Assembly: GCA_049521895.1 (NCBI GenBank)
Contig: JBEKOJ010000001.1
Span: 34,717-98,716 of the forward strand
DNA length: 64,000 nt
Reading direction: 5' to 3'
Origin: Candidatus Saccharimonadales bacterium
GTDB taxonomy: Bacteria > Patescibacteriota > Saccharimonadia > Saccharimonadales > UBA10212
Below the pieces are notes generated by a model. It ran no database searches. It was not told the DNA's origin and worked only from the letters and a program-made list of their open reading frames with translations. The translations under genes and the position numbers were made by a program. How positions within the stretch are numbered: the stretch's first letter is position 1; every line of letters begins with the position of its first letter. This document shows, in pieces, positions 1 through 64,000 of this stretch.

Positions 1-258
1 CGGGCAATCATGTACGCTCAACCGCTGGATGAAGAGGCTCAAACCCGCGCCGTAGAAACCGAGCTAACCCTGGCTGCCCGTGGTTCAGTAGATAACGCCA
101 GCCAGATTACTAAGGCCGAACGCTATGAGGAGACAGACTTTACGCCACAAGACGAAGAACTGGCTAAAGAAGCTCGCTTGCACACTCAGCGCAAAAAAGC
201 TCGCAAGGCCGAGCGCCAGCGCAAACAAAAAGCCAAGCGCAGGAATAAAAAACATTAA
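1..258 (+). CDS. 3' end of an unidentified protein (partial at window edge) with Lys/Arg-rich tail
   Basis: Frame 1 is open from position 1 (ORF track 10..258). Tail is KKARKAERQRKQKAKRRNKK. No recognisable domain. Confidence 0.3.
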   Translation, partial: RAIMYAQPLDEEAQTRAVETELTLAARGSVDNASQITKAERYEETDFTPQDEELAKEARLHTQRKKARKAERQRKQKAKRRNKKH

Positions 259-401
259 AATGCTTGGCTTTTATTTAACATTTCTCATTTCTCATTTAGC
301 ATTATTTTTTCAATTTTCATTTATCATTGCAGCTACAATGTCTAAATGCCACCTGTTGAATAAATGTGAATTGTCAAATGTAAAATGGTAAACTTTTCGG
401 G
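259..401. repeat. AT-rich intergenic module, copy 1 (CATTTNN heptamer run, then inverted GTAAAAT/TGTAAAATG repeats)
   Basis: Sequence catttctcatttctcatttagcatt ... aaatgtgaattgtcaaatgtaaaatgg. The two halves are imperfect reverse complements. Same architecture as 1686-1832 and 3784-3922. Confidence 0.6.
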
Positions 402-1685
402 ATGAAACACACTGTTAAGGAAGTAGAACTTAAAAATGGCGCCCGTGGACTGTTTATAGATGTGCCCGGTGCCACCGTCACTAGCTATGAGCTTAATTTT
501 CGGGCCGGCGAATATCTCCTAAAAGCCAAAAATAAATGGGAAGCGCCCCATATTATGGAGCACGTGATTTTGGGTGCCAACGAAGAATATCCGGACACCC
601 AAGCTTTCCAGGCCGAGTTTAATAAAAATGGTGCTTTCACCAATGCCTATACCAGTTACTACTATATTAATTACGTGGGTGAAACTGCCGATTTTGAATG
701 GGAACGGGTACTGCGCTTGCAGCTGATGGCACTGGCCAAACCGCTGTTTTTGGAGGCCGAATTTGCAGCCGAGATTGGCAACATCCGCGATGAGCTGGTC
801 AGTTATTCTAATAATTATTTCCGTGTTTTGAGCAGTGAAATGAGCAAAGACTTCGGCTTTAAGATCAAAACCGACAAAGAACGCGCTAAGCTGATAGATA
901 ATGTAACCCGCCAGGACGTCATTGATCACTACAAACGTACGCACTTTAGCCGCAATATGCGTTTTATTGTTGCCGGCAACCTGCGTGGCCGCCGTCCGGC
1001 GCTCAAAAGAGTTTTAGAATCATTGGAGTTGCCGACTGGCGCTGCCGGCTTTAAGTTGCCTAAAGAGCAGGCCAAAAAACCCGTCCGTACAACTTTTGTG
1101 CCCAACAAAACGGTTGACAATATCTATTTGGCCATCAGTACCTATTTGAATGATATGCTTAGTATCCGTGAGGATGATGCGCTGGGGTTAGCGCGCATCA
1201 TGTTGACTGATACCTTATATTCCAAAATTTTCGGCCAAGCCCGCGAAAAAGGGCTGGTTTATGCCGTTTATTCCGGCCACAATCAAATGAGCAAAACTGC
1301 CGAGTGGTGGCTAAGCGCTCAAGTATTGCCGCAGAATGCTCCAGCGCTCTGCGACATCATTTTGTTGGAGCTCAAAAAGGTCCAAAGTGGCCTGATAGAT
1401 GATGCTAGCTTGGACGCTGCTAAAAAGTATGCTCTAGGTTCATTCCAGCGCTCTATGCAAACAGTTGGCGCTGTGGCCGCCGCTTACGGCCGCTACTTTT
1501 TTGATGGCTACATAGAGGATATGAAATCTATTCCGGAGCGCATTAAAACCGTTAGCAAGAAAGATATGGCCGCGGCCATGCGCCGGATGTTTAATGAAGA
1601 CATCAGCGGCGTAGGAGTTTTGGGCGGCACCGATGCCAGCATTGCCCCAAAGCTTAACGACCAGCTCCGACCTCTTTGGCGCTGA
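402..1685 (+). CDS. M16 (pitrilysin/insulinase) family zinc peptidase
   Basis: 427 aa with an inverted zinc motif HxxEH (HIMEH) near the N-terminus. Two-lobed M16-like length. Confidence 0.75.
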   Translation: MKHTVKEVELKNGARGLFIDVPGATVTSYELNFRAGEYLLKAKNKWEAPHIMEHVILGANEEYPDTQAFQAEFNKNGAFTNAYTSYYYINYVGETADFEWERVLRLQLMALAKPLFLEAEFAAEIGNIRDELVSYSNNYFRVLSSEMSKDFGFKIKTDKERAKLIDNVTRQDVIDHYKRTHFSRNMRFIVAGNLRGRRPALKRVLESLELPTGAAGFKLPKEQAKKPVRTTFVPNKTVDNIYLAISTYLNDMLSIREDDALGLARIMLTDTLYSKIFGQAREKGLVYAVYSGHNQMSKTAEWWLSAQVLPQNAPALCDIILLELKKVQSGLIDDASLDAAKKYALGSFQRSMQTVGAVAAAYGRYFFDGYIEDMKSIPERIKTVSKKDMAAAMRRMFNEDISGVGVLGGTDASIAPKLNDQLRPLWR

Positions 1686-1832
1686 GAGCGTCAATTTACC
1701 ATTAATCATTTCCCGTTTAGCATTTATTTTTCATTCGTCATTTATCAATACAGCAACAGTTGTAAAATGTTAATTTGTTAAATAAATGTAAAATGGTAAG
1801 TGTAAAGTATTAAATTCTCCGAAGGAGATTTT
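1686..1832. repeat. AT-rich intergenic module, copy 2
   Basis: Sequence ccattaatcatttcccgtttagcatttatttttcattcgtcattt ... tgtaaaatgttaatttgttaaataaatgtaaaatgg. AAGGAG SD precedes the prfB GTG. Confidence 0.6.
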
Positions 1833-2942
1833 GTGGACGAGCTAAAAAATCAGCTAGATAAGCTGAACAACGAAGTTAGCCAAGCCGCTGGCCGGATCGG
1901 TCTGGACGAGCTGGAATCTGAATTAAATGAGCTGCGCCAACAGATGCAAGCGCCAGATTTTTGGGCCGACAATAAAAAGGCGCAAGAAATCAGCAAGCAA
2001 GAAGCTAACATGGCTCACCGCGTAGAACCTTGGCAAAAACTACAGCGAGAAATTGGTGAGGCTGGCGAACTAATAAGCCTTAGCGATACTAGTCTGGAAA
2101 AAGAACTTGCGGCTAAACTCTCAGCTCTCAGCTCTCAGCTCTCAGCTCTAAAACGCGAGCTGCGTTTCAGTGGTCCATACGATGACCACGATGTGATTTT
2201 GGGTGTCTATGCCGGCGCCGGTGGCACCGATGCCCAGGACTGGGCACAGATGCTGCTCAGGATGTACTTACGCTGGGCCGAAGCCCAAAAACTAAAAGCC
2301 GAAATTGTCGATCAATCGGCGGGCGAGGAAGCTGGCATCAAAAGTGCTACCGTTAAACTCTCCGGCGGCAGCTTTTTATATGGCAAACTGGTCGGCGAGC
2401 ACGGCGTGCACCGCTTGGTACGCCTCAGTCCGTTTAATGCCGATAACTTGCGCCAGACTAGCTTTGCCAAAGTTGAAATTTTACCTTTGATTGACAGGCC
2501 CGATGAGGTGCAGCTTGACGAAAAAGATCTCAAAATCGATGTTTTCCGGTCCGGCGGCCATGGCGGCCAATCGGTTAATACTACCGACTCCGCAGTGCGC
2601 GTAACACATTTGCCGACGGGCATCACAGTAAGCGTCCAAAATGAGCGCTCCCAACTGCAAAACCGTGAAACCGCTCTGGGAATTTTGCGCTCGCGCCTGG
2701 CGGCGCTGCAACTGGAACAACACGTCAAAAACCTAGCGGACATTAAGGGTCCAAACCAATCGGCGGAGTGGGGCAACCAAATCCGCAGCTACGTCCTGCA
2801 TCCTTATAAACAGGTTAAAGATAACCGCACCGGCTTTGAATCCAGCGACGTCGAGAAGGTCTTAGACGGCAATCTTAATCCTCTCATCGACGCCTGCCTA
2901 GAAGCAGACTTTCGAGCTAGCTCGTCTTCACCTCGACCCTAA
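1833..2942 (+). CDS. prfB: peptide chain release factor 2; single uninterrupted frame; last ~13 codons supplied by a MITE
   Basis: SPF tripeptide (RLSPFNA) and GGQ motif (SGGHGGQSVN). 369 aa, GTG start after AAGGAG. No in-frame TGA frameshift site. Confidence 0.9.
   Translation: MDELKNQLDKLNNEVSQAAGRIGLDELESELNELRQQMQAPDFWADNKKAQEISKQEANMAHRVEPWQKLQREIGEAGELISLSDTSLEKELAAKLSALSSQLSALKRELRFSGPYDDHDVILGVYAGAGGTDAQDWAQMLLRMYLRWAEAQKLKAEIVDQSAGEEAGIKSATVKLSGGSFLYGKLVGEHGVHRLVRLSPFNADNLRQTSFAKVEILPLIDRPDEVQLDEKDLKIDVFRSGGHGGQSVNTTDSAVRVTHLPTGITVSVQNERSQLQNRETALGILRSRLAALQLEQHVKNLADIKGPNQSAEWGNQIRSYVLHPYKQVKDNRTGFESSDVEKVLDGNLNPLIDACLEADFRASSSSPRP
2118..2149 (+). repeat. heptanucleotide tandem repeat (period 7, ~4.5 units) inside prfB
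   Basis: Sequence ctctcagctctcagctctcagctctcagctct, encoding LSALSSQLSAL. Confidence 0.8.
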
Positions 2943-3051
2943 TTATTCGACGTTAAGCTATTAGTCCCGAAAAATTTTAAGTAATTGGAAGGTTTAATGA
3001 CGAGCTAGGGTTCCAAGCTTTGTCGAATAATCTCGAAAGCTCGCTTCTAGG
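2897..3051. mobile_element. MITE copy A (~155 bp), 4-bp target duplication CCTG
   Basis: TIRs are cctagaagcagactttcgag and ctcgaaagctcgcttctagg. Flanked by CCTG (2893-2896 and 3052-3055). Internal sequence is homologous to the 14801-14956 copy. Confidence 0.65.
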
Positions 3052-3102
3052 CCTGGCTCGAGCAGCCCAAACCGTAAACATTATCTGATATACTTGTAAG
3101 CG

Positions 3103-3783
3103 ATGATTTTACTCGATAGAGTAACAAAAACTTACAACCGCAGGGGTTCAGCACTAGAGCGTGTCTCACTGCATATTGAGCCTAAAGAATTCGTGATTAT
3201 TGTTGGCCAAAGCGGCGCTGGCAAAACCACGCTATTCCGCTTGCTGACACGCGAAGAAAAACCCACCAGTGGCAAAATTGTGGTGGGCGGCATAGATTAT
3301 GACAAGCTGAAGGACAAAGACGTACCAATGCTAAGGCGTAAAATTGGCGTGGTGTTTCAGGATTTTAAGCTCTTGCCCAATAAAACGGCCTATGAAAACG
3401 TAGCCTTTGCCCTAGAAATTGCCGGGCTGAGCAACCCTGAAATCAAGCACACCATTCCCAAAGTCTTAGATCTCGTAGGCCTCAAGGGTAAAGAAAAAAA
3501 CTACCCGTTAGAATTGTCCGGCGGCGAGCGCCAGCGTGTGGCTATTGCCCGGGCGGTGGTGCGCCAGCCTAAGATTCTGATAGCCGATGAGCCCACTGGT
3601 AATCTGGATCCTAAACATGCCTGGGATGTTATAAAAGTGCTGGAAAAAATTAATAAATTTGGCACTACAGTCCTCCTGACCACGCACAACCAAGACATCG
3701 TTAATGCCTTACGCCGCCGCGTGGTAACTATCAAAGATGGAAAAATCGTGTCCGACAGGGCAGTAGGACAATATAAGTCATGA
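3103..3783 (+). CDS. ftsE: cell-division ABC ATPase FtsE
   Basis: Walker A GQSGAGKTT, signature LSGGERQR, Walker B ILIADEPT. 226 aa, upstream of ftsX. Confidence 0.9.
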   Translation: MILLDRVTKTYNRRGSALERVSLHIEPKEFVIIVGQSGAGKTTLFRLLTREEKPTSGKIVVGGIDYDKLKDKDVPMLRRKIGVVFQDFKLLPNKTAYENVAFALEIAGLSNPEIKHTIPKVLDLVGLKGKEKNYPLELSGGERQRVAIARAVVRQPKILIADEPTGNLDPKHAWDVIKVLEKINKFGTTVLLTTHNQDIVNALRRRVVTIKDGKIVSDRAVGQYKS

Positions 3784-3922
3784 TTGCATCATTCCATTTA
3801 CCATTTACCATTTACCATTTACCATTAATTTCTCATTTTTCATTTCTCAATGGCCAATTGTTAAATGATAAATCATTGAAAATTGTAAATTGTAAATTGA
3901 AAACTGCTGCCGGAGGAAGCCT
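3784..3922. repeat. AT-rich intergenic module, copy 3 (CATTTAC x4.5), separating ftsE from ftsX
   Basis: Sequence ccatttaccatttaccatttaccatttaccatt ... aattgtaaattgtaaattg (inverted). GGAGGA SD precedes the ftsX GTG. Confidence 0.6.
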
Positions 3923-4864
3923 GTGAAACCGCACCGTTTTATAACACTCGAGCGTATTCTCAAAAGCGGCACTATCAATTTCGGCCGTAATATCTGGCTG
4001 GCTATCGCTGCCATGGCCATGATGAGCATCACTCTAACGATCTTACTATTTGCGGTGGTAGCCAACGCCACTTTCAGCCATACCGTAAATAATCTGACCA
4101 GCCATATTGACGTCTCGGTATATCTTAAAGACAGCGTTACCGATACTCAGCGCAACCAGCTAATTAAAGAGTTGGACGGTATCAATAACGTCAAGTCGGT
4201 TACTTATATCAGCAAGGCTCAGGCGCTTAAAACTTATGAAGCGCAGAATGCCAATAATACGGACTTGCTGCAAGCAATTTCCGAAACTTCTAACCCATTG
4301 CCGGCCAGTTTGGACATCATGCCCAAAGACCCCAACCAGCTGCAAAGCATCAAGAATTTCTTAGATAAGCCATCTATAGCAGCCATGCAATCCGACCCCA
4401 CAAGTTACTCTGGTGACCGCAAAGCAGCTATCGACAAAATTACTGCAGCAACCCACTTTTTTGAAGAAGCCGGTGTTATCGGCATTATTATCTTCGTTGT
4501 AATTTCCATATTGATTATCTTCAACACCATCCGTATGACCATTTTCAACCGTCGCGACGAGTTGGTCATAATGCGTCTACTGGGCGCTGGCACTTGGTAT
4601 ATTCGTGGGCCTTTTGTGGTAGAGACCATGCTTTATGGCGCCGTAGCAGCCGCCGTCTCACTTGCCATCTGCTCTTCGCTATTTGCCGTTGCCAGCCAGA
4701 CATTGCAAGCTAGCAGCTTAGGCTTGCTAGACATAACTTATTCCGGCCACTACTTCCGCCAGCATCTATGGCTAATCTTAGTCGGTCAAATTGCAGCTGG
4801 TATAATAATAGGAGCCGCGTCTTCCGCTCTTGCCACGCGGCGATACTTGCGGCTAAAGAGTTAG
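3923..4864 (+). CDS. ftsX: cell-division permease-like protein FtsX
   Basis: 313 aa. One N-terminal TM, a large extracytoplasmic loop and three C-terminal TM segments. Follows ftsE. Confidence 0.85.
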   Translation: MKPHRFITLERILKSGTINFGRNIWLAIAAMAMMSITLTILLFAVVANATFSHTVNNLTSHIDVSVYLKDSVTDTQRNQLIKELDGINNVKSVTYISKAQALKTYEAQNANNTDLLQAISETSNPLPASLDIMPKDPNQLQSIKNFLDKPSIAAMQSDPTSYSGDRKAAIDKITAATHFFEEAGVIGIIIFVVISILIIFNTIRMTIFNRRDELVIMRLLGAGTWYIRGPFVVETMLYGAVAAAVSLAICSSLFAVASQTLQASSLGLLDITYSGHYFRQHLWLILVGQIAAGIIIGAASSALATRRYLRLKS

Positions 4865-4943
4865 CGCAGGCAACTCAACCGACAACAAATAAACTTGCTA
4901 AAAATTTGTAAATCTCGCATCCCCGGTCCGGGGGTGGGGTCTG

Positions 4944-4971
4944 TTGACTCAAACGACAGGAGTGCTATAGT
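4944..4971 (+). promoter_or_regulatory. sigma70-like promoter TTGACT-16-TATAGT, 10 nt before ATG 4982
   Basis: Read directly from the sequence. No SD between the -10 and the ATG. Confidence 0.45.
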
Positions 4972-4981
4972 GAAAGTGTTC

Positions 4982-6157
4982 ATGCTAAAACAAAAATCCA
5001 TAAAAATCAGGCTAAGCTATTTATTGGGCGCGCTACTGTTTGCCGGTGCTTTTGGGCTGGCTACTTTTTATAACGGTTTAGTGCATGCCGACCAATTTGA
5101 TCAGCAGATACAAGCCCTACAAGATCAAAATGCCACCGATTACCAGAGCTCGCAGCAGTTCGGTACACAGGTTAGCAACTACCAGGATCAAGTTAACCAG
5201 TTAGCGGCACAGATAGGTGGCCTACAACAGTCTATTGTTGCCGCCCAGCAACAAAGCGATGCGCTGCAGGCAGAAATAGACCAAAAACAAGCTGACCTTG
5301 ATCAGCAAAAGAAAGTGCTAGGTGAGGATATCAAAGCCATGTACCTGGAAGGACAGACTTCCACGCTAGAAATATTGGCCAGCAGTAATAACTTAAGCGA
5401 CTTTGTCAATAAAGAGGTAGACCGCAGCGCTGTCCAAAACAAGGTTAAGGCGTCAGTCGACCAGATCAATACCCTCAAAATTCAATTACAGCAAAAACAA
5501 CAACAGCTGCAAGAATCGATTAAAAGTCAACAAGCACAACAAGCCCAACTACAAGGCGACGAAAATCAACAGAGCCAGCTGCTGGCTTATTCTGAGGAAC
5601 AAAAGGCCACCCTTGACCAGCAAATCCAAGCTAATAACGCCTCCATAGTTTCACTTAGGGCCCAGCAATTTGCCGCTAACCACCGCCTCTTAAGTGGTGG
5701 TGGCGTGTCGATTGTTTACAGTGGCGCCTGCGGTGGCGGCTACCCGGCAGATGCGCTAAATTCTGCTAGCTTTCACTGGGGTTGTAATTATCCCCAAGAC
5801 AATACGTTTGATAACTGGGGCATGTATAACCGCGAATGTGTCAGCTATACCGCTTGGAAAGTTTACCAAGCCTACGGCTACATGCCGTACTGGGGCGGAG
5901 TAGGCAATGCTGACCAATGGCCTGGCGATGCCGATGCCTATGGTATACCAAGAGGCTCTACCCCTAAGGTTGGCTCGGTAGCTATCGGCACCAACCCATA
6001 CTACTTTGGATCTGTCGGTCACGCCATGTGGGTGGAGGCTGTCAATGGTGATGGCACCATCGTAGTTAGCCAGTATAACTTCGGCGAAGAAGGCCAGTAC
6101 AGCGAAATGACCATTGACGCCAACCTAATGTCGACATTTATCTACTTTGGCGGCTAA
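4982..6157 (+). CDS. PcsB-like secreted peptidoglycan hydrolase (long Gln-rich coiled coil + C-terminal CHAP domain)
   Basis: Signal/TM IRLSYLLGALLFAGAF, ~250 aa of Q-rich heptads, CHAP-like C-terminus (NRECVSYTAWKV ... GHAMWVEAV). The ORF track start at 4895 (TTG) is judged too long. Confidence 0.7.
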   Translation: MLKQKSIKIRLSYLLGALLFAGAFGLATFYNGLVHADQFDQQIQALQDQNATDYQSSQQFGTQVSNYQDQVNQLAAQIGGLQQSIVAAQQQSDALQAEIDQKQADLDQQKKVLGEDIKAMYLEGQTSTLEILASSNNLSDFVNKEVDRSAVQNKVKASVDQINTLKIQLQQKQQQLQESIKSQQAQQAQLQGDENQQSQLLAYSEEQKATLDQQIQANNASIVSLRAQQFAANHRLLSGGGVSIVYSGACGGGYPADALNSASFHWGCNYPQDNTFDNWGMYNRECVSYTAWKVYQAYGYMPYWGGVGNADQWPGDADAYGIPRGSTPKVGSVAIGTNPYYFGSVGHAMWVEAVNGDGTIVVSQYNFGEEGQYSEMTIDANLMSTFIYFGG

Positions 6158-6180
6158 ACCATAAGTTATAATAAGCGTTA

Positions 6181-7446
6181 GTGGCAAGAAGTCCATCTAA
6201 TCCGGAGCCGCAAGTGGCAGCTAGTGAGAAAGTTAAAGCTAGGTCTAAAAAGCGCTGGCCGCTCCTGAAGATATTACTGAGTCTAGCGGCTACTTGTTTA
6301 GTGTTCGCCGGCGGCGTAGAAGTCGGCCGTGGTAACCTGCACATCCAGGGCCTGAGCCCACAAATTGCCAACCAGAACTTGCCCTCGCAGCTTAACTACT
6401 CATCTGTTAACCAGGTCTATAACTTGCTTAGGACTGATTTTGACGGCAGCCTGAATACCAGCCAATTGCTTGACGGCATAAAGTCCGGCTTGGTCTCGGC
6501 AGCTGGCGACCCCTATACCGAATATTTTAATGCCGCAGACGCCAAGGCGCTCAATAACGAGCTAGCCGGTAGTATCACTGGTATTGGCGCCGAGCTGGGC
6601 ACTAATTCTGACAATGACCTGGTTGTAGTTTCGCCCCTGTCTGGTTATCCAGCTGATAAGGCCGGCCTCAAGCCCCAGGACATCATCGCAGCCATCAACG
6701 GCCAATCGACTCAAGGCATGAGCATCGACACGGCAGTCACTAAAATCCGTGGCCAAGTAGGCACCAAGGTCACCCTCGGTATTATCAGGGATGGCGGAGC
6801 ACCATTTAACGTGCAGATTACCCGCCAGCAAATTACTATCCCCAGCGTGACCTACCAAGTTGATAACAATATCGGCTATATCAAAATAAGCCAGTTTACT
6901 AACGATACCGTCAGCCTATCGCAACAGGCAGCCCAGAATTTCAAATCCAAAGGGGTCAAAGGCGTAGTATTAGATCTTCGTGGCAACCCGGGTGGTTATC
7001 TTAATGATGCTGTAAGCATTTCCAGCTTGTGGCTGAACAAAGGCCAAGTGGTAGTGTCTGAACGTCGAGGCAGCACCATTATTGATACCGAATATGCCAC
7101 TGGCAATAATCCGCTGTATGGCTTACCGACGGCAGTATTAATTGACGGCGGTTCCGCCAGCGCCTCTGAAATTACCGCTGGCGCATTGCGCGATAACGGC
7201 GTGGCGACGCTGGTAGGTGAAAAAAGTTTCGGCAAGGGCAGTGTGCAGGAAGTAGAAAATCTCGGTGGCGGCGGCGAGCTCAAGGTTACCATTGCCCACT
7301 GGTATACACCGGACGGCAAAAACATAAATAAACAAGGTATTACACCTGACGTGGTCGTTGGTATAACTGACGCCCAGAGTAAAGCCGGCCAGGATCCACA
7401 AAAAGACAAAGCATTTTCTATCATCCAAGCCAAGATCTCATCCTAG
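6181..7446 (+). CDS. S41 C-terminal processing peptidase with PDZ domain
   Basis: PDZ-like GLKPQDIIAAINGQ, S41 core LDLRGNPGGY and GSASASEI, N-terminal TM. GTG start 8 nt after TATAAT (6167-6172). Confidence 0.85.
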   Translation: MARSPSNPEPQVAASEKVKARSKKRWPLLKILLSLAATCLVFAGGVEVGRGNLHIQGLSPQIANQNLPSQLNYSSVNQVYNLLRTDFDGSLNTSQLLDGIKSGLVSAAGDPYTEYFNAADAKALNNELAGSITGIGAELGTNSDNDLVVVSPLSGYPADKAGLKPQDIIAAINGQSTQGMSIDTAVTKIRGQVGTKVTLGIIRDGGAPFNVQITRQQITIPSVTYQVDNNIGYIKISQFTNDTVSLSQQAAQNFKSKGVKGVVLDLRGNPGGYLNDAVSISSLWLNKGQVVVSERRGSTIIDTEYATGNNPLYGLPTAVLIDGGSASASEITAGALRDNGVATLVGEKSFGKGSVQEVENLGGGGELKVTIAHWYTPDGKNINKQGITPDVVVGITDAQSKAGQDPQKDKAFSIIQAKISS

Positions 7447-7447
7447 C

Positions 7448-7474
7448 AGGGAATACTTAACAAGTTAAGTAATT
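7448..7474. repeat. GGGAATAC-hairpin repeat, copy 1
   Basis: Sequence agggaatacttaacaagttaagtaatt, directly after the S41 stop. Stem is ACTTAAC/GTTAAGT. Confidence 0.55.
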
Positions 7475-7573
7475 CAGCTGATAGTTTTTAGGACTCGCTA
7501 CAAACTAAAAACTATAAACTATAAACTGGTTTGTGCTATATTTTAGGTGATAGTAAGGAGAGGCAGCTTTAGC

Positions 7574-9193
7574 ATGGCAGCAAAAGCCAAGGCAGATACT
7601 AAATATATATTCGTAACCGGCGGTGTATTATCTGGTGTTGGTAAAGGTATAACCGCTGCTTCTATTGGCACCATCTTAAAAGCCCGCGGGCTGTCAGTAA
7701 ACATTCAAAAGTGTGATCCATATCTGAATGTTGACGCTGGTACGCTCAACCCGGCCGAACACGGTGAATGCTTTGTCACTCGTGATGGAGCCGAAACCGA
7801 CTTGGACGTAGGCCACTACGAGCGCTTTTTAGACATGGAACTGACCAGTCGCAGTAGTCTAATGAGCGGCCGAATCCTTAGGGAAGTTATTGATGACGAG
7901 CGCGCTGGCAAATATCTAGGTAAAACGGTGCAAATTATTCCGCATGTCACCGATCACATACAACAAGCTATAAAAACTACCGCCAAGGGTTTCGACGTAC
8001 ACATAGTAGAAATTGGTGGTACGGTTGGTGACATCGAGGGTTTGAATTTTATCGAGGCAATCCGTGAAATGGGCCAAAATCTAGGCCCCGATAAAGTGAT
8101 CTTTGTACACGTCGTTTACGTGCCATATCTTGGTACCAGCCAGGAATTCAAGACCAAACCGGCACAGAACTCGGTGCGTGAACTGCGTGGTATTGGTATC
8201 GTACCTGATGTACTGGTTGTGCGCAGCGAACAAAAACCGCCCAAAAGCATTCTCAATAAGCTGAGCATGTTCAGTGGCGTGGACAAAGAAGCCATTGCGC
8301 TACTGCCCAATGCCACCACGATTTATGAAGTTCCACTGGCACTCGAAGCTGCCGGGATCGCCAAATTTATTACAGGTCGCTTGCGACTTAGAACTGACCG
8401 ACCAGACTTGGCGACATGGCGGAGCGTTGTCAAAAGCGCTCTAAGCAAATACCGCAAGACTATTCGCATCGGCATTATCGCCAAGTACGTCGATAACCAA
8501 GATACGTATATGTGTGTGTTTGAAGCGCTACGGGCAGCGGCTTGGGCCAACGAAGTCAATGTTGATATTGTTTGGGTCAATGCCGAAGCTTTAGAAAAAG
8601 ATAAAAAAGAACACGAAATACTACCCACCTTAGATGGTATTATCGTTCCCGGTGGTTTCGGCGTACGTGGTTTGGAAGGCAAAATTATCGCCGCCCGCTA
8701 TAGTCTTGATAATAGGGTTCCATTTTTGGGCCTGTGCCTGGGGCTGCAAATGGGTGTAATTGCCGCCGCCCGTAGAGCTGGTGTAAACGATGCCACTACG
8801 GTAGAACTTGACCCTAAAAGTCCTCGTAGGGTTATCGATTACATGGCTGACCAACGCGATAAGAAAAATACCGGTGGCACTATGCGCCTGGGTGACTACC
8901 CAACAGTGTTAATACGTGGCAGCAAAGCCCGCAAAGCTTATGGCCAGGAAAAAATAGTCGAGCGCCACCGCCACCGCTGCGAATGTAATAATGAATACCG
9001 CGACCAATATGGAAACTGGGGAATTACGGCCAGCGGCCTAAGCCCGGACGGCCACTTAGTAGAAGTTATAGAAGCCCAAAATCATCCGTATTTTCTAGCT
9101 ACTCAGGCACATCCGGAATTCCGCTCACGCCCCAACCGGCCACACCCCTTGTTTGTAGGCTTGGTCGAGGCGATCCTCGCTAAGACCCGCTAG
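7574..9193 (+). CDS. pyrG: CTP synthase
   Basis: N-terminal KYIFVTGGVLSGVGKG and a GATase domain (GLCLGLQ, HRHRCE). ATG at 7574 follows an AAGGAGAGG SD. Confidence 0.95.
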   Translation: MAAKAKADTKYIFVTGGVLSGVGKGITAASIGTILKARGLSVNIQKCDPYLNVDAGTLNPAEHGECFVTRDGAETDLDVGHYERFLDMELTSRSSLMSGRILREVIDDERAGKYLGKTVQIIPHVTDHIQQAIKTTAKGFDVHIVEIGGTVGDIEGLNFIEAIREMGQNLGPDKVIFVHVVYVPYLGTSQEFKTKPAQNSVRELRGIGIVPDVLVVRSEQKPPKSILNKLSMFSGVDKEAIALLPNATTIYEVPLALEAAGIAKFITGRLRLRTDRPDLATWRSVVKSALSKYRKTIRIGIIAKYVDNQDTYMCVFEALRAAAWANEVNVDIVWVNAEALEKDKKEHEILPTLDGIIVPGGFGVRGLEGKIIAARYSLDNRVPFLGLCLGLQMGVIAAARRAGVNDATTVELDPKSPRRVIDYMADQRDKKNTGGTMRLGDYPTVLIRGSKARKAYGQEKIVERHRHRCECNNEYRDQYGNWGITASGLSPDGHLVEVIEAQNHPYFLATQAHPEFRSRPNRPHPLFVGLVEAILAKTR

Positions 9194-9217
9194 ATCAACT
9201 AGCTTAAGTAGGACGTC

Positions 9218-9490
9218 TTATTCGACAGTAACTTCAGTCCGTGAAGCGGACCTGCCGGAAAAGAGCTTGACTTGTCGCTTGGTGAATTTGACAGTGCCAT
9301 CTTTAGCAGCGTGAATCGTGTAATTACGCGCCAAGAAAGTGCCGGGTCCCGGACGTTTGGTCATTCCGACCTGACGCACTAAAACATCTCCAGTTTTAAC
9401 TTGGGCGCCGCCCGATACTTTTACACCCAAGCGTTGGCCTGGGCTGTCGTGCACATTCTGGCTGGTACCGCCAGCTTTAGTTTTACTCAT
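9218..9490 (-). CDS. rpmA: 50S ribosomal protein L27
   Basis: Sequence MSKTKAGGTSQNVHDSPGQRLGVKVSGG...; 90 aa. Start overlaps the upstream stop (TAATG). Confidence 0.95.
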   Translation of the reverse strand: MSKTKAGGTSQNVHDSPGQRLGVKVSGGAQVKTGDVLVRQVGMTKRPGPGTFLARNYTIHAAKDGTVKFTKRQVKLFSGRSASRTEVTVE

Positions 9491-11004
9491 TATCTCTTCG
9501 CTATTATAATTAATTGGCGTGCTACGACTTGGTCTTCGCGGTAGTACAAAAGCTCGTCTCTTGGCACGTGTTTTAGATCCAGGTAATTGTAACCCATATC
9601 TGTTAATTTATCAAGCACAGGCAGGTAGATAAACCCGCCGTCCGGTTTCTTCCAGGCCGGCACTGCCAGACACATTTTCTGACCCGGTTTCGTCTGCGCT
9701 CCTATGTTAAGCAGAAATTTTTTAGTGATAGTATTCACGTCATTAATTATTAGCTGTAGTTTTTCGCGTGGCGGTAGGTTGTTAAGCGGACGTCCCAAGT
9801 AAATCTCACTGGCAACGACGCTAAAACGCGGCCAAGTAGTATTAGTTGCATCGGCTATCTCCACCGAAACCTGAACCTCGATTTGGGGGTTTTGTTTAAC
9901 CAGCCACGCCAAGTTTTCTTTGGTGTATTCAACCATTCGCGAGTCAATATCGCTACCCAGAACGTGATAACCCATCAGCGCGGCCTCCTGCAAAATCACC
10001 CCCGTGCCGCAAAACGGATCCAGCACACGAATACGCGACGCACCGACCTGCTGGCTGGCTGAACCAGCCACTCTGTCGGTGCTTTTGGCGGATCGCTGTG
10101 TTGACAACTGCGCTGCTCGCTCACCGTATTGGTTATACGGCTTGCTTCGCTGCTCGTTGTCGCCTGGCGCTCCATCCAAACGCGCATCGTGTAAAACTTT
10201 TCTTTCGATGGGACCGACCGCTAGGTTGATGATTATTTGGGCGAGCTTGGGCGGTAGCATGCCTACGCGGGCGTCACGCCGCGGTCGGGCTTGGTCGCGG
10301 GCACCGTAGGCTTCGATATCCTGTACAAAAAAAGTTTGGGCCAAAATAGTCTCCTGGCCGTTTTTGACGAGCAGTAGCTCCCATGCACCCTTGCTGGTCA
10401 GCTTATTGTGCAGCACTTGGGCGCTGTTTAAAGCCGCCGACTTATTAGGAACTACACGCATTGGCCTGTCGCTGGCCCTTTTGATGCTTATACCTAACTT
10501 GTTGATTTCAGCGGCTGGCACCGCCAACCCATAAAAGCTCAGTCCTAGCGTAAATTTACCCGGTAGTAGACTTTCGCGTTGTCCGCCATAGGCGGGCCTA
10601 GCTTCCCGGCCACTTGGCCGAGAAGGTCGCGAAAGCTCACTACCGGGCTTACCTGGCGGCACGTGCGTCAGATGTTTAGGCACGTTATCTAGCAGGTATT
10701 TTTTAATATCCTTCCAGTCAGTGCTGGGCAGGGTAGCCAAAACCTGGGCAACCTTTATCGAACCGCCAAGTCGCTTGAAATTAATCTCGCCGGCGTCAAT
10801 ATCCAGTAACGCCGCTTGCCCCGTGGAATGCAAAGCAGATTCCACTGGGGCGCCACGGACTGGCTGCACCCCGATGGAATGGTCGCCTGCGGCGAATCCC
10901 ACGGGGTAAACGTGCTCGGCGCCGTATAGGCTTTCCAGTTCCGCCAAACCCAAAGCGGGCTGTCGTCCTAGAATGCACAAACTCTTCAGTTTAAACTCTG
11001 CCAT
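9490..11004 (-). CDS. putative RNA (guanine-N2-type, UPF0020/Trm11-like) SAM methyltransferase with low-complexity insertions
   Basis: Sequence MLPPKLAQIIINLA ... VLDPFCGTGVILQEAALMG ... GSDID. Two Pro/Ser/Arg/Gln-rich inserts. Confidence 0.55.
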   Translation of the reverse strand: MAEFKLKSLCILGRQPALGLAELESLYGAEHVYPVGFAAGDHSIGVQPVRGAPVESALHSTGQAALLDIDAGEINFKRLGGSIKVAQVLATLPSTDWKDIKKYLLDNVPKHLTHVPPGKPGSELSRPSRPSGREARPAYGGQRESLLPGKFTLGLSFYGLAVPAAEINKLGISIKRASDRPMRVVPNKSAALNSAQVLHNKLTSKGAWELLLVKNGQETILAQTFFVQDIEAYGARDQARPRRDARVGMLPPKLAQIIINLAVGPIERKVLHDARLDGAPGDNEQRSKPYNQYGERAAQLSTQRSAKSTDRVAGSASQQVGASRIRVLDPFCGTGVILQEAALMGYHVLGSDIDSRMVEYTKENLAWLVKQNPQIEVQVSVEIADATNTTWPRFSVVASEIYLGRPLNNLPPREKLQLIINDVNTITKKFLLNIGAQTKPGQKMCLAVPAWKKPDGGFIYLPVLDKLTDMGYNYLDLKHVPRDELLYYREDQVVARQLIIIAKR

Positions 11005-11030
11005 AAATCTAGTATAGCGTCTATAATAGT

Positions 11031-12095
11031 TTGGTAAGTTATTTTATGAACGAAAATCGTCCGCTTAAAAGATCGCGAGTCAGGCTATTCTTAACCGTAG
11101 CTGCGTTCGTGGCTTTGGGTGCTTTGATCTACGGACTGCGCAAAGACATCGGCGGAGTCGTCGAAAACCTTGGTAAGGTTAACGCCTTCGCCCTGCTGCT
11201 AATGATTCCGATCGAACTGCTGAACTACGACGTCTATGCCCGTTTTTTGCGCAATGTCTTTAACACATTGGGTGAAAAAGTCGCCTACTGGCCGATGTTT
11301 CGGCTGACCTTAGAGCTGAACTTCGTTAACCATATCCTGCCCAGCGGCGGCGTCAGCGGTATCGGTTACTTTAATGTTCGTATGCGTAGCGAGAATGTCA
11401 GTGGTGCCAAGTCTTCGCTAACTCAAGTCCTAAAACTATTTTTGCTTTACGCCAGCTTTCAACCGCTGCTAATCCTGGGCGTATTGTTGTTAGCAGCGCG
11501 CGGCCACGTTAATGATTTGGTGATGGTTGTGGCCAGCTCCCTCATAACGTTGCTGGTGGTCGGTACTTTCATCGGCATCTACATTATCGAAAGCCGCCAG
11601 CGCATCAATAGTTTTCTGACTTATGTCACTAAGGCACTTAATTCCACGCTCCATTTATTTAGGCGCAAAAGTCCGGAAACTATCAATATAGAAGATGCCC
11701 AGAAGACTTTTAACGAGCTGCACGAAAATTATGAGCTGATAAAAAAGAAATGGCGCGAGCTTAAAAAACCCTTCCTTTATATGATGATGGCCAATATTAC
11801 CGAGGTTGCCGCCGTCTATGTGGTCTATATCGCTTTTGGCCGCTTAGTCAATGTAGGCGCGGTAATTTTGGCCTATGCCGTGGCCAACTTTGCCGGCCTG
11901 ATCTCGGTACTGCCGGCTGGTATCGGTATTTACGAAGGCTTAATGACGGCGGTACTGGTGGCTACCGGCATCCCGGCAGAGCTCAGCATTCCGGTCACCA
12001 TTATGTACCGTGTACTTAACATGACGCTGCAACTGACACCAGGCTATTACTTCTACCAAAAGGCTGTTAAACAAGGACTGGGCTCTAAGATCTAG
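11031..12095 (+). CDS. polytopic membrane protein (UPF0104 / LPG-synthase-TM 'flippase-like' family); start may be ATG 11046
   Basis: About 8 predicted TM helices, 354 aa. Family assignment is from overall topology and length only. Confidence 0.45.
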   Translation: MVSYFMNENRPLKRSRVRLFLTVAAFVALGALIYGLRKDIGGVVENLGKVNAFALLLMIPIELLNYDVYARFLRNVFNTLGEKVAYWPMFRLTLELNFVNHILPSGGVSGIGYFNVRMRSENVSGAKSSLTQVLKLFLLYASFQPLLILGVLLLAARGHVNDLVMVVASSLITLLVVGTFIGIYIIESRQRINSFLTYVTKALNSTLHLFRRKSPETINIEDAQKTFNELHENYELIKKKWRELKKPFLYMMMANITEVAAVYVVYIAFGRLVNVGAVILAYAVANFAGLISVLPAGIGIYEGLMTAVLVATGIPAELSIPVTIMYRVLNMTLQLTPGYYFYQKAVKQGLGSKI

Positions 12096-12100
12096 TTTTA

Positions 12101-13243
12101 ATGCAAGACGTGATTTTAACGCCTAGCGATTTTGTCGCACTACTCAATCAAACTCTGGAATTCGCTTATCCGGCTGTAAGCATAGAGGGCGAGTTAAGTA
12201 ATTTCCGAATCAGTAAGAACCGTTGGGTCTACTTTGATCTAAAAGACGAGCAAGCCAGTGTGCCGTTCTTCGGCACCGTCTATATGTTGCCTGGGCCGCT
12301 GCAGGACGGCCTGATGGTCCGGGCGGTAGGTTCGCCGCGCCTACACGCGCGCTTTGGCTTTACACTTAATTTACAGTCGCTAGTGCCGGTAGGGGAAGGG
12401 GCGCTCAAAAAGGCCGCCGAGTTGCTGCGGGCCAAGCTCACAGCCGAGGGCTTGTTTGCACCCGAGCGCAAAAGGTTTTTGCCACCAATACCCGAACGGG
12501 TGGGGCTGGTCACGGCTGCCAACTCGGCGGCTTATGCCGACTTCGTTAAGATTTTAAACGAACGTTGGAGCGGCGTGGAGGTGTTGCTAAGTGATGTTTA
12601 CGTGCAAGGCGACCAAGCGCCGGGGCAAATCGTTGAAGCTATCGAAATGCTTAACAGGCTAAGTAATTTGCCAGAGGTAATTGTTATAACTAGGGGCGGC
12701 GGCAGTGCCGAAGATTTGGCCGCCTTTAACGACGAACGGGTAGTGCGGGCAGTGGCTGCCAGTAGGGTGCCGACGCTGGTGGCGGTCGGGCACGAAGTAG
12801 ATTTCAGCTTGGCCGAGCTGGCTGCCGATGTGCGGGCCAGCACGCCCAGCAACGCCGCCCAACTACTTGTGCCCGACCGCGCAGCCGAGTTAGCTCACTT
12901 GGACGCTAAGCGCCAAACACTCAAGCGGGATTTAGCCTCGGCCTACGACGGGGCTGTAATGGAGTTGGTCAACCGGCGCGATGCGCTAGTCTCGCAGATA
13001 ACCAATGTCCTAAACGCCCAGTCCCAACAGCTGCAGAGTCTGCGCCGCTTGATCAAACTGTTTGACCCCCAAGCAGCCCTCAAGCGCGGCTACGCCATTA
13101 TACGTAAAGGTTCAAAAATCGTTAGCTCTATCGATCAAGTCAAAATCGGCGACCACCTGAACTTACAAGTTCAAGATGGTACAATAAGCGCAAAAGCGCT
13201 AACTAAGAGTCCTAAGCTAAGAGCTGAGAGCTCTAGGCTCTAA
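12101..13243 (+). CDS. xseA: exodeoxyribonuclease VII large subunit
   Basis: OB-fold N-terminus, catalytic core VIVITRGGGSAEDLAAFNDE and PTLVAVGHEVDFSLAE. Followed by xseB. Confidence 0.85.
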   Translation: MQDVILTPSDFVALLNQTLEFAYPAVSIEGELSNFRISKNRWVYFDLKDEQASVPFFGTVYMLPGPLQDGLMVRAVGSPRLHARFGFTLNLQSLVPVGEGALKKAAELLRAKLTAEGLFAPERKRFLPPIPERVGLVTAANSAAYADFVKILNERWSGVEVLLSDVYVQGDQAPGQIVEAIEMLNRLSNLPEVIVITRGGGSAEDLAAFNDERVVRAVAASRVPTLVAVGHEVDFSLAELAADVRASTPSNAAQLLVPDRAAELAHLDAKRQTLKRDLASAYDGAVMELVNRRDALVSQITNVLNAQSQQLQSLRRLIKLFDPQAALKRGYAIIRKGSKIVSSIDQVKIGDHLNLQVQDGTISAKALTKSPKLRAESSRL

Positions 13244-13268
13244 GCTTGAGCGACTGAAGGGAGCGAGT

Positions 13269-13466
13269 ATGGCTAAAAAACCAACCGGCAGCAAAACCTA
13301 CGCCCAGCTATCAGCTGAGTTGAGTGAAATCATGGACTGGTTTGAAGGCGGGGAGGTGGACCTAGACGAAGCCCTGGCCAAGTATCAGCAGGCCGCCAAA
13401 CTCATTGAACAGATGGAAAAGCACCTAAAAACTGCCGCCAACAAGATTAAAAAACTAAACGCATAA
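13269..13466 (+). CDS. xseB: exodeoxyribonuclease VII small subunit
   Basis: 65-aa helical protein (LSEIMDWFEGGEVDLDEALAKYQQAAKL) immediately after xseA. Confidence 0.8.
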   Translation: MAKKPTGSKTYAQLSAELSEIMDWFEGGEVDLDEALAKYQQAAKLIEQMEKHLKTAANKIKKLNA

Positions 13467-13997
13467 ATGCATTGGCTGTACGATTTTTTCTGGGTGGTGT
13501 GGGTCTTAGCGCTTCTACTGATAATTGCCTACGGGGCGGTGATAGCTTTTGGCGCGCCGTTTCTGCCCACCCTTAGAAAAACCCGAGCAGAGGCCATCAA
13601 GCTTATCAATCTTAAAGAAGGGCAGCTACTGGTGGATCTGGGCTCTGGTGACGGCAGCGTACTTAGTAAAGCCGCCGCCAGTGGACTGCGAGCTGTGGGC
13701 TATGAACTCAACCCGTTTTTATTTATCTATTCCTGGATAGTCACGCGCCGCTACGGGCGTAGAGTCAAAGTGGTCCTTGGCAATTTTTGGCACGCCGACA
13801 TCTCCGAAGCCGACGGCATTTTTGTATTTCTAATCGGCCATTATATGGAAAAGCTTGATAAATTTATTACCGGCCAGCCGCACAAGAAACTAAAGGTTGT
13901 CAGCCATGGCTTCGAAATCCCCAGCCGCACGCCCATCAAAAAACAGGGCGCGCTGTTTTTGTACGAGTACCCAGCCTCAAGGCAACGGCGCGAGTAA
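13467..13997 (+). CDS. membrane-anchored class I SAM-dependent methyltransferase
   Basis: N-terminal TM and motif I LVDLGSGDGSVL. 176 aa. Confidence 0.55.
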   Translation: MHWLYDFFWVVWVLALLLIIAYGAVIAFGAPFLPTLRKTRAEAIKLINLKEGQLLVDLGSGDGSVLSKAAASGLRAVGYELNPFLFIYSWIVTRRYGRRVKVVLGNFWHADISEADGIFVFLIGHYMEKLDKFITGQPHKKLKVVSHGFEIPSRTPIKKQGALFLYEYPASRQRRE

Positions 13998-14726
13998 GCA
14001 AAACCAAACAATAGTACCAGCGTGGCCGGATCGGATGTTCTTAACGGATACCCGGTCGCTTATTTTTGCCACAGCTTCAGCCAGCCTTTTTTGGTAGGGG
14101 GTGCGGATTACATCGTCCTTAAGAGCCACATACAATTTGACAGGTTTAAGTGCGAAATTTTTAAGGTTGTTTTTAGGCGCTAAATCCAGCCAGTCCTTGT
14201 CCAAGCGTCGTATGCCAATTTGCTCCTTCTCAAAACCACGTCTAAGATCTTGTGTCAGAATCCCATGCCACATGTCCCAGGCCAAGTCATCTCCAGCAAC
14301 TACCAAGGTTGCACTGTCAAAGCCGGGGAACTCTTTACAAACCATAGCCAGCGGAACATTCCCCAGACTGATGCCTATAAGATGGATTTTTTCGTACGAG
14401 TTAGTACTTCTGAACCCTTGGAGTTCTTTGGCAACCTGCTTTTGAATTTGCTTAAAAGATTTTATTACGGTTGCGTCGTCAGCTTCTATAATTGAATCGT
14501 GAAATTTATAATCCAATACAGCCCAGCCTCTTTTGGTAAGTCGTTTTGCCAGCTTGTCATACAAAAAACCGCTACCTCCGTGCCAGCCGGGGAATATTAC
14601 AGCGAGATTTTTGGATGATGGGTTAATAATGTTACCGCTGACGACCGCTGCCTCGGGTATGTAAGCCGGGTTATAGACTGGCCTTTCCTGGAAGCCAAAA
14701 TAATAGGATAGAAGCTTATCAATCAT
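13977..14726 (-). CDS. alpha/beta-fold hydrolase
   Basis: Nucleophile elbow GISLG, HGG oxyanion-type motif (PGWHGGSG). 249 aa. TATTAT sits 8 nt upstream of the ATG. Confidence 0.5.
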   Translation of the reverse strand: MIDKLLSYYFGFQERPVYNPAYIPEAAVVSGNIINPSSKNLAVIFPGWHGGSGFLYDKLAKRLTKRGWAVLDYKFHDSIIEADDATVIKSFKQIQKQVAKELQGFRSTNSYEKIHLIGISLGNVPLAMVCKEFPGFDSATLVVAGDDLAWDMWHGILTQDLRRGFEKEQIGIRRLDKDWLDLAPKNNLKNFALKPVKLYVALKDDVIRTPYQKRLAEAVAKISDRVSVKNIRSGHAGTIVWFCLLAPLP

Positions 14727-14800
14727 CCATTAGGATAATACAACAAACTCTCGCACTCTTGCTAAAGGAGGCCATTCTGCATTAACATAAGCATAGTATG

Positions 14801-14956
14801 CCCGGTAGTAGACTTTCGAGTCAGCTCGTCGTCCCCGTAGGATTTTATTCGGCGTCTGGGCTTTATTTAGGGTACAGACTTATGTATAAAGAAGACGATA
14901 TTAGCGAGCTGGAGGTTACAAGCCATGTCGAATAATCTCGAAAGCTCACTACCGGG
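14801..14956. mobile_element. MITE copy B (~156 bp), 4-bp target duplication TATG
   Basis: TIRs are cccggtagtagactttcgag and ctcgaaagctcactaccggg. TATG is present on both flanks (14797-14800 and 14957-14960). Confidence 0.7.
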
Positions 14957-14957
14957 T

Positions 14958-15635
14958 ATGAAACGAACCGAGAGTGGGTCGGCCGCCACAATTCTGATTA
15001 TTGTAGTTCTGGCTGTCTTGGCAGTCGGGGCAGCAGTTTTTGGCGTTTGGGCATACAGTGGCAGGCAAGACTATAAGAATAATTCCGATAAGAAAACCGC
15101 TGCCGCCGTGGCTGCCGCCGAAGCTAGCCAAAAAACCCAGCTGCAGACCCAGTTTGACCAAGAAATCAAACAGCCCTATAAAACTTTTACCGGTTCTTCT
15201 ACTTATGGCTTGATCACCTTCAATTATCCCAATACCTGGAGTTCATACGTTGACCAAACCAACTCCAGTGAACCGATTAACGGCTACTTTAACCCCGGTG
15301 ATGTCCCCGGTACCAGTAGCAACAGCGCCTTTGCCTTGCGCCTGGAGCTGACTAGCAATGCTTATAATGACGTTATAGGACAGTTTAGCTCACAGGTTAC
15401 CGGAGGAACGGTTACCGCTACGGCATACGTGCCGCCTAAGATGAAGGGCGTCGCCAATGCCCAAACCGGTACTTTACTAACCGGGACTATCAGCCAGAAC
15501 AACAGTGGTTCTTTGCAAGGCGAGATGCTCGTCATTCCGGTGCGCGATAAGACGCTGCAGCTCTACACGCTGTCTAACGACTACTTAAGCGACTTTAATA
15601 ATATCGTGTTAGCCAACCTCAAATTTGTACCATAA
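14958..15635 (+). CDS. membrane-anchored secreted hypothetical protein (track start 14925 lies inside the MITE)
   Basis: N-terminal TM AATILIIVVLAVLAVGAAVFGVWAY. No recognisable domain. Confidence 0.5.
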   Translation: MKRTESGSAATILIIVVLAVLAVGAAVFGVWAYSGRQDYKNNSDKKTAAAVAAAEASQKTQLQTQFDQEIKQPYKTFTGSSTYGLITFNYPNTWSSYVDQTNSSEPINGYFNPGDVPGTSSNSAFALRLELTSNAYNDVIGQFSSQVTGGTVTATAYVPPKMKGVANAQTGTLLTGTISQNNSGSLQGEMLVIPVRDKTLQLYTLSNDYLSDFNNIVLANLKFVP

Positions 15636-15731
15636 GTTTATTCAAGTTAGCTGGCCGAAGATTGTAAATTGAACATTGTTATTTGCTGTTCTAACCAGTG
15701 CTGATGCTATACTTAGTTTAAGTGAATAGGC

Positions 15732-16496
15732 GTGGCCTATAGAGGGTTTGTGAGAAGACAGGCAATAGACGGCAATTCTGAGCAACTTGCGCAGCAAAGG
15801 GCACTTTTGGCAGCGCTAAGTGATGATTTAGCGTTACCGCTAATCCAAATAAAAACCGCCCTGGAGGTCCTGGAGCATGAACACTTTAATGAACCGTCCA
15901 CCAGGGAACAAGGCGCTAGCATGGCCCTAAGCGCATCATCCGGCCTGCAGTTGATAGAAGCTTACCACTTAGCGCTACAAGCCCAGGACGAGCAAACACT
16001 ACCGTTGGTACCGGTTTCTATGGCCGGCGTGCTGCAAGATGTGGCCCATCAGCTAACACCTTACGCCAAGCAATACGACACTGAACTCCAAGTAGACGTG
16101 ATGGGCAAACTAAGGCCGGTTTTGGCCCACCGGCCCAGCTTGATCGCCGCTCTGCAATGCCTCAGTGCCAGTATGATCAGGGCCCAGGCCGCCCAAACCA
16201 GACAAAAAACCCACCGCTTGCTGCTGGGCGCCCACCGCTCGCCAGATAATTCTATTGCCGCCGGAGTTTTTAGCACAGTTGACGGCCTAAGCGACCGCAC
16301 ACTACGCACCGCCAGATCACTGGCTGGCCGGGCCAGACAGCCCCTACCGGCCATACCAGCCGGCGCCGCCAGCGGCATTTTAATCGCCGACATGCTCTGC
16401 GCCGCTATGTGGCAGCCGCTGCGCTCAGCCGCGCACCGTAACTTGCACGGCCTGGCCACAGCGGTACCCATCAGCAAACAACTGCAATTTGTTTGA
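15732..16496 (+). CDS. degenerate histidine-kinase-like protein (phospho-acceptor His replaced, ATP-lid motifs eroded)
   Basis: H-box position reads LSDDLALPL instead of SHELRTPL. Weak N/G-box remnants (VDGLS, GAASGIL). Overlaps the receiver gene start (TGATG). Confidence 0.45.
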   Translation: MAYRGFVRRQAIDGNSEQLAQQRALLAALSDDLALPLIQIKTALEVLEHEHFNEPSTREQGASMALSASSGLQLIEAYHLALQAQDEQTLPLVPVSMAGVLQDVAHQLTPYAKQYDTELQVDVMGKLRPVLAHRPSLIAALQCLSASMIRAQAAQTRQKTHRLLLGAHRSPDNSIAAGVFSTVDGLSDRTLRTARSLAGRARQPLPAIPAGAASGILIADMLCAAMWQPLRSAAHRNLHGLATAVPISKQLQFV

Positions 16497-16882
16497 TGGC
16501 AAGAATCTTGCTTATAGAATCAGATAAAATCTTAGCCGGCAATCTTAAAAGTGTCCTTAAAAAGTCCGGCCGCCGTATAGATTGGCAGGTCAACCCGCAA
16601 ACTGCCATGGATTCTATAGACCGGCAAAAACCGGACTTGGTCATCCTGGATCTGTTACTAGCCGGCCGCGGCGGCGTGGAATTTTTATATGAATTGCGCA
16701 GCTACCCGGACTGGCAGAACTTGCCCATCGTGGTGTTTAGCAGCGTGTCGGACAGGGAGCTGGGGCGTTCTGCCAAGAACCTGCAGCAGCTAGGCATCAC
16801 GGCCTTTTATCACAAGTCAGACACTAGTTTGGCGGAGTTAGCGCGCAGCGTCGAGCAAATCCTGCAACCGACCCCGGCATGA
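16493..16882 (+). CDS. stand-alone response-regulator receiver domain
   Basis: 129 aa with ILLIESD ... DLVILDLLLAG ... PIVVFSS ... K. No output domain. Confidence 0.8.
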   Translation: MMARILLIESDKILAGNLKSVLKKSGRRIDWQVNPQTAMDSIDRQKPDLVILDLLLAGRGGVEFLYELRSYPDWQNLPIVVFSSVSDRELGRSAKNLQQLGITAFYHKSDTSLAELARSVEQILQPTPA

Positions 16883-17580
16883 TCAATAGAATAGTCACTC
16901 AGGGGATAGTGCTGTCGCGCACCGATTTTGGTGAGGCCGACCGGATTTTAACTTTTTTGACGCCGGATCACGGCAAAGTCCGCGCCATTGCCAAGGGTGT
17001 GCGTAAAACCAAAAGCAAATTGGCCGGCGGCATCGAGCTTTTTAGCATCTCTGATCTGACTTTTTTGATTGGCCGCAGCGAAATCAATACCCTTATGTCC
17101 AGCCGTCTGGCCAAACATTACGCCAACATCGTCAAAAACTTAGAGCGCACCAACGCCGGTTACGAAATTATAAAACTGATCAATAGAGTTACCGAAGACG
17201 CTGCCGAAGCTGCTTATTTCGATCTGTTGAAGTCGGCGTTTGCAGCCTTGGACGATGATTCAATAAATCTTGAGCTGGTCCGTGTCTGGTTTAGCGCCCA
17301 GCTGCTAAGACTGGCCGGCCACACGCCTAACCTGCGCACTGATGCCAGCGGCAAAAAACTACAATCCGGCAAAAAATACGAATTTAATTTTGACACTATG
17401 GGCTTCCAAGCCAGTAACGCCAGCCATGATTCGTTCAATGCCGACCAAATCAAGTTTCTGCGCATAATCTTCAGCGACAACCAGCCAAAAACCGTGCAAA
17501 AAGTGCAGGGGGCGGACAACCTTGCCGCCAAAGCTGCACCGCTGGTCCTATCTATGCTCCAAACCCACATCCGGATATAA
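16879..17580 (+). CDS. recO: DNA repair protein RecO
   Basis: Sequence GIVLSRTDFGEADRILTFLTPDHGKVRAIAKGVRK; 233 aa. ATGA overlap with the upstream gene. Confidence 0.8.
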   Translation: MINRIVTQGIVLSRTDFGEADRILTFLTPDHGKVRAIAKGVRKTKSKLAGGIELFSISDLTFLIGRSEINTLMSSRLAKHYANIVKNLERTNAGYEIIKLINRVTEDAAEAAYFDLLKSAFAALDDDSINLELVRVWFSAQLLRLAGHTPNLRTDASGKKLQSGKKYEFNFDTMGFQASNASHDSFNADQIKFLRIIFSDNQPKTVQKVQGADNLAAKAAPLVLSMLQTHIRI

Positions 17581-17717
17581 CCATTTTGAAAGACAACCTC
17601 TGGTTTTCCTGGTAGCGCTCCAGTCGGCAAAGCCGCCCCTAAAGGGCAAGTTGGGCTACTACCTTTCCTCTAACACAATTGTTACAAGAGTTTGTTTTCG
17701 GATATAATCGCATTTAA

Positions 17718-18362
17718 ATGGCGCAAATTACAGAAATCTACAAACGCTACAAAATTATGCCTTCTCTCCAAGAGCACCAACTGAGGGTGGCGGCTGTGGC
17801 CAAACAGATTTGCGATAACTTCGAAAAGCCAGTCAACCAAGGGACTATCATAAAAGCCTGCTTAATTCACGACATGGGCAACATATTGAAGTCTGACCTG
17901 ACCCAGTTTCCGGGATTCTTGGAGCCCGAGGGCCTAGAATATTGGGAAGAAATTAAGCGACAAACAGTACGCAAATACCATACGACCGACTCGCACCACT
18001 TATCTTTAGGAATTGCCAGCGAGCTTAACATGCCCACGGAGGTCATAGAGCTAGTTAACTGCATCACCTACTCAAACACGAAGTCTAACTCTACTACCAA
18101 AAACTTCGGGAAGAAAATCTGTGCCTATTCCGATATGCGGGTCGGCCCTTATGGCGTGATACCACTGGAAGACAGAATTGCCGATTTGCACATACGCTAT
18201 GCAGGTTGGAAGAACACCACTTCGCGCCCTAGATACGAAGCTGACGATAACCTTCGTGAAATAGAAAAACAAATCTTCGCGCACGCCTCAATAAGGCCGC
18301 CAGATATCACTGATGAATCAATCAGATCTATAGTCGAGCAACTTCGAACTTACGAAATTTAG
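17718..18362 (+). CDS. HD-domain phosphohydrolase
   Basis: HD dyad in LIHDMGNI. 214 aa. TATAAT (17703-17708) sits 9 nt before the ATG. Confidence 0.6.
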   Translation: MAQITEIYKRYKIMPSLQEHQLRVAAVAKQICDNFEKPVNQGTIIKACLIHDMGNILKSDLTQFPGFLEPEGLEYWEEIKRQTVRKYHTTDSHHLSLGIASELNMPTEVIELVNCITYSNTKSNSTTKNFGKKICAYSDMRVGPYGVIPLEDRIADLHIRYAGWKNTTSRPRYEADDNLREIEKQIFAHASIRPPDITDESIRSIVEQLRTYEI

Positions 18363-18564
18363 CTCTAGACGCTATAATCTGTAGTTAAGATGACTAGATT
18401 TACCATGGTCAATGCATTTGTTCTTGGGCGAGGAAACAGCGAGGAGCGCAAATGAGGTGTATGAAGCAATACATTGAATGCGCACCGGAGCTAGCTGACA
18501 ATGCTCAAGGACAGAAACTACTTCAGCATGCCGGGCTTTGCTCGGCAACAGGAAGGAGTGGTGC

Positions 18565-19998
18565 ATGAGTGTGGGCTTAGATGATATTGTCTCTCTGGCT
18601 AAACGAAGAGGGTTTATTTACCCCAGCAGTGAGATTTACGGCGGCCTGTCCGGCGTTTATGACTACGGCCCGCTGGGTGTTATGCTCAAGCACAATTTGG
18701 AAAACATCTGGTGGAGCAGTTTCGTTACCGGCTGGGACGATATGTATCCCATGGACGCCGCCATTTTGATGAATAAGAAGGTTTGGGAAGCCAGCGGCCA
18801 TGCCGCCGGTTTTAATGACCCACTGGTAGAGTGCGGCAACTGCCATAGTATCTTTCGGGCAGATAAAATCGATACTAAAAAATGTCCAACTTGCGGCAAA
18901 GAAGGCACGTTTGGGAAGCCCTTAGATTTTAATTTGATGTTCAGAACCCAAACAGGTCCGACCTGGGGATCTTTTGAACCAACAGAAAAATCACATCTCA
19001 CAGGGACGTTAACGGAAAAAGGTAAAGATGGCCGGCCGTTAAGAGAATTTACAATAAAAGAACTCGATCGAAATAATAGTGTAATGGTTTATGACAAACA
19101 AGGTCTAACCTATCTGCGGCCGGAAACGGCGCAGGGTATGTTTGTGAACTTTAAGAATGTTTTGGACACCGTCCAGCCGGACTTGCCATTTGGCCTAGCG
19201 CAAATCGGCAAGGGCTTTCGTAACGAAATTTCTCCGCGCGACTGGCTGTTTCGCATGCGGGAGTTCGAGATGATGGAGATAGAATATTTTATAAAGCCTA
19301 CCGAATGGGAAAAATACTTCGAGCAGTGGCGCGCCGGCATGATGACCTTCTTCAAAAAAGTCGGCTTGTCGGAAAGTATGGTACACGAAAAAGAAGTGCC
19401 AGAAGCTGACCGCGCGCATTATTCCCAGCGTACTATAGATTTTGAGTTTGATTTTCCGTTCGGTAAGGACGAGCTAGCCGGCTTGGCTTACAGGGGTGAT
19501 TATGATCTTAGCAACCACCAAAAAACTTCCGGCAAAGATTTGCGCTACCGGCCAAAAAACGGCGGCGAGCCGTTTTTGCCGCATGTCATAGAGCCGAGTT
19601 TTGGTGTGGAACGCTTAGTCTTGGCTTTGCTAGCTTCGGCTTACGCCGAGGATGAGCAGGGCGGGGAAAAGCGTACATATCTTAAGCTGAATGCCTCAGC
19701 CGCCCCTGTTAAAGTTGCTGTATTTCCGCTGCTCAAAAACAAGCCGGAACTGGCCAAAAAAGCCCGCGAAGTTTATAAAATGCTCAAAGACGAACTGGGT
19801 TCAGTAGAATTTGATGATAACGGCAACATCGGCAAGCGTTACCGCCGCCAAGACGAAATCGGCACCCCCTATTGCATAACTATTGATTTTGAAACGTTAG
19901 ATAACAACACTGTCACCCTCCGCAACCGCGACACCACCGAGCAGCAGCGGATAAAAGTCGAAGGCTCACTGCAAATGCTCAAATACTTCAAATGGTAA
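18565..19998 (+). CDS. glyQS: glycine--tRNA ligase (single-chain class II type)
   Basis: Sequence IVSLAKRRGFIYPSSEIYGG, class II motifs (FRNEISPR, GVERL) and a Cys4 insert CGNC...CPTCG. ATG follows an AGGAAGGAG SD. Confidence 0.9.
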   Translation: MSVGLDDIVSLAKRRGFIYPSSEIYGGLSGVYDYGPLGVMLKHNLENIWWSSFVTGWDDMYPMDAAILMNKKVWEASGHAAGFNDPLVECGNCHSIFRADKIDTKKCPTCGKEGTFGKPLDFNLMFRTQTGPTWGSFEPTEKSHLTGTLTEKGKDGRPLREFTIKELDRNNSVMVYDKQGLTYLRPETAQGMFVNFKNVLDTVQPDLPFGLAQIGKGFRNEISPRDWLFRMREFEMMEIEYFIKPTEWEKYFEQWRAGMMTFFKKVGLSESMVHEKEVPEADRAHYSQRTIDFEFDFPFGKDELAGLAYRGDYDLSNHQKTSGKDLRYRPKNGGEPFLPHVIEPSFGVERLVLALLASAYAEDEQGGEKRTYLKLNASAAPVKVAVFPLLKNKPELAKKAREVYKMLKDELGSVEFDDNGNIGKRYRRQDEIGTPYCITIDFETLDNNTVTLRNRDTTEQQRIKVEGSLQMLKYFKW

Positions 19999-20187
19999 TT
20001 ACAATGACTATCCGTCACCGTGGTACTACCGAACAAAAAAGAGTTCCCATACCAGATCTTAGCTCAAACTTCGTCTGAGTAAGATTAATAACAATCCGAT
20101 ATCCTACGGATAATCATAGTGTAGTATTATTAGCATCATATTAAGGTGTTACATATATCATTCCGATAACCAGATTAAAAATTTTAC

Positions 20188-20235
20188 TTGACTATTTGAA
20201 TCCGATTAGTTAATCTGTTAGATAGCTAATCTAAC
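20188..20235 (+). promoter_or_regulatory. promoter TTGACT-17-TAATCT with overlapping 7-N5-7 inverted repeat GTTAGAT/ATCTAAC
   Basis: -35 at 20188-20193, -10 at 20211-20216, IR at 20217-20223 and 20229-20235. Confidence 0.45.
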
Positions 20236-20251
20236 TATGGAGGTTAAAAAA

Positions 20252-20821
20252 ATGGCTGCAAAAATTATGGATACATTGTGGGATTTTATAAAATCGGCAG
20301 AACGCAGTAGGAAATATCCACCTAATACCGCCCTGGGTCTAAGAAATGCTCTTAAATTGTTTGAAACGGAGCTCAACGAAGAAGAAGCCCAGTCACTGGA
20401 TGTCTTTAAGGACCATTTGGAGCAAATTTACAGGGGTGTTTTTGAAAAAAATAAGAACCGGATGTCAGTGGGTTCTATCGAAACATACAAAACTCGAGTA
20501 AAAAGAGTACTGAGCGATTACGGCAAGTACGGCCTTGAACCATCTAAATTTGCCTCTTGGTCGCCCACAGTTAAGCGGGTAAGCACTCGGAAGAAGAAAA
20601 CTGAAGATACGAATTCGGTCGTTGGTCCTTCGGTTGGGGTTCCGGCAGATGAATCCCTTGCACCTCCACGGACGCTCCCCTCTGGTGTCATCGTTGTTTT
20701 TCCTAAATCGTTAGATAAACATGTTAGTTTCGGAGAGTTTGGGGATGTATTAAAAGCACTCGACACAAAGGCTAATAATCTGAAGGAAGATACTAATGGA
20801 CAAGGTGAAGACGAATCTTAG
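20252..20821 (+). CDS. hypothetical protein, partner of NYN gene 1 (alternative start 20237)
   Basis: GGAGG sits 9 nt before ATG 20252. Helical N-terminal half, acidic tail EDES. No confident domain. Confidence 0.4.
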   Translation: MAAKIMDTLWDFIKSAERSRKYPPNTALGLRNALKLFETELNEEEAQSLDVFKDHLEQIYRGVFEKNKNRMSVGSIETYKTRVKRVLSDYGKYGLEPSKFASWSPTVKRVSTRKKKTEDTNSVVGPSVGVPADESLAPPRTLPSGVIVVFPKSLDKHVSFGEFGDVLKALDTKANNLKEDTNGQGEDES

Positions 20822-21338
20822 GCCCAAAAGAGTATTTGCTTTCATTGATAGCCAGAACCTACATCTTGGCGTTCAGAGCGCTGGCTGGAAACTGGATTTT
20901 CGCAAATTCCGGCTATATCTTAAAAATAAATATCAAGTATCAAAAGCCTATCTTTTCATCGGCCAAGTTCCTGGGAACGAAGCTATGTACGCTCACCTAC
21001 AAGAAATGGGCAACATTCTAGTATTCAAGCCCACAATGCAGTACAAGAAGGCTGGAAAGATAAAAACGAAAGGCAACGTCGACGCCGAGGTCGTTCTTTA
21101 TGCCAGTGCGATAACATTTAGCGATTATGATCATGCCATCATCGTAAGTGGTGACGGAGATTTTCACTGCCTCATCGAATTCCTAGAAAATAAGGGCAAA
21201 TTACTAAAACTTATGACACCGAATGATCACTACTCGAGTTTATTGCGTCGTTTCTCATCCAAGATCGTGAGGGTTGATCAACTAAAGAGTGCGCTGGAAC
21301 TAAAAAAGACTGGCATCGGCGGTCGGTCGAAACCTTAG
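20796..21338 (+). CDS. NYN (LabA-like, PIN-related) domain protein, paralog 1
   Basis: Sequence AFIDSQNLHLGV ... KGNVDAEVV ... IIVSGDGDF. Overlaps the upstream ORF by 26 nt. Confidence 0.7.
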   Translation: MDKVKTNLRPKRVFAFIDSQNLHLGVQSAGWKLDFRKFRLYLKNKYQVSKAYLFIGQVPGNEAMYAHLQEMGNILVFKPTMQYKKAGKIKTKGNVDAEVVLYASAITFSDYDHAIIVSGDGDFHCLIEFLENKGKLLKLMTPNDHYSSLLRRFSSKIVRVDQLKSALELKKTGIGGRSKP

Positions 21339-21476
21339 GCCTATCCAGTCATCGTGATATCTAAATAATACACCAGTATTTTATTATTGTCAAACATATT
21401 TTTAACACTTTGTAAAGTCTGTGGAAAAGCATAAGTGTTTTAGAGGCAATGGGTAATACTTAACAACCTAAGCAAT

Positions 21477-21503
21477 CCGGATTTCCCAAAACCAGCGTAA
21501 AAT
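21477..21503 (+). promoter_or_regulatory. cassette junction motif, long form, copy 1
   Basis: Sequence ccggatttcccaaaaccagcgtaaaat. A separate TATAAT (21529-21534) sits 8 nt before ATG 21543. Confidence 0.6.
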
Positions 21504-21542
21504 AATTTTCAAAATGATTTAATTAGTATATAATATTGTTCT

Positions 21543-22169
21543 ATGTCGGTTGGTTATGATCCCTCTAGAGGGCCAGTGTATGAGCCTATTACAGACACCC
21601 AGAAGGCACGGATCGGTAGTGCGCTTACTGAGAGAATTGGTCAAGCTGTTATTGTTGATAAATTGGCTAATCGGAGTAGGAACTTCTGGATCTTTAGTTT
21701 TGAAGAACCAGAAGCCGTGATCGACTCAGAAGGCACAATCCCCCAGTATATGATTGTGGCGAGCGAAGGGGACATGGGTGCTACGAGGTGGTTTCGTGTG
21801 TTGGTAAAAAAGACGGGTCTAGGCTCTGGTACACCCAAGACAGAAGCCTATCGCGTGGAAATGTTAAAAAACACTCAATTTGCCGCGAAAGTCAGCAAGG
21901 CAACAGTAAGGCTGGATCATGTAGATGCGACCATTGAAGACAGCGGAGAAGATCAAGACGACCTGGAGGTTGGCTATGTAGTAGCTGCAGTGAGCGGCGG
22001 ACTAACTCCGGCTGCTCAGTCATACTCGGACGTTATGGAATCTGAGCTAGGGTCTCAATGGGCGCTAGGGGAATGTTCTAGCGACGAAGCTGAGCATTTT
22101 GCCGATTTGCTTATCAACTCCAAAGTCAGCGACTTGTCCTTACCAGACCTTGCGACAGGTAACTACTAG
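21543..22169 (+). CDS. hypothetical protein
   Basis: 208-aa ORF with an acidic C-terminal half. No recognisable domain. Confidence 0.4.
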   Translation: MSVGYDPSRGPVYEPITDTQKARIGSALTERIGQAVIVDKLANRSRNFWIFSFEEPEAVIDSEGTIPQYMIVASEGDMGATRWFRVLVKKTGLGSGTPKTEAYRVEMLKNTQFAAKVSKATVRLDHVDATIEDSGEDQDDLEVGYVVAAVSGGLTPAAQSYSDVMESELGSQWALGECSSDEAEHFADLLINSKVSDLSLPDLATGNY

Positions 22170-22178
22170 CCAAGGCAG

Positions 22179-22206
22179 CCCGGATTTCCCAAAACCAGCG
22201 TAAAAT
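22179..22206 (+). promoter_or_regulatory. cassette junction motif, long form, copy 2
   Basis: Sequence cccggatttcccaaaaccagcgtaaaat. TAAAAT ends 8 nt before ATG 22215. Confidence 0.6.
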
Positions 22207-22214
22207 ATAACCAA

Positions 22215-23006
22215 ATGTATAGGTCATTTACGGCTGCGGATTACAGAAAGCACTTTGGTCTGCCTACGGATTATTCCATCGATGGCATCCTTTGCGCAGG
22301 GTCAATTTACTCACACGAAGAAAACGGGCAGCTTAAAGCCGGTTTGAAGGCCATAAACCGACCCTATACTTTACATCAAATAGCCGTAACCGGCAAAAAC
22401 AACCAAGATTTCCTAAGATTTATTAAAGAACTTCATATTGGCAATAAAAAATTGTGGTATTTTTGCATTTACGGCGGTGCCTTACTGAGTGAATACTTGC
22501 ATTTTGGCTACCTTTTCGGAGCCAAGAAAACCATTCTAGTCGGCATGTGTGGGGGATTGAACCAACAGGCGAATGTCGGCGACATTATTATTCCGGATAA
22601 GGCTCATTCCGATGGCAGTACCGCGCATATGTACGACCGTGAGCACCAAGAGCTCCAACCAAGCGACAAATCGCTTTCTGCAGAATTAGAAAAAGTCTGC
22701 CAAGCGCACGGGCTTAACGTGCACCGCGGCAAGACCATGACTTGCCAAGCGATGATAGCTGAAACCTGGGAGGATGTGCAGACCTGGTCCAAAGCCGGAT
22801 ATTTAGGCGTGGAGATGGAGGCCGCTACAGTCTTTGCTGTTTCTAGTCATTTTGAAAAACCTGCCGCCGCCATTTTATCGGTTGCCGATAACTTGATTAA
22901 ACAAGAAACGAACTTGCATGAAAAATATCATGCCGCGGAGGAACACCGATTGGAAGTAAAACAGGCACAATATCAGATCGCAATCAAGATTTTGTTGAAC
23001 GACTAA
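22215..23006 (+). CDS. PNP/UDP-1 family nucleoside phosphorylase
   Basis: Sequence GVEMEAATVFAVS, as in DeoD/Udp-type enzymes. 263 aa. Confidence 0.65.
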   Translation: MYRSFTAADYRKHFGLPTDYSIDGILCAGSIYSHEENGQLKAGLKAINRPYTLHQIAVTGKNNQDFLRFIKELHIGNKKLWYFCIYGGALLSEYLHFGYLFGAKKTILVGMCGGLNQQANVGDIIIPDKAHSDGSTAHMYDREHQELQPSDKSLSAELEKVCQAHGLNVHRGKTMTCQAMIAETWEDVQTWSKAGYLGVEMEAATVFAVSSHFEKPAAAILSVADNLIKQETNLHEKYHAAEEHRLEVKQAQYQIAIKILLND

Positions 23007-23023
23007 GTCTCGCCAAACTTCGG

Positions 23024-23050
23024 CCCGAATTCCCAAAACCAGAGTAAAAT
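23024..23050 (+). promoter_or_regulatory. cassette junction motif, long form, copy 3
   Basis: Sequence cccgaattcccaaaaccagagtaaaat, 8 nt before ATG 23059. Confidence 0.6.
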
Positions 23051-23058
23051 AAGCCAAG

Positions 23059-23448
23059 ATGAGAGCTAATAAACTTAGCATTCAAATTGACTGGCCGGTC
23101 AAAGATGTTTTTAACTTCGTAACCGATCCAGCTAACACTCCAAAATGGATAGATCTTATAGCCAAGGAAGAAACAAACGAGTGGCCAGTGAAACTTGGCA
23201 CTATCTACAAAAATCAAGACAAGACGGGAGAGTGGAGAAATCTCGAGATGACAGAATTTGAAGAAAATAAAATGTTCGTTATGACCAACCGCGCGACTGG
23301 CTATCACGTGAGATATACACTGACACAGCTTGGTAATAACTCAACTGAGCTAGAGTATTACGAATGGATAGATAACGGTGGGTTCGAAGAACCTTTCACG
23401 ATACAACCCTTGGAAAAGCTAAAATCAATTCTTGAAAAACCAGCGTAA
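23059..23448 (+). CDS. SRPBCC (START/AHSA1-like) small ligand-binding protein
   Basis: 129 aa. The N-terminal pattern I..DWPVKDVFNFVTDPANTPKW is typical of SRPBCC proteins. Low-information call. Confidence 0.45.
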   Translation: MRANKLSIQIDWPVKDVFNFVTDPANTPKWIDLIAKEETNEWPVKLGTIYKNQDKTGEWRNLEMTEFEENKMFVMTNRATGYHVRYTLTQLGNNSTELEYYEWIDNGGFEEPFTIQPLEKLKSILEKPA

Positions 23449-23451
23449 AAT
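23435..23451 (+). promoter_or_regulatory. cassette junction motif, core form, copy 4 (contains the stop of 23059..23448)
   Basis: Sequence aaaaaccagcgtaaaat. TAAAAT ends 6 nt before ATG 23458. Confidence 0.6.
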
Positions 23452-23457
23452 AATTCT

Positions 23458-23856
23458 ATGAGTAAGACCTACTGCGTAGCTTCGGCGATCATTAAAAACA
23501 GCGACAAATACTTCATTGCTAAGCGGGCAGATAGCAAAAAATTCGCCCCGGGCCACTGGGAGTTTATAAGCGGTTTTATAGAAGACCACGAAGCCGCAGA
23601 AGATACAATTCTGAAAGAACTCCGCGAAGAAATTAATGCTGAGGGTAGGATTGAAAAAGTACTGGACATCTACCAATTTGGTGATGAACACGGCCGCTGG
23701 ATTGTCGTGCCATTTGTGATTAGCGTAAAAGACTCAAACATTCAAACCAACCCAGCCGAACACAGCGAGGGCAGGTGGGTCGCCTGGGAAGAGCTGGAAC
23801 AGATGCCGGGGGAAGATCTACAAGAACAAGTCAGAGCCCTAAAAACCCGTCTGTAA
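23458..23856 (+). CDS. NUDIX hydrolase
   Basis: Nudix box GFIEDHEAAEDTILKELREEINAEG. 132 aa. Confidence 0.8.
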   Translation: MSKTYCVASAIIKNSDKYFIAKRADSKKFAPGHWEFISGFIEDHEAAEDTILKELREEINAEGRIEKVLDIYQFGDEHGRWIVVPFVISVKDSNIQTNPAEHSEGRWVAWEELEQMPGEDLQEQVRALKTRL

Positions 23857-23860
23857 TCAG

Positions 23861-23886
23861 CCCGGATTTCCCAAAACCAGCGTAAA
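23861..23886 (+). promoter_or_regulatory. cassette junction motif, long form, copy 5, split by a MITE after ...GCGTAAA
   Basis: Sequence cccggatttcccaaaaccagcgtaaa | MITE | taaaat (23957-23962), then 8 nt to ATG 23971. Confidence 0.6.
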
Positions 23887-23956
23887 CCCGGTAGTGAGCT
23901 ATCGAGATTTAATAATGTATCCGCAAAGCGGATAGACTCGAAAGTCTACTACGGGG
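23887..23956. mobile_element. MITE copy C (70-bp internally deleted derivative), target duplication TAAA
   Basis: TIRs are cccggtagtgagctatcgag and ctcgaaagtctactacgggg. TAAA is present on both flanks. Confidence 0.65.
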
Positions 23957-23970
23957 TAAAATAAAACCAA

Positions 23971-24678
23971 ATGAAGGCTGAGGATGTAAAAGCAGCTCTG
24001 GATAAATACACCGATAAAAAAGCTGCAGAATTTGCCCAGCGATTTTTCAAAACCTATGATGGCGGTTATGCCCAGGGCGATAAGTTCCTGGGGCTTAAAG
24101 TTCCGGTAACTCGGGAAGTGTGTAAAAAATTCAAAAATTTATCACTGCCAGAAATAGAAAAATTGCTGGCTAGCCCGATTCACGAGCACCGACTAGCAGC
24201 ACTAATTATCATGACCGAACAGGCCAAGAAAGCGGACTCGGAACATAAAAAGCAGCTTTATGATTTCTACCTAAGTCATACCAACCGTGTAAACAACTGG
24301 GATTTAGTGGACACCAGCTGCCCGGAAATTGTCGGTAGCTATTTACTCGATAAAGACCATACACCCCTGCATAAGCTAGCCCGCTCCAAAAACCTATGGG
24401 AAAAACGGATCGCCATGGTTAGCACCCTAAACTTTATACGTGCCGGCCAGCTAGATGATACCTTTGCCGTAGCCGAAATTTTGCTGCACGACGACCACGA
24501 CTTAATACATAAAGCCGTGGGCTGGATGCTGCGTTGTGCCGGCGACGTGGACAGGGAAGCGCTACTGAAATTTTTAGACGTCCATGCTCACGAACTTCGC
24601 CGCACAGCGCTCCGTTATTCATTGGAGCATCTAACACCAGACCAAAAACTGCACTATATAAACCCAAAAACAGAGTAA
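23971..24678 (+). CDS. DNA alkylation repair protein (AlkD/AlkC-like HEAT-repeat glycosylase family)
   Basis: Sequence AEFAQRFFKT...GDKFLGLKVP ... HEHRLAALIIM ... NNWDLVD. 235 aa. Confidence 0.65.
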   Translation: MKAEDVKAALDKYTDKKAAEFAQRFFKTYDGGYAQGDKFLGLKVPVTREVCKKFKNLSLPEIEKLLASPIHEHRLAALIIMTEQAKKADSEHKKQLYDFYLSHTNRVNNWDLVDTSCPEIVGSYLLDKDHTPLHKLARSKNLWEKRIAMVSTLNFIRAGQLDDTFAVAEILLHDDHDLIHKAVGWMLRCAGDVDREALLKFLDVHAHELRRTALRYSLEHLTPDQKLHYINPKTE

Positions 24679-24681
24679 AAT
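24666..24681 (+). promoter_or_regulatory. cassette junction motif, core form, copy 6 (contains the stop of 23971..24678)
   Basis: Sequence aaaaacagagtaaaat, 6 nt before ATG 24688. Confidence 0.6.
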
Positions 24682-24687
24682 AGGGCT

Positions 24688-25248
24688 ATGAAAAACGCGA
24701 TTTTATTACACGGCACAGACGGTAATCCAGAACACAACTGGTTCCCATGGCTCAAGCGAAAACTGGAAGCCAAGGGCTATAAAGTCTGGGCGCCAGTATT
24801 GCCCGGAAACCATACCCCGAATAGAAAGATCTATAATGATTTTATTTTCTCGCAGGGCGGGGACTTAACGGATGGCATAGTCGTTGGCCATTCATCTGGA
24901 GCAGTGAGCGTACTGAATTTACTTATGGATAAACGGTGTCCAAAAGTGAATCTTGCAGTAATGGTCAGCGCTTGGAAGGGCGGGGTACCGCTCCGATACG
25001 AACCGGACAACCAGCAATTCAAAGATTTATTCCCGCCGGATGGTTTCGATTTTAAACTGATAAAGGAAAAAGCAGGGAAAATAGCTTTTCTTCATAGTGA
25101 TAACGACCCCTATTGCCCGCTTGAACAAGCAGAATACCTTGCTAAACAGCTACACGCACCACTTACTGTCATACATGAGGGCGATCACTTAGGCTCCAAT
25201 CTCACAGAATTACCAGAGCTTTGGAAGATAATAGAACCAGTCTTGTAG
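24688..25248 (+). CDS. YdeN/RBBP9-type alpha/beta serine hydrolase
   Basis: Sequence ILLHG...NWFPWLK ... VGHSSGA ... D ... H. 186 aa. Confidence 0.55.
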   Translation: MKNAILLHGTDGNPEHNWFPWLKRKLEAKGYKVWAPVLPGNHTPNRKIYNDFIFSQGGDLTDGIVVGHSSGAVSVLNLLMDKRCPKVNLAVMVSAWKGGVPLRYEPDNQQFKDLFPPDGFDFKLIKEKAGKIAFLHSDNDPYCPLEQAEYLAKQLHAPLTVIHEGDHLGSNLTELPELWKIIEPVL

Positions 25249-25256
25249 AGGGAATA

Positions 25257-25288
25257 CCCCATAGTAATATCTGCGATATACTACGGGG
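25257..25288. repeat. 32-bp hairpin with MITE-like termini (CCCCATAGTA ... TACTACGGGG), preceded by GGGAATAC
   Basis: Read directly from the sequence. No target duplication, so this may be a solo-TIR remnant or a terminator. Confidence 0.4.
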
Positions 25289-25354
25289 CAGGCTTAACGA
25301 GTCAAGCAACTGGCAGTATTGCTAATAGACAGTAAAGATTATATAATTTATCTT

Positions 25355-25936
25355 ATGACTAGATCCGGAGCAGAAATATCACCCGTCGAATCCAGTGAGG
25401 AGCTGGCACAAGCGTGGAAAGAATATGGATTCGATCCGCCTGGAGGCGTAGATGCTTGGGCGGAAGCCGTAGAAGCTGATCGAAATGGCGTTTTAGTCGC
25501 GCGACTTTCTGCGATGGCTGTTGGTTTTGTGACCGTGAAGTGGTCCGGACCTTCTGTGCGCGAGCCTGAAGTTACGGAGGCGCTTACTACTGAATTTCCG
25601 GATGAGCAACCAATCCCAACCATCTATTCGCTTAACGTCCAGCAGCAACATCGAAGGAAGGGGATAGGCTGGGACCTGATGGTTGCTACCGAACACGCCA
25701 TAATAGATAGGCCTGGCACTGTCCTGCGTTCTGCTCTGAGTGTGCAAACTAATAACAAGGATGCCCTGCCACTTTATATATCTTTAGGCTACCAAATCGT
25801 GCCATATAGGGGTCGAAAAATGGTGGTTCTGGATCGCCCTGAGTATGACGAGCAAGGTCAACTAGTTCGTAGCACTAAACCAGTTTTTATTATGACCAAA
25901 GATTTATCTGACCTTCGCAAAAACAGAGTAAAATAG
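25355..25936 (+). CDS. GNAT family N-acetyltransferase
   Basis: Acetyl-CoA motif QQHRRKGIGWDLM. TATAAT (25342-25347) sits 7 nt before ATG 25355. The track start at 25319 is TTG. Confidence 0.65.
   Translation: MTRSGAEISPVESSEELAQAWKEYGFDPPGGVDAWAEAVEADRNGVLVARLSAMAVGFVTVKWSGPSVREPEVTEALTTEFPDEQPIPTIYSLNVQQQHRRKGIGWDLMVATEHAIIDRPGTVLRSALSVQTNNKDALPLYISLGYQIVPYRGRKMVVLDRPEYDEQGQLVRSTKPVFIMTKDLSDLRKNRVK
25919..25934 (+). promoter_or_regulatory. cassette junction motif, core form, copy 7
   Basis: Sequence aaaaacagagtaaaat, 9 nt before ATG 25944. The GNAT ORF reads through it in another frame. Confidence 0.6.
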
Positions 25937-25943
25937 GTCCAGC

Positions 25944-26660
25944 ATGAGCCCTGGAACTACAAGACCGCGCAACGAAGTTTTCGATAGGGAATTAGTGCGC
26001 AGCATCTTGGACAAAATGGGCAGGGACGACAGATATACCACGCGCGAAATGGCAACCCTGACTTTTGAACAACTCTATTCCCAGCTTAATCAGCCGGAAA
26101 TTGAAGTAGTAAAACAGCTGCTTGCACTTAGTCCTGAAAAACTTGGATTTCTAGGCCCGTTTGTGAGCCTAGAAGGGCCACCCAAAAATCTGGTCAAGCT
26201 AGAGGGCCAGGTATTTGAAAGGGATGGTAAAAAAGTTACCATTGCCAACCAATATTTGCCGCAACCTGTCTGGCAGGCTTTTTTAGAAATGCAAGAAGCT
26301 ACCAAACAGGATATAGGCAGCAAACTGATGGTAGAGTCGGGCTACCGCTCGCCGGCCCATCAATCTATAACTTTTCTAACGTATTTAGAAAAATCAGATT
26401 TTGATATTAAATATGTAGTTTCTGGAGTGGCTCTACCTGGCTATAGCCAGCATGGCGATCCGGTTAACACAGCCGTGGATGTTATAAATCAAGACGGCAT
26501 ACCAACAGATGAAAAGCCGCAACTTTTTGCCAATACAAACGAGTACCAGTGGCTGATTAAGAACGCCAAACAATTTGATTTCTATCTGTCTTACCCAGAG
26601 GGCAATGAATTTGATGTTAAGTTTGAACCTTGGCACTGGCAATACAGAAAAACAGAGTAA
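25944..26660 (+). CDS. VanY / peptidase M15B-type D-alanyl-D-alanine carboxypeptidase
   Basis: Sequence SGYRSPAHQ ... SQHGDPVNTAVDV ... EPWHWQY (zinc ligands of H-D-H type). Confidence 0.7.
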   Translation: MSPGTTRPRNEVFDRELVRSILDKMGRDDRYTTREMATLTFEQLYSQLNQPEIEVVKQLLALSPEKLGFLGPFVSLEGPPKNLVKLEGQVFERDGKKVTIANQYLPQPVWQAFLEMQEATKQDIGSKLMVESGYRSPAHQSITFLTYLEKSDFDIKYVVSGVALPGYSQHGDPVNTAVDVINQDGIPTDEKPQLFANTNEYQWLIKNAKQFDFYLSYPEGNEFDVKFEPWHWQYRKTE

Positions 26661-26663
26661 AAT
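26648..26663 (+). promoter_or_regulatory. cassette junction motif, core form, copy 8 (contains the stop of 25944..26660)
   Basis: Sequence aaaaacagagtaaaat. The next gene has a 31-nt leader with an AAGGAG SD. Confidence 0.55.
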
Positions 26664-26694
26664 AGATCGAGAACATAACTTAAGGAGTAGGTAT

Positions 26695-27036
26695 ATGGCT
26701 GGCGGCCGGGAAGAACAAGTCCTTGAAGGAACAAACGGGAGGCTATTCCGGTGGCCCGATGGTAAGCCCCCCGAAATAACAACATTGCTTGTGGACGGAA
26801 CCGTAGATTCACTAATAGCTACAGGCATATTCCGGTCGCTGGGTTTTGGATCGGTTATAGAGCGGATGAAGACTAACCCGAATTTCCCCAGGCAGTGCCC
26901 TGAGCTGTGGATGGTACATCCACCGCAAGAGGAAGGAGGGCAAGGGGTTGTCGAGGTGGCCCGGGGGCTACGCGAGATCCACATCTCATTCGTCAGTAAA
27001 TTAGTGGAAGTGCAGCCAGTACCAGAGGTACACTAG
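26695..27036 (+). CDS. hypothetical protein (113 aa)
   Basis: ATG follows AAGGAG. The in-frame upstream part of track ORF 26575 overlaps the VanY-like gene. Confidence 0.35.
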   Translation: MAGGREEQVLEGTNGRLFRWPDGKPPEITTLLVDGTVDSLIATGIFRSLGFGSVIERMKTNPNFPRQCPELWMVHPPQEEGGQGVVEVARGLREIHISFVSKLVEVQPVPEVH

Positions 27037-27044
27037 AGTAGGTA

Positions 27045-27070
27045 AGGAATACTTAACTCGTTAAGTAATT
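27045..27070. repeat. GGGAATAC-hairpin repeat, copy 2
   Basis: Sequence aggaatacttaactcgttaagtaatt, abutting ATG 27072. Confidence 0.55.
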
Positions 27071-27071
27071 T

Positions 27072-27542
27072 ATGAAAAATTACATCCCACCCGAAAAACG
27101 ATTCAAGCTGATTCTCTCTGTCTATTTAATTTTAATCAAAGATGGGAAAACTTTATTATTACGGCGTCAAAACACGGGCTACGAAGATGGCAACTATGGC
27201 CTTGTGGCAGGACACGCCGATGGTAATGAAGTGGCTAGGGAAGCGCTGTGCAGGGAGGTGTTGGAAGAATCAGGCCTGAGATTTAAGCCTAAAGATTTCC
27301 GGTTCGTCCACTTAATGCACCGCAAGGCCAATGATGAACGGGTGGACGTTTTCTTTACTGCCGACAAATGGCAAGGCGAACCAAAAATCATGGAGCCAGA
27401 AAAGTGCGACGATCTCAGCTGGTTTCCGCTAGACAATTTGCCGAGCAACACCATTCCGTATATTCGCCAAGCTATAGAATGCTTTCAAAAAGGTATTTAT
27501 TACTCCGAATTCGGCTGGAATGAACGGGCGGGGAATACTTAA
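27072..27542 (+). CDS. NUDIX hydrolase (second, unrelated copy)
   Basis: Nudix box GHADGNEVAREALCREVLEESGL. 156 aa. Confidence 0.8.
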   Translation: MKNYIPPEKRFKLILSVYLILIKDGKTLLLRRQNTGYEDGNYGLVAGHADGNEVAREALCREVLEESGLRFKPKDFRFVHLMHRKANDERVDVFFTADKWQGEPKIMEPEKCDDLSWFPLDNLPSNTIPYIRQAIECFQKGIYYSEFGWNERAGNT

Positions 27543-27557
27543 CTTGTTAAGTAATTT
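27531..27557. repeat. GGGAATAC-hairpin repeat, copy 3 (supplies codons GNT + stop of the Nudix gene)
   Basis: Sequence gggaatacttaacttgttaagtaattt. Confidence 0.55.
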
Positions 27558-27575
27558 ATAAAAATAACTTGATTT

Positions 27576-27609
27576 AAAAAAAGGCGAGGGGGCGGCGTTG
27601 CCGCCCCCT
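27576..27609 (-). terminator. GC-rich hairpin + T-run terminator for the high-GC minus-strand gene
   Basis: Minus strand reads agggggcggcaacgccgccccctcgccttttttt. Confidence 0.5.
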
Positions 27610-27624
27610 GTTGTTCGCGCGCTG

Positions 27625-28158
27625 CTACTTGAGCGTGGCGATGACCTGAGGCGTAAGCCTGAGGACGACGCCGCGCAGATCGGTTTCGATCAGCTGGCCC
27701 ATGGTCTTGAACCCCATGGCCGTGACCGCCTGGTACTTGCCTCCCGAGTTCGGGCTGCGCCAGTCCAGAACGCCGTCGTCGCGGTAGTCCTTGAAGTAGA
27801 CGACGCGGTTGTAGCTGAAGACGGCACTGGCCCTCTTTGCGTCCGCGATGCGGACGTTTTCGGCCGGTACGACGATCTTGATCGTCTGACCGCAGCCGTT
27901 GCGAGCGTTGAGCGTGATCATGAAGGCGGTGTTGTCGCTGGCCTTCGTAACCGCGCAGACTGCGTGCGGCATGTTCGGGTTCCAGCCGCGAACCTGCAGG
28001 AAGTTCTGGACCGTGACTTCGCGGTTGAAGTCGTGGTCGGCCCACGGGTTCCAGTTGCTCGGCCAGATCGCGTTGATGCCGATCGCAATCGTGGCGATGA
28101 TCGCCGCGCAAATCACGACCCACACTGCGTCGAATGCGAAATCGGTAAGCCTCCGCAT
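27625..28158 (-). CDS. membrane-anchored hypothetical protein on a high-GC foreign segment
   Basis: 177 aa with N-terminal TM AVWVVICAAIIATIAIGI. AAGGA SD, own terminator, GC-rich third codon positions. The other four overlapping ORFs here are high-GC artefacts. Confidence 0.55.
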   Translation of the reverse strand: MRRLTDFAFDAVWVVICAAIIATIAIGINAIWPSNWNPWADHDFNREVTVQNFLQVRGWNPNMPHAVCAVTKASDNTAFMITLNARNGCGQTIKIVVPAENVRIADAKRASAVFSYNRVVYFKDYRDDGVLDWRSPNSGGKYQAVTAMGFKTMGQLIETDLRGVVLRLTPQVIATLK

Positions 28159-28270
28159 TTCTTCACCATCCTTCCCCGAGTTATCGGAGTAGAAGTTGAA
28201 ATCTCAGCGCGAACTGTAATATTCTACAATATTAACGCATAAATAGCAATACCATTCTCAAATATGATAA

Positions 28271-28296
28271 CTCGGATTTCTAAAACAGGGTAAAAT
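28271..28296 (+). promoter_or_regulatory. cassette junction motif, diverged long form, copy 9
   Basis: Sequence ctcggatttctaaaacagggtaaaat, 8 nt before ATG 28305. Confidence 0.55.
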
Positions 28297-28304
28297 AAGG
28301 CAGC

Positions 28305-28850
28305 ATGAAGAAACTAGGGATTTTATCTGGAACTTTTGATCCGGTGCACAAGGGGCACGTTGATTTCGCGCTTGAGTCCATAAAAGTTTGCGGGCTAGAG
28401 CGGGTATATTTGCTGCCAGAGCGGTCACCCCGCCGAAAAAAAAATCTAACCGATTTCGCCCATCGTCTTGAGATGTTAAAACTAGCCGCAGGGTCCCACA
28501 AGCAATTAGAAGTTTTGCAGGTATCCGAGCCCCGATTTACAAACGCTGTCACTTTGCCAAAGCTCCGCTCGCAATTTGCCCCGGACCAGCTGGTGTTTTT
28601 AATGGGTTCTGATGTGGCAGCCACCTTAGGTGGTTGGCCCGGGCTGAAGCCGTTAATAGTTGGTTTGCGCAACAATGACGATAGGCGCGAGTTGGAAAAG
28701 CTTCTAAGTAAGCTAAGAGTTTTGCGCCAGACGACATTTATAACCAGTCCGCGTGCCCAGCTCGCTTCCAGCCAACTGCGGAACAGCCAGCTAAAAGACC
28801 TCGATCCATTGGTGCTTGCTTACATTAAGCGCCACAAACTTTATAGCTGA
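28305..28850 (+). CDS. nadD: nicotinate/nicotinamide-mononucleotide adenylyltransferase (NadD-like cytidylyltransferase fold)
   Basis: Sequence GTFDPVHKGH (HxGH) and C-terminal SSxxxR-like LASSQLRN. 181 aa. Confidence 0.7.
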   Translation: MKKLGILSGTFDPVHKGHVDFALESIKVCGLERVYLLPERSPRRKKNLTDFAHRLEMLKLAAGSHKQLEVLQVSEPRFTNAVTLPKLRSQFAPDQLVFLMGSDVAATLGGWPGLKPLIVGLRNNDDRRELEKLLSKLRVLRQTTFITSPRAQLASSQLRNSQLKDLDPLVLAYIKRHKLYS

Positions 28851-28899
28851 GCGCGGTATCCTACTGGTGTAAAATGGAAAGATAAAGGAAGGATTTCTT

Positions 28900-29520
28900 A
28901 TGAAGTTAACCAGATATTATCAAAGTTGTTTATTGATTGAAGAGGGCAGGGTGCGGATTTTGATTGACCCCAGCGGCCACGAAGCCGGAAATTTTGACAA
29001 GTTTGGCAAGCTGGACGGCGTGCTATACACCCACGAGCACACGGATCACTTCGACCCGGATTTGGCACAAAAATTTGCCGGCAGCGGTGTAGCAGTTTAC
29101 GCTAACGCTAGCACTGCCAAACAAATGAAATTGCAGCCGACTGTCATTTCCGACAATCAGGAATTTGACATTAAGGGCCTAAAAATCCAGGCCAGGGAAC
29201 TGCCGCATTGCTTGATGGTTAGCGGCGACGCTGGCCCACAAAACACCGGCTATTTAATTGCTGGGCGGCTGTTCCACCCGGGCGACGGTACCAACCTGGC
29301 GGGCCTGAGCACTGAAATCCTAGCTGTACCCATCACCGGCCCGGATATCTCCTTAAAAGACGCTTGCGACTTTACAAAACAAGTCTCAGCCAAGATTGCC
29401 GTGCCAATACACTACGATTTTATCGGCACCAAGCCGGAAATTTTTGAAATGTTTGCTAAAAACTCCCAGTTGCCATTCGAGGTGAAGGTGCTGGGGCCGG
29501 GCGAAAGCACCGAGCTATAA
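28900..29520 (+). CDS. MBL-fold metallo-hydrolase
   Basis: Sequence YTHEHTDHFD (HxHxDH). 206 aa. AAGGAAGG SD. Confidence 0.7.
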   Translation: MKLTRYYQSCLLIEEGRVRILIDPSGHEAGNFDKFGKLDGVLYTHEHTDHFDPDLAQKFAGSGVAVYANASTAKQMKLQPTVISDNQEFDIKGLKIQARELPHCLMVSGDAGPQNTGYLIAGRLFHPGDGTNLAGLSTEILAVPITGPDISLKDACDFTKQVSAKIAVPIHYDFIGTKPEIFEMFAKNSQLPFEVKVLGPGESTEL

Positions 29521-29636
29521 AAACATAAGCTTTACCATAAAAACAGCTCGTTGTAAAAGTAACTAGCAAAATATTATTGACTAGCTCTCAGCTAAAGTGC
29601 CATATTATTCTCAGCTAAGTAATTGGAGGCACGGAA

Positions 29637-30215
29637 ATGAAGGGCATGGGACGCTGGCTGGTGCTGCTCAGGGGCATGGCGGTTATTGGTGCGGTAGGAG
29701 TTATAACAACTGGCGCTAGTTTTGCGGCCCTGCAGAGCCAGAACGCTTCGCTGACTGGTAATATTATCAATAGCGGTACCGCCGACCTTAGGATTAGCAA
29801 AGACGGCACTACTTTCTATTCGCCGTCAACCACCGGTTATACTTTTGACGGCGTCGTGCCGGGCGGAGCGGCTGCTCCAGTAGGCGGTAATTTGTTTTAT
29901 CTTAAAAATTACGGCAGCGCCAATCTGGCCATCAAAGTCGGCATCAACGCCGCGCCATCCAACGTCAACAATGTGGATCTGAGCAAAGTTTATTTTCAGT
30001 TTACGAGGGTGGATAGCAGTGGCAGCCCCGTTAGCTTATCGCTAAAATCCTTAGTGGATAGTTATGCCGCCGGAGGCACGCCACTGAGTGACACCGTAAA
30101 CGCTGGCTCAACCGCGACTTACAGCGTTAAAGCTTCTATGGATATGGATGCCTTTGCCGGCTCGAGCGCCAGCCTTACCGGCATCAACCTGTCCTTTATT
30201 GGCACCGGCGCTTAA
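29637..30215 (+). CDS. TasA/camelysin-like secreted protein with SipW-type signal peptide
   Basis: N-terminus ...AVIGAVGVITTGASFAALQSQNASLTGNIINSGTADLRIS resembles the TasA-type A-x-F...GTLDL signal region. GGAGG SD. Followed by a signal peptidase gene. Confidence 0.55.
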   Translation: MKGMGRWLVLLRGMAVIGAVGVITTGASFAALQSQNASLTGNIINSGTADLRISKDGTTFYSPSTTGYTFDGVVPGGAAAPVGGNLFYLKNYGSANLAIKVGINAAPSNVNNVDLSKVYFQFTRVDSSGSPVSLSLKSLVDSYAAGGTPLSDTVNAGSTATYSVKASMDMDAFAGSSASLTGINLSFIGTGA

Positions 30216-30235
30216 ACGCAGGAGAGGAAAACAGC

Positions 30236-30760
30236 TTGTTTAAAAATCTGGCGCACCACCTTTCTATTATCACCTTGGGGCTTTTTACCATTGTCGGAAT
30301 TATTGGCTTGGTGCGTTGGCAGGGCAGTGGTATCCGTTTATACAGCGTGAAAGATAGTTCTATGGCGCCGCTGCTGCTGCCGGGAGATTTGGTGTTGGCT
30401 GCCAGCCGGCAGACTGCCCAGCCAGGAGACATAGTCAGCTATCTTAGCCCGCAAGACCAACACACAATTATTGCCCGCAGATTAGTGGCGGTTGATCCAT
30501 CTAAAGGTATTATTACCACTAAAGCCGATAACTTGGTACAGGCCGACCCGCCGGTGATAACCGATGCGGTGCTGGGCAAAACGCTTAAAGCCGTGCCGCT
30601 GTTAGGATATTTGCTGGATACGCTGCGCCGCCCTGCGGGCCTGGCTGTCTTGGTTTATGTACCGGCTTTTGTGATCATTCGCTCCGAGGTCAAACGTCTA
30701 AGCCGGCAATTTGGCCGCCGCCCGTACAATCTCAAATTACTGACCTCTGTTACGAGCTAA
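30236..30760 (+). CDS. signal peptidase I, SipW/ER (S26B)-like
   Basis: N-terminal TM and catalytic-Ser motif SSMAPLLLPGDLV, then GDIVSY...H. TTG start after an AGGAGAGG SD. C-terminal TM. Confidence 0.6.
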   Translation: MFKNLAHHLSIITLGLFTIVGIIGLVRWQGSGIRLYSVKDSSMAPLLLPGDLVLAASRQTAQPGDIVSYLSPQDQHTIIARRLVAVDPSKGIITTKADNLVQADPPVITDAVLGKTLKAVPLLGYLLDTLRRPAGLAVLVYVPAFVIIRSEVKRLSRQFGRRPYNLKLLTSVTS

Positions 30761-30780
30761 TCTAAACTTCAATTTTTTAT

Positions 30781-30796
30781 CAAAAACCAGTATAAT
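30781..30796 (+). promoter_or_regulatory. junction-motif variant CAAAAACCAGTATAAT
   Basis: TATAAT ends 10 nt before ATG 30807. Confidence 0.5.
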
Positions 30797-30806
30797 AACC
30801 CCTGTT

Positions 30807-31034
30807 ATGAATAATGTAAATTCAGGCGAACATTTACCCCCAACGCCTAGCGGCGATGAGCTTGATCAAGAGAGGGGAATCCTCGAAAATCCACAAGGTG
30901 GCCCGGTGGCAATCACCTATATGAAGGGCAACGAAGTTATTCACTATAGATTCATTAGCCGAGAAGAGTTTGATAGATGGCACGAAACTCACCCCGGACA
31001 AGTAATTGAAGAAATAGATGCCGAAGAATCCTAA
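30807..31034 (+). CDS. small hypothetical protein, partner of NYN gene 2
   Basis: 75 aa with acidic tail AEES. Overlaps the NYN start by 17 nt. Confidence 0.4.
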   Translation: MNNVNSGEHLPPTPSGDELDQERGILENPQGGPVAITYMKGNEVIHYRFISREEFDRWHETHPGQVIEEIDAEES

Positions 31035-31572
31035 GAAACCGCGGGCTTACGCCTTTATCGACAGTCAAAATCTCAACCTGGGCGTACAAAAAATGGGCTG
31101 GAAAATGGACTGGCGTAAATTCCGCCAATATTTGCAGCACGAGTACAACGTAGAAAAAGCCTACATGTTCATTGGCTATGTGGCCGACAACATCGCCATG
31201 TATGAGCAGCTGCACGACATGGGCTACTTGATAGTTCTGAAACGCACGCTGGAAGTCAAAGCCCAGGAAGGCGAAAAAACCGATGACGGCGAGCCCCAGA
31301 AACCAACAGTGAAGGGGAATATTGACGCCGAGCTGGTGCTGTGGGCCATGAAAGAGCTGCCCAATTACGATAAGGCTATTATCGTATCTGGCGACGGCGA
31401 CTTTTTTGCCCTAGTGGAATACCTGGAGCAGAAGCAAAAGCTGCTGCACTTAATGGTGCCAAACTGGCAATATTCATCACTTCTCAAAGAGTACGAAAAA
31501 TACACCGTGCGGATTGATAAACTACGCCGCCAACTGTCTTACCACGACCGCCGCTTCAAAAAGAATACTTAA
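31018..31572 (+). CDS. NYN (LabA-like) domain protein, paralog 2
   Basis: Sequence AFIDSQNLNLGV ... KGNIDAELV ... IIVSGDGDF. Collinear with 20796..21338. Confidence 0.7.
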   Translation: MPKNPKKPRAYAFIDSQNLNLGVQKMGWKMDWRKFRQYLQHEYNVEKAYMFIGYVADNIAMYEQLHDMGYLIVLKRTLEVKAQEGEKTDDGEPQKPTVKGNIDAELVLWAMKELPNYDKAIIVSGDGDFFALVEYLEQKQKLLHLMVPNWQYSSLLKEYEKYTVRIDKLRRQLSYHDRRFKKNT

Positions 31573-32345
31573 TCCAGCTTTAGCATGACTAGAACTTTGC
31601 GCGGGTAAATTACGTCAAAGAGGCCCATTAATTGGGTCCGTAGTTCAATCTCGCCCGCCGAAATCAAATAATGATTATGGCCATTAGATCTATCCATGGT
31701 GTAGGTTGTCTTATGCACGACTGACAAGAAATTACGGTCATTGATACTATTAACAATTTTTAGTTTACGTTCCTCGGACACTTTAAACTCATATACGCTC
31801 TGCAGTTCTTCGTAAACGGAGCTGGTGACCATATATCTGGCGTAGCGCTTAATCATCTCTTCCTCGGAGCTCACCCCATGAAATAGTTCTTGGGGCAACT
31901 GCCCGTTAGCTAAAGCCCGCTCTATGGCGTCTAACCGCTCGGAACGGAGCTGCTGACGCTCAGCTTCCCGCTCTTCATAATAGGGTTGGACTTTTTGCCG
32001 GTAGTTTTCGAGGCTGGGGAAAATGCTCAGCACAGAACTCAAGGCTGGTGCGACGTCTTTTGGCCTGAGAGCTAAAATGCCATCCTCTGTGACTTCCCGG
32101 CCACCATTAGCCCACATGAAATCATGCCCCCATTCTATGTAATGCCTCTCTTCCCATTCGGAGAATCTAGGGTAGCCCAGATGTTCTATCGGTCTAAAAT
32201 AGCGTCCATGTTTGTATCCATTGTCATCTCTTTGGTCGGCAGTTTCGTTGAAGCAATTATGTTCTGGAGCCGGTGAAGTAAAATTCGGGGCAGTCTGGTA
32301 ACCCAGCGAGGGTTCAAACCTATGGGCGGGTCTGCCGTGCTTCAT
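31569..32345 (-). CDS. hypothetical protein
   Basis: 258-aa ORF convergent with NYN gene 2. No recognisable domain. Confidence 0.4.
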   Translation of the reverse strand: MKHGRPAHRFEPSLGYQTAPNFTSPAPEHNCFNETADQRDDNGYKHGRYFRPIEHLGYPRFSEWEERHYIEWGHDFMWANGGREVTEDGILALRPKDVAPALSSVLSIFPSLENYRQKVQPYYEEREAERQQLRSERLDAIERALANGQLPQELFHGVSSEEEMIKRYARYMVTSSVYEELQSVYEFKVSEERKLKIVNSINDRNFLSVVHKTTYTMDRSNGHNHYLISAGEIELRTQLMGLFDVIYPRKVLVMLKLD

Positions 32346-32461
32346 CTAGAACTTCTATCATTAAACCCCATTGTAGATCTCTTGAGATAGGTGGACAAAT
32401 GTTTGTTTTACCACAACCCGTATTTAGGAAATAGGCAAATAGTAGTGATGCTACAATAGGG

Positions 32462-33736
32462 GTGATGCAAGAGGACGCCAAAGATCTGAAAGTTGAGTTC
32501 CCGAAGGACTTCTTGTGGGGCGCCAGTACCTCTGGACACCAGGTCGAGGGCGGCAACCATGACCAGTGGACAGTTTGGGAATTGTCGCATGCTGAGGAAC
32601 TGGCCAAATCCGCCGAAAAACGCTATGGGCACCTTGTGGCGTGGCCGGATATCAAAAAAGACGCCCAAAACCCACATAATTACATCAGCGGCAAAGGCGT
32701 GGATCACTACCACCGCTACAAAGAGGATTTTGGGCTCGCAAAACAATTGAATCTCAATGGTTTCAGATTTGGGATTGAGTGGGCGCGTCTGGAGCCGGAA
32801 GAAGGCAAATGGAACGAAGTGGCCGTAGAACACTACCGGCAATATATCGGCGAGCTGAAAAAGATGGATATTGAGCCTGTGCTGAACGCCTGGCACTGGA
32901 GTGAGCCAGTATGGTTCGCAGCGAAGGGCGGTTTTAAAAAGCGGGCCAATATTAAATACTTCATCCGGTTTATAGATAAAATTTGCACCGAATACGGTCA
33001 TATGCTGCGCTATTTCATAACCCTGAACGAACCCAACAACTATGCCTCTTTCGGCTACATTCTTGGGACCTGGCCGCCCCAAGAAAGAAGTGTCATTTCT
33101 GCCTCGTGGGTTTATTGGAATCTGGTAATGGCACACCGGCAAGCCTACAAACTGATCAAGCACCGCTACCCGGAGATGCAGGTCGGAATGGCTGCTCAAC
33201 TGGCTAATATCCAGGCTAAACGGCCACATAACTTCTTTGACGAAACAACCACTAAGCTGATGCGCTATTTTTGGAATTGGTGGTTTTTGCGCCGGGTTCG
33301 CAGACAACAAGATTTCGTAGGTTTCAATTATTATTTCACCGATTACTACACCGGCATCTTTAAACGCGAGAACCCAAAAATTCCACTCAGTGATCTGGGC
33401 TGGTATATGGAGCCCGAAGGGTTGTACCCGCTGCTGCTGCGAGTCTGGGCACGCTATAAGAAACCGATTATGATAACCGAGAACGGCGCGGCCGACCGCA
33501 AAGACGAATACCGCCGCTGGTGGATTGAGGAAACGATAGTGGCTATGCAGCGGGCGATGAGCGAGGGCGTAAAAATAAGGGGTTATTTCCACTGGAGCCT
33601 GCTGGATAATTTTGAATGGGCCGACGGCTGGTGGCCGAAATTCGGCCTGATTAAGGTCGATAGAGATAACGGCATGGAGCGAACTATACGCCCCAGTGCC
33701 AAGTGGTTTGCCGAACGCATAAAGAAGTTATCATAG
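32462..33736 (+). CDS. GH1 beta-glucosidase (probable start ATG 32465)
   Basis: Acid/base TLNEPN and nucleophile ITENGAA motifs. N-terminal FLWGASTSGHQVEG. TACAAT sits 7 nt before ATG 32465. Confidence 0.9.
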   Translation: MMQEDAKDLKVEFPKDFLWGASTSGHQVEGGNHDQWTVWELSHAEELAKSAEKRYGHLVAWPDIKKDAQNPHNYISGKGVDHYHRYKEDFGLAKQLNLNGFRFGIEWARLEPEEGKWNEVAVEHYRQYIGELKKMDIEPVLNAWHWSEPVWFAAKGGFKKRANIKYFIRFIDKICTEYGHMLRYFITLNEPNNYASFGYILGTWPPQERSVISASWVYWNLVMAHRQAYKLIKHRYPEMQVGMAAQLANIQAKRPHNFFDETTTKLMRYFWNWWFLRRVRRQQDFVGFNYYFTDYYTGIFKRENPKIPLSDLGWYMEPEGLYPLLLRVWARYKKPIMITENGAADRKDEYRRWWIEETIVAMQRAMSEGVKIRGYFHWSLLDNFEWADGWWPKFGLIKVDRDNGMERTIRPSAKWFAERIKKLS

Positions 33737-33795
33737 GCCTTCCATCCACCCAAGGTGGACTGGCGGCCAATCTATAGATTATCCACAACCTAAGC

Positions 33796-33824
33796 TTGAC
33801 CATTTTAACACTTTATGCTAGTAT
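33796..33824 (+). promoter_or_regulatory. promoter TTGACC-17-TAGTAT, 7 nt before ATG 33832
   Basis: Read directly from the sequence. A perfect TTATCCACA 9-mer lies just upstream at 33779-33787. Confidence 0.5.
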
Positions 33825-33831
33825 TTAATCC

Positions 33832-34140
33832 ATGGCACAAAAACCAACACTGGACATGGGCATATTGGAGTCCCGGTGGGGATTGGATGATACCGAGAAA
33901 GAAGCCACCTCTACCGAACCAGCTACGGGAATTGTCCCAAAGCCAGAAGTCGCAAGAACCACTACACGAAGGCGTCCACGTGGACACGAAAGGCCGCTTC
34001 GGAGCAGAATAAAAATCGTTTTGGCCATTGGCGCTGTTGCGGCCAGCCCTTTTGTCATTAATAAGATTGCGGATTCATTAGGTAACCGAGAAAAAGCCCC
34101 GTGGCAAAACCAGCCAGCTCATATTGAGCCAAACAAATAA
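33832..34140 (+). CDS. small membrane-anchored hypothetical protein
   Basis: 102 aa. Arg-rich stretch followed by TM IVLAIGAVAASPFVI. Confidence 0.4.
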   Translation: MAQKPTLDMGILESRWGLDDTEKEATSTEPATGIVPKPEVARTTTRRRPRGHERPLRSRIKIVLAIGAVAASPFVINKIADSLGNREKAPWQNQPAHIEPNK

Positions 34141-34258
34141 AGCATAGCGTGCATGGCTAGTTGCTCCACACTACATATTGTGCATAGATAGTCGTTATTG
34201 CAAATCTGTGGAAAAGTATTCGGGCGGTCGAACTCCTTTTATGATAAAACACTTGCGC

Positions 34259-34305
34259 GTGGGTAGGTGTGGGTTATATATTGTTAGTAGTGGGTAAAAG
34301 TGGGT
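34259..34305 (+). promoter_or_regulatory. MraZ operator: four direct GTGGGT boxes (spacing 10, 21, 10 bp)
   Basis: GTGGGT at 34259, 34269, 34290 and 34300, upstream of mraZ. Confidence 0.6.
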
Positions 34306-34361
34306 AGCCCAAAATAGACTACCCAGATAAAATAAAAACCACTATTAAAAAATACGCAGCC

Positions 34362-34718
34362 ATGGGAGATTACTTCGAACGCAGACTCGATGACAAACGG
34401 CGGTTATCCATACCGGCTGAGCTTCGAGAGGAATTTGCGTCTGGGGTAGTTCTAACTATTGGCTTCAAGAATTATTTGCACCTCTATCCAAAAGCCGTTT
34501 GGGAAGAGCTGGTAGAGCCTCAGCTCCAGGGGAATATCCTAGATGAGGCCACCGCCGACCTAAATGTCCGCTTCAGGATGGGGAAGACCGATAGCGAATT
34601 AGATACCAAGCAGGGGCGCATACAGATCCCGCAGCATCTTTTAGACCACGCGGGCATCAACCGAGAGGTTGTAGCTATACGCGCCGGACGCTACTGGAGG
34701 TTATCCCGCAAAGAATAA
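34362..34718 (+). CDS. mraZ: transcriptional regulator MraZ (short form)
   Basis: Two SpoVT/AbrB-like DxxxR-type segments (LDDKRRLSIPAELR and DTKQGRIQIPQHL). First gene of the dcw cluster. Confidence 0.75.
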   Translation: MGDYFERRLDDKRRLSIPAELREEFASGVVLTIGFKNYLHLYPKAVWEELVEPQLQGNILDEATADLNVRFRMGKTDSELDTKQGRIQIPQHLLDHAGINREVVAIRAGRYWRLSRKE

Positions 34719-34794
34719 GCCTAATCGTCCGACTATCTGCACCTTAACAACTTAGCCAAAAAGCAAAAAATCTTTTCCTAAGGGAAAAAGAGCA

Positions 34795-35042
34795 GGCGTG
34801 GTCCCGCCAAAGCGGGATTCGGATTTATTCCGAAAGCGCCGATGAGGAAAAACCGTAGGTTTGTCCTCATAGTTTCGAGATCAGCTATTTGGCAGTCAGC
34901 CGATGGAAATCAGGGCAACCACCGTTATCAAAACCCTCGTACTTTTCTCAATCGTAACACCTCCCAAAACTCCACCTCACAAAAGTCTCTCACAAGAACT
35001 TTAAGAGCCCAGGTGCAAGTCCCGCCATAGGCGGGACGCGCC
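34795..35042. repeat. 248-bp inverted-repeat-bounded structured element between mraZ and rsmH
   Basis: Ends are ggcgtggtcccgccaaagcgggat and gtcccgccataggcgggacgcgcc, which are ~24-bp reverse complements. Internal hairpins at 34842-34870 and elsewhere. Confidence 0.45.
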
Positions 35043-35149
35043 CTAAGCTCCAAACTCTCTGTCATCTGACAGGGAAAACAAAAACAAAAACAACGCAAAA
35101 ATAAAAAGCTGGCTGCTGAATAGGTGACCTTGCAAAAACAAAAACAAAA

Positions 35150-36070
35150 ATGTCACAAAATCACCAAAATTTGCCTGCCATGAGCAGGCCGCACCTTCCG
35201 GTATTGCTGGACGAAATCCTGGAATTGCTGGATCCCAGAAAAGGGGAGAGCTATCTGGATTTGACTGCCGGTTATGGCGGCCATGCCCAAGCGGTACTGG
35301 AACAAACCCAAAACCCTAAGGGGGCAATCTTAATTGACCGTGATGAACAAGCCGTAGAATATCTGCGTAAAAAGTTCGCTAACGGACCGGTTGAGATAGT
35401 CCACCAGGATTTTTTGGGCGTATGTCAACGCTTGGCAAGCAAAGGCCGGCAGTTTGACATGATTTTGGCCGATTTGGGCGTAAGTTCACCGCACCTTGAC
35501 CAAGCTAGCCGTGGTTTTAGCATAAATGCCGATGGGCCGCTGGATATGCGTATGGATAGCTCGCAGGATTTGACTGCCGCTACTATTGTCAACCAGTGGA
35601 ATGAGGTTGAAATTGCCAAAATACTTAGAGATTTTGGCGAGGAGCCTAAGGCTGCAAGAATTGCCCGCCAGATAGTCGCCGCCAGGCCACTTAACTCCAC
35701 TAAAGACTTAGCAAAGATTGTCGCGAAGAACTGGCGTGGTTTTAGCCGTGTACATCCAGCTACCAGAACCTTCCAAGCATTACGTATAGCTGTTAATAGT
35801 GAGCTTACGCAACTGGAGCAAAGCCTGCCGTTGATAGCAAGGTTGTTAACTCCAGGTGGCAGAATGGCGCTCATCAGCTTTCATAGCCTGGAAGATCGTA
35901 TCGTTAAACGGTTTTTGGCCGACAACGCCGCCGGTAGTTTTGACGCTGAGCTAAAACTCCTGACCAAGAAGCCCGTCACCGCTAGCACCAATGAAATAGT
36001 TTCCAATCCGCGTGCCCGTAGCGCCAAGCTGCGAGCCGCAGCGAAAATAAAAACCAAAAGAAAGGAATAA
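35150..36070 (+). CDS. rsmH: 16S rRNA (cytosine1402-N4)-methyltransferase
   Basis: Sequence HLPVLLDEILELL ... DLTAGYGGH ... DLGVSSPHLD ... ISFHSLEDRIVK. Confidence 0.9.
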   Translation: MSQNHQNLPAMSRPHLPVLLDEILELLDPRKGESYLDLTAGYGGHAQAVLEQTQNPKGAILIDRDEQAVEYLRKKFANGPVEIVHQDFLGVCQRLASKGRQFDMILADLGVSSPHLDQASRGFSINADGPLDMRMDSSQDLTAATIVNQWNEVEIAKILRDFGEEPKAARIARQIVAARPLNSTKDLAKIVAKNWRGFSRVHPATRTFQALRIAVNSELTQLEQSLPLIARLLTPGGRMALISFHSLEDRIVKRFLADNAAGSFDAELKLLTKKPVTASTNEIVSNPRARSAKLRAAAKIKTKRKE

Positions 36071-36218
36071 CAGGAACAACTCCATGCCTATTCAGGTAAA
36101 GAGTACCTCCCGGACCTACAAAGTCCACGTTAGAGTGCTGAAAGGCCGCTAGCCGGACCGCCGGGAAAAGGCAGCGTCCGCCGATGGTGGGCGTTGCCAC
36201 CAAAATCCAAAAACAACT

Positions 36219-36566
36219 ATGACCTATTCAAACTCTGTCGCTATAAACCGTCGTTCTAATATTCGGCGTAATCAGAATTCAGTGGCTTTTGTAGATACCG
36301 CCCGCACCTTGGGGCCAGTAAGCAATACCATAATCTTGATTATTTTGGCCTGTCTAATCGGCCTGCTATATTTGACTCAAGTAACTAAGACCAACAGCTA
36401 CGGATATATCATTAACAGCTTACAGCAGCAGCAGTCGCAGCTCCAGAGCCAGCAAGCCGATCTGGAAGTCAGCGCGGCACGCTTGCAGTCGCTAGACCGC
36501 GTGGCAAACAGTTCAGCAGCCAAGAGCCTAGTATCTGTTGTTCCATCTGGTTCTATCCAGCAATAA
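36219..36566 (+). CDS. FtsL-like small bitopic division protein
   Basis: 115 aa, single TM followed by a Gln-rich coiled coil. Positioned between rsmH and ftsI. Confidence 0.5.
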   Translation: MTYSNSVAINRRSNIRRNQNSVAFVDTARTLGPVSNTIILIILACLIGLLYLTQVTKTNSYGYIINSLQQQQSQLQSQQADLEVSAARLQSLDRVANSSAAKSLVSVVPSGSIQQ

Positions 36567-36579
36567 TTTACAAACTGGT

Positions 36580-38376
36580 ATGAGTCCATCTGTGTTTGGC
36601 CGTGGCCGCAAGTTCCTGCCCAGCGCCAATCGCCGCCTTAATTGGTGGTATGGCGTGCTGCTGACTATCTGTGTGATCTTTATAGGCCGACTGTTTTATT
36701 TGCAGGTAGTCAGGCACGATTATTATCATCAAGCTGCACTGAGCGACCAGTTAAAACAGTACACTATCGCGCCAGAGCGGGGGATTATTGAGGCTCAGGA
36801 CGGCAACAGCATAGTGCCAGTTGTACTCAACCAAAAACTCTACACGCTGTATGCTGACCCAACACTGGTAAAAAATGCCGATTCGGAGGCAGCCAGACTT
36901 ATAACCATTGCCAATGGCGACGCCAGCCAATACGCCAAACTCATGCAGACTTCTGGGACACGCTACGTTGTTCTAGCCGATAGGCTAAGCGAGGGTCAAA
37001 ATAACCAAATTATGGCTCTAAAACTTCCCGGAATAGGCACTCAGGCGCAGGACTATAGGACTTATCCGCAAGGCACATTGGCTTCGCAGTTGCTGGGGTT
37101 TGTCGACAATAATGGGGCTGGCCAGTACGGTATCGAGCAGGCTCTTAACACGGAGCTGGCTGGCAAGCCGGGCGAGCTCAAGGCTATTACTGATGTCAAC
37201 GGTGTACCACTGGCGGCCAGTAAAGATAACGTGCAAATTAATCCGACACCCGGTGATAATATTGTGCTGACGATCAATCTTGCTATGCAAAAACAACTGG
37301 AAACTATTTTGCAGCAGGGTTTAAAAAACGCTAAAAGCGATTCGGGTAGCGCACTAATAATGGATCCATATACCGGTGCCATTAAGGCTATGGCCAACTG
37401 GCCCACTTATGACCCGGCGCAATATTATAACGTTACGGATCCTAGTGTTTTCAACAATGCCGCAGTTAGCTCGCCGTTGGAAGTTGGTTCTGTTATGAAA
37501 ACCCTTACTGTTAGTGCGGCGCTTGATCTGGGCGTAATTACACCTACCACCAGCTATGACGACCCAGGCCAGTGGCAACTTGATGGCAGCACGGTTAGGA
37601 ATGTTGAAGAAGACGGCGGCCCCGGCGTTCATAACATCGCCCAAGTACTAAACCTTTCCATGAATACCGGAGCAACCTGGATGTTAATGCAAATGGGTGG
37701 CCAGACTGGTGTAGTCAACCAAAAAGCCCGCGACCGCTGGCATGACTACATGGTTAATCATTTTCAATTGGGCAAGCCGACAGGCATAGAGCAGGGCTAT
37801 GAGGCTAGTGGTTATATCCCCAATCCTGATAGCGGCTATGCGCTGCAGCTAACCTATGCTAACACCGCGTTCGGCCAGGCGATGACAGCCACGCCATTGC
37901 AGATGGGAGCGGCGTTATCGAGCATCTTAAATGGCGGTACCTATTATCAGCCGCACCTAGTTGCTAGTACGATTAATGCCAGCGGTAAGACCACGGACAC
38001 TAAGCCAAAGGTGGTAAGGGCCGATGTTGTATCGCCCCAAATCGGCCCCGAACTTGAAGGCCTGATGGAATATGTGCTACAGGGGCACCTGCAAGACGGC
38101 TTTACTTACTTAAAATTTCCAGATAATTACATCGTTGGCGGCAAAACCGGTACGGCTCAAATTGCCGATCCGGCCGGTGGTTACTACAGCGACAAGTTCA
38201 ACGGGGCTTACGTTGGGTTCGTAGGTGGTGATAAGCCCCAGTATGTAATTATCGTGCGCGCCAATGAGCCGGGTATCAGTGGTTATGCTGGTAGCGTAGC
38301 CGCCCAGCCGATTTTTGCCGGCCTGGCGCATATGCTGATAGATAACTTTAATGTTATTCCCAAGAGCGGGACATGA
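36580..38376 (+). CDS. ftsI: class B penicillin-binding protein (FtsI/PBP2 transpeptidase)
   Basis: N-terminal TM, SxxK (SVMKT), SxN-like and KTGTA motifs. ATG 36580 follows the ftsL-like stop. Confidence 0.85.
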   Translation: MSPSVFGRGRKFLPSANRRLNWWYGVLLTICVIFIGRLFYLQVVRHDYYHQAALSDQLKQYTIAPERGIIEAQDGNSIVPVVLNQKLYTLYADPTLVKNADSEAARLITIANGDASQYAKLMQTSGTRYVVLADRLSEGQNNQIMALKLPGIGTQAQDYRTYPQGTLASQLLGFVDNNGAGQYGIEQALNTELAGKPGELKAITDVNGVPLAASKDNVQINPTPGDNIVLTINLAMQKQLETILQQGLKNAKSDSGSALIMDPYTGAIKAMANWPTYDPAQYYNVTDPSVFNNAAVSSPLEVGSVMKTLTVSAALDLGVITPTTSYDDPGQWQLDGSTVRNVEEDGGPGVHNIAQVLNLSMNTGATWMLMQMGGQTGVVNQKARDRWHDYMVNHFQLGKPTGIEQGYEASGYIPNPDSGYALQLTYANTAFGQAMTATPLQMGAALSSILNGGTYYQPHLVASTINASGKTTDTKPKVVRADVVSPQIGPELEGLMEYVLQGHLQDGFTYLKFPDNYIVGGKTGTAQIADPAGGYYSDKFNGAYVGFVGGDKPQYVIIVRANEPGISGYAGSVAAQPIFAGLAHMLIDNFNVIPKSGT

Positions 38377-38428
38377 TGATAAGCAAAAGTGATATAATGC
38401 GGGGAGCAATTTTAAGGAAAAACAGAGA

Positions 38429-39466
38429 ATGAGCAGCTTAGAACTTGTCGTTAATTCCAACACAGTTGAGCAAATCTTTACCTTCGGGTTCTTGAGTTTC
38501 GTCGCCGCCATGGTTCTAACGCCGCTATATACCACCGCGGCTTTTTCCGGCAAGTGGTGGAAACGGGCCCGAACTACGGCTATAACCGGCGAGAAAGCTA
38601 CCGTTTATCAAAAATTGCATGCCGCCAAGCACCAACGGAATATCCCGACTATGGCTGGTATGATTTTTGTTTTGGCGACCGTTCTGGTGACTGTTGCCGG
38701 CAACCTGAGCCGTTCCCAAACCTGGCTGCCCTTAGCAGCTATGGCTGGCGCCGGCCTAATTGGCCTTTTTGACGACATCATTAATATCCGCGGTAACGGC
38801 AACGGCATAGCTGGTATGCGAGCCAAAATTAAGGCGCTGCTGCTAATAGGCATAGCTCTTATAGGTGGCTGGTGGTTCTATTCCAAACTGGGTATAACCT
38901 CAGTGCATATACCGTTTTTCGACACCTGGCATATCGGCTGGTGGATTATCCCGCTGTTTATATTGGTAGTGTTCTCTACAGCTAATGCCGTTAATATCAC
39001 CGACGGGCTGGATGGCTTGGCTGGTGGCCTGACGACTATTGCCTTTGCCGCCTACGCCATCATTTCTCTTATAGAAAAGAAATATGGCCTTTCTGGTTTT
39101 TGCATGACTGTCGTAGGAGCGCTTCTCAGCTATACCTGGTTTAACATCTATCCAGCGCGTTTCTTCATGGGCGACGTAGGCTCCTTTGCACTCGGTACGG
39201 CATTAGGTGTGGTTGCTATGTTGACCGATACTGTCCTGCTGCTACCAGTAATCGGCTTCGTTTTCGTAGCCGAAGCCGGCTCGGTAGTACTACAAATAAT
39301 TAGCAAGAAACTTAGAAAAGGTAAAAAAATATTTTTATCTTCGCCCATACATCACCACTTTGAAGCTCTTGGCTGGCCGGAGACTAAAGTTACAATGCGG
39401 GCTTGGATAATCGGTGAAATTGTTGCGCTGGTCGGCCTGATCATGTTTATCCTCGGAGGACCCTAA
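38429..39466 (+). CDS. mraY: phospho-N-acetylmuramoyl-pentapeptide transferase
   Basis: Sequence NAVNITDGLDGLAGG and FMGDVGSFALG. 10-TM topology. Confidence 0.9.
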   Translation: MSSLELVVNSNTVEQIFTFGFLSFVAAMVLTPLYTTAAFSGKWWKRARTTAITGEKATVYQKLHAAKHQRNIPTMAGMIFVLATVLVTVAGNLSRSQTWLPLAAMAGAGLIGLFDDIINIRGNGNGIAGMRAKIKALLLIGIALIGGWWFYSKLGITSVHIPFFDTWHIGWWIIPLFILVVFSTANAVNITDGLDGLAGGLTTIAFAAYAIISLIEKKYGLSGFCMTVVGALLSYTWFNIYPARFFMGDVGSFALGTALGVVAMLTDTVLLLPVIGFVFVAEAGSVVLQIISKKLRKGKKIFLSSPIHHHFEALGWPETKVTMRAWIIGEIVALVGLIMFILGGP

Positions 39467-39470
39467 GGCC

Positions 39471-40766
39471 GTGAATAGACGTCCGCGGCACAGCCCTAGC
39501 CGCGCTGGCCTGCAGGCCGAAATCAATCACCGGGCGGTTATCGGTAGTCTTGGCCGCCGGCATAAACCGGATTACTGGATATTGATATTGAGCGCACTGT
39601 TGCTAACCATTGGCCTTGTTATAGTCTATTCCATCAGTCCCGGTCTAGCTGCCAGTCAAAATGTTAGCCAGAGCTACTTTATTGTCAAGCAGCTGATTGA
39701 CGTAGTGCTTGGCATTGTCATCTTTGCCCTTGCGGCTTACGTACCACTTAGCGTTTGGTCTAAACTCGCCAAACCGCTAGCAATCGCTGCCGTCATAGGT
39801 TCACTGATAGTTATGTTTACACCCGTAGATGCTGTTTACCAGGCGCACCGCTGGATACGCCTGGGCAGCTTTTCATTCCAGATAGCTGAACTGATAAAAC
39901 TGGCTTTAGTAATCTGGACGGCCGGTTTCTTAGGCCAGAGATGGCGGCAGGGCAGGCTAGCTGATTTTAATGCTACACTTAAGCCGTTACTTTTAGTTTT
40001 GCTGGCTATTGCTGTAGTAGTAGCTAAGTTGCAAAGCGACCTAGGTTCTGCCGGCGTGATGATAGCAATCGTTGGTTTGATGGCATTCTCGGCAGGTATT
40101 CCGCTTAAACGGGTCATGCTAATAGCTGGTTTGATAGTTTTGATAGGTGTCATAGCTATTGCTGGTAGCAGCTACCGGCGCGAACGGGTGACGTCTTTTT
40201 TGCACCCGCAAACACATTGTCAGGGCAACGGTTATCAAGCCTGCCAAGCATTAATCTCAGTCGGATCTGGTGGCTTGGTGGGCCTTGGGCTGGGCTACAG
40301 CGTGCAAGCTTATGGCTATACTCCAGAGGCCTCGAATGACTCCATATTCGCCATTACCGCCGAAGAAGTCGGCTTTATTGGCGCTATGGCTGTTGTTATC
40401 ATTTATGCACTTTTTATTACACGCTTAAAGCGGGTTATAGAACGCGCCGCAGACCAGTTCAGCCGTTTACTGGCGGTGGGAGTATTAGCCTGGCTGAGCA
40501 CCCAGATGATTATCAACATTGGTGCCATGATAGGCCTGCTGCCGCTCAAAGGCATTACTTTACCGCTGATCAGCCAAGGTGGCACTAGCTTGATATTCTT
40601 AGCGGCCGCTCTGGGCATCGTTTTCCAGATTTCACGCTATACTAGTTATGATGTCATCGAACCCAATGCCAGCCCCGCACCAGCGCCAGGCGCTAGTGAT
40701 CATCCTAACCGGTGGGGGATCCGGCGGCCACATAACACCGCTCCTGTCGCTCGCCCACGCACTTAA
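39471..40766 (+). CDS. ftsW: SEDS-family FtsW/RodA peptidoglycan polymerase
   Basis: 10-TM SEDS pattern ... PEASNDSIFA ... LPLKGITLPLISQGGTS. GTG start. Tail overlaps murG. Confidence 0.85.
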   Translation: MNRRPRHSPSRAGLQAEINHRAVIGSLGRRHKPDYWILILSALLLTIGLVIVYSISPGLAASQNVSQSYFIVKQLIDVVLGIVIFALAAYVPLSVWSKLAKPLAIAAVIGSLIVMFTPVDAVYQAHRWIRLGSFSFQIAELIKLALVIWTAGFLGQRWRQGRLADFNATLKPLLLVLLAIAVVVAKLQSDLGSAGVMIAIVGLMAFSAGIPLKRVMLIAGLIVLIGVIAIAGSSYRRERVTSFLHPQTHCQGNGYQACQALISVGSGGLVGLGLGYSVQAYGYTPEASNDSIFAITAEEVGFIGAMAVVIIYALFITRLKRVIERAADQFSRLLAVGVLAWLSTQMIINIGAMIGLLPLKGITLPLISQGGTSLIFLAAALGIVFQISRYTSYDVIEPNASPAPAPGASDHPNRWGIRRPHNTAPVARPRT

Positions 40767-41877
40767 ATCGGCAGACCCTAATTGCAAGCTGGTTTATATT
40801 GGCCTAAAAGGCGAAAAAGTTGAAGGCCTGCAAGACCGGTACCAAGTATTTGACCAGATTAGCTCTGTGCCAGCCGGTAAATTTCGCCGCTACCATGGCC
40901 AAAGTCTTTTGGCGCATCTAACAGATATCAAAACACTCTTTTTGAATGGGCGTGATTTCTTCAGGCTAATTGCCGGACTACATAGTGCCGAAAAACTAAT
41001 CGGGCGGATCAAACCAGACATTATTTTCTCTAAGGGCGGTTATGTAGCCGTGCCAGTCGGACTAGCTGGACACTTGCGCGGCGTGCCAATTGTAACGCAT
41101 GACTCCGACACCGTACCCGGACTAGCCAACCGCATCATTGGCCGCTGGGCTGTAGTACATGCTACTGGCATGCCACCGCAGTATTACAGTTATCCTAAAG
41201 ATGCCGTTGTATATACCGGTATCCCGATTGATGAACGGGTCAAGCCGGTTACTGCCAGTCTTCAAGAGGCGTATAAAAAGGAACTGGGTCTGCCGGCTGA
41301 TGCTCCGATGCTACTGGCTGCCGGAGGCGGCCAAGGAGCCCAGCAAATTAATAGGCTTATGCTGGCCATTGTCCCTAGGCTTCTAGCCGTCAATCCTAGG
41401 CTGCGCATCGTTCATATTGTAGGGGTTGGTATAAGCGGCCAGATGAGCGAACAAGAGATTAAACAGGCTTATACTAGCTCGCTGCCGGCCGAAGACTACG
41501 AGCGTATAACTACCATGAGTTTTACCAGCGATTTTCATAAGTATAGCGGCGCTGCGGATTTGATTATCACCAGGGCAGGGGCTAGCGCTTTGGCGGAGTT
41601 TGCCCTGCAGGCCAAAGCCTGCATTGTTATACCAGGCTCAGTTCTTGCGGGCGGCCATCAGCTCAAAAATGCCCAGCTGCTTAAAAAACTGCATGCTGTC
41701 AAAGTGTTGCCAGCGGACGCAGGTTCGGAGCAACTACTCAAACTTACTTCTGAGCTGTTAAATAACCCTTCAACCCGTACTAAAATGGCAGCCAATCTCA
41801 GTTTAATCGCCAAGCCCAATGCTGCTAAAGATTTAGCCGCAGTAGTTCTGGAACAAGCAAGAAAGAACAGACCTTGA
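40648..41877 (+). CDS. murG: undecaprenyldiphospho-muramoylpentapeptide beta-N-acetylglucosaminyltransferase
   Basis: Sequence LTGGGSGGHITP, a G-loop of GT28 type. C-terminal ITRAGASALAE. Confidence 0.85.
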   Translation: MMSSNPMPAPHQRQALVIILTGGGSGGHITPLLSLAHALKSADPNCKLVYIGLKGEKVEGLQDRYQVFDQISSVPAGKFRRYHGQSLLAHLTDIKTLFLNGRDFFRLIAGLHSAEKLIGRIKPDIIFSKGGYVAVPVGLAGHLRGVPIVTHDSDTVPGLANRIIGRWAVVHATGMPPQYYSYPKDAVVYTGIPIDERVKPVTASLQEAYKKELGLPADAPMLLAAGGGQGAQQINRLMLAIVPRLLAVNPRLRIVHIVGVGISGQMSEQEIKQAYTSSLPAEDYERITTMSFTSDFHKYSGAADLIITRAGASALAEFALQAKACIVIPGSVLAGGHQLKNAQLLKKLHAVKVLPADAGSEQLLKLTSELLNNPSTRTKMAANLSLIAKPNAAKDLAAVVLEQARKNRP

Positions 41878-42755
41878 TCCGTAACCCATTTACTCGTCAC
41901 CGGTCACGAACCCCCCCTATAAAGGCTAGAAATACCCCCGCGACCAAATATTACCGTTCTGGCAGTATCTCGGGCGAGAGCAGTCCCTTTGAAAGCCAAA
42001 AACTAAAAAAACAAAACCCTGCGGCACGCAAAGTGTTGTTTAGCGTGGCCGATATCGCGGTAATTGTAGCTATACTGGCTATTTTGGTCTACAGTTTGAT
42101 CGTCCGGCCGGATCCGCAAATCTCAACTAGCTCCACCGTTTACCGTCCAGCAGCAGTTTACGAACAGGCAACTATCAAACAGTTTCAAATACTAAAAAAC
42201 CGCAACAAAATCTCGCTTGATGAACAAGAGATAGTCAAAGACCTGCAGGCGCAATTCCCGGAGATTGCCGGCGCTTCGGTAGAACTACCTCTGTTCAGCG
42301 AAACACCGATAGTTCACCTTAACATTGCTCTACCCAGCTTTTTCTTAACTAGTAATAACACTAATTATATCGTTGACTCAGAAGGTTGCGTTGTTGCCAG
42401 AGCCAGTTCTTTGCCGAAAATTAAGAACCTGACACAAGTAACAGACCAAAGCGGATTTAACATCAAGCTTGGCCAACCAGCCATGAGCTCCGCAAACGTG
42501 GCGTTTATTGGTGCGCTATTGGCTGAACTCAAACGCGCCCAAGTACCAGTAAGCTCGTTAACACTACCGCCTCTGGCCCAAGAGCTGGATGTGCGGACTG
42601 CCGACCACGGCTATTACATAAAATTCTTTCTGGGAGACGATGTATTACAAGAAACCGGACAATTTTTGGCTGCCCGTCACAATTTTGCCACTACCAACAC
42701 CCAACCTTCAGAATACCTAGACGTACGAGTACTTGGTAAAATCTATTATAAATAG
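41874..42755 (+). CDS. FtsQ/DivIB-like bitopic division protein
   Basis: Cytoplasmic basic N-terminus, one TM, POTRA-like ectodomain. Call rests on position after murG. TTG start overlaps the murG stop. Confidence 0.5.
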   Translation: MIRNPFTRHRSRTPPIKARNTPATKYYRSGSISGESSPFESQKLKKQNPAARKVLFSVADIAVIVAILAILVYSLIVRPDPQISTSSTVYRPAAVYEQATIKQFQILKNRNKISLDEQEIVKDLQAQFPEIAGASVELPLFSETPIVHLNIALPSFFLTSNNTNYIVDSEGCVVARASSLPKIKNLTQVTDQSGFNIKLGQPAMSSANVAFIGALLAELKRAQVPVSSLTLPPLAQELDVRTADHGYYIKFFLGDDVLQETGQFLAARHNFATTNTQPSEYLDVRVLGKIYYK

Positions 42756-42781
42756 CTGCCTGCAGTTATAATTGGTGCCAG

Positions 42782-43696
42782 ATGATCAAAGCCAAAAACC
42801 TGAGCAAAAAATATGGCCAGAAACTAGCCGTTGATGACCTGTCTTTTGAGGTTGACACCGGTAGAGTTACTGGCTTTTTGGGCCCTAATGGTGCTGGTAA
42901 AAGTACCACCATACGTCTAATGCTTGGGCTGGATAATGGCAAGGGTATTACTACTTATGATGGTAAGCAGCTTCACGAGTACACCCAGCCCTCTAAAATT
43001 GTTGGGATTCTACTCGAAGCCAAAGCTTTTCATCCCACACGTACAGCGCGCAACCATCTTAAGGTTCTGGCTGCCGAAGGTAGTATCGATTATAAAAGAG
43101 TCGATGAGGTCTTGGATGTTGTTGGCCTAACAGATGTGGCTAAAAGCAAACCCGGCAAGTTCTCACTGGGTATGAGTCAGCGACTGGGCATCGCTGCAGC
43201 GGTACTTGGCAAGCCGAAATATTTAATTTTGGATGAACCGGCTAATGGACTGGACCCCGAAGGTATCGCCTGGCTTCGCCAGTTTTTACGCGATTATGCC
43301 AACGAGGGCAACGGCGTACTGGTTTCCAGCCATTTGCTCAGCGAAATGTCCCAAATGGCCGATGACGTGGTGGTGATAGGCAAGGGGAGACTGATCGTTA
43401 ATACCTCCGTAGACAAACTTACGGCTGGCGCTAGCAGCTCGGTATTCGTGAGGACCAGCAACCTTGCGGATCTTGAGAAGACTCTCTTAGCTGCTAAACT
43501 TAAATTTGAAAAAGAGGGCCGGGGGCTCGCTGTCAGCTCGGCCAGCACTGATGAAATCGGTAAATTGGCCCACCAGGCTAGAGTGACGGTCTTGGAGTTA
43601 ACTGCCCGTACTGCCTCTTTGGAGCAGGCATTTTTGGAGCTGACTGAAGGCACCGAAGAATTCCAAGCACATGCGAACGAGGATAAAAAGTCATGA
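42782..43696 (+). CDS. ABC transporter ATP-binding protein (ABC-2/DrrA-like)
   Basis: Sequence GPNGAGKST, FSLGMSQRL, LILDEPANGLD. TATAAT sits 9 nt before the ATG. Confidence 0.85.
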   Translation: MIKAKNLSKKYGQKLAVDDLSFEVDTGRVTGFLGPNGAGKSTTIRLMLGLDNGKGITTYDGKQLHEYTQPSKIVGILLEAKAFHPTRTARNHLKVLAAEGSIDYKRVDEVLDVVGLTDVAKSKPGKFSLGMSQRLGIAAAVLGKPKYLILDEPANGLDPEGIAWLRQFLRDYANEGNGVLVSSHLLSEMSQMADDVVVIGKGRLIVNTSVDKLTAGASSSVFVRTSNLADLEKTLLAAKLKFEKEGRGLAVSSASTDEIGKLAHQARVTVLELTARTASLEQAFLELTEGTEEFQAHANEDKKS

Positions 43697-44490
43697 TACC
43701 AACCATGAAAGCCGAATTCAGAAAGCTGCTCACTGTCCGCTCGACTTATGTTATTTCGCTTGTCTTCCTTTTGCTGGCGGGTTTTTTGGCTTTTTACGTT
43801 CAGGGGTTCAAAAACTCAGCTGATCTAAACCTTACCAATGGTACCGCCAGGTTTTTCGTAGCCGGTACTATTACCCAAATTGCCGACACGCTTGCGGTCG
43901 CTGGAGCCCTGATCGCTTTGTTGCTACTGGCGCACGAATACCGCTACAACACCATTGTTTATACCCTCACCACCAGTAACAGCCGTAGCAAGGTTATGGC
44001 ATCTAAGATTGTCGCTATCCTTGTCTACGTATTCATTTTCGCTTTGGCTGCTGCTGCGATCGTACTCGGTTTAATATGGGCCGGGGTGGCGGCCAGCGGG
44101 CACAGCATACCGCATCAAGATATCAGTTACCTGACTTATTTAGCCAAGACCATATTTTTATGCGAAGCTGATGCCATGGCCGGATTATTATTTATCTCGT
44201 TAATTCGTAACCAAGTTGGTGCTATAGCCGCCCTGTTCATAATCCCAAACACCGTGGAGGGCCTACTGAGCTTGCTGCTTAAGCATAATTCTATTTACAT
44301 GCCCTTTACGGCACTGCAGCAGGTAATCCAGCCTCCTGTCGTCAATGGCATAGCGGCCTCTCATCGAACGCGTGATATGACAACGGGCTACTTATCCGCG
44401 CCAAGAGGGGCGTTAGTGTTCTTAGCGTATCTTATCGTTGGCTGGATTATCACCTGGTACTTATTCCTCCGCCGCGATGCCACCACCTAA
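43693..44490 (+). CDS. ABC-2 family permease
   Basis: 6-TM protein. ATGA overlap with the ATPase gene. Confidence 0.6.
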   Translation: MIPTMKAEFRKLLTVRSTYVISLVFLLLAGFLAFYVQGFKNSADLNLTNGTARFFVAGTITQIADTLAVAGALIALLLLAHEYRYNTIVYTLTTSNSRSKVMASKIVAILVYVFIFALAAAAIVLGLIWAGVAASGHSIPHQDISYLTYLAKTIFLCEADAMAGLLFISLIRNQVGAIAALFIIPNTVEGLLSLLLKHNSIYMPFTALQQVIQPPVVNGIAASHRTRDMTTGYLSAPRGALVFLAYLIVGWIITWYLFLRRDATT

Positions 44491-44544
44491 TGAGTAAGAG
44501 CAGGGAATTGTTGTAAAAATTAAGTAAGATATACTTATACTCAA

Positions 44545-45099
44545 ATGACCCGTGTCAGCCATACTGATGAATTCTCAATTGTTCTGCATCTTGATAACAA
44601 ATCAAGCCGAGATATTGCGAAAATACGGAATCTGCTACCAAACTCTCCGTATAGGGACGATAAGCCACACATAACACTTCTTCAAGGCATTGTTGCCCCA
44701 AGGCATATTAGCGACGATGAGCTCCTGTCCATTCTAAGCTCGTTACTAAAAAGCATTCTCAAAATCCATCCGCACGCCTATGTGCACGATATATCCAACA
44801 CGCCCGGCGGCCACTATACTACAACAAGTATTGTTGAGCTGACTTCTTCGACTGAGCTACAACAAGAACACGTAAAATTAATAAAGGCTTTGGGGAGCGC
44901 TGACTTTAGATTGGGCAGAGCCAGCCATACCTATAGTCCGCATATAACTATACGTCTTGGGGTCCTATTGAGTGGCGATGCCTTAGATACTGCTGCACAG
45001 CTATTTCCGAAGGGAAGAGAGGTGGAGGTTGACAGATGGGCAATTTTACGGCTAGCTGACCGGCGGCATACCCGGCCATCATATGAATTAGATCCATAA
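44545..45099 (+). CDS. 2H phosphoesterase superfamily protein (LigT-like)
   Basis: Two HxT motifs (PHITLLQG and PHITIRLG). 184 aa. Confidence 0.5.
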   Translation: MTRVSHTDEFSIVLHLDNKSSRDIAKIRNLLPNSPYRDDKPHITLLQGIVAPRHISDDELLSILSSLLKSILKIHPHAYVHDISNTPGGHYTTTSIVELTSSTELQQEHVKLIKALGSADFRLGRASHTYSPHITIRLGVLLSGDALDTAAQLFPKGREVEVDRWAILRLADRRHTRPSYELDP

Positions 45100-45479
45100 G
45101 GCTGATAACATAAGTAAGACATCCTCTCCTCCTCTAGTTCGTAATTTGTTCAAGAGTTTAATAAAATTAATTGGATAGGGAAAAAGCATACTCTGCTAAC
45201 ATTTTGTGAAAAGTCAAATAAAAATTAAATCGCCAGAAAAGTAGAGGAAACTATACAAAAATATGAAAGTGGCGAAAGTCAAATAGCTGAATATGCCTGT
45301 GGATAACTTAGGCACTTTTCACGGAAATTTTACGACACCGCGGAGAGTAATAAGTACAGTAATATTAAATGGCCGAGGACAGTGTGGTGTTGTGGGCCAG
45401 TATGGCAATTATATGCCAGACGCTTAAAACTCCCCTGTTAGCAGGGGTATTGGCATATCAACCCAAGCCTAATATATAG

Positions 45480-45507
45480 AGTCGCAAAATATACATTGTG
45501 CGACCTT
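45480..45507. other. dif-like 28-bp site (candidate Xer recombination site)
   Basis: Minus strand reads aggtcgcacaa TGTATA ttttgcgactc. Arms are inverted (GTCGCAMAA). It lies in the 600-bp gap where gene orientation converges. Confidence 0.3.
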
Positions 45508-45708
45508 ATGTTTATAGCTAGCTTTGTTATTACCCTGTGTTCCGTATGGCTGCTATTTTTCACACGGCTAATTTTTGTAATTAATTTTTATGATGCTGGC
45601 CGGCCCTGCACCCACCGCATCGATTCTAGTAGTACCTGTCTACCCGGCTCTTGACGATAGTGTTCGTAAAATGTTCGGCAGCACTTGAAATCAATCAATC
45701 ATATTTGT

Positions 45709-48387
45709 TTAACGGAAGCGAACGATATACTCGTCACTAGAATCAGCCAGTTTATTGTCGCTGCTGTCGGCTTGCTTTTGTCGTTGAGTTGTAGCGCCCC
45801 CGTCTTGACGTTGCTGTCCTTGGTTTTTGCGCCCACCGCGCCGGGTACGTTTGCGCTTTGGTGCTCCAGTAGAACCACCGCTATCACTACTAACATTGCT
45901 GAGCAGGCTTGCCGCGATTTTACCTAAATTGCCGCCGTAGGGTTTGGCGCCGCTGCGTGCAGTTTCTGCTCGCTGTTTAGCGATTTCGTTCAACTGTGCT
46001 TGAGCTTTTGGCCGAGCCACTTGTGGGGCAGCCTGAGGGTTATTTGCTAGGTCTGTAAGATCCAAACCAGTGTTTTTGCGGATCAGAGCATCTACGGATG
46101 CACGGTCCTTAGTGTAGCGTTCGCGTGATAGTTCTATGATGCGGCTGCTGGAGTCATCCGGCGGTTCGGGCAGGTTTAGTGTTTTGGCCGAGAAAGCCGG
46201 AGCTTTCTCGCCGCCGATGGTCATAGTGGCTACAAAATAGCGGTTGTGCTGCTGGATCAGGTCTCCGGCTTCAAACTGCGGCTCGAAATATTTAACCAAA
46301 AATGGTGCATCATCGGGACTGACGCGGAAACAGACGATAGTACCAACGTTACCGAACACCGCATTACGCACCGGCTCTTCCATCTGTGAAATGTACTGGT
46401 TGGCCACAGTTAAATTAAGCGCGTATTTGCGGGCCTCACTTAAAATGGTAGCAAAAGATTCCGTGGCAAAGACCTGGAACTCATCAACATAAAGGTAGAA
46501 CGGTCGGCGCTCGGCTTCTGGTACATCAGCACGTCCCATGGCGGCCAGCTGGATTTTGGTAACCATCATGGCGCCCAAAATACCGGCGTTATCTTCACCC
46601 ATCAGGCCGCGACTAAGATTGACTATCAGGATTTTTCCTTGGTCCATGATCTGGCGGAGGTTAAACGTACTCTTGGGCTGGCCGATGATATTCCTCACCA
46701 TCGGATTAGCTGTAAATGCACCAACTTTGTTGAGCACTGGTGCGACTGCCTCGGACGCGAACCTGTCATTCCAGCTGGCGAATTCCGTGACCCAAAAATT
46801 TTTGACCACCGGATCATCTATGTAACCGATGACGCCCGACCGGAATTTCTTGTCTGTCAGCATCCTCGTGATATCCAACATAGTGGAATTCGGGTAATCA
46901 AGCAGGGCTAGCAGCGTGTAGCGTAGAATATATTCCAGACGCGGACCCCAGCTTTCGGCGAACAAACGTTTAAGTACGCCAACCAGCTCGGAGCTGATAT
47001 GGCCCTTCAGGGTCGGATCGGTAATTTCCAGCGGGTTGAAGCCTATTGGGTGCTCAGTGTCGGCAGGGTTGAAATAAACCACATCATCTATGCGCCGTTC
47101 AGGAATGAATTTCAACACATGCTGGGCATAGTCACCGTGTGGATCGATTACCGCGAAGCCCTGGTTGTAGTAAATATCTGATAAAGTAAACAGCTCCAGT
47201 GCGCCGGATTTACCGGTGCCGGTCTGCCCCAAAATGTAAACATGCCGGCCGCGGTCCTCGCGCAGCAGTCCAAAAACAGTATTATCGCCGCGGAAATTGG
47301 TTACACCAAACAGGCTAATATCACTCTCTGGAGAGCTCGCCAGAGTGGGCACATTTGAGGGCGGCTCGGCAGTTTTAGTGTTTGCCCAGACTATGTTAGG
47401 TGTTTCCACCGTAGTGTGCGGCAAATGGAAGATACTAGCCAGCTCCTCGATATTTAAGATGTAGCCTTTATCAATAAACAAACGCGCTTGGTATTCGATT
47501 TGCCGGTCGCGGTTAAAGTTCGCCCTCCTAGCTTCAAAGCCATTGAGATTAGTTGTGTTGAATTGCTTAAATGCCCCCACCAGCGCCTGCATACGCAGGC
47601 GAGCGGTGTATTGATCGTGTCCGGCGTACAGCAGCCGGATTTTCACCTGGTATCCTAGCTTAGTCCCCTTCTGTTCTATGGCAGTGATGCGCGATTTGTC
47701 CCGCTCAGATATCTCTGGTTCTTTGCGTCCGCCACCGACTCCAGTTTCTGGTGGTTTAGCTAAGGCTCCAAAAACCTGGCTGGCGTAGCTTAGGGTGGCC
47801 CCACCTGCCCCGCTACTGAATAATCCGCCGCCGCGGCGAATGCGTTCGATAACCCTCGCTCCCCTGCGATGCCAGTCATCGGGTATTGGACGGACTATAA
47901 TTTGTATCCACATTTCTTCGTCTTGGCCGTCTAATTTGGCCAAAGTTGCAGTGATAGCGGCCAGTGGGTCTACCTCGAAACTAGGGAAAGTTTTAATTGG
48001 CAGTGTCTCATTGTCTGTTAATACCAATTCGGCGCTGTGGATTACTGTTTGGGACAGCGGCCTGTCGGCATAATCTTCGTCCTGTTCGTAAATCTGTACT
48101 GTAGGATACTGTGCATAGATCTGGCCCTCAACAAAGGCTTGTAAGTGCTTGGGAGTCCAGATATAAAAGCGTAGACGTTGGCCGATCGCTGCCATTTCCA
48201 AACTGAAATGTTCCTGAAGAGTTCCTGAGAGCCTTAGCTCGCGTTTAGGCCGTAAAATACCGTGAAGGGCAGCCAGCATCTGCTCCGCTGCCAATTCTTT
48301 TTTGTCGTTTGTGCGGGGAATCTCCAGCATCAGCAGACAATGCTCATGCCCGGGCGCTGCTTTTTTTGCTCCACTAAATATTTTCAT
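45709..48387 (-). CDS. orphan FtsK/HerA/VirD4-superfamily P-loop ATPase (TraD/TraG coupling-protein-like)
   Basis: Walker A GQTGTGKSG, AVIDPHGDY, Walker B FYLYVDEFQVF, then ANQYISQ. Unknown ~370-aa N-domain and a basic low-complexity tail. Confidence 0.55.
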   Translation of the reverse strand: MKIFSGAKKAAPGHEHCLLMLEIPRTNDKKELAAEQMLAALHGILRPKRELRLSGTLQEHFSLEMAAIGQRLRFYIWTPKHLQAFVEGQIYAQYPTVQIYEQDEDYADRPLSQTVIHSAELVLTDNETLPIKTFPSFEVDPLAAITATLAKLDGQDEEMWIQIIVRPIPDDWHRRGARVIERIRRGGGLFSSGAGGATLSYASQVFGALAKPPETGVGGGRKEPEISERDKSRITAIEQKGTKLGYQVKIRLLYAGHDQYTARLRMQALVGAFKQFNTTNLNGFEARRANFNRDRQIEYQARLFIDKGYILNIEELASIFHLPHTTVETPNIVWANTKTAEPPSNVPTLASSPESDISLFGVTNFRGDNTVFGLLREDRGRHVYILGQTGTGKSGALELFTLSDIYYNQGFAVIDPHGDYAQHVLKFIPERRIDDVVYFNPADTEHPIGFNPLEITDPTLKGHISSELVGVLKRLFAESWGPRLEYILRYTLLALLDYPNSTMLDITRMLTDKKFRSGVIGYIDDPVVKNFWVTEFASWNDRFASEAVAPVLNKVGAFTANPMVRNIIGQPKSTFNLRQIMDQGKILIVNLSRGLMGEDNAGILGAMMVTKIQLAAMGRADVPEAERRPFYLYVDEFQVFATESFATILSEARKYALNLTVANQYISQMEEPVRNAVFGNVGTIVCFRVSPDDAPFLVKYFEPQFEAGDLIQQHNRYFVATMTIGGEKAPAFSAKTLNLPEPPDDSSSRIIELSRERYTKDRASVDALIRKNTGLDLTDLANNPQAAPQVARPKAQAQLNEIAKQRAETARSGAKPYGGNLGKIAASLLSNVSSDSGGSTGAPKRKRTRRGGRKNQGQQRQDGGATTQRQKQADSSDNKLADSSDEYIVRFR

Positions 48388-48528
48388 AAGAGTTATAACT
48401 CTGGTCTTTATTATACATCTGTTGAGCGAAGTACCCGTAATAAAAATGGGTCAAGCGTAGTGCAACCCGAGCGATGGTTTAGATCACCCGGCGTGTAACG
48501 CACACTTTTATTACGGGTACGAGCGACT

Positions 48529-49566
48529 TTATTCGGCCAGGCCGTAAGTAGCCTTAGCCACTCTTTTGAACTGAGACTTACCCTGTAAATTAAGTAGTAT
48601 GGTCGTTTCCTTGACTTGACGGCTTTTAAGTACGCGCCGAACTATTTCGTCACGGTGTAGCGGGCCGCCCTCTTTGTGCAAGACTTCGGCGATCACATCA
48701 GCAACAGTACCCTTTTTGTAGCCCCACTCCTTAAGTGCGTATATCCCCCGCCCGATCAGTACAAAGCGTTTGTCCTTGATAAGTTCATTATGAATCGCCT
48801 GGGTAGTCACGTCCTTGCGCTTGAAATCACTCTTTTTAATTGCTGTAGCGATCTCAGAGAAGTGCATGGGCTTTTTGACGTCGTGCAAAATCACGTAGAT
48901 CTTATCGCGGATGTTCTTGGGGTTAACCATCGGCCATTTAATAAGTCCCCAACGGCCATGCAAGTGCGCCAGTTGCTTGGATATGCTAGCCAAAGCCTCG
49001 ACATTCTTGCTGTCGGTGGAGCCAACTTGCTTAGCCACACTGCCAATATCAGTCGGTTCGCCAATTTTGTTAATGGCATCTATGATTTTAGCAACCTGCT
49101 GAACAATGGCTTTTTCGCTATGTTCAGGCGCCAAACCCAAAGCGTGGAAGAAACTATCGTTATCGCTGATCACAGCTATACTGGGGCTGAGCTGCGCCAA
49201 AAAAGCAACGCGGGCTTGGTCAACTTTGGAGTTGCCGGGAGTCAGGCGGGCGGATACGTCGCTGACACGGGCCACCTTGCCCATTACCTTTAAGTGTTCG
49301 CCCAATACTTTCTCAACCTCTTCAATATTGGCTAAATCTTTTTCAGCAGCGATTTTAAGCCTAGTCAGAATGGATTTTTCTAATTGGCGGACACGCTCAC
49401 GGGTAATACCCAAAAGTTCGCCAATTTGCTCCAGCGTTTCACGGCGGTCAAACAGTCCAAAACGGCGGGAAATTATCTCCCGCTCCCGCTCACGTTCAAT
49501 AGTGCCCAAAATGTCTTGGACCACATTTTCTACATTAAATTGTGTCTTGGATAGACTGTCTTCCAT
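48529..49566 (-). CDS. sigma-70 region-4-like HTH protein with C-terminal HARE-HTH-like winged helix modules
   Basis: Sequence ETLEQIGELLGITRERVRQLEKSIL (sigma r4-type HTH) and C-terminal MHFSEIATAI...IGRGIYALKEWGY. Confidence 0.5.
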   Translation of the reverse strand: MEDSLSKTQFNVENVVQDILGTIEREREREIISRRFGLFDRRETLEQIGELLGITRERVRQLEKSILTRLKIAAEKDLANIEEVEKVLGEHLKVMGKVARVSDVSARLTPGNSKVDQARVAFLAQLSPSIAVISDNDSFFHALGLAPEHSEKAIVQQVAKIIDAINKIGEPTDIGSVAKQVGSTDSKNVEALASISKQLAHLHGRWGLIKWPMVNPKNIRDKIYVILHDVKKPMHFSEIATAIKKSDFKRKDVTTQAIHNELIKDKRFVLIGRGIYALKEWGYKKGTVADVIAEVLHKEGGPLHRDEIVRRVLKSRQVKETTILLNLQGKSQFKRVAKATYGLAE

Positions 49567-49615
49567 GGTTAGTTCTTCCCTGTTATGCGGCCTTTTGCCG
49601 CTTTAGGTTACTACA

Positions 49616-49644
49616 ATTATATAACTTTAATTTTTAAAAGTCAA
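49616..49644 (-). promoter_or_regulatory. promoter TTGACT-17-TATAAT (minus strand) for 48529..49566
   Basis: + strand attata at 49616-49621 and agtcaa at 49639-49644, with a 17-bp spacer. Confidence 0.55.
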
Positions 49645-49649
49645 CCCAA

Positions 49650-49721
49650 GTGGAACAATTCAGCAAAGCTAAAGTTCCACGGGTTACCTTGTGGAATTTC
49701 ACCGTAGAAGAACTATTCCAC
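49650..49721. promoter_or_regulatory. two tandem 7-N17-7 inverted repeats GTGGAAY-N17-RTTCCAC
   Basis: Pairs at 49650-49656/49674-49680 and 49691-49697/49715-49721. The units are 41 bp apart, immediately upstream of the -35. Confidence 0.5.
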
Positions 49722-49854
49722 AGGGCAAACTTTACTGAACAATATTATTTTATCACTATTTAGACGTGATAGCACAATCCGTTTATGTATATTTTTCTAC
49801 AAAAATTTCTTGCCAAACTGTAAAAGTTGTGGATAAATGCTGTAAATGATAGCT

Positions 49855-52155
49855 TTATTTTTTGGCTCGGCGATTCTTAAAGCGACCATTATTGACTGGA
49901 GCTTTGTCTAATAATTCCTGGGCGGCACCTTTGGTCAGCTTCTCTGGTGCTTGCCCTTTTGGAACACGGACGTTCTTTTTTCCGTTGGTAACATATGGAC
50001 CATATGGTCCACGCAGTATTTTGAGCTTACCAAAATCGGCAACTACCCGCTGGGCCTCGGTTGTTTGTTTGTCGCTAATAACTTCTCTGGCCTCTGGTTC
50101 AGTTATGGTCAGCGGGTCGTGGTCTTTGATACTTATAAACTGGCTTCCAATCTTTATATATGGTCCAAAGCGGCCGATGTCAGCTGTGATCGCCTGCCCG
50201 TCTGCGGCTTTACCAACTTTGCGAGGCAAGTTAAACATTGGTAAGGCTTCTTTGAGTTCTATCTCCTCTAGGGTTGCCCCTGAAGGCAGTGGCGCAAAAC
50301 GGGGCTTAACTTCTTCTTCAGGTTTTTTGCTGTCAGTTTCACCCAGCTGCAGTACCGGCCCGTAGCGTCCGTAACGGGCAAAAACTGGCTGCCCGCTCTT
50401 AGGGTCTTGCCCCAGTTTACGCATTTGTACGGCTTCAGACCGGCTAGCTTTAAGTGATTTTCCAATCAAGGGATGGAAATGTTCATAAAAATCATTAAGC
50501 ATCTTTACCCAGGTAAGTCTCCCCTCGGCTATGTCGTCTAATTCTTTCTCGGCTTCGGCCGTAAAATCATAATCCATAATTTCCGCAAAATACTTCATTA
50601 AGAAGTCGGTGACTATATCAGCCAGCTGGGTAGACAATAGCTTATTGCGGTCAGCTCCAACAACGATACTTTGTGTACGCTCTTCGACCTTGCCGCCATT
50701 TACCAGCAGCTCGACCAGTTCCTGTGTTTCCCCATCTAAATCTTTCTTCTCGACATAACCCCTGTCCTGGATGGTACTAATAGTCGGTGCGTAAGTGCTT
50801 GGCCGGCCGATGCCCAACTCTTCTAGCTTGCGTACCAAGCTGGCCTCAGAATAGCGTGAAGGCGGTTTGCTATAACTTTCCAAAGCACTTAACGCTTTAA
50901 GCTTAAGTTTCTGGCCTCTTTCGACTGATGGCAAGATACGATCATCCTTGCCTCCGCCGTAGACTTTCAAAAAGCCGTCAAAGATCAGCACTTCACCAGT
51001 GGCGAGAAACTGCTCTTTGTGATCGCTAATGTTTATCATGACTTCGGTTTTTTGGATGCTGGCAGCGGCCATTTGACTAGCCATAGTTCTCTTCCAAATA
51101 AGCTCGTAAAGCTTTTTTTGGCTGGAGTCAGTGCCGGCACTAAGCTTATCGGGGTGCGAAGGCCGGATAGCCTCGTGAGCCTCCTGGGCAGATTTGTCCC
51201 TAGTTTTATATTGGCGCAGCTGATAGTACCGTTGGCCGTAATTCTTAAGTATGTAATCTTTGGTGGCGCTGGTGGCCAGCCCTGATAAAGTGGTACTGTC
51301 AGTGCGCATATAGGTGATGTGGCCAGCTTCATAAAGTCGCTGGGCTATGGTCATGGTACGGCGTACGCTAAAACCTAAACGTCGGGCGGCTTCCTGCTGG
51401 AGGGTGCTGGTAATAAACGGCGCCGCTGGCGAACGGCTACCGGGTTTCTGCTCAACAGCAGCCACGCTAAATTCAGCTTTCTGGATTGCCTCTAAGAAGC
51501 TTTTAGCGGCAACTTTATCTTTTAATTTCTCTGTCAGTTCTGCCGGAAGGTCTTGTCCTTTAGCGTCAAAAACAGCACTGACCTTGAATGATCTTTCAGG
51601 CTTAAAGGCGCGGATTTCACGCTCGCGTTCGACAATCAAGCGGACGGCTACACTCTGCACCCGTCCGGCACTAAGTCCGACCCGTATTTTTTTCCATAAT
51701 ATCGGACTTAGCTCGTATCCTACCAACCTGTCTAAAATTCGTCGAGCTTGCTGGGCGTCCACCAGCTTCATGTCTATCTGGGAAGGGTGCTCTATGGCCT
51801 TGTTTATAGCCGTCTCAGTAATCTCGTGGAATACGATGCGTTTAGTGGTCTTAGGGTCCAGCCCCAGCGCAACCGAGACGTGCCAGGCTATGGCCTCGCC
51901 TTCGCGGTCGGGATCACTGGCCAGCCAGACGGTATGACCTTTGGCGGCGCTTTTTAGTTCCGATACAATTTTGGTCTTGTCAGGGCTTATCTGGTAAATT
52001 GGCTTAAAATGCTTGGCAACGTCTACACCCAACTCTTTTTTGGGCAAATCACGGATATGACCAAAGCTGCTTTTGACACTATAGTCTTTGCCCAGAAAAG
52101 GGGCTATGGTTTTAGCTTTGGCCGGACTCTCAACGATAACTAGGTTTCTCGGCAT
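49855..52155 (-). CDS. topA: DNA topoisomerase I
   Basis: Toprim N-terminus LVIVESPAKAKTI, catalytic HITYMRTDS, C-terminal repeats GRFGPYIKIG / GPYGPYV (no zinc fingers). Confidence 0.95.
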   Translation of the reverse strand: MPRNLVIVESPAKAKTIAPFLGKDYSVKSSFGHIRDLPKKELGVDVAKHFKPIYQISPDKTKIVSELKSAAKGHTVWLASDPDREGEAIAWHVSVALGLDPKTTKRIVFHEITETAINKAIEHPSQIDMKLVDAQQARRILDRLVGYELSPILWKKIRVGLSAGRVQSVAVRLIVEREREIRAFKPERSFKVSAVFDAKGQDLPAELTEKLKDKVAAKSFLEAIQKAEFSVAAVEQKPGSRSPAAPFITSTLQQEAARRLGFSVRRTMTIAQRLYEAGHITYMRTDSTTLSGLATSATKDYILKNYGQRYYQLRQYKTRDKSAQEAHEAIRPSHPDKLSAGTDSSQKKLYELIWKRTMASQMAAASIQKTEVMINISDHKEQFLATGEVLIFDGFLKVYGGGKDDRILPSVERGQKLKLKALSALESYSKPPSRYSEASLVRKLEELGIGRPSTYAPTISTIQDRGYVEKKDLDGETQELVELLVNGGKVEERTQSIVVGADRNKLLSTQLADIVTDFLMKYFAEIMDYDFTAEAEKELDDIAEGRLTWVKMLNDFYEHFHPLIGKSLKASRSEAVQMRKLGQDPKSGQPVFARYGRYGPVLQLGETDSKKPEEEVKPRFAPLPSGATLEEIELKEALPMFNLPRKVGKAADGQAITADIGRFGPYIKIGSQFISIKDHDPLTITEPEAREVISDKQTTEAQRVVADFGKLKILRGPYGPYVTNGKKNVRVPKGQAPEKLTKGAAQELLDKAPVNNGRFKNRRAKK

Positions 52156-52214
52156 ATATACGGTTGTCTAGTGTAAAAGGCTCGTTTAATATATGCAAAT
52201 ACTTGCTTAGCCTA

Positions 52215-52286
52215 CCCCGTAGTAAATCCTGAATGGAAAAGAGGAAAAATATTCCTATTTTGAAATATCAAGATTTCACTGCGGGG
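52215..52286. mobile_element. 72-bp MITE-like element with related termini (CCCCGTAGTAAATC / GATTTCACTGCGGGG)
   Basis: Inverted termini share CCCCGYAGT with the other copies. Flanks are CCTA and TCTA. Confidence 0.4.
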
Positions 52287-52323
52287 TCTATCAAGACTGT
52301 CAAACTCGTCAAGTTTGGATGTT

Positions 52324-53193
52324 TCAGGCAGCGTGCCAATGTCCATTGCCAGAAGGCTTTATATAGCCGGCTATTTCTAACATAGTTAATGTGCTACTTA
52401 TGGCCGACCCGTTAAGCTGACAGGCCAGCGCCAGGTCTTCTTGGTCACTTATACCGTTGGCTATCAGTCGCAGCAGACGTACTGCTTCAGGGCTACCGCG
52501 AAACTTCTTAGCTTTTTCGGCCCCGCCGAATCTTATATTAAGTGCGAAAAATATATCCTCAACTGTCGTTACTGGCACGGCGCCGCTTTTTATAAGATTA
52601 TTACAGCCCTCGCTGCCCAGGTTGGTAATGTTACCCGGTACCACCATAACAGTTTTGCCTTGCTCCAGTGCGAAACGGGCAGTATGTAAAGTACCGCTAT
52701 TGACTGCCGCTTCTGTTATCAGCAGTATGTCCGCCAAGCCACTAACGATCCGGTTGCGGGCAATGAAATTCACTCTATACCCAGGGTAACTATCAGCATA
52801 CTCGGATATCAAGCTGCCACTCTGCTCTATTATTTGCCTAGCAAGATTAACGTGTGAAGACGGGTAAATTTGTTGTAGCGGAGTTGGTAAAACGGCCACC
52901 GTGCAGCCACCGGCATCTAAAGCAGCCTGATGCGCGATGCTGTCGATACCCAGCGCCAAACCGCTGATTATCACTACCCCTGCCCGGGCTAACTCACCTG
53001 CTATTTTTTGAGTAACCCCGCGGCCATAATAACTAGCCTTGCGGCTGCCAACTATCGCTACACGCGGTTTACCCAGCCACTCAGCGGGATCTACCCCAGC
53101 CCAGAACAACCTCTGCGGACGCTCTGGTATATGTTTTAAAACCTCGGGATATCCGGGGGATCTAAGCGTAAGGGAGTTGACTTTTATCTGCAT
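52324..53193 (-). CDS. dprA: DNA processing protein DprA (Smf)
   Basis: Sequence IISGLALGIDSIAHQAALDAGGCTVAVL. 289 aa. Adjacent to topA. Confidence 0.85.
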   Translation of the reverse strand: MQIKVNSLTLRSPGYPEVLKHIPERPQRLFWAGVDPAEWLGKPRVAIVGSRKASYYGRGVTQKIAGELARAGVVIISGLALGIDSIAHQAALDAGGCTVAVLPTPLQQIYPSSHVNLARQIIEQSGSLISEYADSYPGYRVNFIARNRIVSGLADILLITEAAVNSGTLHTARFALEQGKTVMVVPGNITNLGSEGCNNLIKSGAVPVTTVEDIFFALNIRFGGAEKAKKFRGSPEAVRLLRLIANGISDQEDLALACQLNGSAISSTLTMLEIAGYIKPSGNGHWHAA

Positions 53194-53206
53194 ATATTTT
53201 TAAGCA

Positions 53207-53235
53207 TTGACACAAAGACACTTTTTTGCTAAAAT
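53207..53235 (+). promoter_or_regulatory. consensus promoter TTGACA-17-TAAAAT
   Basis: -35 at 53207-53212 and -10 at 53230-53235, pointing into a 430-bp ORF-less region. Confidence 0.55.
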
Positions 53236-53241
53236 TGCAAT

Positions 53242-53664
53242 CCGTAAGTCTACTTAGGTAGTATTTACGTACCTTATACCCCCAATAGATATCTGAAACC
53301 TTGTGTTTTAGATATCAATTTCTAACATTTTGTTAGATTGTTTAAGAGCTTTTTGGTTTCGAAGTAGTTACCCTCCACCAAGAAACCAATCGGCCCTTCG
53401 TCTGCTACTAGTTAGTATACGTCAAGCCGGGGCTCTTAAACAAACTAACCCCTTTAACTCTCTCTCCCCGTTCAGCGTGGGTCAGTGGGTCCCCCGGGAT
53501 GCGACCGGCTTAATAACCGGGCCGGCACGAATGTACGTTGCTTTTTGCCGTCTTCGTCGCTCCACTTAAGGTGGGTTGAAGGGTGTAATTAGCGGGATGA
53601 ACTTTTTGGGTTCGTCCCCTGAAAGAGCCTCCAGAGGTGCCCACCCCCTCTGAAGGCTCTTTTT
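53242..53664 (+). ncRNA. candidate structured ncRNA of unknown class (~420 nt, promoter to terminator)
   Basis: Nested helices at 53342-49/53432-39, 53354-60/53382-88 and 53594-602/53610-18. Intrinsic terminator at the 3' end. The only ORF (79 aa) is implausible. Confidence 0.4.
53623..53664 (+). terminator. intrinsic terminator (15-bp stem, T-run), overlaps the pth stop
   Basis: Sequence aagagcctccagagg tgcccacc cctctgaaggctctt tttt. Confidence 0.6.
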
Positions 53665-54298
53665 AGTCTATTGTGCGGGTGTCGTGGGGGAGCTGGCCGC
53701 TGAAGATATATTCGGTGATTAGGGCATTGGCCTCGCGGAGAATAAGTGGCAGGATCGCCTGCTCTTTTTTGCTGAATTTACCCAGGACGAAATCTGCAGC
53801 ATCGGCTTTCTCGGATAGTTCTCTGCCGGTGCCGATGCGTATGCGGCTAAAATCATTACCGATATGCACGACAAGTGATTTAACACCGTTATGTCCGGCA
53901 TCTGAACCACCCAGGCGGGTGCGCAGTTGGCCGAAAGCGATCGCCAATTCGTCATATACAACCAGGGTGCTTGGGTTATAAACCCTATAAAATCGCTGTA
54001 CCGCCTGGGCGGCTTCGCCGCTGTTGTTCATGAAAGTCGCGGGCTTGCATAGTATCACCCGTGTCTCACCCATGGTGGTGTTGGTCAGATGGCACTTCAG
54101 ATCCTTTTTAACCATCCAGGCCGGAAAGTCATTTTTGCCGGCAAAATAATCCAAGACCTCAAAACCGATATTATGCCGCGTCCCCTCATATTGCTTACCA
54201 TGGTTACCGAGACCAATAATAAGGACTGTCTTGCTGGCACCAATCGTATACAGCGGCAGGTTGCTGCTAACTTGTGGTTTTTTCTGAAAAAGCGCCAT
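53663..54298 (-). CDS. pth: peptidyl-tRNA hydrolase
   Basis: Sequence LIIGLGNHGKQYEGTRHNIGF ... GGSDAGHNGVKS. Confidence 0.9.
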   Translation of the reverse strand: MALFQKKPQVSSNLPLYTIGASKTVLIIGLGNHGKQYEGTRHNIGFEVLDYFAGKNDFPAWMVKKDLKCHLTNTTMGETRVILCKPATFMNNSGEAAQAVQRFYRVYNPSTLVVYDELAIAFGQLRTRLGGSDAGHNGVKSLVVHIGNDFSRIRIGTGRELSEKADAADFVLGKFSKKEQAILPLILREANALITEYIFSGQLPHDTRTID

Positions 54299-54312
54299 AG
54301 TCTTATCTTAGT

Positions 54313-55800
54313 TTAATGCTTTTCTATGAACCAGAATTTTAATGGTGTGCCAGCGAGCGGCCACTGCTCGCGGAATGACTTCTCCAGGTAGCGCCGATAG
54401 CTCCAGTGTAAAAATTTAGTGTGGGCGCCAAAGATTTTAAAACTTGGCATATCAATGTCTTCTTCTTGGACCATATAATTGAGTTTAGGTTGGCGGCCCC
54501 TTAGTCCGGCCGGTGGGTGTTCTTCTGTAGCGCGGTGCAGCCACCGGTTAAGCTCGGAGGTGCGGATTTTTAACGCCCGGGCTTCAGCTATCTCCAAAAC
54601 CAACTCGAATATTTTGGCAACATTTTGCCCGCTGACAGCACTGGTAAATATCAGAAACGCCCAAGGCACGAAGGCGAATTCCTTGGCGGTAGTGTGCGCT
54701 ATATGATCGCGGCTAAAGCTGTCCTTGTCTACGCTATCCCACTTGCTGACCACCAGAACTAAGCCCTTACCCGCCTCTTTAACTAAACCGGCAATTTTTT
54801 GGTCCAGTTGGGTATTAAGTTCTTGGACGTCCATCAACGCCAGGCAAATATCAGCTTCTTCTATAGCTGCTAAAGCTCGCAGGACGCTAAACTGCTCCAC
54901 ACCCGGCTCTATCTTGCCTGGTCGTCGAATACCGGCAGTATCCATTAGTTCGATTTCGTGTTCGTGAAAGCGTACCACCGCTCGGTTGACATCACGGGTG
55001 GTGCCGGCATTAGAGCTGACAAGTGCCTGCTGTTTTTTGGCCAAGGTGTTAAAAAGTGATGATTTGCCAACATTTGGACGGCCCAGCAGCGCCAGTTTTA
55101 TCCGGTCGCTATCTTGTCTTATGGTTGCCGCTGGCAAATGTTCTGCCGCAGCCTTTAATAGTTCTTCCAGACCTCGTTTTTGCGTCACGCTGGTGGCGAT
55201 GATCGGTTGGATGGCCAATGCCCGCCACTGGGATAGGTTACTTCTGATGTCCTTATCTATTTTATTCACCACTAGAATTACCGGCTTGCGGCTCTTGAGG
55301 GCCATTTTGGCCACCGCGCGGTCTTCTGCAGTTGGCGGCACGTGGGCCTCCACGACTACCAAGATAACATCGGCACTACTAGTGGCTTCGGCTATCTGTT
55401 GTTGGATGCTCAGCTCAAAATCATCCTCGGCGTTTTTTAACCCCGCAGTGTCAACCAGCCAGAAATCCTTATGGCCCCAGTTGGCTTTGGCGGTGACGCT
55501 ATCACGGGTGGTACCAGCCTCCTTAGCGATAATAGCCTCACGGTGACCAATTAAAACGTTGAACAAACTCGACTTGCCTACGTTTGCCCTACCCACCAGT
55601 GCCACAATCGGAACTCGCGAACCGCGAACCGCTCTGGCCTGCTTGTCGGCAGAGCCAACAACTCTGCCAGCGCTTTCAGCGCCCTGCAGTGTTGTCGGCT
55701 GCGCTGCTCCTTCTGCGTATTCTTGATACGCTTCTGTCTGCTGCTCGCCGTCGCCTTGCAGTGCATCTGAGTTCGTGGCCCGCGATTTTCTCCTGCTCAT
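54313..55800 (-). CDS. der: ribosome-associated GTPase Der/EngA with ~55-aa N-terminal extension
   Basis: Two G domains (GRANVGKSSLFN, GRPNVGKSSLFN; DTAG x2; NKID/SKWD) and a KH-like C-terminus. Confidence 0.9.
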   Translation of the reverse strand: MSRRKSRATNSDALQGDGEQQTEAYQEYAEGAAQPTTLQGAESAGRVVGSADKQARAVRGSRVPIVALVGRANVGKSSLFNVLIGHREAIIAKEAGTTRDSVTAKANWGHKDFWLVDTAGLKNAEDDFELSIQQQIAEATSSADVILVVVEAHVPPTAEDRAVAKMALKSRKPVILVVNKIDKDIRSNLSQWRALAIQPIIATSVTQKRGLEELLKAAAEHLPAATIRQDSDRIKLALLGRPNVGKSSLFNTLAKKQQALVSSNAGTTRDVNRAVVRFHEHEIELMDTAGIRRPGKIEPGVEQFSVLRALAAIEEADICLALMDVQELNTQLDQKIAGLVKEAGKGLVLVVSKWDSVDKDSFSRDHIAHTTAKEFAFVPWAFLIFTSAVSGQNVAKIFELVLEIAEARALKIRTSELNRWLHRATEEHPPAGLRGRQPKLNYMVQEEDIDMPSFKIFGAHTKFLHWSYRRYLEKSFREQWPLAGTPLKFWFIEKH

Positions 55801-55827
55801 AGGAGTTATTATACCTTTAAATGCGTT

Positions 55828-55861
55828 AAAAAAACCGCGTCAGATACCTGGCGCGGTTTTT
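55828..55861 (-). terminator. A-run/hairpin/T-run (bidirectional-type) terminator after the response regulator
   Basis: Sequence aaaaaaaccgcgtcagatacctggcgcggttttt. Confidence 0.55.
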
Positions 55862-55878
55862 GCTAACTTATTTTAGTT

Positions 55879-56703
55879 TTATAGGCCACCGCTAGAACTG
55901 CCCGCTGGGGGAGTTGAACCTGCACTGTTGTCGGCTGGCGGAGTTGCGGGTTCGTCGGCTGGCGGAGTTGCGGGTTCGTCGGCTGGCGGAGGAGTGACAG
56001 GTACACTGCCGCCGTCGCTGGCGGCTGCGCTGTCATTGCCCGGCATTGCCGGCGCCGAACTGTCGGCTGGCGGAGTTGTCGGTGCACTAGGCGTAAAACT
56101 ATTGATCTGGCTATCAACGGCACTCTGTTCCTGGGCGGTGCTCATCTGGCCGCTGTTATCTGCCGGCGCACTAGGCGTTACTGGCACGCCGCTAATAGGG
56201 TTGGCGTCTGGCGCTGGGCTGGGGGCCGCTGCGTCTGGCGCGGGGTTAGTTGGTGTACTTGGATCGTCTGGCATGGATTGCTCACTTTCTTGCTTATTAG
56301 TTACTACAGCGTCTGGCTGCTGGTCGATGGATTGACCGGGCTGCAAGACGTCATGTACCACGCGAACGAAATCTTCTAGGGTGACCTGAGATTTCACTAA
56401 ATACTTTACCACGCCCAGCTTTTCTCCGCGAGCCTGATCTTCGGCTTGGCCTAAAGCGGTCATCATGACCACTTTAGTGTTGGCCATGTCGGGAGCTGCG
56501 CGCAAAGTTTCCAACATCTCAAACCCGGACAGCCTGGGCATCATTACATCGGCAATAATTAAATCAGGTTTTTCTTTGACTGCTACGGTTAGAGCTTCCT
56601 CGCCATCGCCGGCAGTTACTATTTGATAGCCTTCGGCCTGCAGGCGCATCGCGAAAATTTCACGCAGTGCCTGGTCATCCTCTACCAGTAAAACCTTGGC
56701 CAT
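55879..56703 (-). CDS. response regulator receiver with Pro/Ala/Ser-rich low-complexity tail instead of an output domain
   Basis: Sequence VLLVEDD ... DLIIADVMMP ... K. The C-terminal ~150 aa includes PPADEPAT repeats. Confidence 0.75.
   Translation of the reverse strand: MAKVLLVEDDQALREIFAMRLQAEGYQIVTAGDGEEALTVAVKEKPDLIIADVMMPRLSGFEMLETLRAAPDMANTKVVMMTALGQAEDQARGEKLGVVKYLVKSQVTLEDFVRVVHDVLQPGQSIDQQPDAVVTNKQESEQSMPDDPSTPTNPAPDAAAPSPAPDANPISGVPVTPSAPADNSGQMSTAQEQSAVDSQINSFTPSAPTTPPADSSAPAMPGNDSAAASDGGSVPVTPPPADEPATPPADEPATPPADNSAGSTPPAGSSSGGL
55930..55992 (-). repeat. 24-bp tandem repeat (2.6 units) encoding PPADEPAT
   Basis: Sequence gtcggctggcggagttgcgggttc x2 plus a partial unit. A related copy lies at 56062-56078. 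Confidence 0.8.
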
Positions 56704-56788
56704 TTAAATTATCGATCCCTTCTCATTATGCTCGTAGTGCTTATGATTATCTTCATTGTAGCATGATTCTGGGCGCATCAACGGCCTG

Positions 56789-58036
56789 CTAGGCATCCAA
56801 GGGACTTATTAGCGCAGCCTGTTTCTTTTGCATCTGTAGGGCCTGCTCGGTGGTCAAGCGTGGTAAGTTAATGAAAAAAGTACTACCCTTACCCAGCTGG
56901 CTCTCTACCCATAGCCGGCCATTATACATCTCGATGATTTTTTTACTGATGAACAGCCCCAGGCCAGTACCTCCCACTGTACGGGTTAGCGAACTATCAA
57001 CCCTGTAGAACTTTTGAAAAAGGTGAGGAATATCTTCTTGGGGGATCCCTGGCCCGGTGTCGCTTACCTGCAACTGTATCACCGAATTATCACCAGTCAG
57101 GCGTGCCGTGATATTGCCGCTAGGCGTGTATTTAATAGCATTGTCGATAATATTTTGTAGCACCTCGCGGATACGGTTAGGGTCTACGTAAGCGTAATAC
57201 AGCGGGCGTACCACCTTGCCGCCACTGACGTCCTTGTCAGCGCTGACGACGTAATGCATAATTAGGCCCCTGTCTTTGGCCTTAAACTGCTCAGCTTCCA
57301 CTACCTGCTCTATCGTTTCGCCGATTTCTACCACTGCGGGGTAGCTGGCTAAACGACCATCCTCAGCTCGGGAGCTAGTTAACAAATCTTGGAATAGCGC
57401 GCTTAGGTGCTTCGTAGCCATAGCAGCCTTATCGACGTATTTACGGGCATTATTGTCCATAGTGGCAATCTTGGGGTTGGAAGCCAGCGCCAAATAACCG
57501 TCTATGGCTGCCAGTGGTGTACGCATCTCGTGGCTGGCAGTACTAATAAAATCTGAACGCTGAGCCTCCTCGGCCTGTTCTTTAGTAATGTCTCTGAAGA
57601 CACCTACTACGTTACTGGTAGAACGGTTGTTCTCATCGGGCACTGGTGATACGACCAGTGAGATTGGTCGGGTCTTACCGTTCCGGGTGGCCAGCCAAAC
57701 CCGGCTATCGCGCACCGTAGCATTACTAGCTAGGGCCTTGCTGAAAGGGTGGGCTTCTGGTGGAGAGGGTTCACCCTTTTGGTTAACTAGCTTGAGAACA
57801 CTGTGGAAGTCCAATCCGACTGCTTCTTCAGCCGGCCAGCCGCTGATTTCGCTGGCACCCGGATTGATCAATTGGATAAGGTTGTCACGGCCGACCATTA
57901 TTACACCATCTTCGATGGCACCCAAAATAAAGTCAGAACTAAGCCGTTCGTCTTTGAGTATGCGCTCACTAACCGCTAAACCACTGCGGCTTTTCCTGGC
58001 CTTTACATCCTTAGTTTTGCGTTTTGAAAACCACAC
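56789..58036 (-). CDS. PAS-domain sensor histidine kinase
   Basis: H-box SHEMRTPL, N box NAIKYT, G boxes DTGPGIP and GTGLGL. GTG start. Confidence 0.85.
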   Translation of the reverse strand: MWFSKRKTKDVKARKSRSGLAVSERILKDERLSSDFILGAIEDGVIMVGRDNLIQLINPGASEISGWPAEEAVGLDFHSVLKLVNQKGEPSPPEAHPFSKALASNATVRDSRVWLATRNGKTRPISLVVSPVPDENNRSTSNVVGVFRDITKEQAEEAQRSDFISTASHEMRTPLAAIDGYLALASNPKIATMDNNARKYVDKAAMATKHLSALFQDLLTSSRAEDGRLASYPAVVEIGETIEQVVEAEQFKAKDRGLIMHYVVSADKDVSGGKVVRPLYYAYVDPNRIREVLQNIIDNAIKYTPSGNITARLTGDNSVIQLQVSDTGPGIPQEDIPHLFQKFYRVDSSLTRTVGGTGLGLFISKKIIEMYNGRLWVESQLGKGSTFFINLPRLTTEQALQMQKKQAALISPLDA

Positions 58037-58295
58037 TCTTGCCCACCGTTTTTATAATTATCATCTGTTTTTGCATTGATCTTACTAACGCTTAACATTA
58101 TCTGTTATTTTAGAACATCTTTCAACTAAGCCCTAGATCTTGCGTCTGGATGCAGCACAAGGCACCAGCGAGGAGCGGCGGGAGACGTATAAGCAATACG
58201 TTGAGCAAGTACCACAGCTGGTAACGCGGTGATGCGCCAGAAGTGGTGGCAGAGTTCCCGACTTTGTCGGGGAGCAGGCCACCGCGACGCAAGGC

Positions 58296-59558
58296 CTAGG
58301 CCCGGTTGCATAGCAGTTCAAAATAGCGGGTAGAGCCAAAAGGGATTTTTTGTTTAACGCTGTCTTTGGCCGATAAACTGCTGGCGAAAGTCACGGTGAA
58401 TTCACCGAACTGATTATTTATCTGATCCACGGCCTCTGTTAACCAGGCTTCGCGGTTTACTCCTTCCAGTAGGCTTAGCTGGTTGAGGCTGGATGGCTCC
58501 AAGCCGTAACAACTAACACCAATTTCGCGCTCGGGCTCATCACGCGGGCGGCGGTTAAATAATAGCGTGGCGCGACGGTAGACTTCGGCATTGCTGAAGA
58601 AACTACTTTTAAACATCCGCCGTTCGTACCAATAATCACCACTGGCGTAGCGCACGTAAACGTGTATGCCGCGGGCCGACATATTTTTATAACGCAGTTT
58701 CATGGCTGTCGTCTCGCATAGGTAGCTCAGGCGCGAGCGGATTAGTTCCTCTGTGGGGTGCATCTCGTCCAGCACGAACTGCCGCCCGATAGTTTTGATA
58801 GCCGATTCAAAATTATCCACTTCATAACCTCGCAGCCGGCGGTACCAATCTTCGCCGCAGATGCTCTTAAATACCCTGCTATGCAAAAGTTCGGCTGGGG
58901 CGTCCAAAAACTGCTGGCAGCTGTAAATGCCGGCGGCGTTAAGCCGCGCTTGGTTACGCTCGGCGATACCTGTTAGATCCGTTAGCCCCAAACAGGACAA
59001 CACCCGCCGCAAGTTATTGTGATCGATAACATCTAGACCGTCGGGTTTGTGCAAACTAGCAGCGGTCTTGGCTAGAAAACGGTTGGGCGCAATGCCGATA
59101 TTGCAGGTCATCCAGTGTCCCACCTCCTCTCTTAGGCGCCGTTTTATCTCGTAGCCGATATCCGGCAGTGGCCGCTGGTTTACCAAACGGGTGCCGGTAA
59201 AATCGATAATGCCTTCGTCTATGCTCTTCATCTGCACATCCGGCGAATACGAACGCATGATATCCACCAGTATCTGGTAAACGTAGTGGTATTTAGGCGG
59301 ATCAGTCTCAACCATTACCAAGCCCGGGGCTAGCAGTTTGGCCTCAGAAAAAGTCATGCCGACTTTAACCCCCAGTTTCTTGGCCTCATAACTGGCGGCC
59401 ACGACGCAGGCGTTTTTAGTCAACCGGTTGGTCACGCCTAGCGGCCGGCCGCGCAGGCTTGGCCTAGCTTGTTGCTCTACCGTAGCAAAACAACTATTCA
59501 GATCTACATGCATAATCTGGGGTTCGGCCTCATTGAGGGGTAGACGCAGGCCAGGCAT
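58296..59558 (-). CDS. Y-family DNA polymerase (DinB/UmuC-like)
   Basis: Sequence MHVDLNSCFATVEQQ...RGRPLGV ... SIDEGIID. Start chosen at MPGLRL (59558). The track start at 59663 adds an implausible 35 aa. Confidence 0.8.
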   Translation of the reverse strand: MPGLRLPLNEAEPQIMHVDLNSCFATVEQQARPSLRGRPLGVTNRLTKNACVVAASYEAKKLGVKVGMTFSEAKLLAPGLVMVETDPPKYHYVYQILVDIMRSYSPDVQMKSIDEGIIDFTGTRLVNQRPLPDIGYEIKRRLREEVGHWMTCNIGIAPNRFLAKTAASLHKPDGLDVIDHNNLRRVLSCLGLTDLTGIAERNQARLNAAGIYSCQQFLDAPAELLHSRVFKSICGEDWYRRLRGYEVDNFESAIKTIGRQFVLDEMHPTEELIRSRLSYLCETTAMKLRYKNMSARGIHVYVRYASGDYWYERRMFKSSFFSNAEVYRRATLLFNRRPRDEPEREIGVSCYGLEPSSLNQLSLLEGVNREAWLTEAVDQINNQFGEFTVTFASSLSAKDSVKQKIPFGSTRYFELLCNRA

Positions 59559-59740
59559 CACTTTTTCCTCGGGAAAAGCAGCCCGAGCGTCGGATTTACT
59601 CCGCGCCCGGCGCGATGAGAAACCCCGAGGAGGTGTCTCATAAGCGTAAGCGCTGCTAAACAACTATTGAGATCGATATACATGACCTCGGCCGGCGCAC
59701 TGTTAAGCGGCAACTGTAGATACGAGCCGTGATGCGGCAT
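59558..59740 (-). CDS. 60-codon upstream ORF derived from a duplicated polymerase 5' end, TGATG-coupled to the polymerase start
   Basis: Sequence LQLPLNSAPAEVMYIDLNSC parallels LRLPLNEAEPQIMHVDLNSC. Its stop overlaps ATG 59558. Confidence 0.3.
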   Translation of the reverse strand: MPHHGSYLQLPLNSAPAEVMYIDLNSCLAALTLMRHLLGVSHRAGRGVNPTLGLLFPRKK

Positions 59741-60008
59741 AGTTAGGCTCCGCTATAGAAACCAATATCCAGCTGAGGGCAGCAGCGTCAAACTCCAGGC
59801 GGTAATCGGCGCTGCCATCAGACATATCAAATACGTGTACCATGCGCTGGCCCTTTTTAGTTGGGTGGCGCAGGCCGGTTTCGGTAAAGGTAACACGCCG
59901 ACTGCCCCACTCCATACTCTTGGGAAAGCAGCGCAAGCGCCGTCCGCGGTTATGAAAGTAGTAAGCGACAATATTTACCTCTTTATTGATTTGGTTTACG
60001 TTTTCCAT
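59703..60008 (-). CDS. hypothetical protein upstream of the Y-family polymerase
   Basis: 101 aa. AGGAG SD. No recognisable domain. Confidence 0.4.
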   Translation of the reverse strand: MENVNQINKEVNIVAYYFHNRGRRLRCFPKSMEWGSRRVTFTETGLRHPTKKGQRMVHVFDMSDGSADYRLEFDAAALSWILVSIAEPNYAASRLVSTVAA

Positions 60009-60431
60009 TTTTAACTCCTAGTCCGGATTATTTAAAGTTATAAAAAGAGAGCCATCCATCTGTTGATTTGATGTTGGCGAACGGTTTTTGAAAACGGAGT
60101 TGCCGGATAAAAACTTCCAACCGTTCTTAAAAGTCTCATAACCGGAAACTTAGCGCGTATTTTAGGGTTGGCAGTGACAGCTGTGTACCACCCTGGGTTG
60201 TGTAGTAGTCTACGCGGAGGAACCCTTCGACAAGCTCAGGGAGCCCACGTATGGCTAAGCCCAATTATATGGCATTATGCTTGTGTCTAGCAATAGAAAC
60301 TGCGGGCTTCATAAGAAAAACTTGCTATGCCGCCGGCGACCTTCGCCCCTGTTAACAGCAGTTAGGGTGTGCTATGCTTTGAGGGTTAAAAATAATTGAC
60401 GGCCCCTTTAAAGTTCAAGACACGATACTTT

Positions 60432-60506
60432 GGTCCCATCGTCTAGCGGTTAGGACGCCAGGTTCTCATCCTGGCAACAGGGGTTCGATTCCCCTTGGGA
60501 TCACCA
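60432..60506 (+). tRNA. tRNA-Glu (anticodon CUC), CCA encoded
   Basis: Cloverleaf read by hand: acceptor GGTCCCA/TGGGATC, anticodon stem CCAGG/CCTGG with loop TTCTCAT, T-arm GGGGTTCGATTCCCC. Confidence 0.9.
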
Positions 60507-60521
60507 ATTGCCTTGAGCCCG

Positions 60522-61844
60522 CTAGGGCTTATATGAAACTTCGCTGGCAGATGCTACCAGGCTTATCCAAGTCTGGCCAGCATCGAGCTTAATCGGATTA
60601 CCACTCGAGTCTTTAAATGCAAGCTGGTCGAAAATGCCGGCCTTGTTCCAAGTGCCAACTGTTACGCCACCATCCTGGAATACGTAAACCGTGCCGCTAC
60701 CAGTATCGGCGTACTCGGAGTAGTATGCGCCGGAAGCATCAAGCGCTCCGTTGGAGAGAGGAACTACTATCGTGATCACCACCTTGGGGTCAAGCTGCAC
60801 GCCGGTAGTGTCGCTGGCGCTAACCAAATCCATATGCGCTGCCCCACCCTCGCTGCGTAGATAGCTATTATTGGCCGCGTTGTAGTCATAATGCGCATAA
60901 TAATCTGGTCCGGAGATAGCAAAATCTATGGTTTTGGCAGTCGGCACCGCCAATTTCTTATCGGCTTTACGCGGCCAGCTGGTGAAACTGCTACTATTAT
61001 AGCCCTTGGATTTATTGAGGGCGTCCAGCTGGCTAAAGCTAGTGTATACGTTATGAGGCGCGTACCTACTGTTTACGCGTGTAAAATAATTGCCGTTAAA
61101 AAATTGGTCCAGGTTACGAAAGCTACCGTTTCCAACCTCGGACAGCGCATCCGGGCTGCCGCCTACATGTACAATGCTGGCTTGGAAGGGTGCCGCGTAA
61201 TCTATGTAGTAGGGCCGTAGTGAACGCACGGGCCCGATGTACTGGGGGGAGCTATCTTGGAATAGGGCCAAAAAGCGTGTGACACCACCTTCAGCTATGG
61301 CCTCGTATACCACGCCAGCATCCTGTAAGCCGGATTGCGGCCGGGCATCACCACTGTTTTCTATCATTATTCCCGTGACTGGCCGGGCGGCTAAGGCCGG
61401 AGCCACCCGTACGCCGGTAAGCGGAGAGGCTACAGTAGCGGGTACCTTAGGCTTATGCTTGGTAAATGAATATGACGCCCCACCACCTGAATGCTCATAT
61501 GTATAAATTAAAAATGAACCTGCTCCAAGTATTAGTAAAGCCAATGCAATGATACCGAAGCGCAGGTTACGGTTGAGCCGGCGCCACCAGGCGAAGCTGA
61601 AACACCAGCGTCTACTGGCTTTTTGCTTGTGGGCTTTAGCTTCCAGCTCGGCTTCATTGATCCCTATGGTATCAGACGAGGGTATCGCGAGTGGTACTGG
61701 CTGAGCTGCTGTTTCCGGTTTAACGCGGGCAAGCCGCTTCTGGGCTTCACTATGCGATTGGCCGCGCAGGCGTAAACTGTGCATTGGTTTATGGGCGGAT
61801 ACGTGTGGTCTAGGCCACCCGGGCGGCGGTGTTATGTCGTCCAT
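60522..61844 (-). CDS. DUF3048 (YerB-like) membrane-anchored protein with long N-terminal extension
   Basis: Sequence PLTGV...RPVTGIMIENSGDARPQSGLQDAGVVYEAIAEGGVTRFLALF...GPVRSLRPYYIDYA. TM at ~aa 95-115. Confidence 0.6.
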   Translation of the reverse strand: MDDITPPPGWPRPHVSAHKPMHSLRLRGQSHSEAQKRLARVKPETAAQPVPLAIPSSDTIGINEAELEAKAHKQKASRRWCFSFAWWRRLNRNLRFGIIALALLILGAGSFLIYTYEHSGGGASYSFTKHKPKVPATVASPLTGVRVAPALAARPVTGIMIENSGDARPQSGLQDAGVVYEAIAEGGVTRFLALFQDSSPQYIGPVRSLRPYYIDYAAPFQASIVHVGGSPDALSEVGNGSFRNLDQFFNGNYFTRVNSRYAPHNVYTSFSQLDALNKSKGYNSSSFTSWPRKADKKLAVPTAKTIDFAISGPDYYAHYDYNAANNSYLRSEGGAAHMDLVSASDTTGVQLDPKVVITIVVPLSNGALDASGAYYSEYADTGSGTVYVFQDGGVTVGTWNKAGIFDQLAFKDSSGNPIKLDAGQTWISLVASASEVSYKP

Positions 61845-61876
61845 CCCTTTATTGTAACAAAACCCCTTAAGTTTAC

Positions 61877-63301
61877 TTAAGACAGGGCAGCCCCCGCAGC
61901 CTTTATGCGCTCCAAGCTTTTATTTTTCCCCAATACATGTAGCGTTTCTGATAGGCCCGGGCTGGCAGGAGCCCAGGTAGTAGCAACTCGGATCAAGCTG
62001 AATAGCACACTGGGCTTTTGGCTGGTCTCCTCAAGCAGTCCATTAAGGATTTTGTTAAGGCCTTCAACCGAGAAATCGCTGTGCTGTAATCCCAAACTGA
62101 CTTTTTCTAGTAGCGCCCTCAACTCATCGTGACTGAACTTGCCTAGCTGTTCATTGTTATCAATCAACTTTAAATCCACTGGTAAGTCTTCAAAGAAAAA
62201 ACTGGTTAGACTGGGAATCTCAGCCAGGAACTTCAGCCGCTCGCTTATCAAGCCAAGAACAGCTTTTTTGTATTCGTCAGAAACTCCGACAGCCAAGCGC
62301 GGCCAGAAATCTTTCGATAACTCATAAAGCTCATCCAACGGCTTTTCGCGGATATAGTGCCCATTCATCCAAAGCAGCCGCTGCTCGTCAAAACGCGCCC
62401 CACCTTTTTGTATATGATTGAGGCTAAATTTAGCTACCAGCTCTTCTCGGCTGAATATTTCTTGCTCGCTGCCATCATTCCAACCAAGACTGGCTATAAA
62501 GTTTATCAATGCTTCGGGCAAGAAACCATTTTTCAAGTAGTCCAGCACGTCCTTGGCTCCATCACGTTTAGACAATTTCTTTTTGCCGTCCGGACCCAAG
62601 ATGTGCGGCACTGTCGCCATAAGCGGAGGTCGCACGCCTAGGGCTTCATAGAGATTAAGATAATTCGGCACACTGGCCAAAAATTCTTGCCCGCGGATAA
62701 TATGCGTAATTTTCATCTCAGTATCGTCGATGACGTGACCAAAATTATAAGTAGGATAGCCGTCGGATTTGATCAGTACAAAATCGTCGATAACTTCTGG
62801 CCCAGTCGATAAGTCACCCATTACTTCATCGTGCCAGTGGTATGGCTTGGGGTCGGATCTAAAACGCAACGGCCGGCCAATGTCCCAAGCTGGCGGGTTT
62901 TCTGGCCGGTGCTGGCGAAACAAAAAAGCCTTTTTCTGTTCCTTGGCTGCTTGGCGGAATTGTTCCAGCTGCTCAGTGCTGTACGGATCGGCGTAAGCCC
63001 GGCCGCTAGCTATTAATTTTTTCGCCCACTGCCTGTAGCTTGCCAGCCGCTCGCTCTGGCGGTACGGCGCGTATGGTCCGCCAATATCGGGACCTTCGTC
63101 GTAGTCTAAGCCAAGTGCTTTAAGACTCTGCATAACATGCTTATCGGCACCGGCAACTTCGCGCTTCTTGTCGGAATCTTCCAACCTTAGGATAAATTGG
63201 CCCTTGCCCTGCCTGGCGACCAGCCAGGAGAAGAGTGCCGTTCGTGCGCCACCAACATGTAGATACCCCGTTGGACTAGGAGCAAATCTAGTTCTAGCCA
63301 T
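61877..63301 (-). CDS. gltX: glutamate--tRNA ligase
   Basis: Sequence RFAPSPTGYLHVGGARTALF (HIGH) and KLSKR (KMSKS). 474 aa. Confidence 0.95.
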   Translation of the reverse strand: MARTRFAPSPTGYLHVGGARTALFSWLVARQGKGQFILRLEDSDKKREVAGADKHVMQSLKALGLDYDEGPDIGGPYAPYRQSERLASYRQWAKKLIASGRAYADPYSTEQLEQFRQAAKEQKKAFLFRQHRPENPPAWDIGRPLRFRSDPKPYHWHDEVMGDLSTGPEVIDDFVLIKSDGYPTYNFGHVIDDTEMKITHIIRGQEFLASVPNYLNLYEALGVRPPLMATVPHILGPDGKKKLSKRDGAKDVLDYLKNGFLPEALINFIASLGWNDGSEQEIFSREELVAKFSLNHIQKGGARFDEQRLLWMNGHYIREKPLDELYELSKDFWPRLAVGVSDEYKKAVLGLISERLKFLAEIPSLTSFFFEDLPVDLKLIDNNEQLGKFSHDELRALLEKVSLGLQHSDFSVEGLNKILNGLLEETSQKPSVLFSLIRVATTWAPASPGLSETLHVLGKNKSLERIKAAGAALS

Positions 63302-63343
63302 ATCACCAGTATACTAGTGACTGAGGGGTGGCGGCCAGGGATT

Positions 63344-63937
63344 TTATTGCATACTGTCGGCTATACTACGAATCTGATCCGATGATAAACCGGCCTGATC
63401 GCTGAGGGTGTGCAAAACTCCGCGATTTACCCACGAAGCATTATTATTCGCACCGTATATATATACCGTAGTGCCGTTTGAAGTCTGGACCTGGTCGCTT
63501 TTAGCCCCTACACTGGCAGCCAGGGTGCTGCTGTCCCAATTTGAAGCCTGCTGAGTGATAGAAAACGTCTGGGAGCTATCCTCACTTGATTTAAACTCGA
63601 TAGTCACGGCTTTGTTGGTGTGGCTGACCGGTACGGCTATCGCAAAACCGACTGGCGTGTAGCTCGGAATCGAAGCACTGACATGAGCTTCATTAGTTGC
63701 TAGGCGCATTGAAACCTGTGGGATATTCTGCCAAGCAAAAAAGCTGCCAAGCAGCAAAACAACTAATGAGCTGACACCAATGCTCAGCCATCTGGGCATG
63801 AGCTTGATACGACCCCACAGGCTATTGCCGGCCAGCTGTCGCCGGATCATATCTTTATGATAATCAGCGCGAGTCAACGCTTCGTCTAACAGCCGTTCTA
63901 AATTGCGCGGCGAAACACTAGCTACCAAGCTAGGCAT
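63344..63937 (-). CDS. bitopic membrane hypothetical protein (may extend beyond the window edge)
   Basis: TM LSIGVSSLVVLLLGSFFAW and a beta-rich ectodomain. The frame stays open to the window end. Confidence 0.35.
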   Translation of the reverse strand: MPSLVASVSPRNLERLLDEALTRADYHKDMIRRQLAGNSLWGRIKLMPRWLSIGVSSLVVLLLGSFFAWQNIPQVSMRLATNEAHVSASIPSYTPVGFAIAVPVSHTNKAVTIEFKSSEDSSQTFSITQQASNWDSSTLAASVGAKSDQVQTSNGTTVYIYGANNNASWVNRGVLHTLSDQAGLSSDQIRSIADSMQ

Positions 63938-64000
63938 GGCTTGCGTGCTGGCTGCTACAACGCCTGATTGGGGCGCAGTAAGGGCTGTAGGGCGTGTTAT

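Follow-up and report, generated by a model that had tools for sequence, protein, structure and literature searches.

A conserved promoter-like gene-junction motif in a salvage and repair gene array of environmental Saccharibacteria

Introduction

Why should nearly each gene in a run of unrelated genes be fronted by the same short sequence? The question is raised by a block of about 7 kb (21.4-28.9 kb) in a 64-kb stretch of Saccharibacteria (TM7) DNA, hereafter the window, which comes from a contig of 769,618 bp in a peat-metagenome genome. A preliminary description of this block left two explanations for the repeated sequence, called here motif-1: a dedicated promoter copied in front of each gene, or the footprint of a cassette-assembly mechanism. 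We compared the block with its relatives and with known systems, and favour the former.

The gene array

The block is an array of small salvage, detoxification and repair genes read from one strand (+), bounded by proS and GH1-mraZ genes and separated by intergenic gaps of 7-50 nt. Pfam assigned its genes to PNP_UDP_1, Polyketide_cyc2/SRPBCC, NUDIX, DNA_alkylation (AlkD), Ser_hydrolase, VanY and CTP_transf_like, which bore out the gene calls made earlier, except that the GNAT gene and the second NUDIX gene had been missed.

21543-22169, + strand: hypothetical protein, 208 aa, no Pfam match; own TATAAT at 21529-21534
22215-23006, + strand: nucleoside phosphorylase family gene (PNP_UDP_1)
23059-23448, + strand: SRPBCC gene (Polyketide_cyc2); last codons (..EKPA*) and stop lie within the next motif-1 copy
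23458-23856, + strand: NUDIX hydrolase gene
23971-24678, + strand: AlkD-like DNA alkylation repair gene; C-terminus (..INPKTE*) encoded by the next motif-1 copy
24688-25248, + strand: YdeN-like serine hydrolase gene (Ser_hydrolase)
25355-25936, + strand: GNAT acetyltransferase gene; own TATAAT promoter (25342-25347), not motif-1
25944-26660, + strand: VanY-like D-Ala-D-Ala carboxypeptidase gene; stop codon supplied by the TAA of the motif-1 copy that follows
26695-27036, + strand: hypothetical protein, 113 aa
27072-27542, + strand: second NUDIX gene, flanked by the 33-nt direct repeats of motif-2
27587-28158, - strand: opposite-strand ORF of 177 aa (27625-28158), G+C 61.8%, strong terminator at 27587-27609; probably foreign DNA lodged in the junction
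28305-28850, + strand: NadD-like nucleotidyltransferase gene (CTP_transf_like)

Motif-1 and the other junction elements

Searching the window for AAAAMCAGMGTAAAAT with up to two mismatches gave 10 matches against 0.33 expected, a number reached by none of 100 shuffles, so the repeat reported in front of nearly every gene is real. Every match lies on the + strand within 21488-28296: seven are exact (21488, 22191, 23035, 23436, 24666, 25919 and 26648), two carry two mismatches (23873 and 28281) and one, inside a gene at 23494, is at chance level. The four short-core sites of the preliminary description (23435, 24666, 25919 and 26648) are all exact copies, the first being numbered 23436 here; its long form, given at 21477, 22179, 23024, 23861 and 28271, is exact at 22179, the other four being variant or split.

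21477-21503, + strand: motif-1 long form TCCGGATTTCCCAAAACCAGCGTAAAAT, starting with TCC; orphan or tandem copy, the next gene (21543) having its TATAAT
22179-22206, + strand: motif-1 exact long form; TAAAAT ends 8 nt before ATG 22215
23024-23050, + strand: motif-1 long-form variant CCCGAATTCCCAAAACCAGAGTAAAAT (CCCGAATTCCC..CAGAG), with a 1-nt deletion and substitutions; 8 nt before ATG 23059
23435-23451, + strand: motif-1 short form overlapping the SRPBCC 3' end; 6 nt before ATG 23458
23861-23886, + strand: split motif-1, 5' half CCCGGATTTCCCAAAACCAGCGTAAA (..CAGCGTAAA), interrupted by the hairpin that follows
23887-23955, + strand: 69-nt REPIN/MITE-like hairpin with ends CCCGGTAGTG.. and ..CTACTACGGG; -28 kcal/mol, z = -5.0
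23956-23970, + strand: split motif-1, 3' half GTAAAATAAAACCAA (GTAAAATAAAACCAAATG); TAAAAT ends 8 nt before ATG 23971
24665-24681, + strand: motif-1 short form CAAAAACAGAGTAAAAT; 6 nt before ATG 24688
25257-25288, + strand: 32-nt hairpin CCCCATAGTAATATCTGCGATATACTACGGGG, 3' of the hydrolase gene
25918-25934, + strand: motif-1 short form inside the GNAT 3' end; 9 nt before ATG 25944
26647-26663, + strand: motif-1 short form, then a leader of about 30 nt with AAGGAG and ATG 26695
27046-27078, + strand: motif-2 left copy GGAATACTTAACTCGTTAAGTAATTTAT, palindrome TACTTAAC-NN-GTTAAGTA; 33-nt direct repeat
27532-27564, + strand: motif-2 right copy; 33-nt direct repeat
28271-28296, + strand: motif-1 long-form variant CTCGGATTTCTAAAACAGGGTAAAAT (CTCGGATTTCTAAAACAGGG); 8 nt before ATG 28305
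30781-30796, + strand: distant variant CAAAAACCAGTATAAT before a 75-aa ORF at 30807, below the weight-matrix threshold

The core of motif-1 consists of an A-tract, MCAGMG and TAAAAT; intergenic copies add CGGATTTCY upstream. In many species AAAACCA(N)ATG comes after the core. Its conserved positions span about 17-25 nt, more than a plain -10 promoter requires. Motif-1 shows no structure, either as RNA or as DNA (-0.6 kcal/mol, z = +0.5), which makes it unlike attC, as had been noted before; it contains no inverted repeat and Rfam returned no match for it. Copies with no gene directly behind them are found at 21488 in the window, and at 7204 and 3828 in the related loci L128 and L163.

An independent weight matrix, trained solely on the instances of other species, found 10 sites in the 6.8 kb between 21487 and 28280 of the window. 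Nothing credible was found in the window's other 57 kb, where the one passing site (58368, - strand) has a background score, and a further 42 kb of housekeeping DNA from this genome (L224 and L225) yielded no site. Motif-1 is thus confined to the block in the sequence available (64 kb and 42 kb), instead of standing before genes all over the genome.

Conservation across relatives

The module, of about 25-37 nt, is kept in at least 8 other Saccharibacteria-type genomes and nearly always at the same locus, where copies lie just 3' of proS or adjoining GH1/mraZ. The flanks of the array are fixed across relatives, with RecO-proS at one end and NYN-GH1-mraZ at the other, and each relative examined has the NYN-domain gene in its array; gene content and order between the flanks vary gene by gene, so that the perfect synteny that would have spoken against the earlier reading is not what we found. 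When one genome per species was scanned, 85 stretches contained the pattern, 11 of them from Saccharibacteria/Patescibacteria, including all four stretches with multiple matches; in the two genomes with several matches, these lie on one contig each. With the weight matrix, 10 of the 13 passing sites in relatives fell within the array.

The window and 11 loci from relatives together supplied 35 matches of CAGNGTAAAAT. Without exception these are on the same strand as the following gene, and 29 have an ATG 6-9 nt after TAAAAT; three upstream A's and the A after TAAAAT are invariant, though the search pattern does not demand them. The module also follows particular genes: it is kept upstream of the Ser_hydrolase gene in the window, L128, L163 and L188, and of the VanY gene in the window, L128 and L185, despite different neighbours. 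Conversely, motif-1 at the 3' end of the AlkD and SRPBCC genes is retained in several species while the downstream gene differs, a pattern equally compatible with a promoter and with a junction or recombination element.

Promoter features and the favoured reading

In the seven cases reported earlier (genes starting at 22215, 23059, 23458, 23971, 24688, 25944 and 28305), TAAAAT indeed ends 6-9 nt before the ATG. The same distance is found elsewhere: in the 52 genes that lie outside 21.4-28.9 kb, -10-like hexamers are most frequent 6-9 nt ahead of the start codon (11 genes, compared with about one at each other distance; for example ggaTATAATcgcatttaaATG and aggTATAATaactcctATG), and the hexamer also occupies this position at divergent intergenic regions, which have no upstream cistron. 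TAAAAT is, judging from these sequences, the ordinary -10 box of the organism, and TATAAT-like hexamers so close to the ATG of many window genes imply leaderless mRNAs. The block-specific part is (CGGATTTCY)AAAAMCAGMG on the 5' side of the hexamer, often with AAAACCA preceding the ATG; AAAAMCAGMG precedes the hexamer in none of the 52 outside genes. Motif-1 showed no -35 match and did not pass a standard two-hexamer promoter scan.

Where the ATG is farther from TAAAAT, a Shine-Dalgarno sequence (AAGGAG) lies between them, as from 26648 to 26695 in the window and in L135 h67, which is how a leadered promoter would be expected to look. The NadD-like gene at 28305 lies 3' of the antisense gene and of the region's only strong terminator, and consequently needs its own promoter; the 28271 copy of motif-1 is directly upstream of it. 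Similarly, the AlkD gene of L128 is preceded by an inserted gene ending in a hairpin, and has a motif-1 copy directly upstream.

We consider it fairly probable, at roughly 0.6, that motif-1 is an array-associated promoter and gene-junction module without a -35 box, belonging to an environmental clade of Saccharibacteria; from its observed anatomy, spacing, orientation, array restriction and cross-species conservation we infer promoter activity, a leaderless start and a dedicated factor. In this scheme TAAAAT would act as the -10 box, with no recognisable -35 box, and transcription would begin at the first base of the ATG, or no more than about 3 nt away, yielding leaderless mRNAs, a mode of expression apparently also used by many other genes of the genome. 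With a start site required for each leaderless gene and gaps of 7-50 nt between genes, the module runs into the 3' end of the preceding gene, as seen for the VanY, GNAT, SRPBCC and AlkD genes, and its two TAA triplets provide that gene with stop codons in two reading frames. AAAAMCAGMG, the stretch of about 10 nt on the 5' side of the hexamer, is conserved between species and absent from housekeeping promoters, and may be recognised by a dedicated factor, which could be a regulator or a particular way in which sigma/RNA polymerase makes contact. If so, the salvage, repair and detoxification array from proS to GH1-mraZ would form one expression programme. We identified no cognate regulator or alternative sigma factor for motif-1, and the literature on this lineage yielded no relevant transcription start or promoter data. 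The dedicated promoter proposed earlier is preferred here for its hexamer spacing, similar to that of other leaderless genes, its uniform orientation and its conservation before different genes.

Alternative explanations

Motif-1 could instead be an ordinary generic promoter, repeated merely since the stretch has many short genes, with nothing specific to the block. TAAAAT and its distance to the ATG are typical of the genome, and GTAAAATA-like -10 boxes occur elsewhere in relatives (e.g., L131 h194 and MBL), but the absence of AAAAMCAGMG outside the block, the confinement of weight-matrix sites and the clustering of the species-scan matches on one contig per genome make this very improbable; for the sequence available it is already largely refuted, in agreement with the preliminary description. 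An RNA-level signal, which we regard as improbable though somewhat less so, would make the array polycistronic and the module a site either of translational termination and re-initiation, driven by UAA..UAA, an A-rich unstructured spacer and AUG, or of cleavage, e.g., by the array's NYN-domain nuclease, freeing monocistronic mRNAs with a 5' AUG. The genes share one strand and no intrinsic + strand terminator separates them, the TAA within motif-1 is the stop of the upstream gene at 23448, 24678 and 26660 and likewise in many relatives, the module is A-rich, and the NYN gene is constant. However, the long-form copies at 22179 and 23024 sit 10-45 nt past the upstream stop, so termination coupling is not general; the 28271 copy follows an antisense gene and terminator, hexamer and spacing alike correspond to the -10 boxes of unrelated genes, and a Shine-Dalgarno sequence is present where the spacing is longer.

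The module might also be a cassette junction, that is, portable homology or a site for a recombinase by which single-gene units, each carrying a promoter, are inserted, excised and shuffled beside proS, a system functionally analogous to an integron but lacking IntI and attC. This is unlikely, though less so than the other two. Besides the variable content between fixed flanks, L128 carries a foreign gene of 59% G+C, with its own promoter and hairpin, between two direct module copies of about 33 nt (CCCGAATTCCC(C/A)AAACCAGCGTAAAATAAGAAC), the arrangement expected if a circle had integrated through a single crossover at the module. The second NUDIX unit is missing from L128, a sister lineage, the deletion ending precisely at the 33-nt repeats of motif-2 (repeat family D12, 94% identical), and homology between the window and L128 restarts exactly at the 5' edge of the 23436 copy. 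In upstream genes from unrelated families the motif encodes the C-terminal tail (KTSVK*, KPA* and KTE*, all usable frames), and the genome encodes DprA, a DNA-uptake protein. Against this, tight packing places any intergenic breakpoint almost unavoidably in or beside the motif, and the only sharp recombination edge mapped, that of the near-identical block common to the window and L128, lies within AlkD (~24150) and not at a motif. An identical AlkD protein occurs in 46 collection blocks, and the 24 contigs read from them present a single arrangement, indicating slow array turnover. Copies within a genome are hardly more similar than copies between genomes (0.51 vs 0.48, permutation p ~0.04), a marginal difference that gives little sign of recent copying or homogenisation. 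The main ORFs scanned in the 64 kb contained no domain of a tyrosine/serine recombinase, transposase or integrase, in line with the earlier remark that no integrase is visible, and motif-1 has neither inverted repeat nor fold. Cassette assembly is not demonstrated; some unit-level indels are bounded by duplicated module copies, so the module may have a secondary role, unproven, as portable homology for gene shuffling.

Comparison with known systems

Extended -10 promoters, lacking a -35 box and driving leaderless mRNAs, are found in Actinobacteria and Deinococcus. Motif-1 resembles them in having TANNNT 6-9 nt before the start on the gene strand, with neither Shine-Dalgarno nor -35 box, and differs in adding about 10 conserved nt (AAAAMCAGMG), the optional CGGATTTCY and AAAACCA after the hexamer, and in its restriction to a single gene array and its conservation between species. 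With integron arrays (IntI, attI, attC) the block shares small unrelated single-gene units on one strand, variable content and an element at every junction. Unlike them, it has no integrase gene among the main ORFs scanned, its element lacks the form of an imperfect palindrome and, whereas most integron cassettes have no promoter, bears promoter features, and close strains show no cassette turnover; the block holds no look-alike of integron machinery.

Putative mobile promoters were defined as sequences of 50-100 nt with at least 80% identity (Matus-Garcia, Nijveen and van Passel 2012, PMC3488235). They too are near-identical upstream sequences before non-homologous genes, some common to several taxa, but the stretch shared by motif-1 copies is 16-38 nt, overlaps coding sequence and belongs to a single locus; motif-1 looks old and selected, not recently copied. 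REP/REPIN and MITE-type repeats are matched in the array by the 69-nt and 32-nt hairpins, with their GTAG-type ends and strong folds, whereas motif-1 has a direction and no fold, and keeps a fixed position with respect to start codons. The 69-nt hairpin is inserted within a motif-1 copy and has GTAAA at both flanks, and the 32-nt hairpin is kept in L135 with one compensatory pair change.

Occurrence and anatomy of motif-1

The junction sequence (CGGATTTCY)AAAAMCAGMG followed by TAAAAT, often with AAAACCA before the ATG, recurs before the genes of the array, a same-strand run of small salvage, detoxification and repair genes between proS and GH1-mraZ. From its sequence and placement, this module (motif-1) is best explained as a predicted leaderless promoter and junction module associated with a variable accessory-gene array beside proS in Saccharibacteria. 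The preliminary description had reported a near-identical sequence in front of nearly every gene, and a search with AAAAMCAGMGTAAAAT allowing ≤2 mismatches bore this out, giving 10 matches for 0.33 expected, a number that no shuffle reached. All matches in the 64-kb window are on the plus strand, between 21488 and 28296, and the copies are distributed as follows.

21488, 22191, 23035, 23436, 24666, 25919 and 26648, plus strand: the seven exact copies of motif-1
22179, plus strand: exact copy of the long form
21477, 23024 and 28271, plus strand: close variants of the long form
23861, plus strand: copy in two halves on either side of a 69-nt insert, the TAAAAT half lying at 23956
23448, 24678 and 26660, plus strand: TAA within motif-1 serving as stop codon of the preceding gene

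Five positions had earlier been put down as the long form, a description that holds exactly for 22179 and not for the other four. The claim that TAAAAT ends 6-9 nt upstream of the ATG in seven cases stands, and the use of the module's TAA as a stop codon is new. Pfam recovered the genes already named (PNP_UDP_1, SRPBCC, NUDIX, AlkD, Ser_hydrolase, VanY and the NadD-like nucleotidyltransferase) and added a GNAT gene and a second NUDIX gene.

The longest stretch common to the copies is 38 nt, with 63-89% identity (repeat family D1). The motif-1 region is unstructured, folding at only -0.6 kcal/mol (z = +0.48), and has no Rfam match at E-values up to 1; an RNA structure or an attC-like one was rejected on these grounds. 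Because only 7-50 nt separate the genes, the module reaches into the 3' end of the preceding gene, where it encodes the tails of unrelated proteins (KTSVK*, KNRVK*, KPA* and KTE*), in the two frames where it supplies a TAA. Since unrelated proteins receive motif-encoded tails in two frames, the conservation lies at the DNA level and is not a property of protein tails.

Distribution across species and within the genome

A scan of one genome per species with AAAAMCAGMGTAAAATAN{5,8}ATG returned 85 stretches, 74 of them single matches in unrelated taxa. Saccharibacteria/Patescibacteria account for the other 11, among them all four stretches that contain more than one match; where a genome had several matches, as two did, they all lie on a single contig of that genome. 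The Saccharibacteria loci are positioned just downstream of proS or beside GH1/mraZ. A metagenome-wide scan with AAAAMCAGMGTAAAATA gave single chance matches among the matches listed, and a scan of viral contigs with CAGMGTAAAATAAAACCA gave three unrelated single matches without the A-tract, so that a phage origin has no support. The consensus across species, (CGGATTTCY)AAAAMCAGMGTAAAATAAAACCA(N)ATG, is longer than the motif first described. All 35 instances are co-oriented with the following gene, and the flanking A's are invariant in them though the search pattern did not demand it. Degenerate versions (..GCGTAAAATAAAACCAAGATG) occur at most array junctions, even in the relative whose AlkD is 59% identical. 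In other species, the genes behind motif-1 encode Ser_hydrolase, Abhydrolase, HAD, VanY, deoxyribosyltransferase, flavin reductase, RibD_C, cyclase and peptide deformylase proteins.

A weight matrix built from the other species only found 10 sites in the window, all on the plus strand at 21487-28280, with nothing above chance elsewhere in it and no site in another 42 kb of housekeeping DNA from the same genome; in the relatives, 10 of the 13 passing sites fall within the array. The earlier statement that motif-1 is not simply the generic promoter is thus upheld for the window, these 42 kb and the relatives' loci. Some sites do lie outside the array. Three relatives (L226 3040, L133 2723 and L135 850), unlike the window, have a motif-1-like site where xseB ends, ahead of the small gene that follows, and L187 carries a full copy in front of a 410-aa gene that comes after a 403-aa ORF, the surrounding region being syntenic with window 400-3500. 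Strict confinement of the module to the array thus does not hold in every species.

Motif-1 as a predicted leaderless promoter

The upstream regions of all 64 window genes were listed and the distance of a TA[ACT][AT][ACT]T hexamer to the start codon was profiled. Outside the block the distance also peaks at 6-9 nt, with 11 of 52 genes for about one per distance elsewhere, genes at divergent intergenic regions included. Because this peak extends outside the block, leaderless transcripts from a -10 box lacking a -35 are the predicted normal mode of this genome, and the TAAAAT of motif-1 is, on sequence grounds, its putative generic leaderless -10 box. The block-specific part is (CGGATTTCY)AAAAMCAGMG, carried by no gene outside the block in the window. 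A TANNNT hexamer on the gene strand, 6-9 nt before the start and without a Shine-Dalgarno sequence, is present at seven window genes and in 29 of the 35 instances across species; where the motif-to-ATG distance is larger, a Shine-Dalgarno sequence lies in between (26648 to 26695 in the window, and gene h67 of L135). The module is also kept upstream of orthologous Ser_hydrolase and VanY genes across species while their neighbours differ.

No -35 hexamer (TTGACA-like, 16-18 nt upstream) or TGn extended -10 was seen at motif-1, the preceding bases being CAGMG. As a result, a two-hexamer consensus scan misses the copies, except for two marginal 9-of-12 matches. ECF-sigma promoters need a spacer of 16-17 nt; inspection gave 10-11 nt between GGATTT taken as -35 and CGTAAA taken as -10, and the ACAGAG variants lack CGT, so that this reading was rejected. 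Motif-1 would act as a -35-less promoter for leaderless mRNAs, as predicted from the match of its hexamer, spacing and orientation to the leaderless architecture of the genome. The segment AAAAMCAGMG sits at about -22 to -13 and its conservation exceeds the needs of a plain -10 promoter, from which we infer that a dedicated factor or contact, still a candidate, may read it. No candidate cognate regulator was found, the conserved neighbours being a stand-alone receiver domain, RecO and an HD protein; a protein with Sigma70_r4 and HARE-HTH domains is encoded in the window at 48529-49566, and nothing ties it to motif-1.

The module could alternatively serve polycistronic coupling or RNA processing, given the same-strand layout without terminators, the stop codons embedded in it and the constant NYN nuclease gene. 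This role is contradicted by the long-form copies that lie well past the preceding stop codon, by a motif-1 copy that follows an antisense gene and by a hexamer and spacing identical to those of promoters without an upstream cistron. The copy in question lies upstream of the NadD-like gene, right after the antisense gene and the only strong terminator, and in the sister lineage L128 the copy upstream of AlkD likewise follows an inserted gene that brings its own hairpin. Both are places where the gene behind would need a start of its own, as expected of a promoter.

Gene content of the array in relatives

The window holds housekeeping genes elsewhere (SecA, PrfA, FtsEX, PyrG, XseAB, RecO, ProRS, TopA, DprA, Der and GltX) and the mraZ cell-division and cell-wall gene cluster. 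An identical AlkD protein is encoded on peatland metagenome contigs, with one gene order in every copy read. The homology of the flanks, together with the scan of one genome per species, assigns the organism to Candidatus Saccharibacteria. The relatives' contigs, reached through AlkD homologues with 59-95% AlkD identity, all conserve the flanks, with a response-regulator receiver, RecO and ProRS on one side and NYN, GH1 and MraZ on the other. Between these flanks lie small same-strand genes whose content and order depend on the lineage, and the interval from proS to mraZ varies gene by gene (L128, L131, L133, L135, L138, L226, L185/L188 and L163/L177).

Array genes found in relatives
AlkD, Nudix, SRPBCC, alpha/beta and YdeN-type hydrolases, MBL, glyoxalase, PNPOx
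Peptidase S51, peptide deformylase, nucleoside deoxyribosyltransferase
Cupin; toxin-antitoxin pair Fic/MazE

Since content and order differ between lineages, the array is not perfectly syntenic. Genes of the NYN domain (LabA-like nuclease) bracket the window array at 20796-21338 and 31018-31572, and one NYN gene is constant at the distal array end in every relative examined (L128, L131, L133, L138, L162 and L226). PADLOC gave domain-level matches only, of a NUDIX protein to the candidate PDC-S07 (8.5e-20) and of NYN to a generic LabA-like model (~1e-6), and found no complete defence system, leaving a defence-island reading without support.

Comparison with known systems and the question of gene shuffling

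Integrons possess an adjacent intI-type tyrosine recombinase gene, and no Phage_integrase, recombinase or transposase domain was detected among the main ORFs scanned in the 64-kb window, in agreement with the preliminary description, which saw no integrase. It had also judged the repeat unlike attC: attC sites, found at the 3' end of the cassette, are imperfect inverted repeats that form single-strand hairpins, whereas motif-1 has no such fold (z = +0.48) and the repeat search reported no inverted pairs at array junctions. Integron cassettes are mostly promoterless and depend on a common Pc promoter, whereas here a -10-like hexamer lies within the junction repeat, at leaderless distance, ahead of seven genes. 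The feature that both share is that relatives differ in which whole units they possess. With three of the four defining features lacking in the window, the array is not an integron. REP, REPIN and MITE sequences are palindromic or hairpin units dispersed in extragenic DNA, unlike the unstructured and clustered motif-1; it is the hairpin inserts, for example the 69-nt one at 23887-23955, that have the REPIN/MITE-like structure. Putative mobile promoters are upstream regions of 50-100 nt with ≥80% identity before non-homologous genes (Matus-Garcia et al., PMC3488235); motif-1 resembles them in preceding non-homologous genes, but is shorter, occupies one locus and is conserved across species.

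The array could still be imagined as an integrase-free gene-shuffling locus whose working parts are motif-1, the palindromic motif-2 and the inserting hairpin elements. In naturally transformable Saccharibacteria, promoter modules of 25-37 nt would act as portable homology, through which single-gene units with their own promoter, foreign ones included, might be integrated, excised or reordered in a fixed proS-mraZ landing pad; a captured gene would arrive with a leaderless promoter or receive one at once, and the work of an integron would be done without IntI or attC. We regard such a locus as improbable, and unit exchange through the modules as a secondary and unlikely possibility, not as a finding. 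Several arrangements are suggestive of it. In L128 a gene of 59% G+C with its own TGGTATAAT promoter and hairpin lies between two direct module copies of about 33 nt, and in the corresponding slot of the window a 69-nt hairpin element interrupts the module between two GTAAA sequences, a composite found at the same insertion point before a different gene in another species. The second Nudix gene lies between 33-nt direct repeats of motif-2 (GGAATACTTAACYYGTTAAGTAATTTAT) and is missing from L128 exactly to those repeats, and a 61.8% G+C antisense ORF is lodged in another array junction.

Against this, the ORFs scanned in the 64-kb window include no recombinase and motif-1 has no attC-like fold, and contigs encoding the identical AlkD protein were not seen to differ in their units. 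On its left, the near-identical window/L128 block ends sharply within AlkD and not at the motif, for which reason motif-1 was rejected as a recombination breakpoint; and given the gene density, intergenic breakpoints land at motif-1 by necessity. Motif-1 copies are barely more alike within a genome than between genomes (0.51 versus 0.48, p ~0.04), a difference on which recent copying or concerted evolution was rejected. Both sub-types, CCAGCG and ACAGAG, are present in several species, and this, together with the near-equal similarity, makes the repeats look old and selected, not recently spread.

Significance of a candidate leaderless promoter module

The literature searched contains no account of motif-1 or of the array, nor any transcription start or promoter data for Saccharibacteria/Patescibacteria, and motif-1 is a real and conserved feature, apparently undescribed. 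To our knowledge, almost nothing is known of transcription initiation and gene regulation in the ultra-small, host-dependent CPR/Patescibacteria. The locus offers a concrete, conserved candidate promoter of 25-37 nt, with the parts CGGATTTC, TAAAAT, AAAAMCAGMG and AAAACCA, and a sharp prediction, that of leaderless starts at, or up to 3 nt upstream of, 22215, 23059, 23458, 23971, 24688, 25944 and 28305, and of a start near 26670 for the leadered gene at 26695. The proS-mraZ interval is a conserved position in Saccharibacteria for changeable nucleotide-salvage, repair and detoxification enzymes, with probably foreign DNA lodged there. For new Saccharibacteria genetic systems, two candidate tools arise, the module as a portable promoter and the array as a neutral insertion site. 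Were the module to mediate unit exchange, it would represent a new recombinase-independent route to gene-cassette arrays.

Hairpin elements, motif-2 and other observations

The 69-nt hairpin inside motif-1 (23887-23955) has GTAG-type ends, CCCGGTAGTG.. and ..CTACTACGGG, folds at -28 kcal/mol (z = -5) and is flanked on both sides by GTAAA. It also occurs at the same motif position in L177 (~4965-5070, minus strand), before SRPBCC instead of AlkD, and related half-copies lie in the window at 14798-14845 and ~52215. This suggests a REPIN/MITE targeting motif-1, or a composite module moving as one piece. A 32-nt hairpin is found downstream of the serine hydrolase gene (window 25257-25288, L135 6535-6566 and L128 ~9135-9166). 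Its conservation across species includes one base pair in which T>C is compensated by A>G, and a motif-2 copy appears to be divided by this hairpin into GGGAATAC and ..TTAAC.

Motif-2, GGGRATACTTAAC-NN-GTTAAGTAATT, is an 8-2-8 palindrome, often directly before an ATG or just past a stop codon, and may act either as an operator or as a gene-end element. Its window copies are at 7450-7474 (outside the array), 21451-21476, 27046-27078 and 27532-27564, and relatives carry it in L128 (5577, 5994 and 10922), L135 (~8350), L138, L148, L185, L188 and L218.

Two array junctions hold high-G+C genes, at 27587-28158 of the window (minus strand, 61.8%, the window as a whole having 48.8%) and at L128 7328-7732 (59%), each with its own terminator-like hairpin, and both look like foreign insertions. 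The window ORF, of 177 aa, has only three homologues among 5.8 billion proteins, which is uninformative on its origin.

Compared with L128, whose arrangement is common to three independent assemblies, window 15001-34869 is a mosaic, with ~94% identity over 15001-16842, ~83% around proS, no homology over 20044-23435, 80% in the Nudix gene, 96% over 23956-27081 and not one difference over 28930-34869. Such a pattern indicates recent recombination between lineages differing at the species level.

Short intergenic tandem repeats occur at ~3784-3920 and ~7490-7530, where (CCATTTA)n follows 3783, (ATTGTAA)n precedes 3923 and (AAACTAT)n precedes 7547. At 45709-49566 (minus strand), a gene for an 892-aa DUF87/TrwB-like ATPase adjoins one for a 345-aa protein with N-terminal Sigma70_r4 and C-terminal HARE-HTH, followed by TopA and DprA; together they may represent DNA-uptake or transfer machinery with an unusual DNA-binding protein.

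Follow-up and report, generated by a model that had tools for sequence, protein, structure and literature searches.

A conserved motif at the gene junctions of a Saccharimonadales accessory array ends upstream reading frames and probably acts as promoter of the downstream genes

The 64-kb stretch of DNA analysed here (the window) carries an accessory-gene array that runs in one direction between proS and an MBL-fold gene, as found in chromosomes of Saccharimonadales (candidate phylum Saccharibacteria). Nearly every array gene is marked by a copy of a short motif, of which the intergenic spacers consist almost entirely, and four open reading frames terminate within copies of AAAAMCAGMGTAAAATA. 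Gene identities in the window are Pfam assignments.

23059-23448, plus strand: SRPBCC/Polyketide_cyc2 gene, 129 aa, ending ctt gaa aaa cca gcg TAA, stop 23446-23448 (tail KPA)
23971-24678, plus strand: DNA_alkylation/AlkD-type repair gene, 235 aa, ending cca aaa aca gag TAA, stop 24676-24678 (tail PKTE)
ATG 25355 or TTG 25319 to 25936, plus strand: GNAT acetyltransferase gene, ending aaa aac aga gta aaa TAG, stop 25934-25936 (tail KNRVK)
25944-26660, plus strand: VanY-type D-Ala-D-Ala carboxypeptidase gene, 238 aa, ending aga aaa aca gag TAA, stop 26658-26660 (tail RKTE)

The motif is present in nine copies, all on the plus strand and within 21.5-28.3 kb of the window. These copies, together with an inserted element, a variant and a second junction motif, are arranged as follows.

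21474..21503, plus strand: long-form copy (AATCCGGATTTCCCAAAACCAGCGTAAAAT), an 'orphan'; ATG 21543 of the next gene is preceded by a separate TATAAT, 21529-21534
22179..22214, plus strand: long-form copy, TAAAAT 22201-22206, 8-nt spacer, ATG 22215 (PNP_UDP_1-type phosphorylase); upstream stop 22167-22169
23024..23058, plus strand: long-form copy, TAAAAT 23045-23050, 8-nt spacer, ATG 23059 (SRPBCC); upstream stop 23004-23006
23436..23457, plus strand: short-form copy, TAAAAT 23446-23451 giving the SRPBCC stop, 6-nt spacer, ATG 23458 (NUDIX)
23861..23886, plus strand: long-form copy, interrupted after GCGTAAA by the hairpin element; upstream stop 23854-23856
23887..23956, plus strand: palindromic hairpin element (CCCGGTAGTGAGCT...AGTCTACTACGGGG) that splits the motif, fold z = -6.5
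23957..23970, plus strand: TAAAAT and spacer AAAACCAA, before ATG 23971 (AlkD)
24666..24687, plus strand: short-form copy, TAAAAT 24676-24681 giving the AlkD stop, 6-nt spacer, ATG 24688 (Ser_hydrolase)
25919..25943, plus strand: short-form copy, TAAAAT 25929-25934, TAG 25934-25936 being the GNAT stop, 9-nt spacer, ATG 25944 (VanY)
26648..26694, plus strand: short-form copy, TAAAAT 26658-26663 giving the VanY stop, 31-nt leader with Shine-Dalgarno (SD) sequence AAGGAG at 26682-26687, ATG 26695 (113-aa ORF)
27046..27073, plus strand: second junction motif GGAATACTTAACTCGTTAAGTAATTTAT, before ATG 27072 (NUDIX2), repeated at 27532-27559
28271..28304, plus strand: long-form copy (CTCGGATTTCTAAAACAGGGTAAAAT), 8-nt spacer, ATG 28305 (cytidylyltransferase-like)
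30782..30806, plus strand: related variant AAAAACCAG-TATAAT with a 10-nt spacer, before ATG 30807

The core of the motif comprises the -10 box TAAAAT with an invariant G directly 5' of it and a conserved upstream A-tract and CAGNG. The long form adds a GGATTTCCC element, placed in some copies inside the palindrome AATCCGGATT, and the spacer, often a conserved AAAACC(AG), ends at an ATG 6-9 nt past TAAAAT. The sequence AAAAMCAGMGTAAA occurs in eight exact copies in the window; if up to two mismatches are allowed, there are 15 matches where 2.4 are expected, a number reached in none of 100 shuffles. A weight matrix trained exclusively on motif copies from other genomes found eight matches in the window, all on the plus strand between 21.5 and 26.7 kb, and none on the minus strand (null mean 0.23). 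Across divergent metagenome contigs of Saccharimonadales the consensus is TTTCCCAAAACCAGCGTAAAATAAAACC. At 17-45 nt, and with 18- to 27-mers that are the same in several copies, the conserved stretch exceeds the needs of a -10 box, a point against reading it as a promoter. The hairpin element belongs to a repeat family with further copies at 10559-10647 and 14801-14956 of the window and in the related loci L022, L152 and L139; in the related locus L110, AlkD is preceded by an intact motif without the hairpin.

The tails on the upstream proteins were first pointed out in an earlier note, and the sequence and ORF lists agree that SRPBCC, AlkD and VanY stop at the TAA of TAAAAT and that GNAT ends in the same motif one frame over. 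For SRPBCC, the last three codons and the stop (aaa cca gcg TAA) fall in the next motif copy. The distance of 10-17 nt that the note had given between upstream stops and long-form copies applies to the copies at 22179 and 23024, but the third, at 23861, leaves a gap of only 4 nt. In 19 related loci, 58 motif copies were surveyed near which an upstream ORF of 80 codons or more comes to an end. The upstream stop was the TAA or TAG of the -10 box in 18 of them, a TAA or TAG immediately past the box in 12, within the upstream half of the motif in eight and 5' of the core in 20; 38 of the 58 upstream genes thus finish inside the motif, and no real gene in this survey passes through the motif in its third, stop-free frame.

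As the note had anticipated, conservation ends just before the motif and the tails lie outside the conserved proteins. Among AlkD orthologues conservation stops after HYM, and solved AlkD structures can be aligned only as far as residue 222-223 of the 235; among VanY orthologues it stops after EPWHW[QR][YF] (EPWHWQY in the window). The AlkD orthologues carry KTE, KA, KSVK, KTSVK, KTGVK or KTRVE, all read differently from the same DNA motif, and those of VanY carry the motif-derived RKTE, GKPA or DNPDS as well as IVK and AKPE, which look motif-like as judged from the protein sequence only. The SRPBCC orthologue in L115 ends in LEKSDS, from a different part of the motif, and in another genome the motif lies between two core genes, for an M16 peptidase (tail FPKTE) and a Mur ligase. 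Since conservation ends before the motif and the tails translate the same DNA in two frames, the motif is, to judge from these alignments, conserved as DNA and the peptide tail is a by-product of this constraint and not a functional peptide.

What the DNA is conserved for is suggested by the other genes of the window. A strong TAnnnT box ends 6-9 nt before the ATG in 19 of the 65 genes, against 0-2 genes at each other offset, and an SD-like sequence is found in only eight; where the motif has TAAAAT, other genes of the window carry TATAAT-type -10 boxes. In seven of the nine motif copies TAAAAT likewise ends 6-9 nt before an ATG lacking an SD. Because position, co-orientation and lack of an SD match the -10 boxes of the other leaderless genes, the motif is probably the core promoter and start module of the downstream gene, and its conservation across divergent genomes is explained by function. 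Transcription would start on the start codon or no more than a few bases from it, and the resulting mRNA would be leaderless or have a very short leader, like many others of this organism. As spacers were squeezed out of the small genome, upstream ORFs would often have run into the promoter and stopped at the first in-frame stop, either the TAA within TAAAAT or, in the second frame, a TAA or TAG just after it, which would account for the K-[PT]-[AE] and VK tails. The earlier observation is real and largely explained.

The motif also lies upstream of genes with SD-containing leaders, at 26648 in the window and near 2228 in L118, and a partial copy, GGTAAAATA only, without A-tract and CAGNG, precedes another such leader at 13571 in L114. 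The copy at 28271..28304, in a 146-nt spacer that is 100% identical in L110, follows a convergent minus-strand gene and its strong terminator, so that gene 28305 needs its own promoter. Both arrangements fit a promoter and not a translation signal. No -35-like hexamer is present in the motif, and a simple sigma-70 scan flags only two of the nine copies; the promoter would therefore work from the -10 region alone or need an activator or another sigma factor. Nowhere in the 64-kb window does the motif occur outside the array, and backbone genes use TATAAT-type boxes, which points to a special class and not a general promoter.

The array itself is shuffled. Its content and order differ among related metagenomic Saccharimonadales, where the motif recurs and punctuates the genes, while the flanking backbone (response regulator, RecO, ProRS ... 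MBL, NYN, GH1, MraZ) stays syntenic. Wherever the same genes meet different neighbours in related genomes, the motif is at the junction: six different neighbours are found downstream of AlkD, and upstream of the Ser-hydrolase gene there are three different contexts, similar only in the motif. Some gene insertions are bracketed by two copies. In L110 a GC-rich, foreign-looking gene has a long-form motif of ~33 nt on either side, the two copies in direct orientation, where the window has the hairpin only, two GC-rich genes in L022 are bracketed likewise, and two copies of GGAATACTTAACTCGTTAAGTAATTTAT bracket NUDIX2, a gene absent from L110, the copy at 27532-27559 supplying its tail GNT and stop. 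When the window is compared with L110, the similarity of the NUDIX block (79% identity) begins and ends exactly at motifs (23436-23886), and the adjoining blocks have 95-100% identity. It is conceivable that the motif is chiefly a recombination joint, with units of motif and gene gained, lost and swapped by crossovers in the 17-45 nt that they share, through RecA-type short-homology recombination after DNA uptake or a site-specific recombinase, the tails being joining scars. The motif length, near the minimum for homologous recombination, and five identical 27-mers in L122 speak for it as well.

As the chief role of the motif, such joining is nevertheless rather unlikely. Neither positions 1-36 kb of the window nor seven related loci, 6.4-21 kb long, showed an integrase or recombinase domain, and the motif neither contains recombinase-type inverted repeats or a hairpin nor folds (fold z from -0.7 to +1.35). 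The alternative neighbours foreseen in the note do exist, with the motif at every junction, but the joint sits at no fixed nucleotide: the HYM codons of AlkD orthologues lie 13-22 nt from the -10 box. The -10 box and spacer go with the gene that follows them (for NUDIX, AATTCT in the window but AATTTT in L110), motif copies of one genome are barely more similar to each other (0.56) than those of different genomes (0.49), and mosaic identity also affects the backbone, RecO/ProRS being 83-86% and GH1 100% identical between the window and L110. Moreover, with spacers made up of little but the motif, a rearrangement can spare the genes only by breaking within it or beside it. Joining in place of a promoter, as proposed in the note, is a false choice, given the match to -10 boxes and the copies before genes that must have their own promoter; the two may coexist. 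Cassette joining at the motif is plausible, since inserted genes lie between motif copies and neighbours vary from genome to genome, but unproven, given that no recombinase turned up, that the motif forms no hairpin and that the spacers hold little else.

A signal at the RNA level is improbable. In this case the array would yield one long transcript, in which the A-rich, unstructured UAAAAUAAAACCAGAUG promotes internal initiation independent of an SD, or termination-reinitiation coupling of neighbouring ORFs. No intrinsic terminators were found between array genes, so that these may be co-transcribed; the junctions are unstructured, stop and start lie 6-13 nt from each other at the short-form ones, and SD-like sequences are rare in the genome. 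The best-conserved part, CAGNG and GTAAAAT, is however not simply A-rich and occupies the -10 position of unlinked leaderless genes. The motif is also found 31-60 nt 5' of genes with their own SD and, before 28305, behind a terminator, and orphan copies (21498; 7204 in L110) have no start codon following. With the long form, the upstream ORF ends well short of the motif, which argues against coupling as a general role. Least credible by far is selection on the proteins for a functional tail, such as one that directs degradation or sorting, for although K-[PT]-[AE] is common to three unrelated window proteins and KPA and KTE recur on other proteins in related genomes, it is contradicted, as far as sequences tell, by the frame-shifted orthologue tails, by an orthologue ending in SAK, its stop 6 nt before GCGTAAAAT and its tail not motif-encoded, and by column conservation of 0.2-0.3 after HYM.

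The probable promoter can be compared with several known systems. Promoters of leaderless genes are used in Deinococcus-Thermus and in Actinobacteria other than mycobacteria. In mycobacteria, they have been described with a -10 TANNNT about 6-9 nt before the start codon (PMC4633059). The motif shares the TANNNT at a fixed short distance from the ATG, the missing SD and the co-orientation, a layout also seen at unlinked window genes, but here conservation extends over 17-45 nt instead of a mere hexamer, all members of the class in the window belong to a single variable array and lack a -35, and upstream ORFs regularly end inside the motif and take their stop codon from it. Conserved intergenic repeats act as promoters in phages of the T7 type. 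For halovirus HF2, long conserved intergenic repeats (class I/II) were experimentally shown to be promoters (PMC8707807). These repeats are viral and few per genome, whereas those described here lie in a bacterial chromosome, at almost every array gene, and overlap coding ends. SD sequences that overlap stop codons or coding sequence in short spacers (PMC2784483) offer a parallel in that, in a compact genome, the signal of one gene constrains the last codons and stop of the preceding one; here the signal would be a promoter -10 region, and recognisable tails recur on unrelated proteins.

Integron cassette arrays resemble this locus in their small, one-directional, single-gene units at a fixed chromosomal site with a repeat at each junction, in a content that varies among relatives and in the capture of foreign-looking GC-rich genes. 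Integrons differ in having the IntI integrase and attC sites, whereas no integrase was found here and the junction element lacks attC-type imperfect inverted repeats or a hairpin; it is also promoter-like and located 5' of each gene, while integron cassettes are mostly promoterless. A modular or 'linker sequence' view of phage mosaicism is said to go back to Susskind and Botstein and to Hendrix and colleagues. The question is the same in both cases, namely whether boundary joints arise from recombination at short conserved sequences or from random joints followed by selection, but here the boundary sequence lies in a bacterial chromosome, is much better conserved and appears to have an evident role in expression.

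The junction motif, AAAAMCAGMGTAAA(ATA), is found between 21.5 and 28.3 kb of the window in 9 copies, 8 of them exact and one (28281) with an indel, and all 9 lie on the + strand together with + strand genes. This count was reached by no shuffle, and a weight matrix built only from the copies of other genomes recovered 8 window copies and none on the - strand (null mean 0.23). Conserved parts are an invariant G before TAAAAT, CAGNG and an A-tract. The long form adds GGATTTCCC, which in some copies sits within the palindrome AATCCGGATT, and the motif holds direct repeats (AAAACCAG twice), not inverted ones. The earlier note had described four open reading frames that take their last codons and stop from the motif, and both the sequence and the ORF list confirm them, each with a Pfam match:

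23059-23448, + strand, SRPBCC gene, end aaa cca gcg TAA (stop 23446-23448)
23971-24678, + strand, AlkD gene, end aaa aca gag TAA (stop 24676-24678)
25355-25936, + strand, GNAT gene, end aaa aac aga gta aaa TAG (stop 25934-25936)
25944-26660, + strand, VanY gene, end aaa aca gag TAA (stop 26658-26660)

Of 58 upstream genes at 19 loci, 38 have their end within the motif. The stop is the TAA of the -10 box for 18 of them and the TAR that comes next for 12, and the other 8 stop in the upstream half. The third frame, which meets no stop in the motif, is used by no real gene at these loci. Separately, a 113-aa ORF without a Pfam match (26695-27036) holds CCCGAATTTCCCCAGGCAGTG at 26869-26895 (peptide NPNFPRQ), which resembles the long-form motif CCGGATTTCCCAAAACCAGCG (peptide NPDFPKP followed by the stop in the related contig L121); this stretch may be a decayed junction absorbed into the ORF.

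The 120 AlkD homologues compared (59-95% identity) are well conserved as far as the residues HYM (Y 0.98, M 0.92); conservation then drops to 0.2-0.3, and in the alignment with solved structures the last aligned residue is 222-223 of 235. The tails beyond this point include KTE, KA, KSVK, KTSVK, KTGVK, KNRVK and SAK. In the fetched DNA, most of them correspond to a translation of the motif, either in frame a (xxx TAA) or in frame b (GTA AAA TAR); small indels in the 13-22 nt that separate the HYM codons from the -10 box account for the change of frame. SAK is the exception, with its stop 6 nt before GCGTAAAAT. VanY orthologues are conserved to EPWHW[QR][YF] and then diverge. Their tails RKTE, ..GKPA and ..DNPDS are motif-encoded in the fetched DNA, IVK and ..AKPE are motif-like and known from the protein only, and RG is a further variant. 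An SRPBCC orthologue (L115) ends with LEKSDS and a stop in the long-form part of the motif. The contrary outcome foreseen in the earlier note, orthologues that carry the tail as part of the fold, was not found for AlkD and VanY, whose tails vary past the conserved end. The tails are, as read from these alignments, motif-encoded by-products. A functional C-terminal peptide tag can be dismissed, since the orthologue tails differ by frame and show no conservation at the protein level.

The TAAAAT of the motif occupies the position expected for a -10 box. Its end lies 6, 8 or 9 nt before the ATG of a real gene in 7/9 window copies, and a start codon (ATG or GTG) follows 3-11 nt downstream in 49 of 80 relaxed motif matches. 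None of the spacers between TAAAAT and ATG (AATTCT, AGGGCT, AAGCCAAG, ATAACCAA, AAAACCAA, AGGTCCAGC and AAGGCAGC) contains a Shine-Dalgarno (SD) sequence. From the position of the -10 box, transcription is predicted to begin with the A of the ATG or a base close beside it. This layout recurs at unrelated genes throughout the window. A strong TAnnnT box ends 6-9 nt before the ATG of 19 of the 65 window genes (other offsets, 0-2 each) and an SD-like sequence is present in only 8 of the 65; in this organism, many transcripts thus appear to begin at the start codon or right beside it, which suggests that leaderless transcripts are common in this Saccharimonadales genome.

Several copies permit a distinction between a promoter and a translation signal. 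The copy at 26648 is the only one with an SD leader (31 nt with AAGGAG, then ATG 26695), and motif copies ahead of SD-leader genes are found at related loci as well. The gene next to the 28291 copy lies behind a GC-rich gene of convergent direction and its strong terminator and therefore needs its own promoter; the 146-nt spacer at this copy is 100% conserved in one relative. Orphan copies, with no start codon directly after them, are located at 21498 and at 7204 of the close relative L110. The SD-leader copies, the 28291 copy and the orphan copies speak for a promoter rather than a translation signal. The scan of the window found no terminators between array genes. The motif has no TTGACA-like -35 hexamer at the expected 16-18 nt ahead of the -10 box, for which reason a sigma-70 consensus scan picks up only 2 of the 9 copies (23933-23962 and 26636-26663); in the long form, ATCCGG or CCCGGA stands in the place of the -35 hexamer. 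Backbone genes of the window are preceded by TATAAT/TATACT boxes, some with -35-like hexamers. The motif, with its long conserved part, would thus represent a special promoter class, which perhaps depends on a regulator or an alternative sigma factor. A reading as ECF-sigma promoter (GGATTT ... CGTAA) fails on the spacing, which is ~12 nt and not the 16-17 nt of ECF-sigma elements.

Related contigs have in common a syntenic backbone of genes for a response regulator, RecO, ProRS, [array], an MBL-fold protein, NYN, GH1, MraZ and RsmH, and in close relatives a TasA-like gene with SipW follows the MBL-fold gene. The array, the run of accessory genes between ProS and the MBL gene, is one-directional, consists of single-gene units and varies in content and order among these contigs. 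Its pool includes AlkD, NUDIX, SRPBCC, GNAT, VanY, Ser-hydrolase, alpha/beta-hydrolase, glyoxalase, PNPOx, deformylase, peptidase S51, DHO dehydrogenase, an OLD-type nuclease and GC-rich, foreign-looking genes. A 'Candidatus Saccharimonadales bacterium' MAG encodes a protein with 100% identity to the VanY protein of the window. A metagenome scan revealed ~15 contigs with multiple motif copies, among them L122 and L142 with 5-8 copies of AAAACCAGCGTAAAATAAAACCAGATG and the upstream ends KPA, KTSVK, KSA, KTGVK and LVK, each before the stop. At locus L064, the motif lies between two core genes, a M16 peptidase gene (end FPKTE, stop) and a Mur ligase gene. There (L064 2802-4058), the Mur ligase gene and a 419-aa gene are placed between the M16 peptidase and release factor genes, and the left one of the joints carries the motif; in the window, the M16 peptidase and release factor genes lie side by side, separated by a 259-nt spacer (1685-1944) that lacks the motif.

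Further observations concern individual units. An OLD-type (TOPRIM/AAA) nuclease gene, likely a defence gene, directly follows ProRS in the related contig L151 (3937-5388) and ends with ..GIKPA and a stop within a copy of the motif; defence genes can thus also be housed at the beginning of the array. A search for a conserved gene at this place, a possible recombinase, gave none: the genes directly after ProRS show no relationship from one genome to the next, and their sole mutual match is two NYN paralogues. In the window, NYN paralogues at 20796-21338 and 31018-31572 (52% identical) stand at opposite ends of the variable region; the latter is a backbone gene in relatives, and the former is absent in L110 together with a 194-aa ORF (20237-20821). 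A minus-strand gene inside the array (27587-28158, 177 aa, 61.8% G+C vs 45.8% for the array) is antisense to it; its product has a hydrophobic segment at the N-terminus, and a strong terminator lies at 27587-27609. The related locus L022 has a different GC-rich antisense gene at an equivalent kind of position, and L110, L151 and L022 have in common another GC-rich gene family (end ..IIPAWV, stop) with a conserved leader. The GC-rich array genes were probably acquired from high-GC organisms. GNAT is intact in the window (193 aa); a 1-nt insertion (GGATGGCCC), corresponding to window position 25763, shortens it to 151 aa in the close relatives L110 (~9641) and L112 (~3459), which represents either an incipient pseudogene or an error of assembly.

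Two other repeats accompany the motif. The first is a palindromic hairpin family, CCCGGTAGT(A/G)..CTTTCG, a variable stem-loop and CGAAAG..ACTACCGGG, which occurs in both orientations and resembles REP/MITE elements or Rickettsia palindromic elements:

10559-10647, window, hairpin copy
14801-14956, window, hairpin copy
23887-23956, window, hairpin copy that splits the motif before AlkD
25257-25288, window, shorter relative
4155-4236, L022, hairpin copy
~810-878, L152, hairpin copy
~1300-1365, L139, hairpin copy
~6520-6565, L150, hairpin copy

The copy at 23887-23956 belongs to this family and not to the motif, and both of its stem sides are changed in L022. One copy lies in frame inside a 504-aa methyltransferase ORF (9490-11004). 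The motif as a MITE- or REP-like repeat was rejected, as it has one orientation only and no palindromic body. Rfam applied to the array and the whole window returned one tRNA only and matched neither motif nor hairpin. The second repeat is another junction motif, GGGAATACTTAAC-NN-GTTAAGTAATTT-ATG, with an inverted repeat ACTTAAC/GTTAAGT:

27046-27073, window, second junction motif
27532-27559, window, second junction motif
31563-31572, window, second junction motif
L139, second junction motif at five genes
~11450, L149, second junction motif
~8350, L150, second junction motif

It gives G-N-T-stop tails (NUDIX2 ..AGNT and NYN ..KKNT in the window, several genes of L139). NUDIX2 (27072-27542) is bracketed by two copies and is absent in L110.

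The earlier note had taken the shared tails as what would be expected if units were joined at the motif by recombination or copy-choice. Neighbours do differ at the motif; the tails do not need such joining as an explanation. That motif-guided recombination joins the array genes is possible. Downstream of AlkD, six different neighbours occur, and the Ser-hydrolase gene is preceded by three different contexts, with similarity between contexts confined to the motif in both cases. A GC-rich gene sits between two direct ~33-nt motif copies in L110 where the window has only the hairpin, and L022 shows such bracketing twice. Between window and L110, identity is 79% for the NUDIX unit, measured from one motif copy to the next, and 95-100% for its neighbours. 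However, mosaic identity is present in backbone genes too, the joint does not keep a constant position with respect to the upstream gene, and -10 box and spacer follow the downstream gene (the NUDIX spacer reads AATTCT in the window, AATTTT in L110). Spacers, moreover, are almost entirely motif, so that any viable rearrangement must break there. Neither a recombinase nor a Phage_integrase domain was among the Pfam matches of window 402-36070, and the gene tables of seven related loci (L110, L114, L148-L152; loci only) list no recombinase. Eight junctions folded as single-stranded DNA gave -3.8 to 0 kcal/mol (z -0.7 to +1.35) and no inverted repeats. In a homogenisation test, motif similarity was only slightly higher within genomes (0.56) than between them (0.49). 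Identity to L110 across window 14932-34869 is strongly mosaic, gene by gene, with values of 94%, 83-86% (RecO, ProRS), 79% (NUDIX), 95-98% (AlkD to VanY) and 100% (TasA-like to GH1, ~4 kb), which points to frequent recombination in the population.

It is improbable that the motif is both promoter and crossover site and the proS-MBL array a gene-capture platform analogous to an integron. If this were true, genes including GC-rich foreign ones would be inserted or exchanged by recombination within the ~27-45-nt motif, through the organism's own homologous recombination after natural DNA uptake or an unrecognised recombinase, and each captured gene would automatically receive a leader-free promoter. 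A dif/Xer site or attC can be discarded for lack of dyad symmetry, and a phage feature because a viral-contig scan gave four single chance matches in that collection. Nearly all 109 matches of a 19-mer genome-collection scan, which did not recover the window's own genome, were also single chance matches, and only L022, L064 and L067 were informative.

The promoter reading gives a concrete model, open to testing, of how genes are expressed in Saccharibacteria, a phylum for which experimental data are very scarce: each accessory gene would be preceded by a portable promoter and start module of ~30 nt, compact enough to overlap the gene before it. For genetic work in this phylum, the motif is a candidate for a promoter that can be used as it stands. 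Gene calling and the curation of protein families should allow for motif-encoded tails (KPA, KTE, ..VK and, from the second motif, GNT) that stand outside the protein fold. The array is a fixed chromosomal locus at which small detoxification, repair, cell-wall and occasionally defence genes are shuffled among close relatives, and it offers a handle on the flexible gene pool of genome-reduced episymbionts. Should the motif also guide recombination, it would represent a new kind of cassette system.

Among known systems, the integron is similar in architecture only (one-directional single-gene units, variable content): an integron integrase (IntI-type tyrosine recombinase) was not found in window 402-36070 and the seven related loci, and the eight folded junctions lack attC-type imperfect inverted repeats or single-strand hairpins. 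No description of motif or array was found in the literature searched, and a comparative study of Saccharibacteria described high synteny and reported no such array (PMC7427843). With promoters of leaderless genes, the motif shares the TANNNT offset, the missing SD sequence and the co-orientation with genes. These promoters are the closest known counterparts, together with downstream expression signals that overlap upstream coding ends (PMC2784483) and the conserved intergenic repeats of halovirus HF2, which are proven promoters (PMC8707807).

Follow-up and report, generated by a model that had tools for sequence, protein, structure and literature searches.

A predicted stand-alone gene for a large, apparently undescribed structured RNA between dprA and pth in Saccharibacteria

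In Candidatus Saccharimonadales bacterium, a member of the Saccharibacteria (TM7) within the Candidate Phyla Radiation (CPR), the genes dprA and pth are separated by a gap of 470 bp. Saccharibacteria live as episymbionts, are extremely small and have lost most of their non-essential DNA in the course of genome reduction; nonetheless they retain here an RNA gene of about 420 nt with a near-consensus promoter. In the window, i.e. the whole stretch of 64,000 nucleotides that was analysed, the plus strand carries between positions 53207 and 53664 a promoter, about 420 nt without coding signal and then a terminator hairpin. According to a first-pass annotation, this is a structured RNA on its own, about 420 nt long, reaching from promoter to terminator and matching no known class, and our analysis supports this proposal: promoter and terminator are conserved, the helices covary, and neither Rfam nor ARAGORN provided a match. 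Judged from its sequence, the gap holds on its plus strand a folded non-coding RNA gene of about 420 nt which is independently transcribed from its own near-consensus promoter to its own terminator and belongs to an uncatalogued family.

The promoter (53207-53235, plus strand) consists of the -35 element TTGACA at 53207-12, a 17-nt spacer and the extended -10 element TGCTAAAAT at 53227-35, in which TAAAAT (53230-35) is preceded by TG; a consensus scan found 11 of the 12 consensus positions. It is the TTGACA-17-TAAAAT promoter of the first-pass annotation, and as AGTATTGACA-N17-TTTGCTAAAAT it immediately precedes the conserved RNA, in an unchanged position, in the 138 upstream regions of homologs that were examined. 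The RNA gene was delimited to 53236-53666 (plus strand) by nhmmer and profile matches. Its conserved sequence begins at 53236 with UGCAA, transcription probably starts at about 53241-53244, and the 3' end would fall within the U-tract at 53660-53666, as predicted from the terminator; expression and abundance are, like the ends, predictions from promoter and terminator. The profile match at 53236-53664 is the sole copy of the RNA within the 64-kb window. The terminator hairpin, P10, shares 2 nt with the stop codon of pth (53663-65), and the dprA start codon lies about 45-55 nt from the RNA 5' end in divergent orientation.

Metagenome loci and GTDB species genomes yielded 138 distinct full-length homologs of 296-681 nt, which were aligned by sequence only with mafft E-INS-i. 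Query positions 2-427 were covered by nhmmer in about 65 of the 85 Pth-anchored metagenome loci, and the scan of GTDB species genomes detected the RNA in at least 112 of 119 stretches among the matches listed. As far as sampled, the family, which is conserved in well over 100 Saccharibacteria genomes, appears to be limited to Saccharimonadia (Saccharibacteria/TM7). Every homolog has the same promoter and lies on the same strand relative to the neighbour genes. About 30% of the RNA positions are at least 90% conserved, as compared to 50-80% identity for the neighbour proteins, and approximately 120 nucleotides are nearly invariant across a clade of order to class level. To our knowledge, a comparable level of conservation is otherwise a mark of rRNA, RNase P RNA, tmRNA and SRP RNA.

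The RNA adjoins dprA, which is divergently oriented, at a spacing that is tightly conserved among relatives, and topA takes this place where dprA is missing. The gene downstream of the RNA is convergent in 66 loci and co-oriented in 57, and the co-oriented downstream proteins are mostly unrelated to one another (25 of the 57 loci compared). No conserved gene was found 3' of the RNA among the loci compared, nor any co-occurring protein gene besides the syntenic housekeeping neighbours. Since the downstream genes are heterogeneous or convergent, the RNA is not a leader: the conserved co-oriented downstream gene that marks a cis-regulatory leader or riboswitch is missing. In addition, no riboswitch model of Rfam 15 matched, be it in the window at the gathering score or in an 801-nt region at E-values up to 10.

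The conserved divergent spacing might also be read as that of a cis-acting or antisense element of the der-pth-dprA-topA unit, which would regulate dprA and whose conserved blocks would in part be promoter or leader of this gene. Direct reading of the minus strand of the invariant segment C1 (see below) gives GGGGGTATAAGGT, which contains the -10-like TATAAG, and the conservation at 53236-53283 could partly be due to an overlapping dprA promoter on the opposite strand. Moreover, on the minus strand only 3 U come behind the hairpin after pth in the window, and most relatives lack a U-tract there, as read directly from the reverse complement, so that read-through antisense transcription is plausible. 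However, a promoter needs no 400 nt of covarying structure, and the RNA persists with its sequence unchanged at loci that lack dprA and have topA or some other gene beside the RNA, and also on one contig with mobile-element neighbours. The structure itself points to the plus strand. In paired positions of the homologs G-U occurs in 474 cells versus 33 for A-C, which identifies the plus strand as the structured one, and the plus strand also folds more strongly (minimum free energy (MFE) -161.4 kcal/mol, z = -9.1) than the minus strand (z = -5.5). We therefore consider an element of this kind very unlikely.

The first-pass annotation had seen no credible reading frame in the region, and the sole long one is indeed a 79-aa ORF with a TTG start (53330-53569). 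That this ORF or a similar one encodes a conserved small protein has a practically negligible probability. The distances between invariant blocks are spread evenly modulo 3 in 125 homologs, and from this lack of a 3-nt periodicity it is concluded that the region is not coding; furthermore, the changes in the helices are compensatory and hairpin-sized insertions break up the invariant blocks. A conserved small protein in place of the RNA was not found.

Covariation among the 138 homologs is strong, as is the conservation, and seven helices rise above both shuffle and register-shift controls. Compensatory changes beyond controls, strand-specific G-U pairs and the missing coding signal together are what is generally expected of a structured non-coding RNA. 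The predicted fold, the topology of which agrees across constrained folds of 14 diverse homologs, is a 5' hairpin followed by two multi-branched domains, closed by the helices P3 and P6, and a terminal hairpin. Hairpins that only some homologs have sit at discrete insertion sites, and freely covarying stems stand alongside conserved loops and junctions, a pattern that is known from RNase P RNA, rRNA and large ornate RNAs.

All parts of this fold lie on the plus strand. The 5' hairpin P1 (CGUAAGUCUAC / GUAGUAUUUACG, 53243-53269, MFE fold) has a variable apex, and its first six pairs, located by sequence anchors, are 70-100% canonical in 125 homologs. It is followed by the invariant junction C1 (UACCUUAUACCCCC, 53270-53283, at least 90% conserved), whose AUACCC can pair in the MFE fold with GGGUGU of a G-rich strand, G2; as both sides are invariant, covariation is uninformative on this pairing. 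An optional hairpin at 53287-53316, recognised by alignment gaps and the MFE fold, is missing in most relatives. The subsequent hairpin P2 (UCUAAC-AUUUU-GUUAGA, 53321-53337) is 90% canonical with weak covariation, and its 3' strand alternatively pairs with CUAAC at 53445-49 to form P3a, which is 93% canonical, has double changes in 4 of 5 pairs and a score reached by none of 300 shuffles. P2 and P3a share nucleotides in most members, so that either the model is partly ambiguous or the RNA switches conformation.

The 5' domain (53339-53442) is closed by the long-range helix P3 (53339-48 with 53433-42) and holds P4 and the variable P5. The nested helices of the first-pass annotation are recovered here: its outer one (53342-49 with 53432-39) is real and corresponds to P3, which is 97.5% canonical with double changes in 8 of 10 pairs (e.g. 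UA:74 / AU:54) and a score that 0 of 300 shuffles reach, and its inner one (53354-60 with 53382-88) is the stem of the hairpin P4 (53354-53388). This stem is variable and stands on a conserved base, AAGU / ACYW (96% canonical, with the exchange AU:125 / CG:8), and it carries the invariant C-rich loop L4 (..UACCCUCC.., 53366-76); UACCCUCCAC of P4 is invariant or nearly so in the 138 homologs. The P5 region (53389-53432) is variable, and in 72% of the homologs its fold is better than that of shuffled sequences.

The invariant segment C3 (53445-53459) contains CUAAC, the 3' strand of P3a, and then CCCUUUAACU, the 5' strand of P6. With the latter begins the 3' domain (53450-53583), closed by P6 (53450-59 with 53574-83); in this helix 99% of the pairs are canonical, one U-G pair is invariant, and a single exchange, CG to GC/AU, occurs. 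Within this domain lie P7b (53466-81), P8 (53489-92 / 53497-500, double changes in 3 of 4 pairs), P8b (53505-20) and P9 (about 53521-62, with the exchange GC:15 / AU:5 at the base of the helix). P8b is the CCGG hairpin of the first-pass annotation, and its sequence varies among relatives while the hairpin is kept. The G-rich strand G2 (GGUGGGUUGAAGGGUGUAAU, 53570-53589) is invariant in 45 of 45 homologs and nearly so in all 138. By direct reading it is complementary, in this order, to CCCACC of the P10 loop, CCCUUUAAC of C3 and AUACCC of C1. Covariation supports the pairing with C3 only, since those with the P10 loop and C1 use only invariant bases and are beyond covariation testing; the single natural variant of G2 that was seen, GGUGGA in locus L032, is accompanied by no compensating change.

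Another hairpin of the first-pass annotation (53594-602 with 53610-18) corresponds to GGGAUGAAC / GUUCGUCCC at 53592-53619 in the MFE fold. It is real but optional, being present in about one third of the homologs, where its sequence differs yet complementarity is kept. The intrinsic terminator that had been proposed is borne out as well: P10 (53622-53664) consists of a G+C-rich stem of 10 bp (53625-34 / 53650-59) followed by TTTTT, and 9 of the 10 stem pairs covary, with 99% canonical pairs and an observed score reached by 0 of 300 shuffles. A consensus terminator scan overlooked it because the nominal loop is longer than 8 nt. At its invariant apex GGUGCCCACCCCC (53636-48) there is probably a hexaloop, CCCACC, and the loop is identical in 45 of 45 homologs whose detection did not rely on it as search key.

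We know of only a handful of large bacterial non-coding RNAs without known function (OLE, ROOL, GOLLD and raiA). Our RNA matched no family of Rfam 15 at the gathering score, for the whole window and 20 homolog loci, or at E-values up to 10 for the 801-nt region and 18 further loci, where scores below about 14 bits would escape listing. The scans gave only tRNAs and scattered chance matches, e.g. BjrC80 (E = 0.028) on terminator hairpins. As far as our literature searches reached, no description of such an RNA was found. The RNA thus looks like a previously undescribed large RNA of Saccharibacteria.

Among the housekeeping RNAs, RNase P RNA bears an outward likeness: it is a stand-alone gene product of 300-450 nt, with invariant junctions and loops beside covarying stems, lineage-specific optional hairpins and domain-closing long-range pairings. 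An extremely divergent RNase P RNA would be in keeping with the size of our RNA, its strong promoter and a degree of conservation like that of housekeeping RNAs, and the junction topology of the 3' domain is loosely S-domain-like; moreover, RNase P RNAs of CPR bacteria are known to score below the Rfam thresholds (PMC8172020). The defining features are missing, however. The CR-I pattern (G.AA..UC.G.G) occurs in 2 and the CR-V pattern (AC...A..C.G..UA) in 1 of the 138 homologs, and both in order in none, whereas E. coli M1 RNA as a control matches both; a P4 pseudoknot with these universally conserved nucleotides is absent. No covarying P1-P2 pairing joins the two ends, the 5' end being a local hairpin and the 3' end the terminator hairpin. 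RF00010 and RF00011 gave no match at E-values up to 10 in the 801-nt region and 18 relative-bearing loci, and in P8 the bases that resemble AGUCC covary within a local hairpin. In addition, RNase P RNAs of the RF00010 type have been reported in both circular Saccharimonadia genomes studied (PMC8172020), suggesting that this role is already filled by a separate gene. We regard this explanation as highly improbable.

Several short likenesses to RNase P RNA were tried and rejected. That of GGGUUGAAGGGUG to E. coli GGGUGAAAGGGUG and that of AGUCC/CGGCU to P4 of RNase P both concern bases in covarying or invariant local helices, and CR-I and CR-V fail. The RNase P-like strings quoted in the first-pass annotation, AAGCCGGGGCTC and CCGGCTTA, turned out not to be conserved in relatives. 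With respect to a separate canonical RNase P RNA, regex candidates in the loci L138 and L141 were not confirmed by Rfam, the scan covering 5 loci that bear P4-like strings, with E-values up to 0.1. SmpB and RnpA of E. coli, used in a tblastn search of 1.4 Mb of Saccharimonadales DNA for ssrA or rnpB in their vicinity, gave no match.

A divergent or circularly permuted tmRNA, with the internal CCCUCCA(CCA) as its 3' acceptor strand, was suggested by the resemblance of CCCUCCACCA to the 3' end of tRNA-Ala or tmRNA. Similar size, a CUCCA-type motif and a neighbour, pth, that is involved in ribosome rescue agree with this idea, as do the variable inserted genes and occasional partial 3'-end duplicates downstream, which are also found at tmRNA genes. 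However, the motif is located in a hairpin loop and its CCA is not conserved: the CCACCA remarked on in the first-pass annotation is confined to the sequence of the window, and relatives carry CCACUU. By direct reading, pairing with GGUGGGU, the best partner on the 5' side, puts U:U instead of G-U at position 3:70. A tRNA-like domain, with a 7-bp acceptor stem containing G3:U70, a T-arm and a 3' CCA or processing site, is missing, as is a conserved tag frame with resume codon and stop. ARAGORN, by which permuted forms are detected as well, found no tmRNA in the window, in 44 loci or in the 1.4 Mb of Saccharimonadales DNA, and no tmRNA family of Rfam (RF00023 and the permuted families) matched. 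A tmRNA is scarcely credible on these grounds. A candidate tag ORF in the GCAAUUGCUUAAGCUAA region of P5 was dismissed, as its frame is not consistent and the RNA of the window and its close relatives lack this segment.

For SRP RNA, P8 slightly resembles domain IV; this candidate was rejected, as its loop is variable and the stem bases covary, whereas domain IV (helix 8) is defined by a GNRA loop together with symmetric and asymmetric loops, and neither RF00169 nor RF01854 matched in the Rfam scans of the window and the homolog loci. The first-pass annotation had likewise recognised neither RNase P RNA, tmRNA nor SRP RNA, and the absence of the defining RNase P and tmRNA features agrees with it.

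Its tentative '6S-like' label, by contrast, finds no support. An RNA related to 6S or Ms1 RNA, which would bind RNA polymerase, is quite improbable here. 6S RNAs are notoriously divergent in sequence and hard to find by sequence search; the gene in question is a stand-alone RNA gene of the abundant type with a strong promoter, and at the Rfam gathering score no 6S RNA family was matched in the DNA examined (window and 20 loci), all of which would fit. However, the RNA is twice as long as a usual 6S RNA, and its covariation-supported fold has multi-helix junctions in two domains and unpaired ends instead of an extended rod with a 5'/3' closing stem, central bubble and terminal loop.

The C-rich loops permit another explanation, namely a trans-acting base-pairing regulator that would use the loops, UACCCUCC of P4 and CCCACC or CCCCCUC of the terminator, as seeds for G-rich sites such as the Shine-Dalgarno sequences of target mRNAs. 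Small RNAs of the RsaE/RoxS type of Firmicutes pair with G-rich sites through UCCC loops, and likewise there are four invariant copies of an ACCCY-like motif in our RNA, two of them in hairpin loops including that of the terminator, in addition to its own promoter and terminator. Against this, a length of 296-681 nt with about 120 invariant nucleotides and two ornate covarying domains exceeds the needs of a seed-type sRNA, being four times the size of RsaE/RoxS. Most of the C-rich blocks have a G-rich partner within the RNA itself, and the host is poor in suitable sites: only 10 of the 51 genes in the window have a Shine-Dalgarno-like sequence, many genes appear leaderless, and the complements of the invariant loops in the 64 kb are 8-mers at chance level only. 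Such a regulator is, in our opinion, unlikely.

What the sequences show is a large structured RNA that is absent from Rfam 15, belongs to one lineage as far as sampled and has transcription signals of its own. We consider it likely, although well short of certain, that it is a trans-acting core of ribonucleoprotein or ribozyme type. G2 would be the spine of the fold, pairing with three distant C/U-rich strands, i.e. those of the terminator loop and of the junctions that follow P3 and P1. The compact core would display at least one invariant C-rich loop, UACCCUCC in P4, as docking surface, and the CCCACC apex of P10 is possibly a second one. The RNA may act in trans as a stable and abundant 'machine-type' RNA, comparable to RNase P RNA, SRP RNA or OLE/ROOL-type RNAs, and might be the core of a ribonucleoprotein, ribozyme-like or a self-assembling ornate RNA, rather than a cis leader, an antisense regulator or an mRNA.

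A bolder form of this proposal, to which we would give even chances, is that the RNA represents a new class of large, essential-type RNA of Saccharibacteria. The invariant C-rich loops together with the G-rich spine would then form a catalytic or docking centre, and the mutually exclusive pairings (P2 versus P3a, C1 versus C3 on G2) would allow two states. OLE, ROOL, GOLLD and raiA motif RNA are comparable in being non-coding RNAs of several hundred nt with complex multi-domain folds, extreme conservation within one lineage and no obvious cis target. Our RNA matches none of them in Rfam 15, however; it resides in a different lineage (CPR/Saccharibacteria) and lies in a different neighbourhood, next to dprA/topA and pth, and it has no associated protein genes such as oapA.

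As far as literature searches reached, no large RNA of the OLE/ROOL/GOLLD/raiA kind has been reported from the Candidate Phyla Radiation, and if the proposal is true, this would be the first lineage-defining one. Each of those RNAs led to new biology, RNA-only nanocages among it. The family lends itself to direct tests, since cultivation and genetic manipulation are now possible for some Saccharibacteria, and for annotators of Saccharibacteria genomes the RNA provides a new marker gene. Variable inserted genes and partial duplicates of the RNA 3' end were found downstream of the RNA. The RNA also flags this locus as one at which variable and mobile DNA accumulates.

Positions 53194-53662 form a gap that separates dprA (52324-53193, - strand) from pth (53663-54298, - strand) and lies in a gene run der-pth-gap-dprA-topA in which every gene is placed on the - strand. 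The first-pass annotation had read this gap as a promoter firing into a structured region without a credible ORF and ending in an intrinsic terminator. This observation is accurate, as judged from the promoter, the terminator, the fold z-scores and the fact that the sole long ORF in the gap is a 79-aa TTG ORF. In detail, TTGACA and, after a spacer of 17 nt, a TAAAAT preceded by TG are found at 53207-53235 (+), matching 11 of 12 positions in a consensus scan, and a 10-bp G+C-rich stem followed by TTTTT is found at 53622-53664 (+), a hairpin overlooked by the consensus scan solely because its nominal loop exceeds 8 nt. The + strand has an MFE of -161.4 kcal/mol (z = -9.1 against dinucleotide shuffles), and the - strand folds with z = -5.5 against the same kind of shuffles.

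For the homology search, 80 metagenome loci, each encoding a Pth relative of 61-80% identity, were fetched, and the single sequence at 53236-53668 was used as nhmmer query. About 65 of 85 loci were matched, nearly always at full length (query positions 2-427) and invariably on the strand opposite pth, and in an alignment of 45 distinct homologs long invariant blocks alternate with variable hairpin-sized segments. A GTDB scan of one genome per species with a pattern of two invariant blocks yielded at least 119 stretches; according to a profile search, 112 of the 119 matches listed are full homologs, and the other seven, including Actinobacteria and a Kiloniellaceae bin, were dismissed as chance matches. 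In total, at least 138 full-length homologs of differing sequence were collected, 296-681 nt long with a median of 428. Their invariant blocks (GCAA...GUAAG, ACCUUAUACCCC, UGUUU.AGAG / CUCU.AAACA, AAGUUGUUACCCUCCACUU, UAACCCCUUUAAC, GGUGGGUUGAAGGGUGUAAU and GCGGUGCCCACCCCCUC) are at least 90% conserved, whereas the adjoining proteins are just 50-80% identical. The window contains one copy.

Among the matches listed, all full homologs are labelled Saccharibacteria, Saccharimonadales, Saccharimonadia or Patescibacteria with the exception of those in two bins, labelled Dormibacterota (locus L114) and Bacillota (locus L115). Both of these contigs carry full homologs and are probably mis-binned Saccharibacteria, so that the RNA could serve bin curation as a lineage marker.

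Upstream regions were examined for 138 homologs, and in these AGTATTGACA-N17-TTTGCTAAAAT stands directly 5' of the conserved RNA. A conserved reading frame is excluded by the inter-block distances: some 50 distinct values occur, evenly spread over the three residues modulo 3. A role as cis-acting leader was also rejected, since 66 loci have a convergent gene 3' of the RNA and, in the 57 loci with a co-oriented one, the 25 downstream proteins compared are for the most part mutually unrelated. The supported helices contain 474 G-U as opposed to 33 A-C cells; in addition, the invariant U-G pair of helix P6 and the G-U pair that most commonly closes helix P8 would be mismatched on the - strand, which places the RNA on the + strand. 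On this comparative sequence evidence we conclude that a single-copy gene, transcribed on its own and conserved lineage-wide, encodes a structured non-coding RNA.

For the secondary structure, 138 sequences were aligned with E-INS-i on sequence only and all column pairs were searched for covariation; 300 column shuffles and partners shifted by 1-2 columns served as controls. Six helices stand out: P3 (53339-48 with 53433-42; 97.5% canonical, changes on both sides in 8/10 pairs, e.g. UA:74 / AU:54), its extension P3a (53332-36 with 53445-49; 93%, 4/5 pairs), the base of P4 (53362-65 with 53377-80; 96%, 3/4 pairs), P6 (53450-59 with 53574-83; 99%, one of ten pairs with CG:130 / GC:5 / AU:2 and the rest invariant), P8 (53489-92 with 53497-500; 93%, 3/4 pairs) and P10 (53625-34 with 53650-59; 99%, 9/10 pairs). 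For all six, none of the 300 shuffles reaches the observed covariation score or fraction paired, and shifted registers drop to 9-70% canonical. RNAalifold independently finds P3/P3a, P6 and P10 as well as the base of P9 (GC:15 / AU:5). The P2 hairpin (53321-26 with 53332-37) is 90% canonical with weak covariation and shares nucleotides with P3a in most members.

Read from 5' to 3', the RNA consists of the 5' hairpin P1, the invariant junction C1 (53270-83), P2, a 5' domain that P3 closes around P4 (invariant loop UACCCUCC) and P5 (variable), the invariant junction C3 (53445-59), a 3' domain that P6 closes, the G-rich strand G2 (53570-89), also invariant, and P10 with its invariant apex GGUG-CCCACC-CCC. 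Constrained folds of 14 diverse members gave a single topology for the 3' domain, in which P6 encloses P7 and a stem opening into P8, P8b and P9. Two further hairpins, 53287-53316 and 53592-53619, are insertions that the alignment shows to be optional.

The G2 strand reads GGUGGG-UUGAAGGG-UGUAA and complements, in this order, the P10 loop (CCCACC), C3 (CCCUUUAA) and C1 (AUACCC / UUAUA). Among these pairings covariation supports only the one with C3; those with the P10 loop and with C1, in which the bases are invariant, are predicted from complementarity, and the lone natural G2 variant seen is uncompensated. Two sets of mutually exclusive partners are conserved. GUUAGA has a potential partner both in UCUAAC of the P2 hairpin (53321-53337) and in CUAAC of the P3 extension (53445-53449), and the GGG of G2 (within 53574-53588) both in the CCC of C1 (53274-53281) and in that of C3 (53450-53458). 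These competitions could mean a conformational switch. In a subgroup resembling locus L035, P2 and P3a lie on different nucleotides and can coexist.

Comparison with Rfam 15 gave no match at gathering score for the window and 20 loci with RNA relatives, and at E up to 10 no match recurred among the region and 18 further such loci. The RNA is not a tmRNA, in agreement with the first-pass annotation: ARAGORN found neither standard nor permuted tmRNA in any DNA scanned, and a T-arm and a conserved tag frame are lacking. Moreover, tmRNA needs G3:U70, whereas the only G-rich partners in this RNA would give U:U; the CCACCA string noticed earlier occupies a hairpin-loop position and is CCACUU in relatives. 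RNase P RNA was likewise rejected, because its universal CR-I and CR-V patterns, which form the P4 of RNase P RNA, are absent from 136-137 of the 138 members (the E. coli control matches both) and the ends are unpaired; the RNase P-like strings quoted in the first-pass annotation are not conserved in relatives. RF00010-type RNase P RNAs have been reported in all circular CPR genomes of Lui et al. 2021, two of them Saccharimonadia (PMC8172020), so that the RNase P role is presumably held by another gene. An SRP domain IV is absent from the RNA, again as first described, but the tentative comparison with 6S RNA finds no support, as 6S RNA is a rod and this fold is multi-branched with free ends.

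Full-text searches of open-access papers and bioRxiv turned up no such RNA for Saccharibacteria or Patescibacteria, although a prior description may exist elsewhere. Within this literature it belongs to an uncatalogued family for which no relation to known classes could be detected, and we consider it very probable that it is a real and novel non-coding RNA family.

The junctions and loops of the RNA are invariant, its stems covary freely, its peripheral hairpins are optional and its conservation is far above that of neighbouring proteins. Folded-machine RNAs such as RNase P RNA, SRP RNA, rRNA, OLE and ROOL have this pattern, which favours a trans-acting stable RNA. In such an RNA three distant C/U-rich strands would be held together by the G-rich spine as a compact core, and this core would offer a putative partner the P4 loop, perhaps along with the P10 apex. 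By analogy, an RNP, ribozyme or ornate-RNA mechanism is a tentative assignment, with a chance a little short of even. The C-rich loops could instead serve a seed-type base-pairing regulator, the main alternative, which we regard as improbable. SD-like sequences precede only 10 of the 51 window genes and most mRNAs are probably leaderless, which argues against an anti-Shine-Dalgarno use of these loops.

In nearly all loci the RNA 5' end lies a median of ~52 nt from the divergent dprA start codon, even where other genes part the RNA from pth. In loci without dprA the neighbour is topA or another gene and the RNA is unchanged, so that the linkage looks like synteny rather than dependence. In the window (53194-53283, - strand), the dprA start codon is only ~14 nt beyond the -35 box of the RNA, which leaves no room for a dprA promoter that would not overlap the promoter or the 5' end of the RNA; on the - strand C1 reads GGGGGTATAAGGT, which is -10-like. 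The hairpin after pth has just 3 U behind its stem on the - strand, and antisense to the RNA might thus arise through pth read-through.

Downstream of the RNA, the stretch up to pth is an insertion hot spot that has taken up unrelated genes (L030, L034, L050, L074, L158, L093, L162, L175 and other loci), among them a 250-aa family in five loci, a 190-aa family in four and a protein of 529 aa which, judged by eye, is Ser/Thr-kinase-like and has TPR-like repeats. The pth gene of the window abuts the RNA terminator. Partial duplicates of the P10 3' half (..GUGCCCACCCCCUCCGGAG..) occur just downstream of the RNA in three genomes, 3 nt past its 3' end in L077, 27 nt past in L150 and at 6577-6611 in L151, and recall the att-site duplications left by tRNA/tmRNA-integrating elements. 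A viral-classed IMG/VR contig (L205, IMGVR_UViG_3300049064_000004) contains a full copy of the RNA at 7973-8369 that has a promoter of its own and is not beside dprA, topA or pth. Its neighbours are Dam and Dcm DNA methyltransferases, a PD-(D/E)XK nuclease-FtsK/SpoIIIE fusion and a RecT-like protein; either a mobile element inserted beside the RNA gene or the element carries the gene.

Many window genes have a TATAAT- or TAAAAT-like box, often inside AAAACAGRGTAAAATA, 7-10 nt before the start codon, e.g. at 22215, 23971, 24688, 25944, 28305, 42782 and 54313(-). Together with the scarcity of SD-like sequences, these boxes suggest that leaderless mRNAs prevail in this organism. A tRNA-Glu (CUC) at 60432-60506 (+), also present in L075, is the sole RNA gene seen by Rfam and ARAGORN in the 64-kb window. 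Just beyond topA, an 892-aa protein with DUF8128 and T4SS/TrwB-like ATPase matches (45709-48387, - strand) lies beside a 345-aa protein with sigma-70 region 4 and HARE-HTH matches (48529-49566, - strand), and this arrangement is kept in near-identical contigs.
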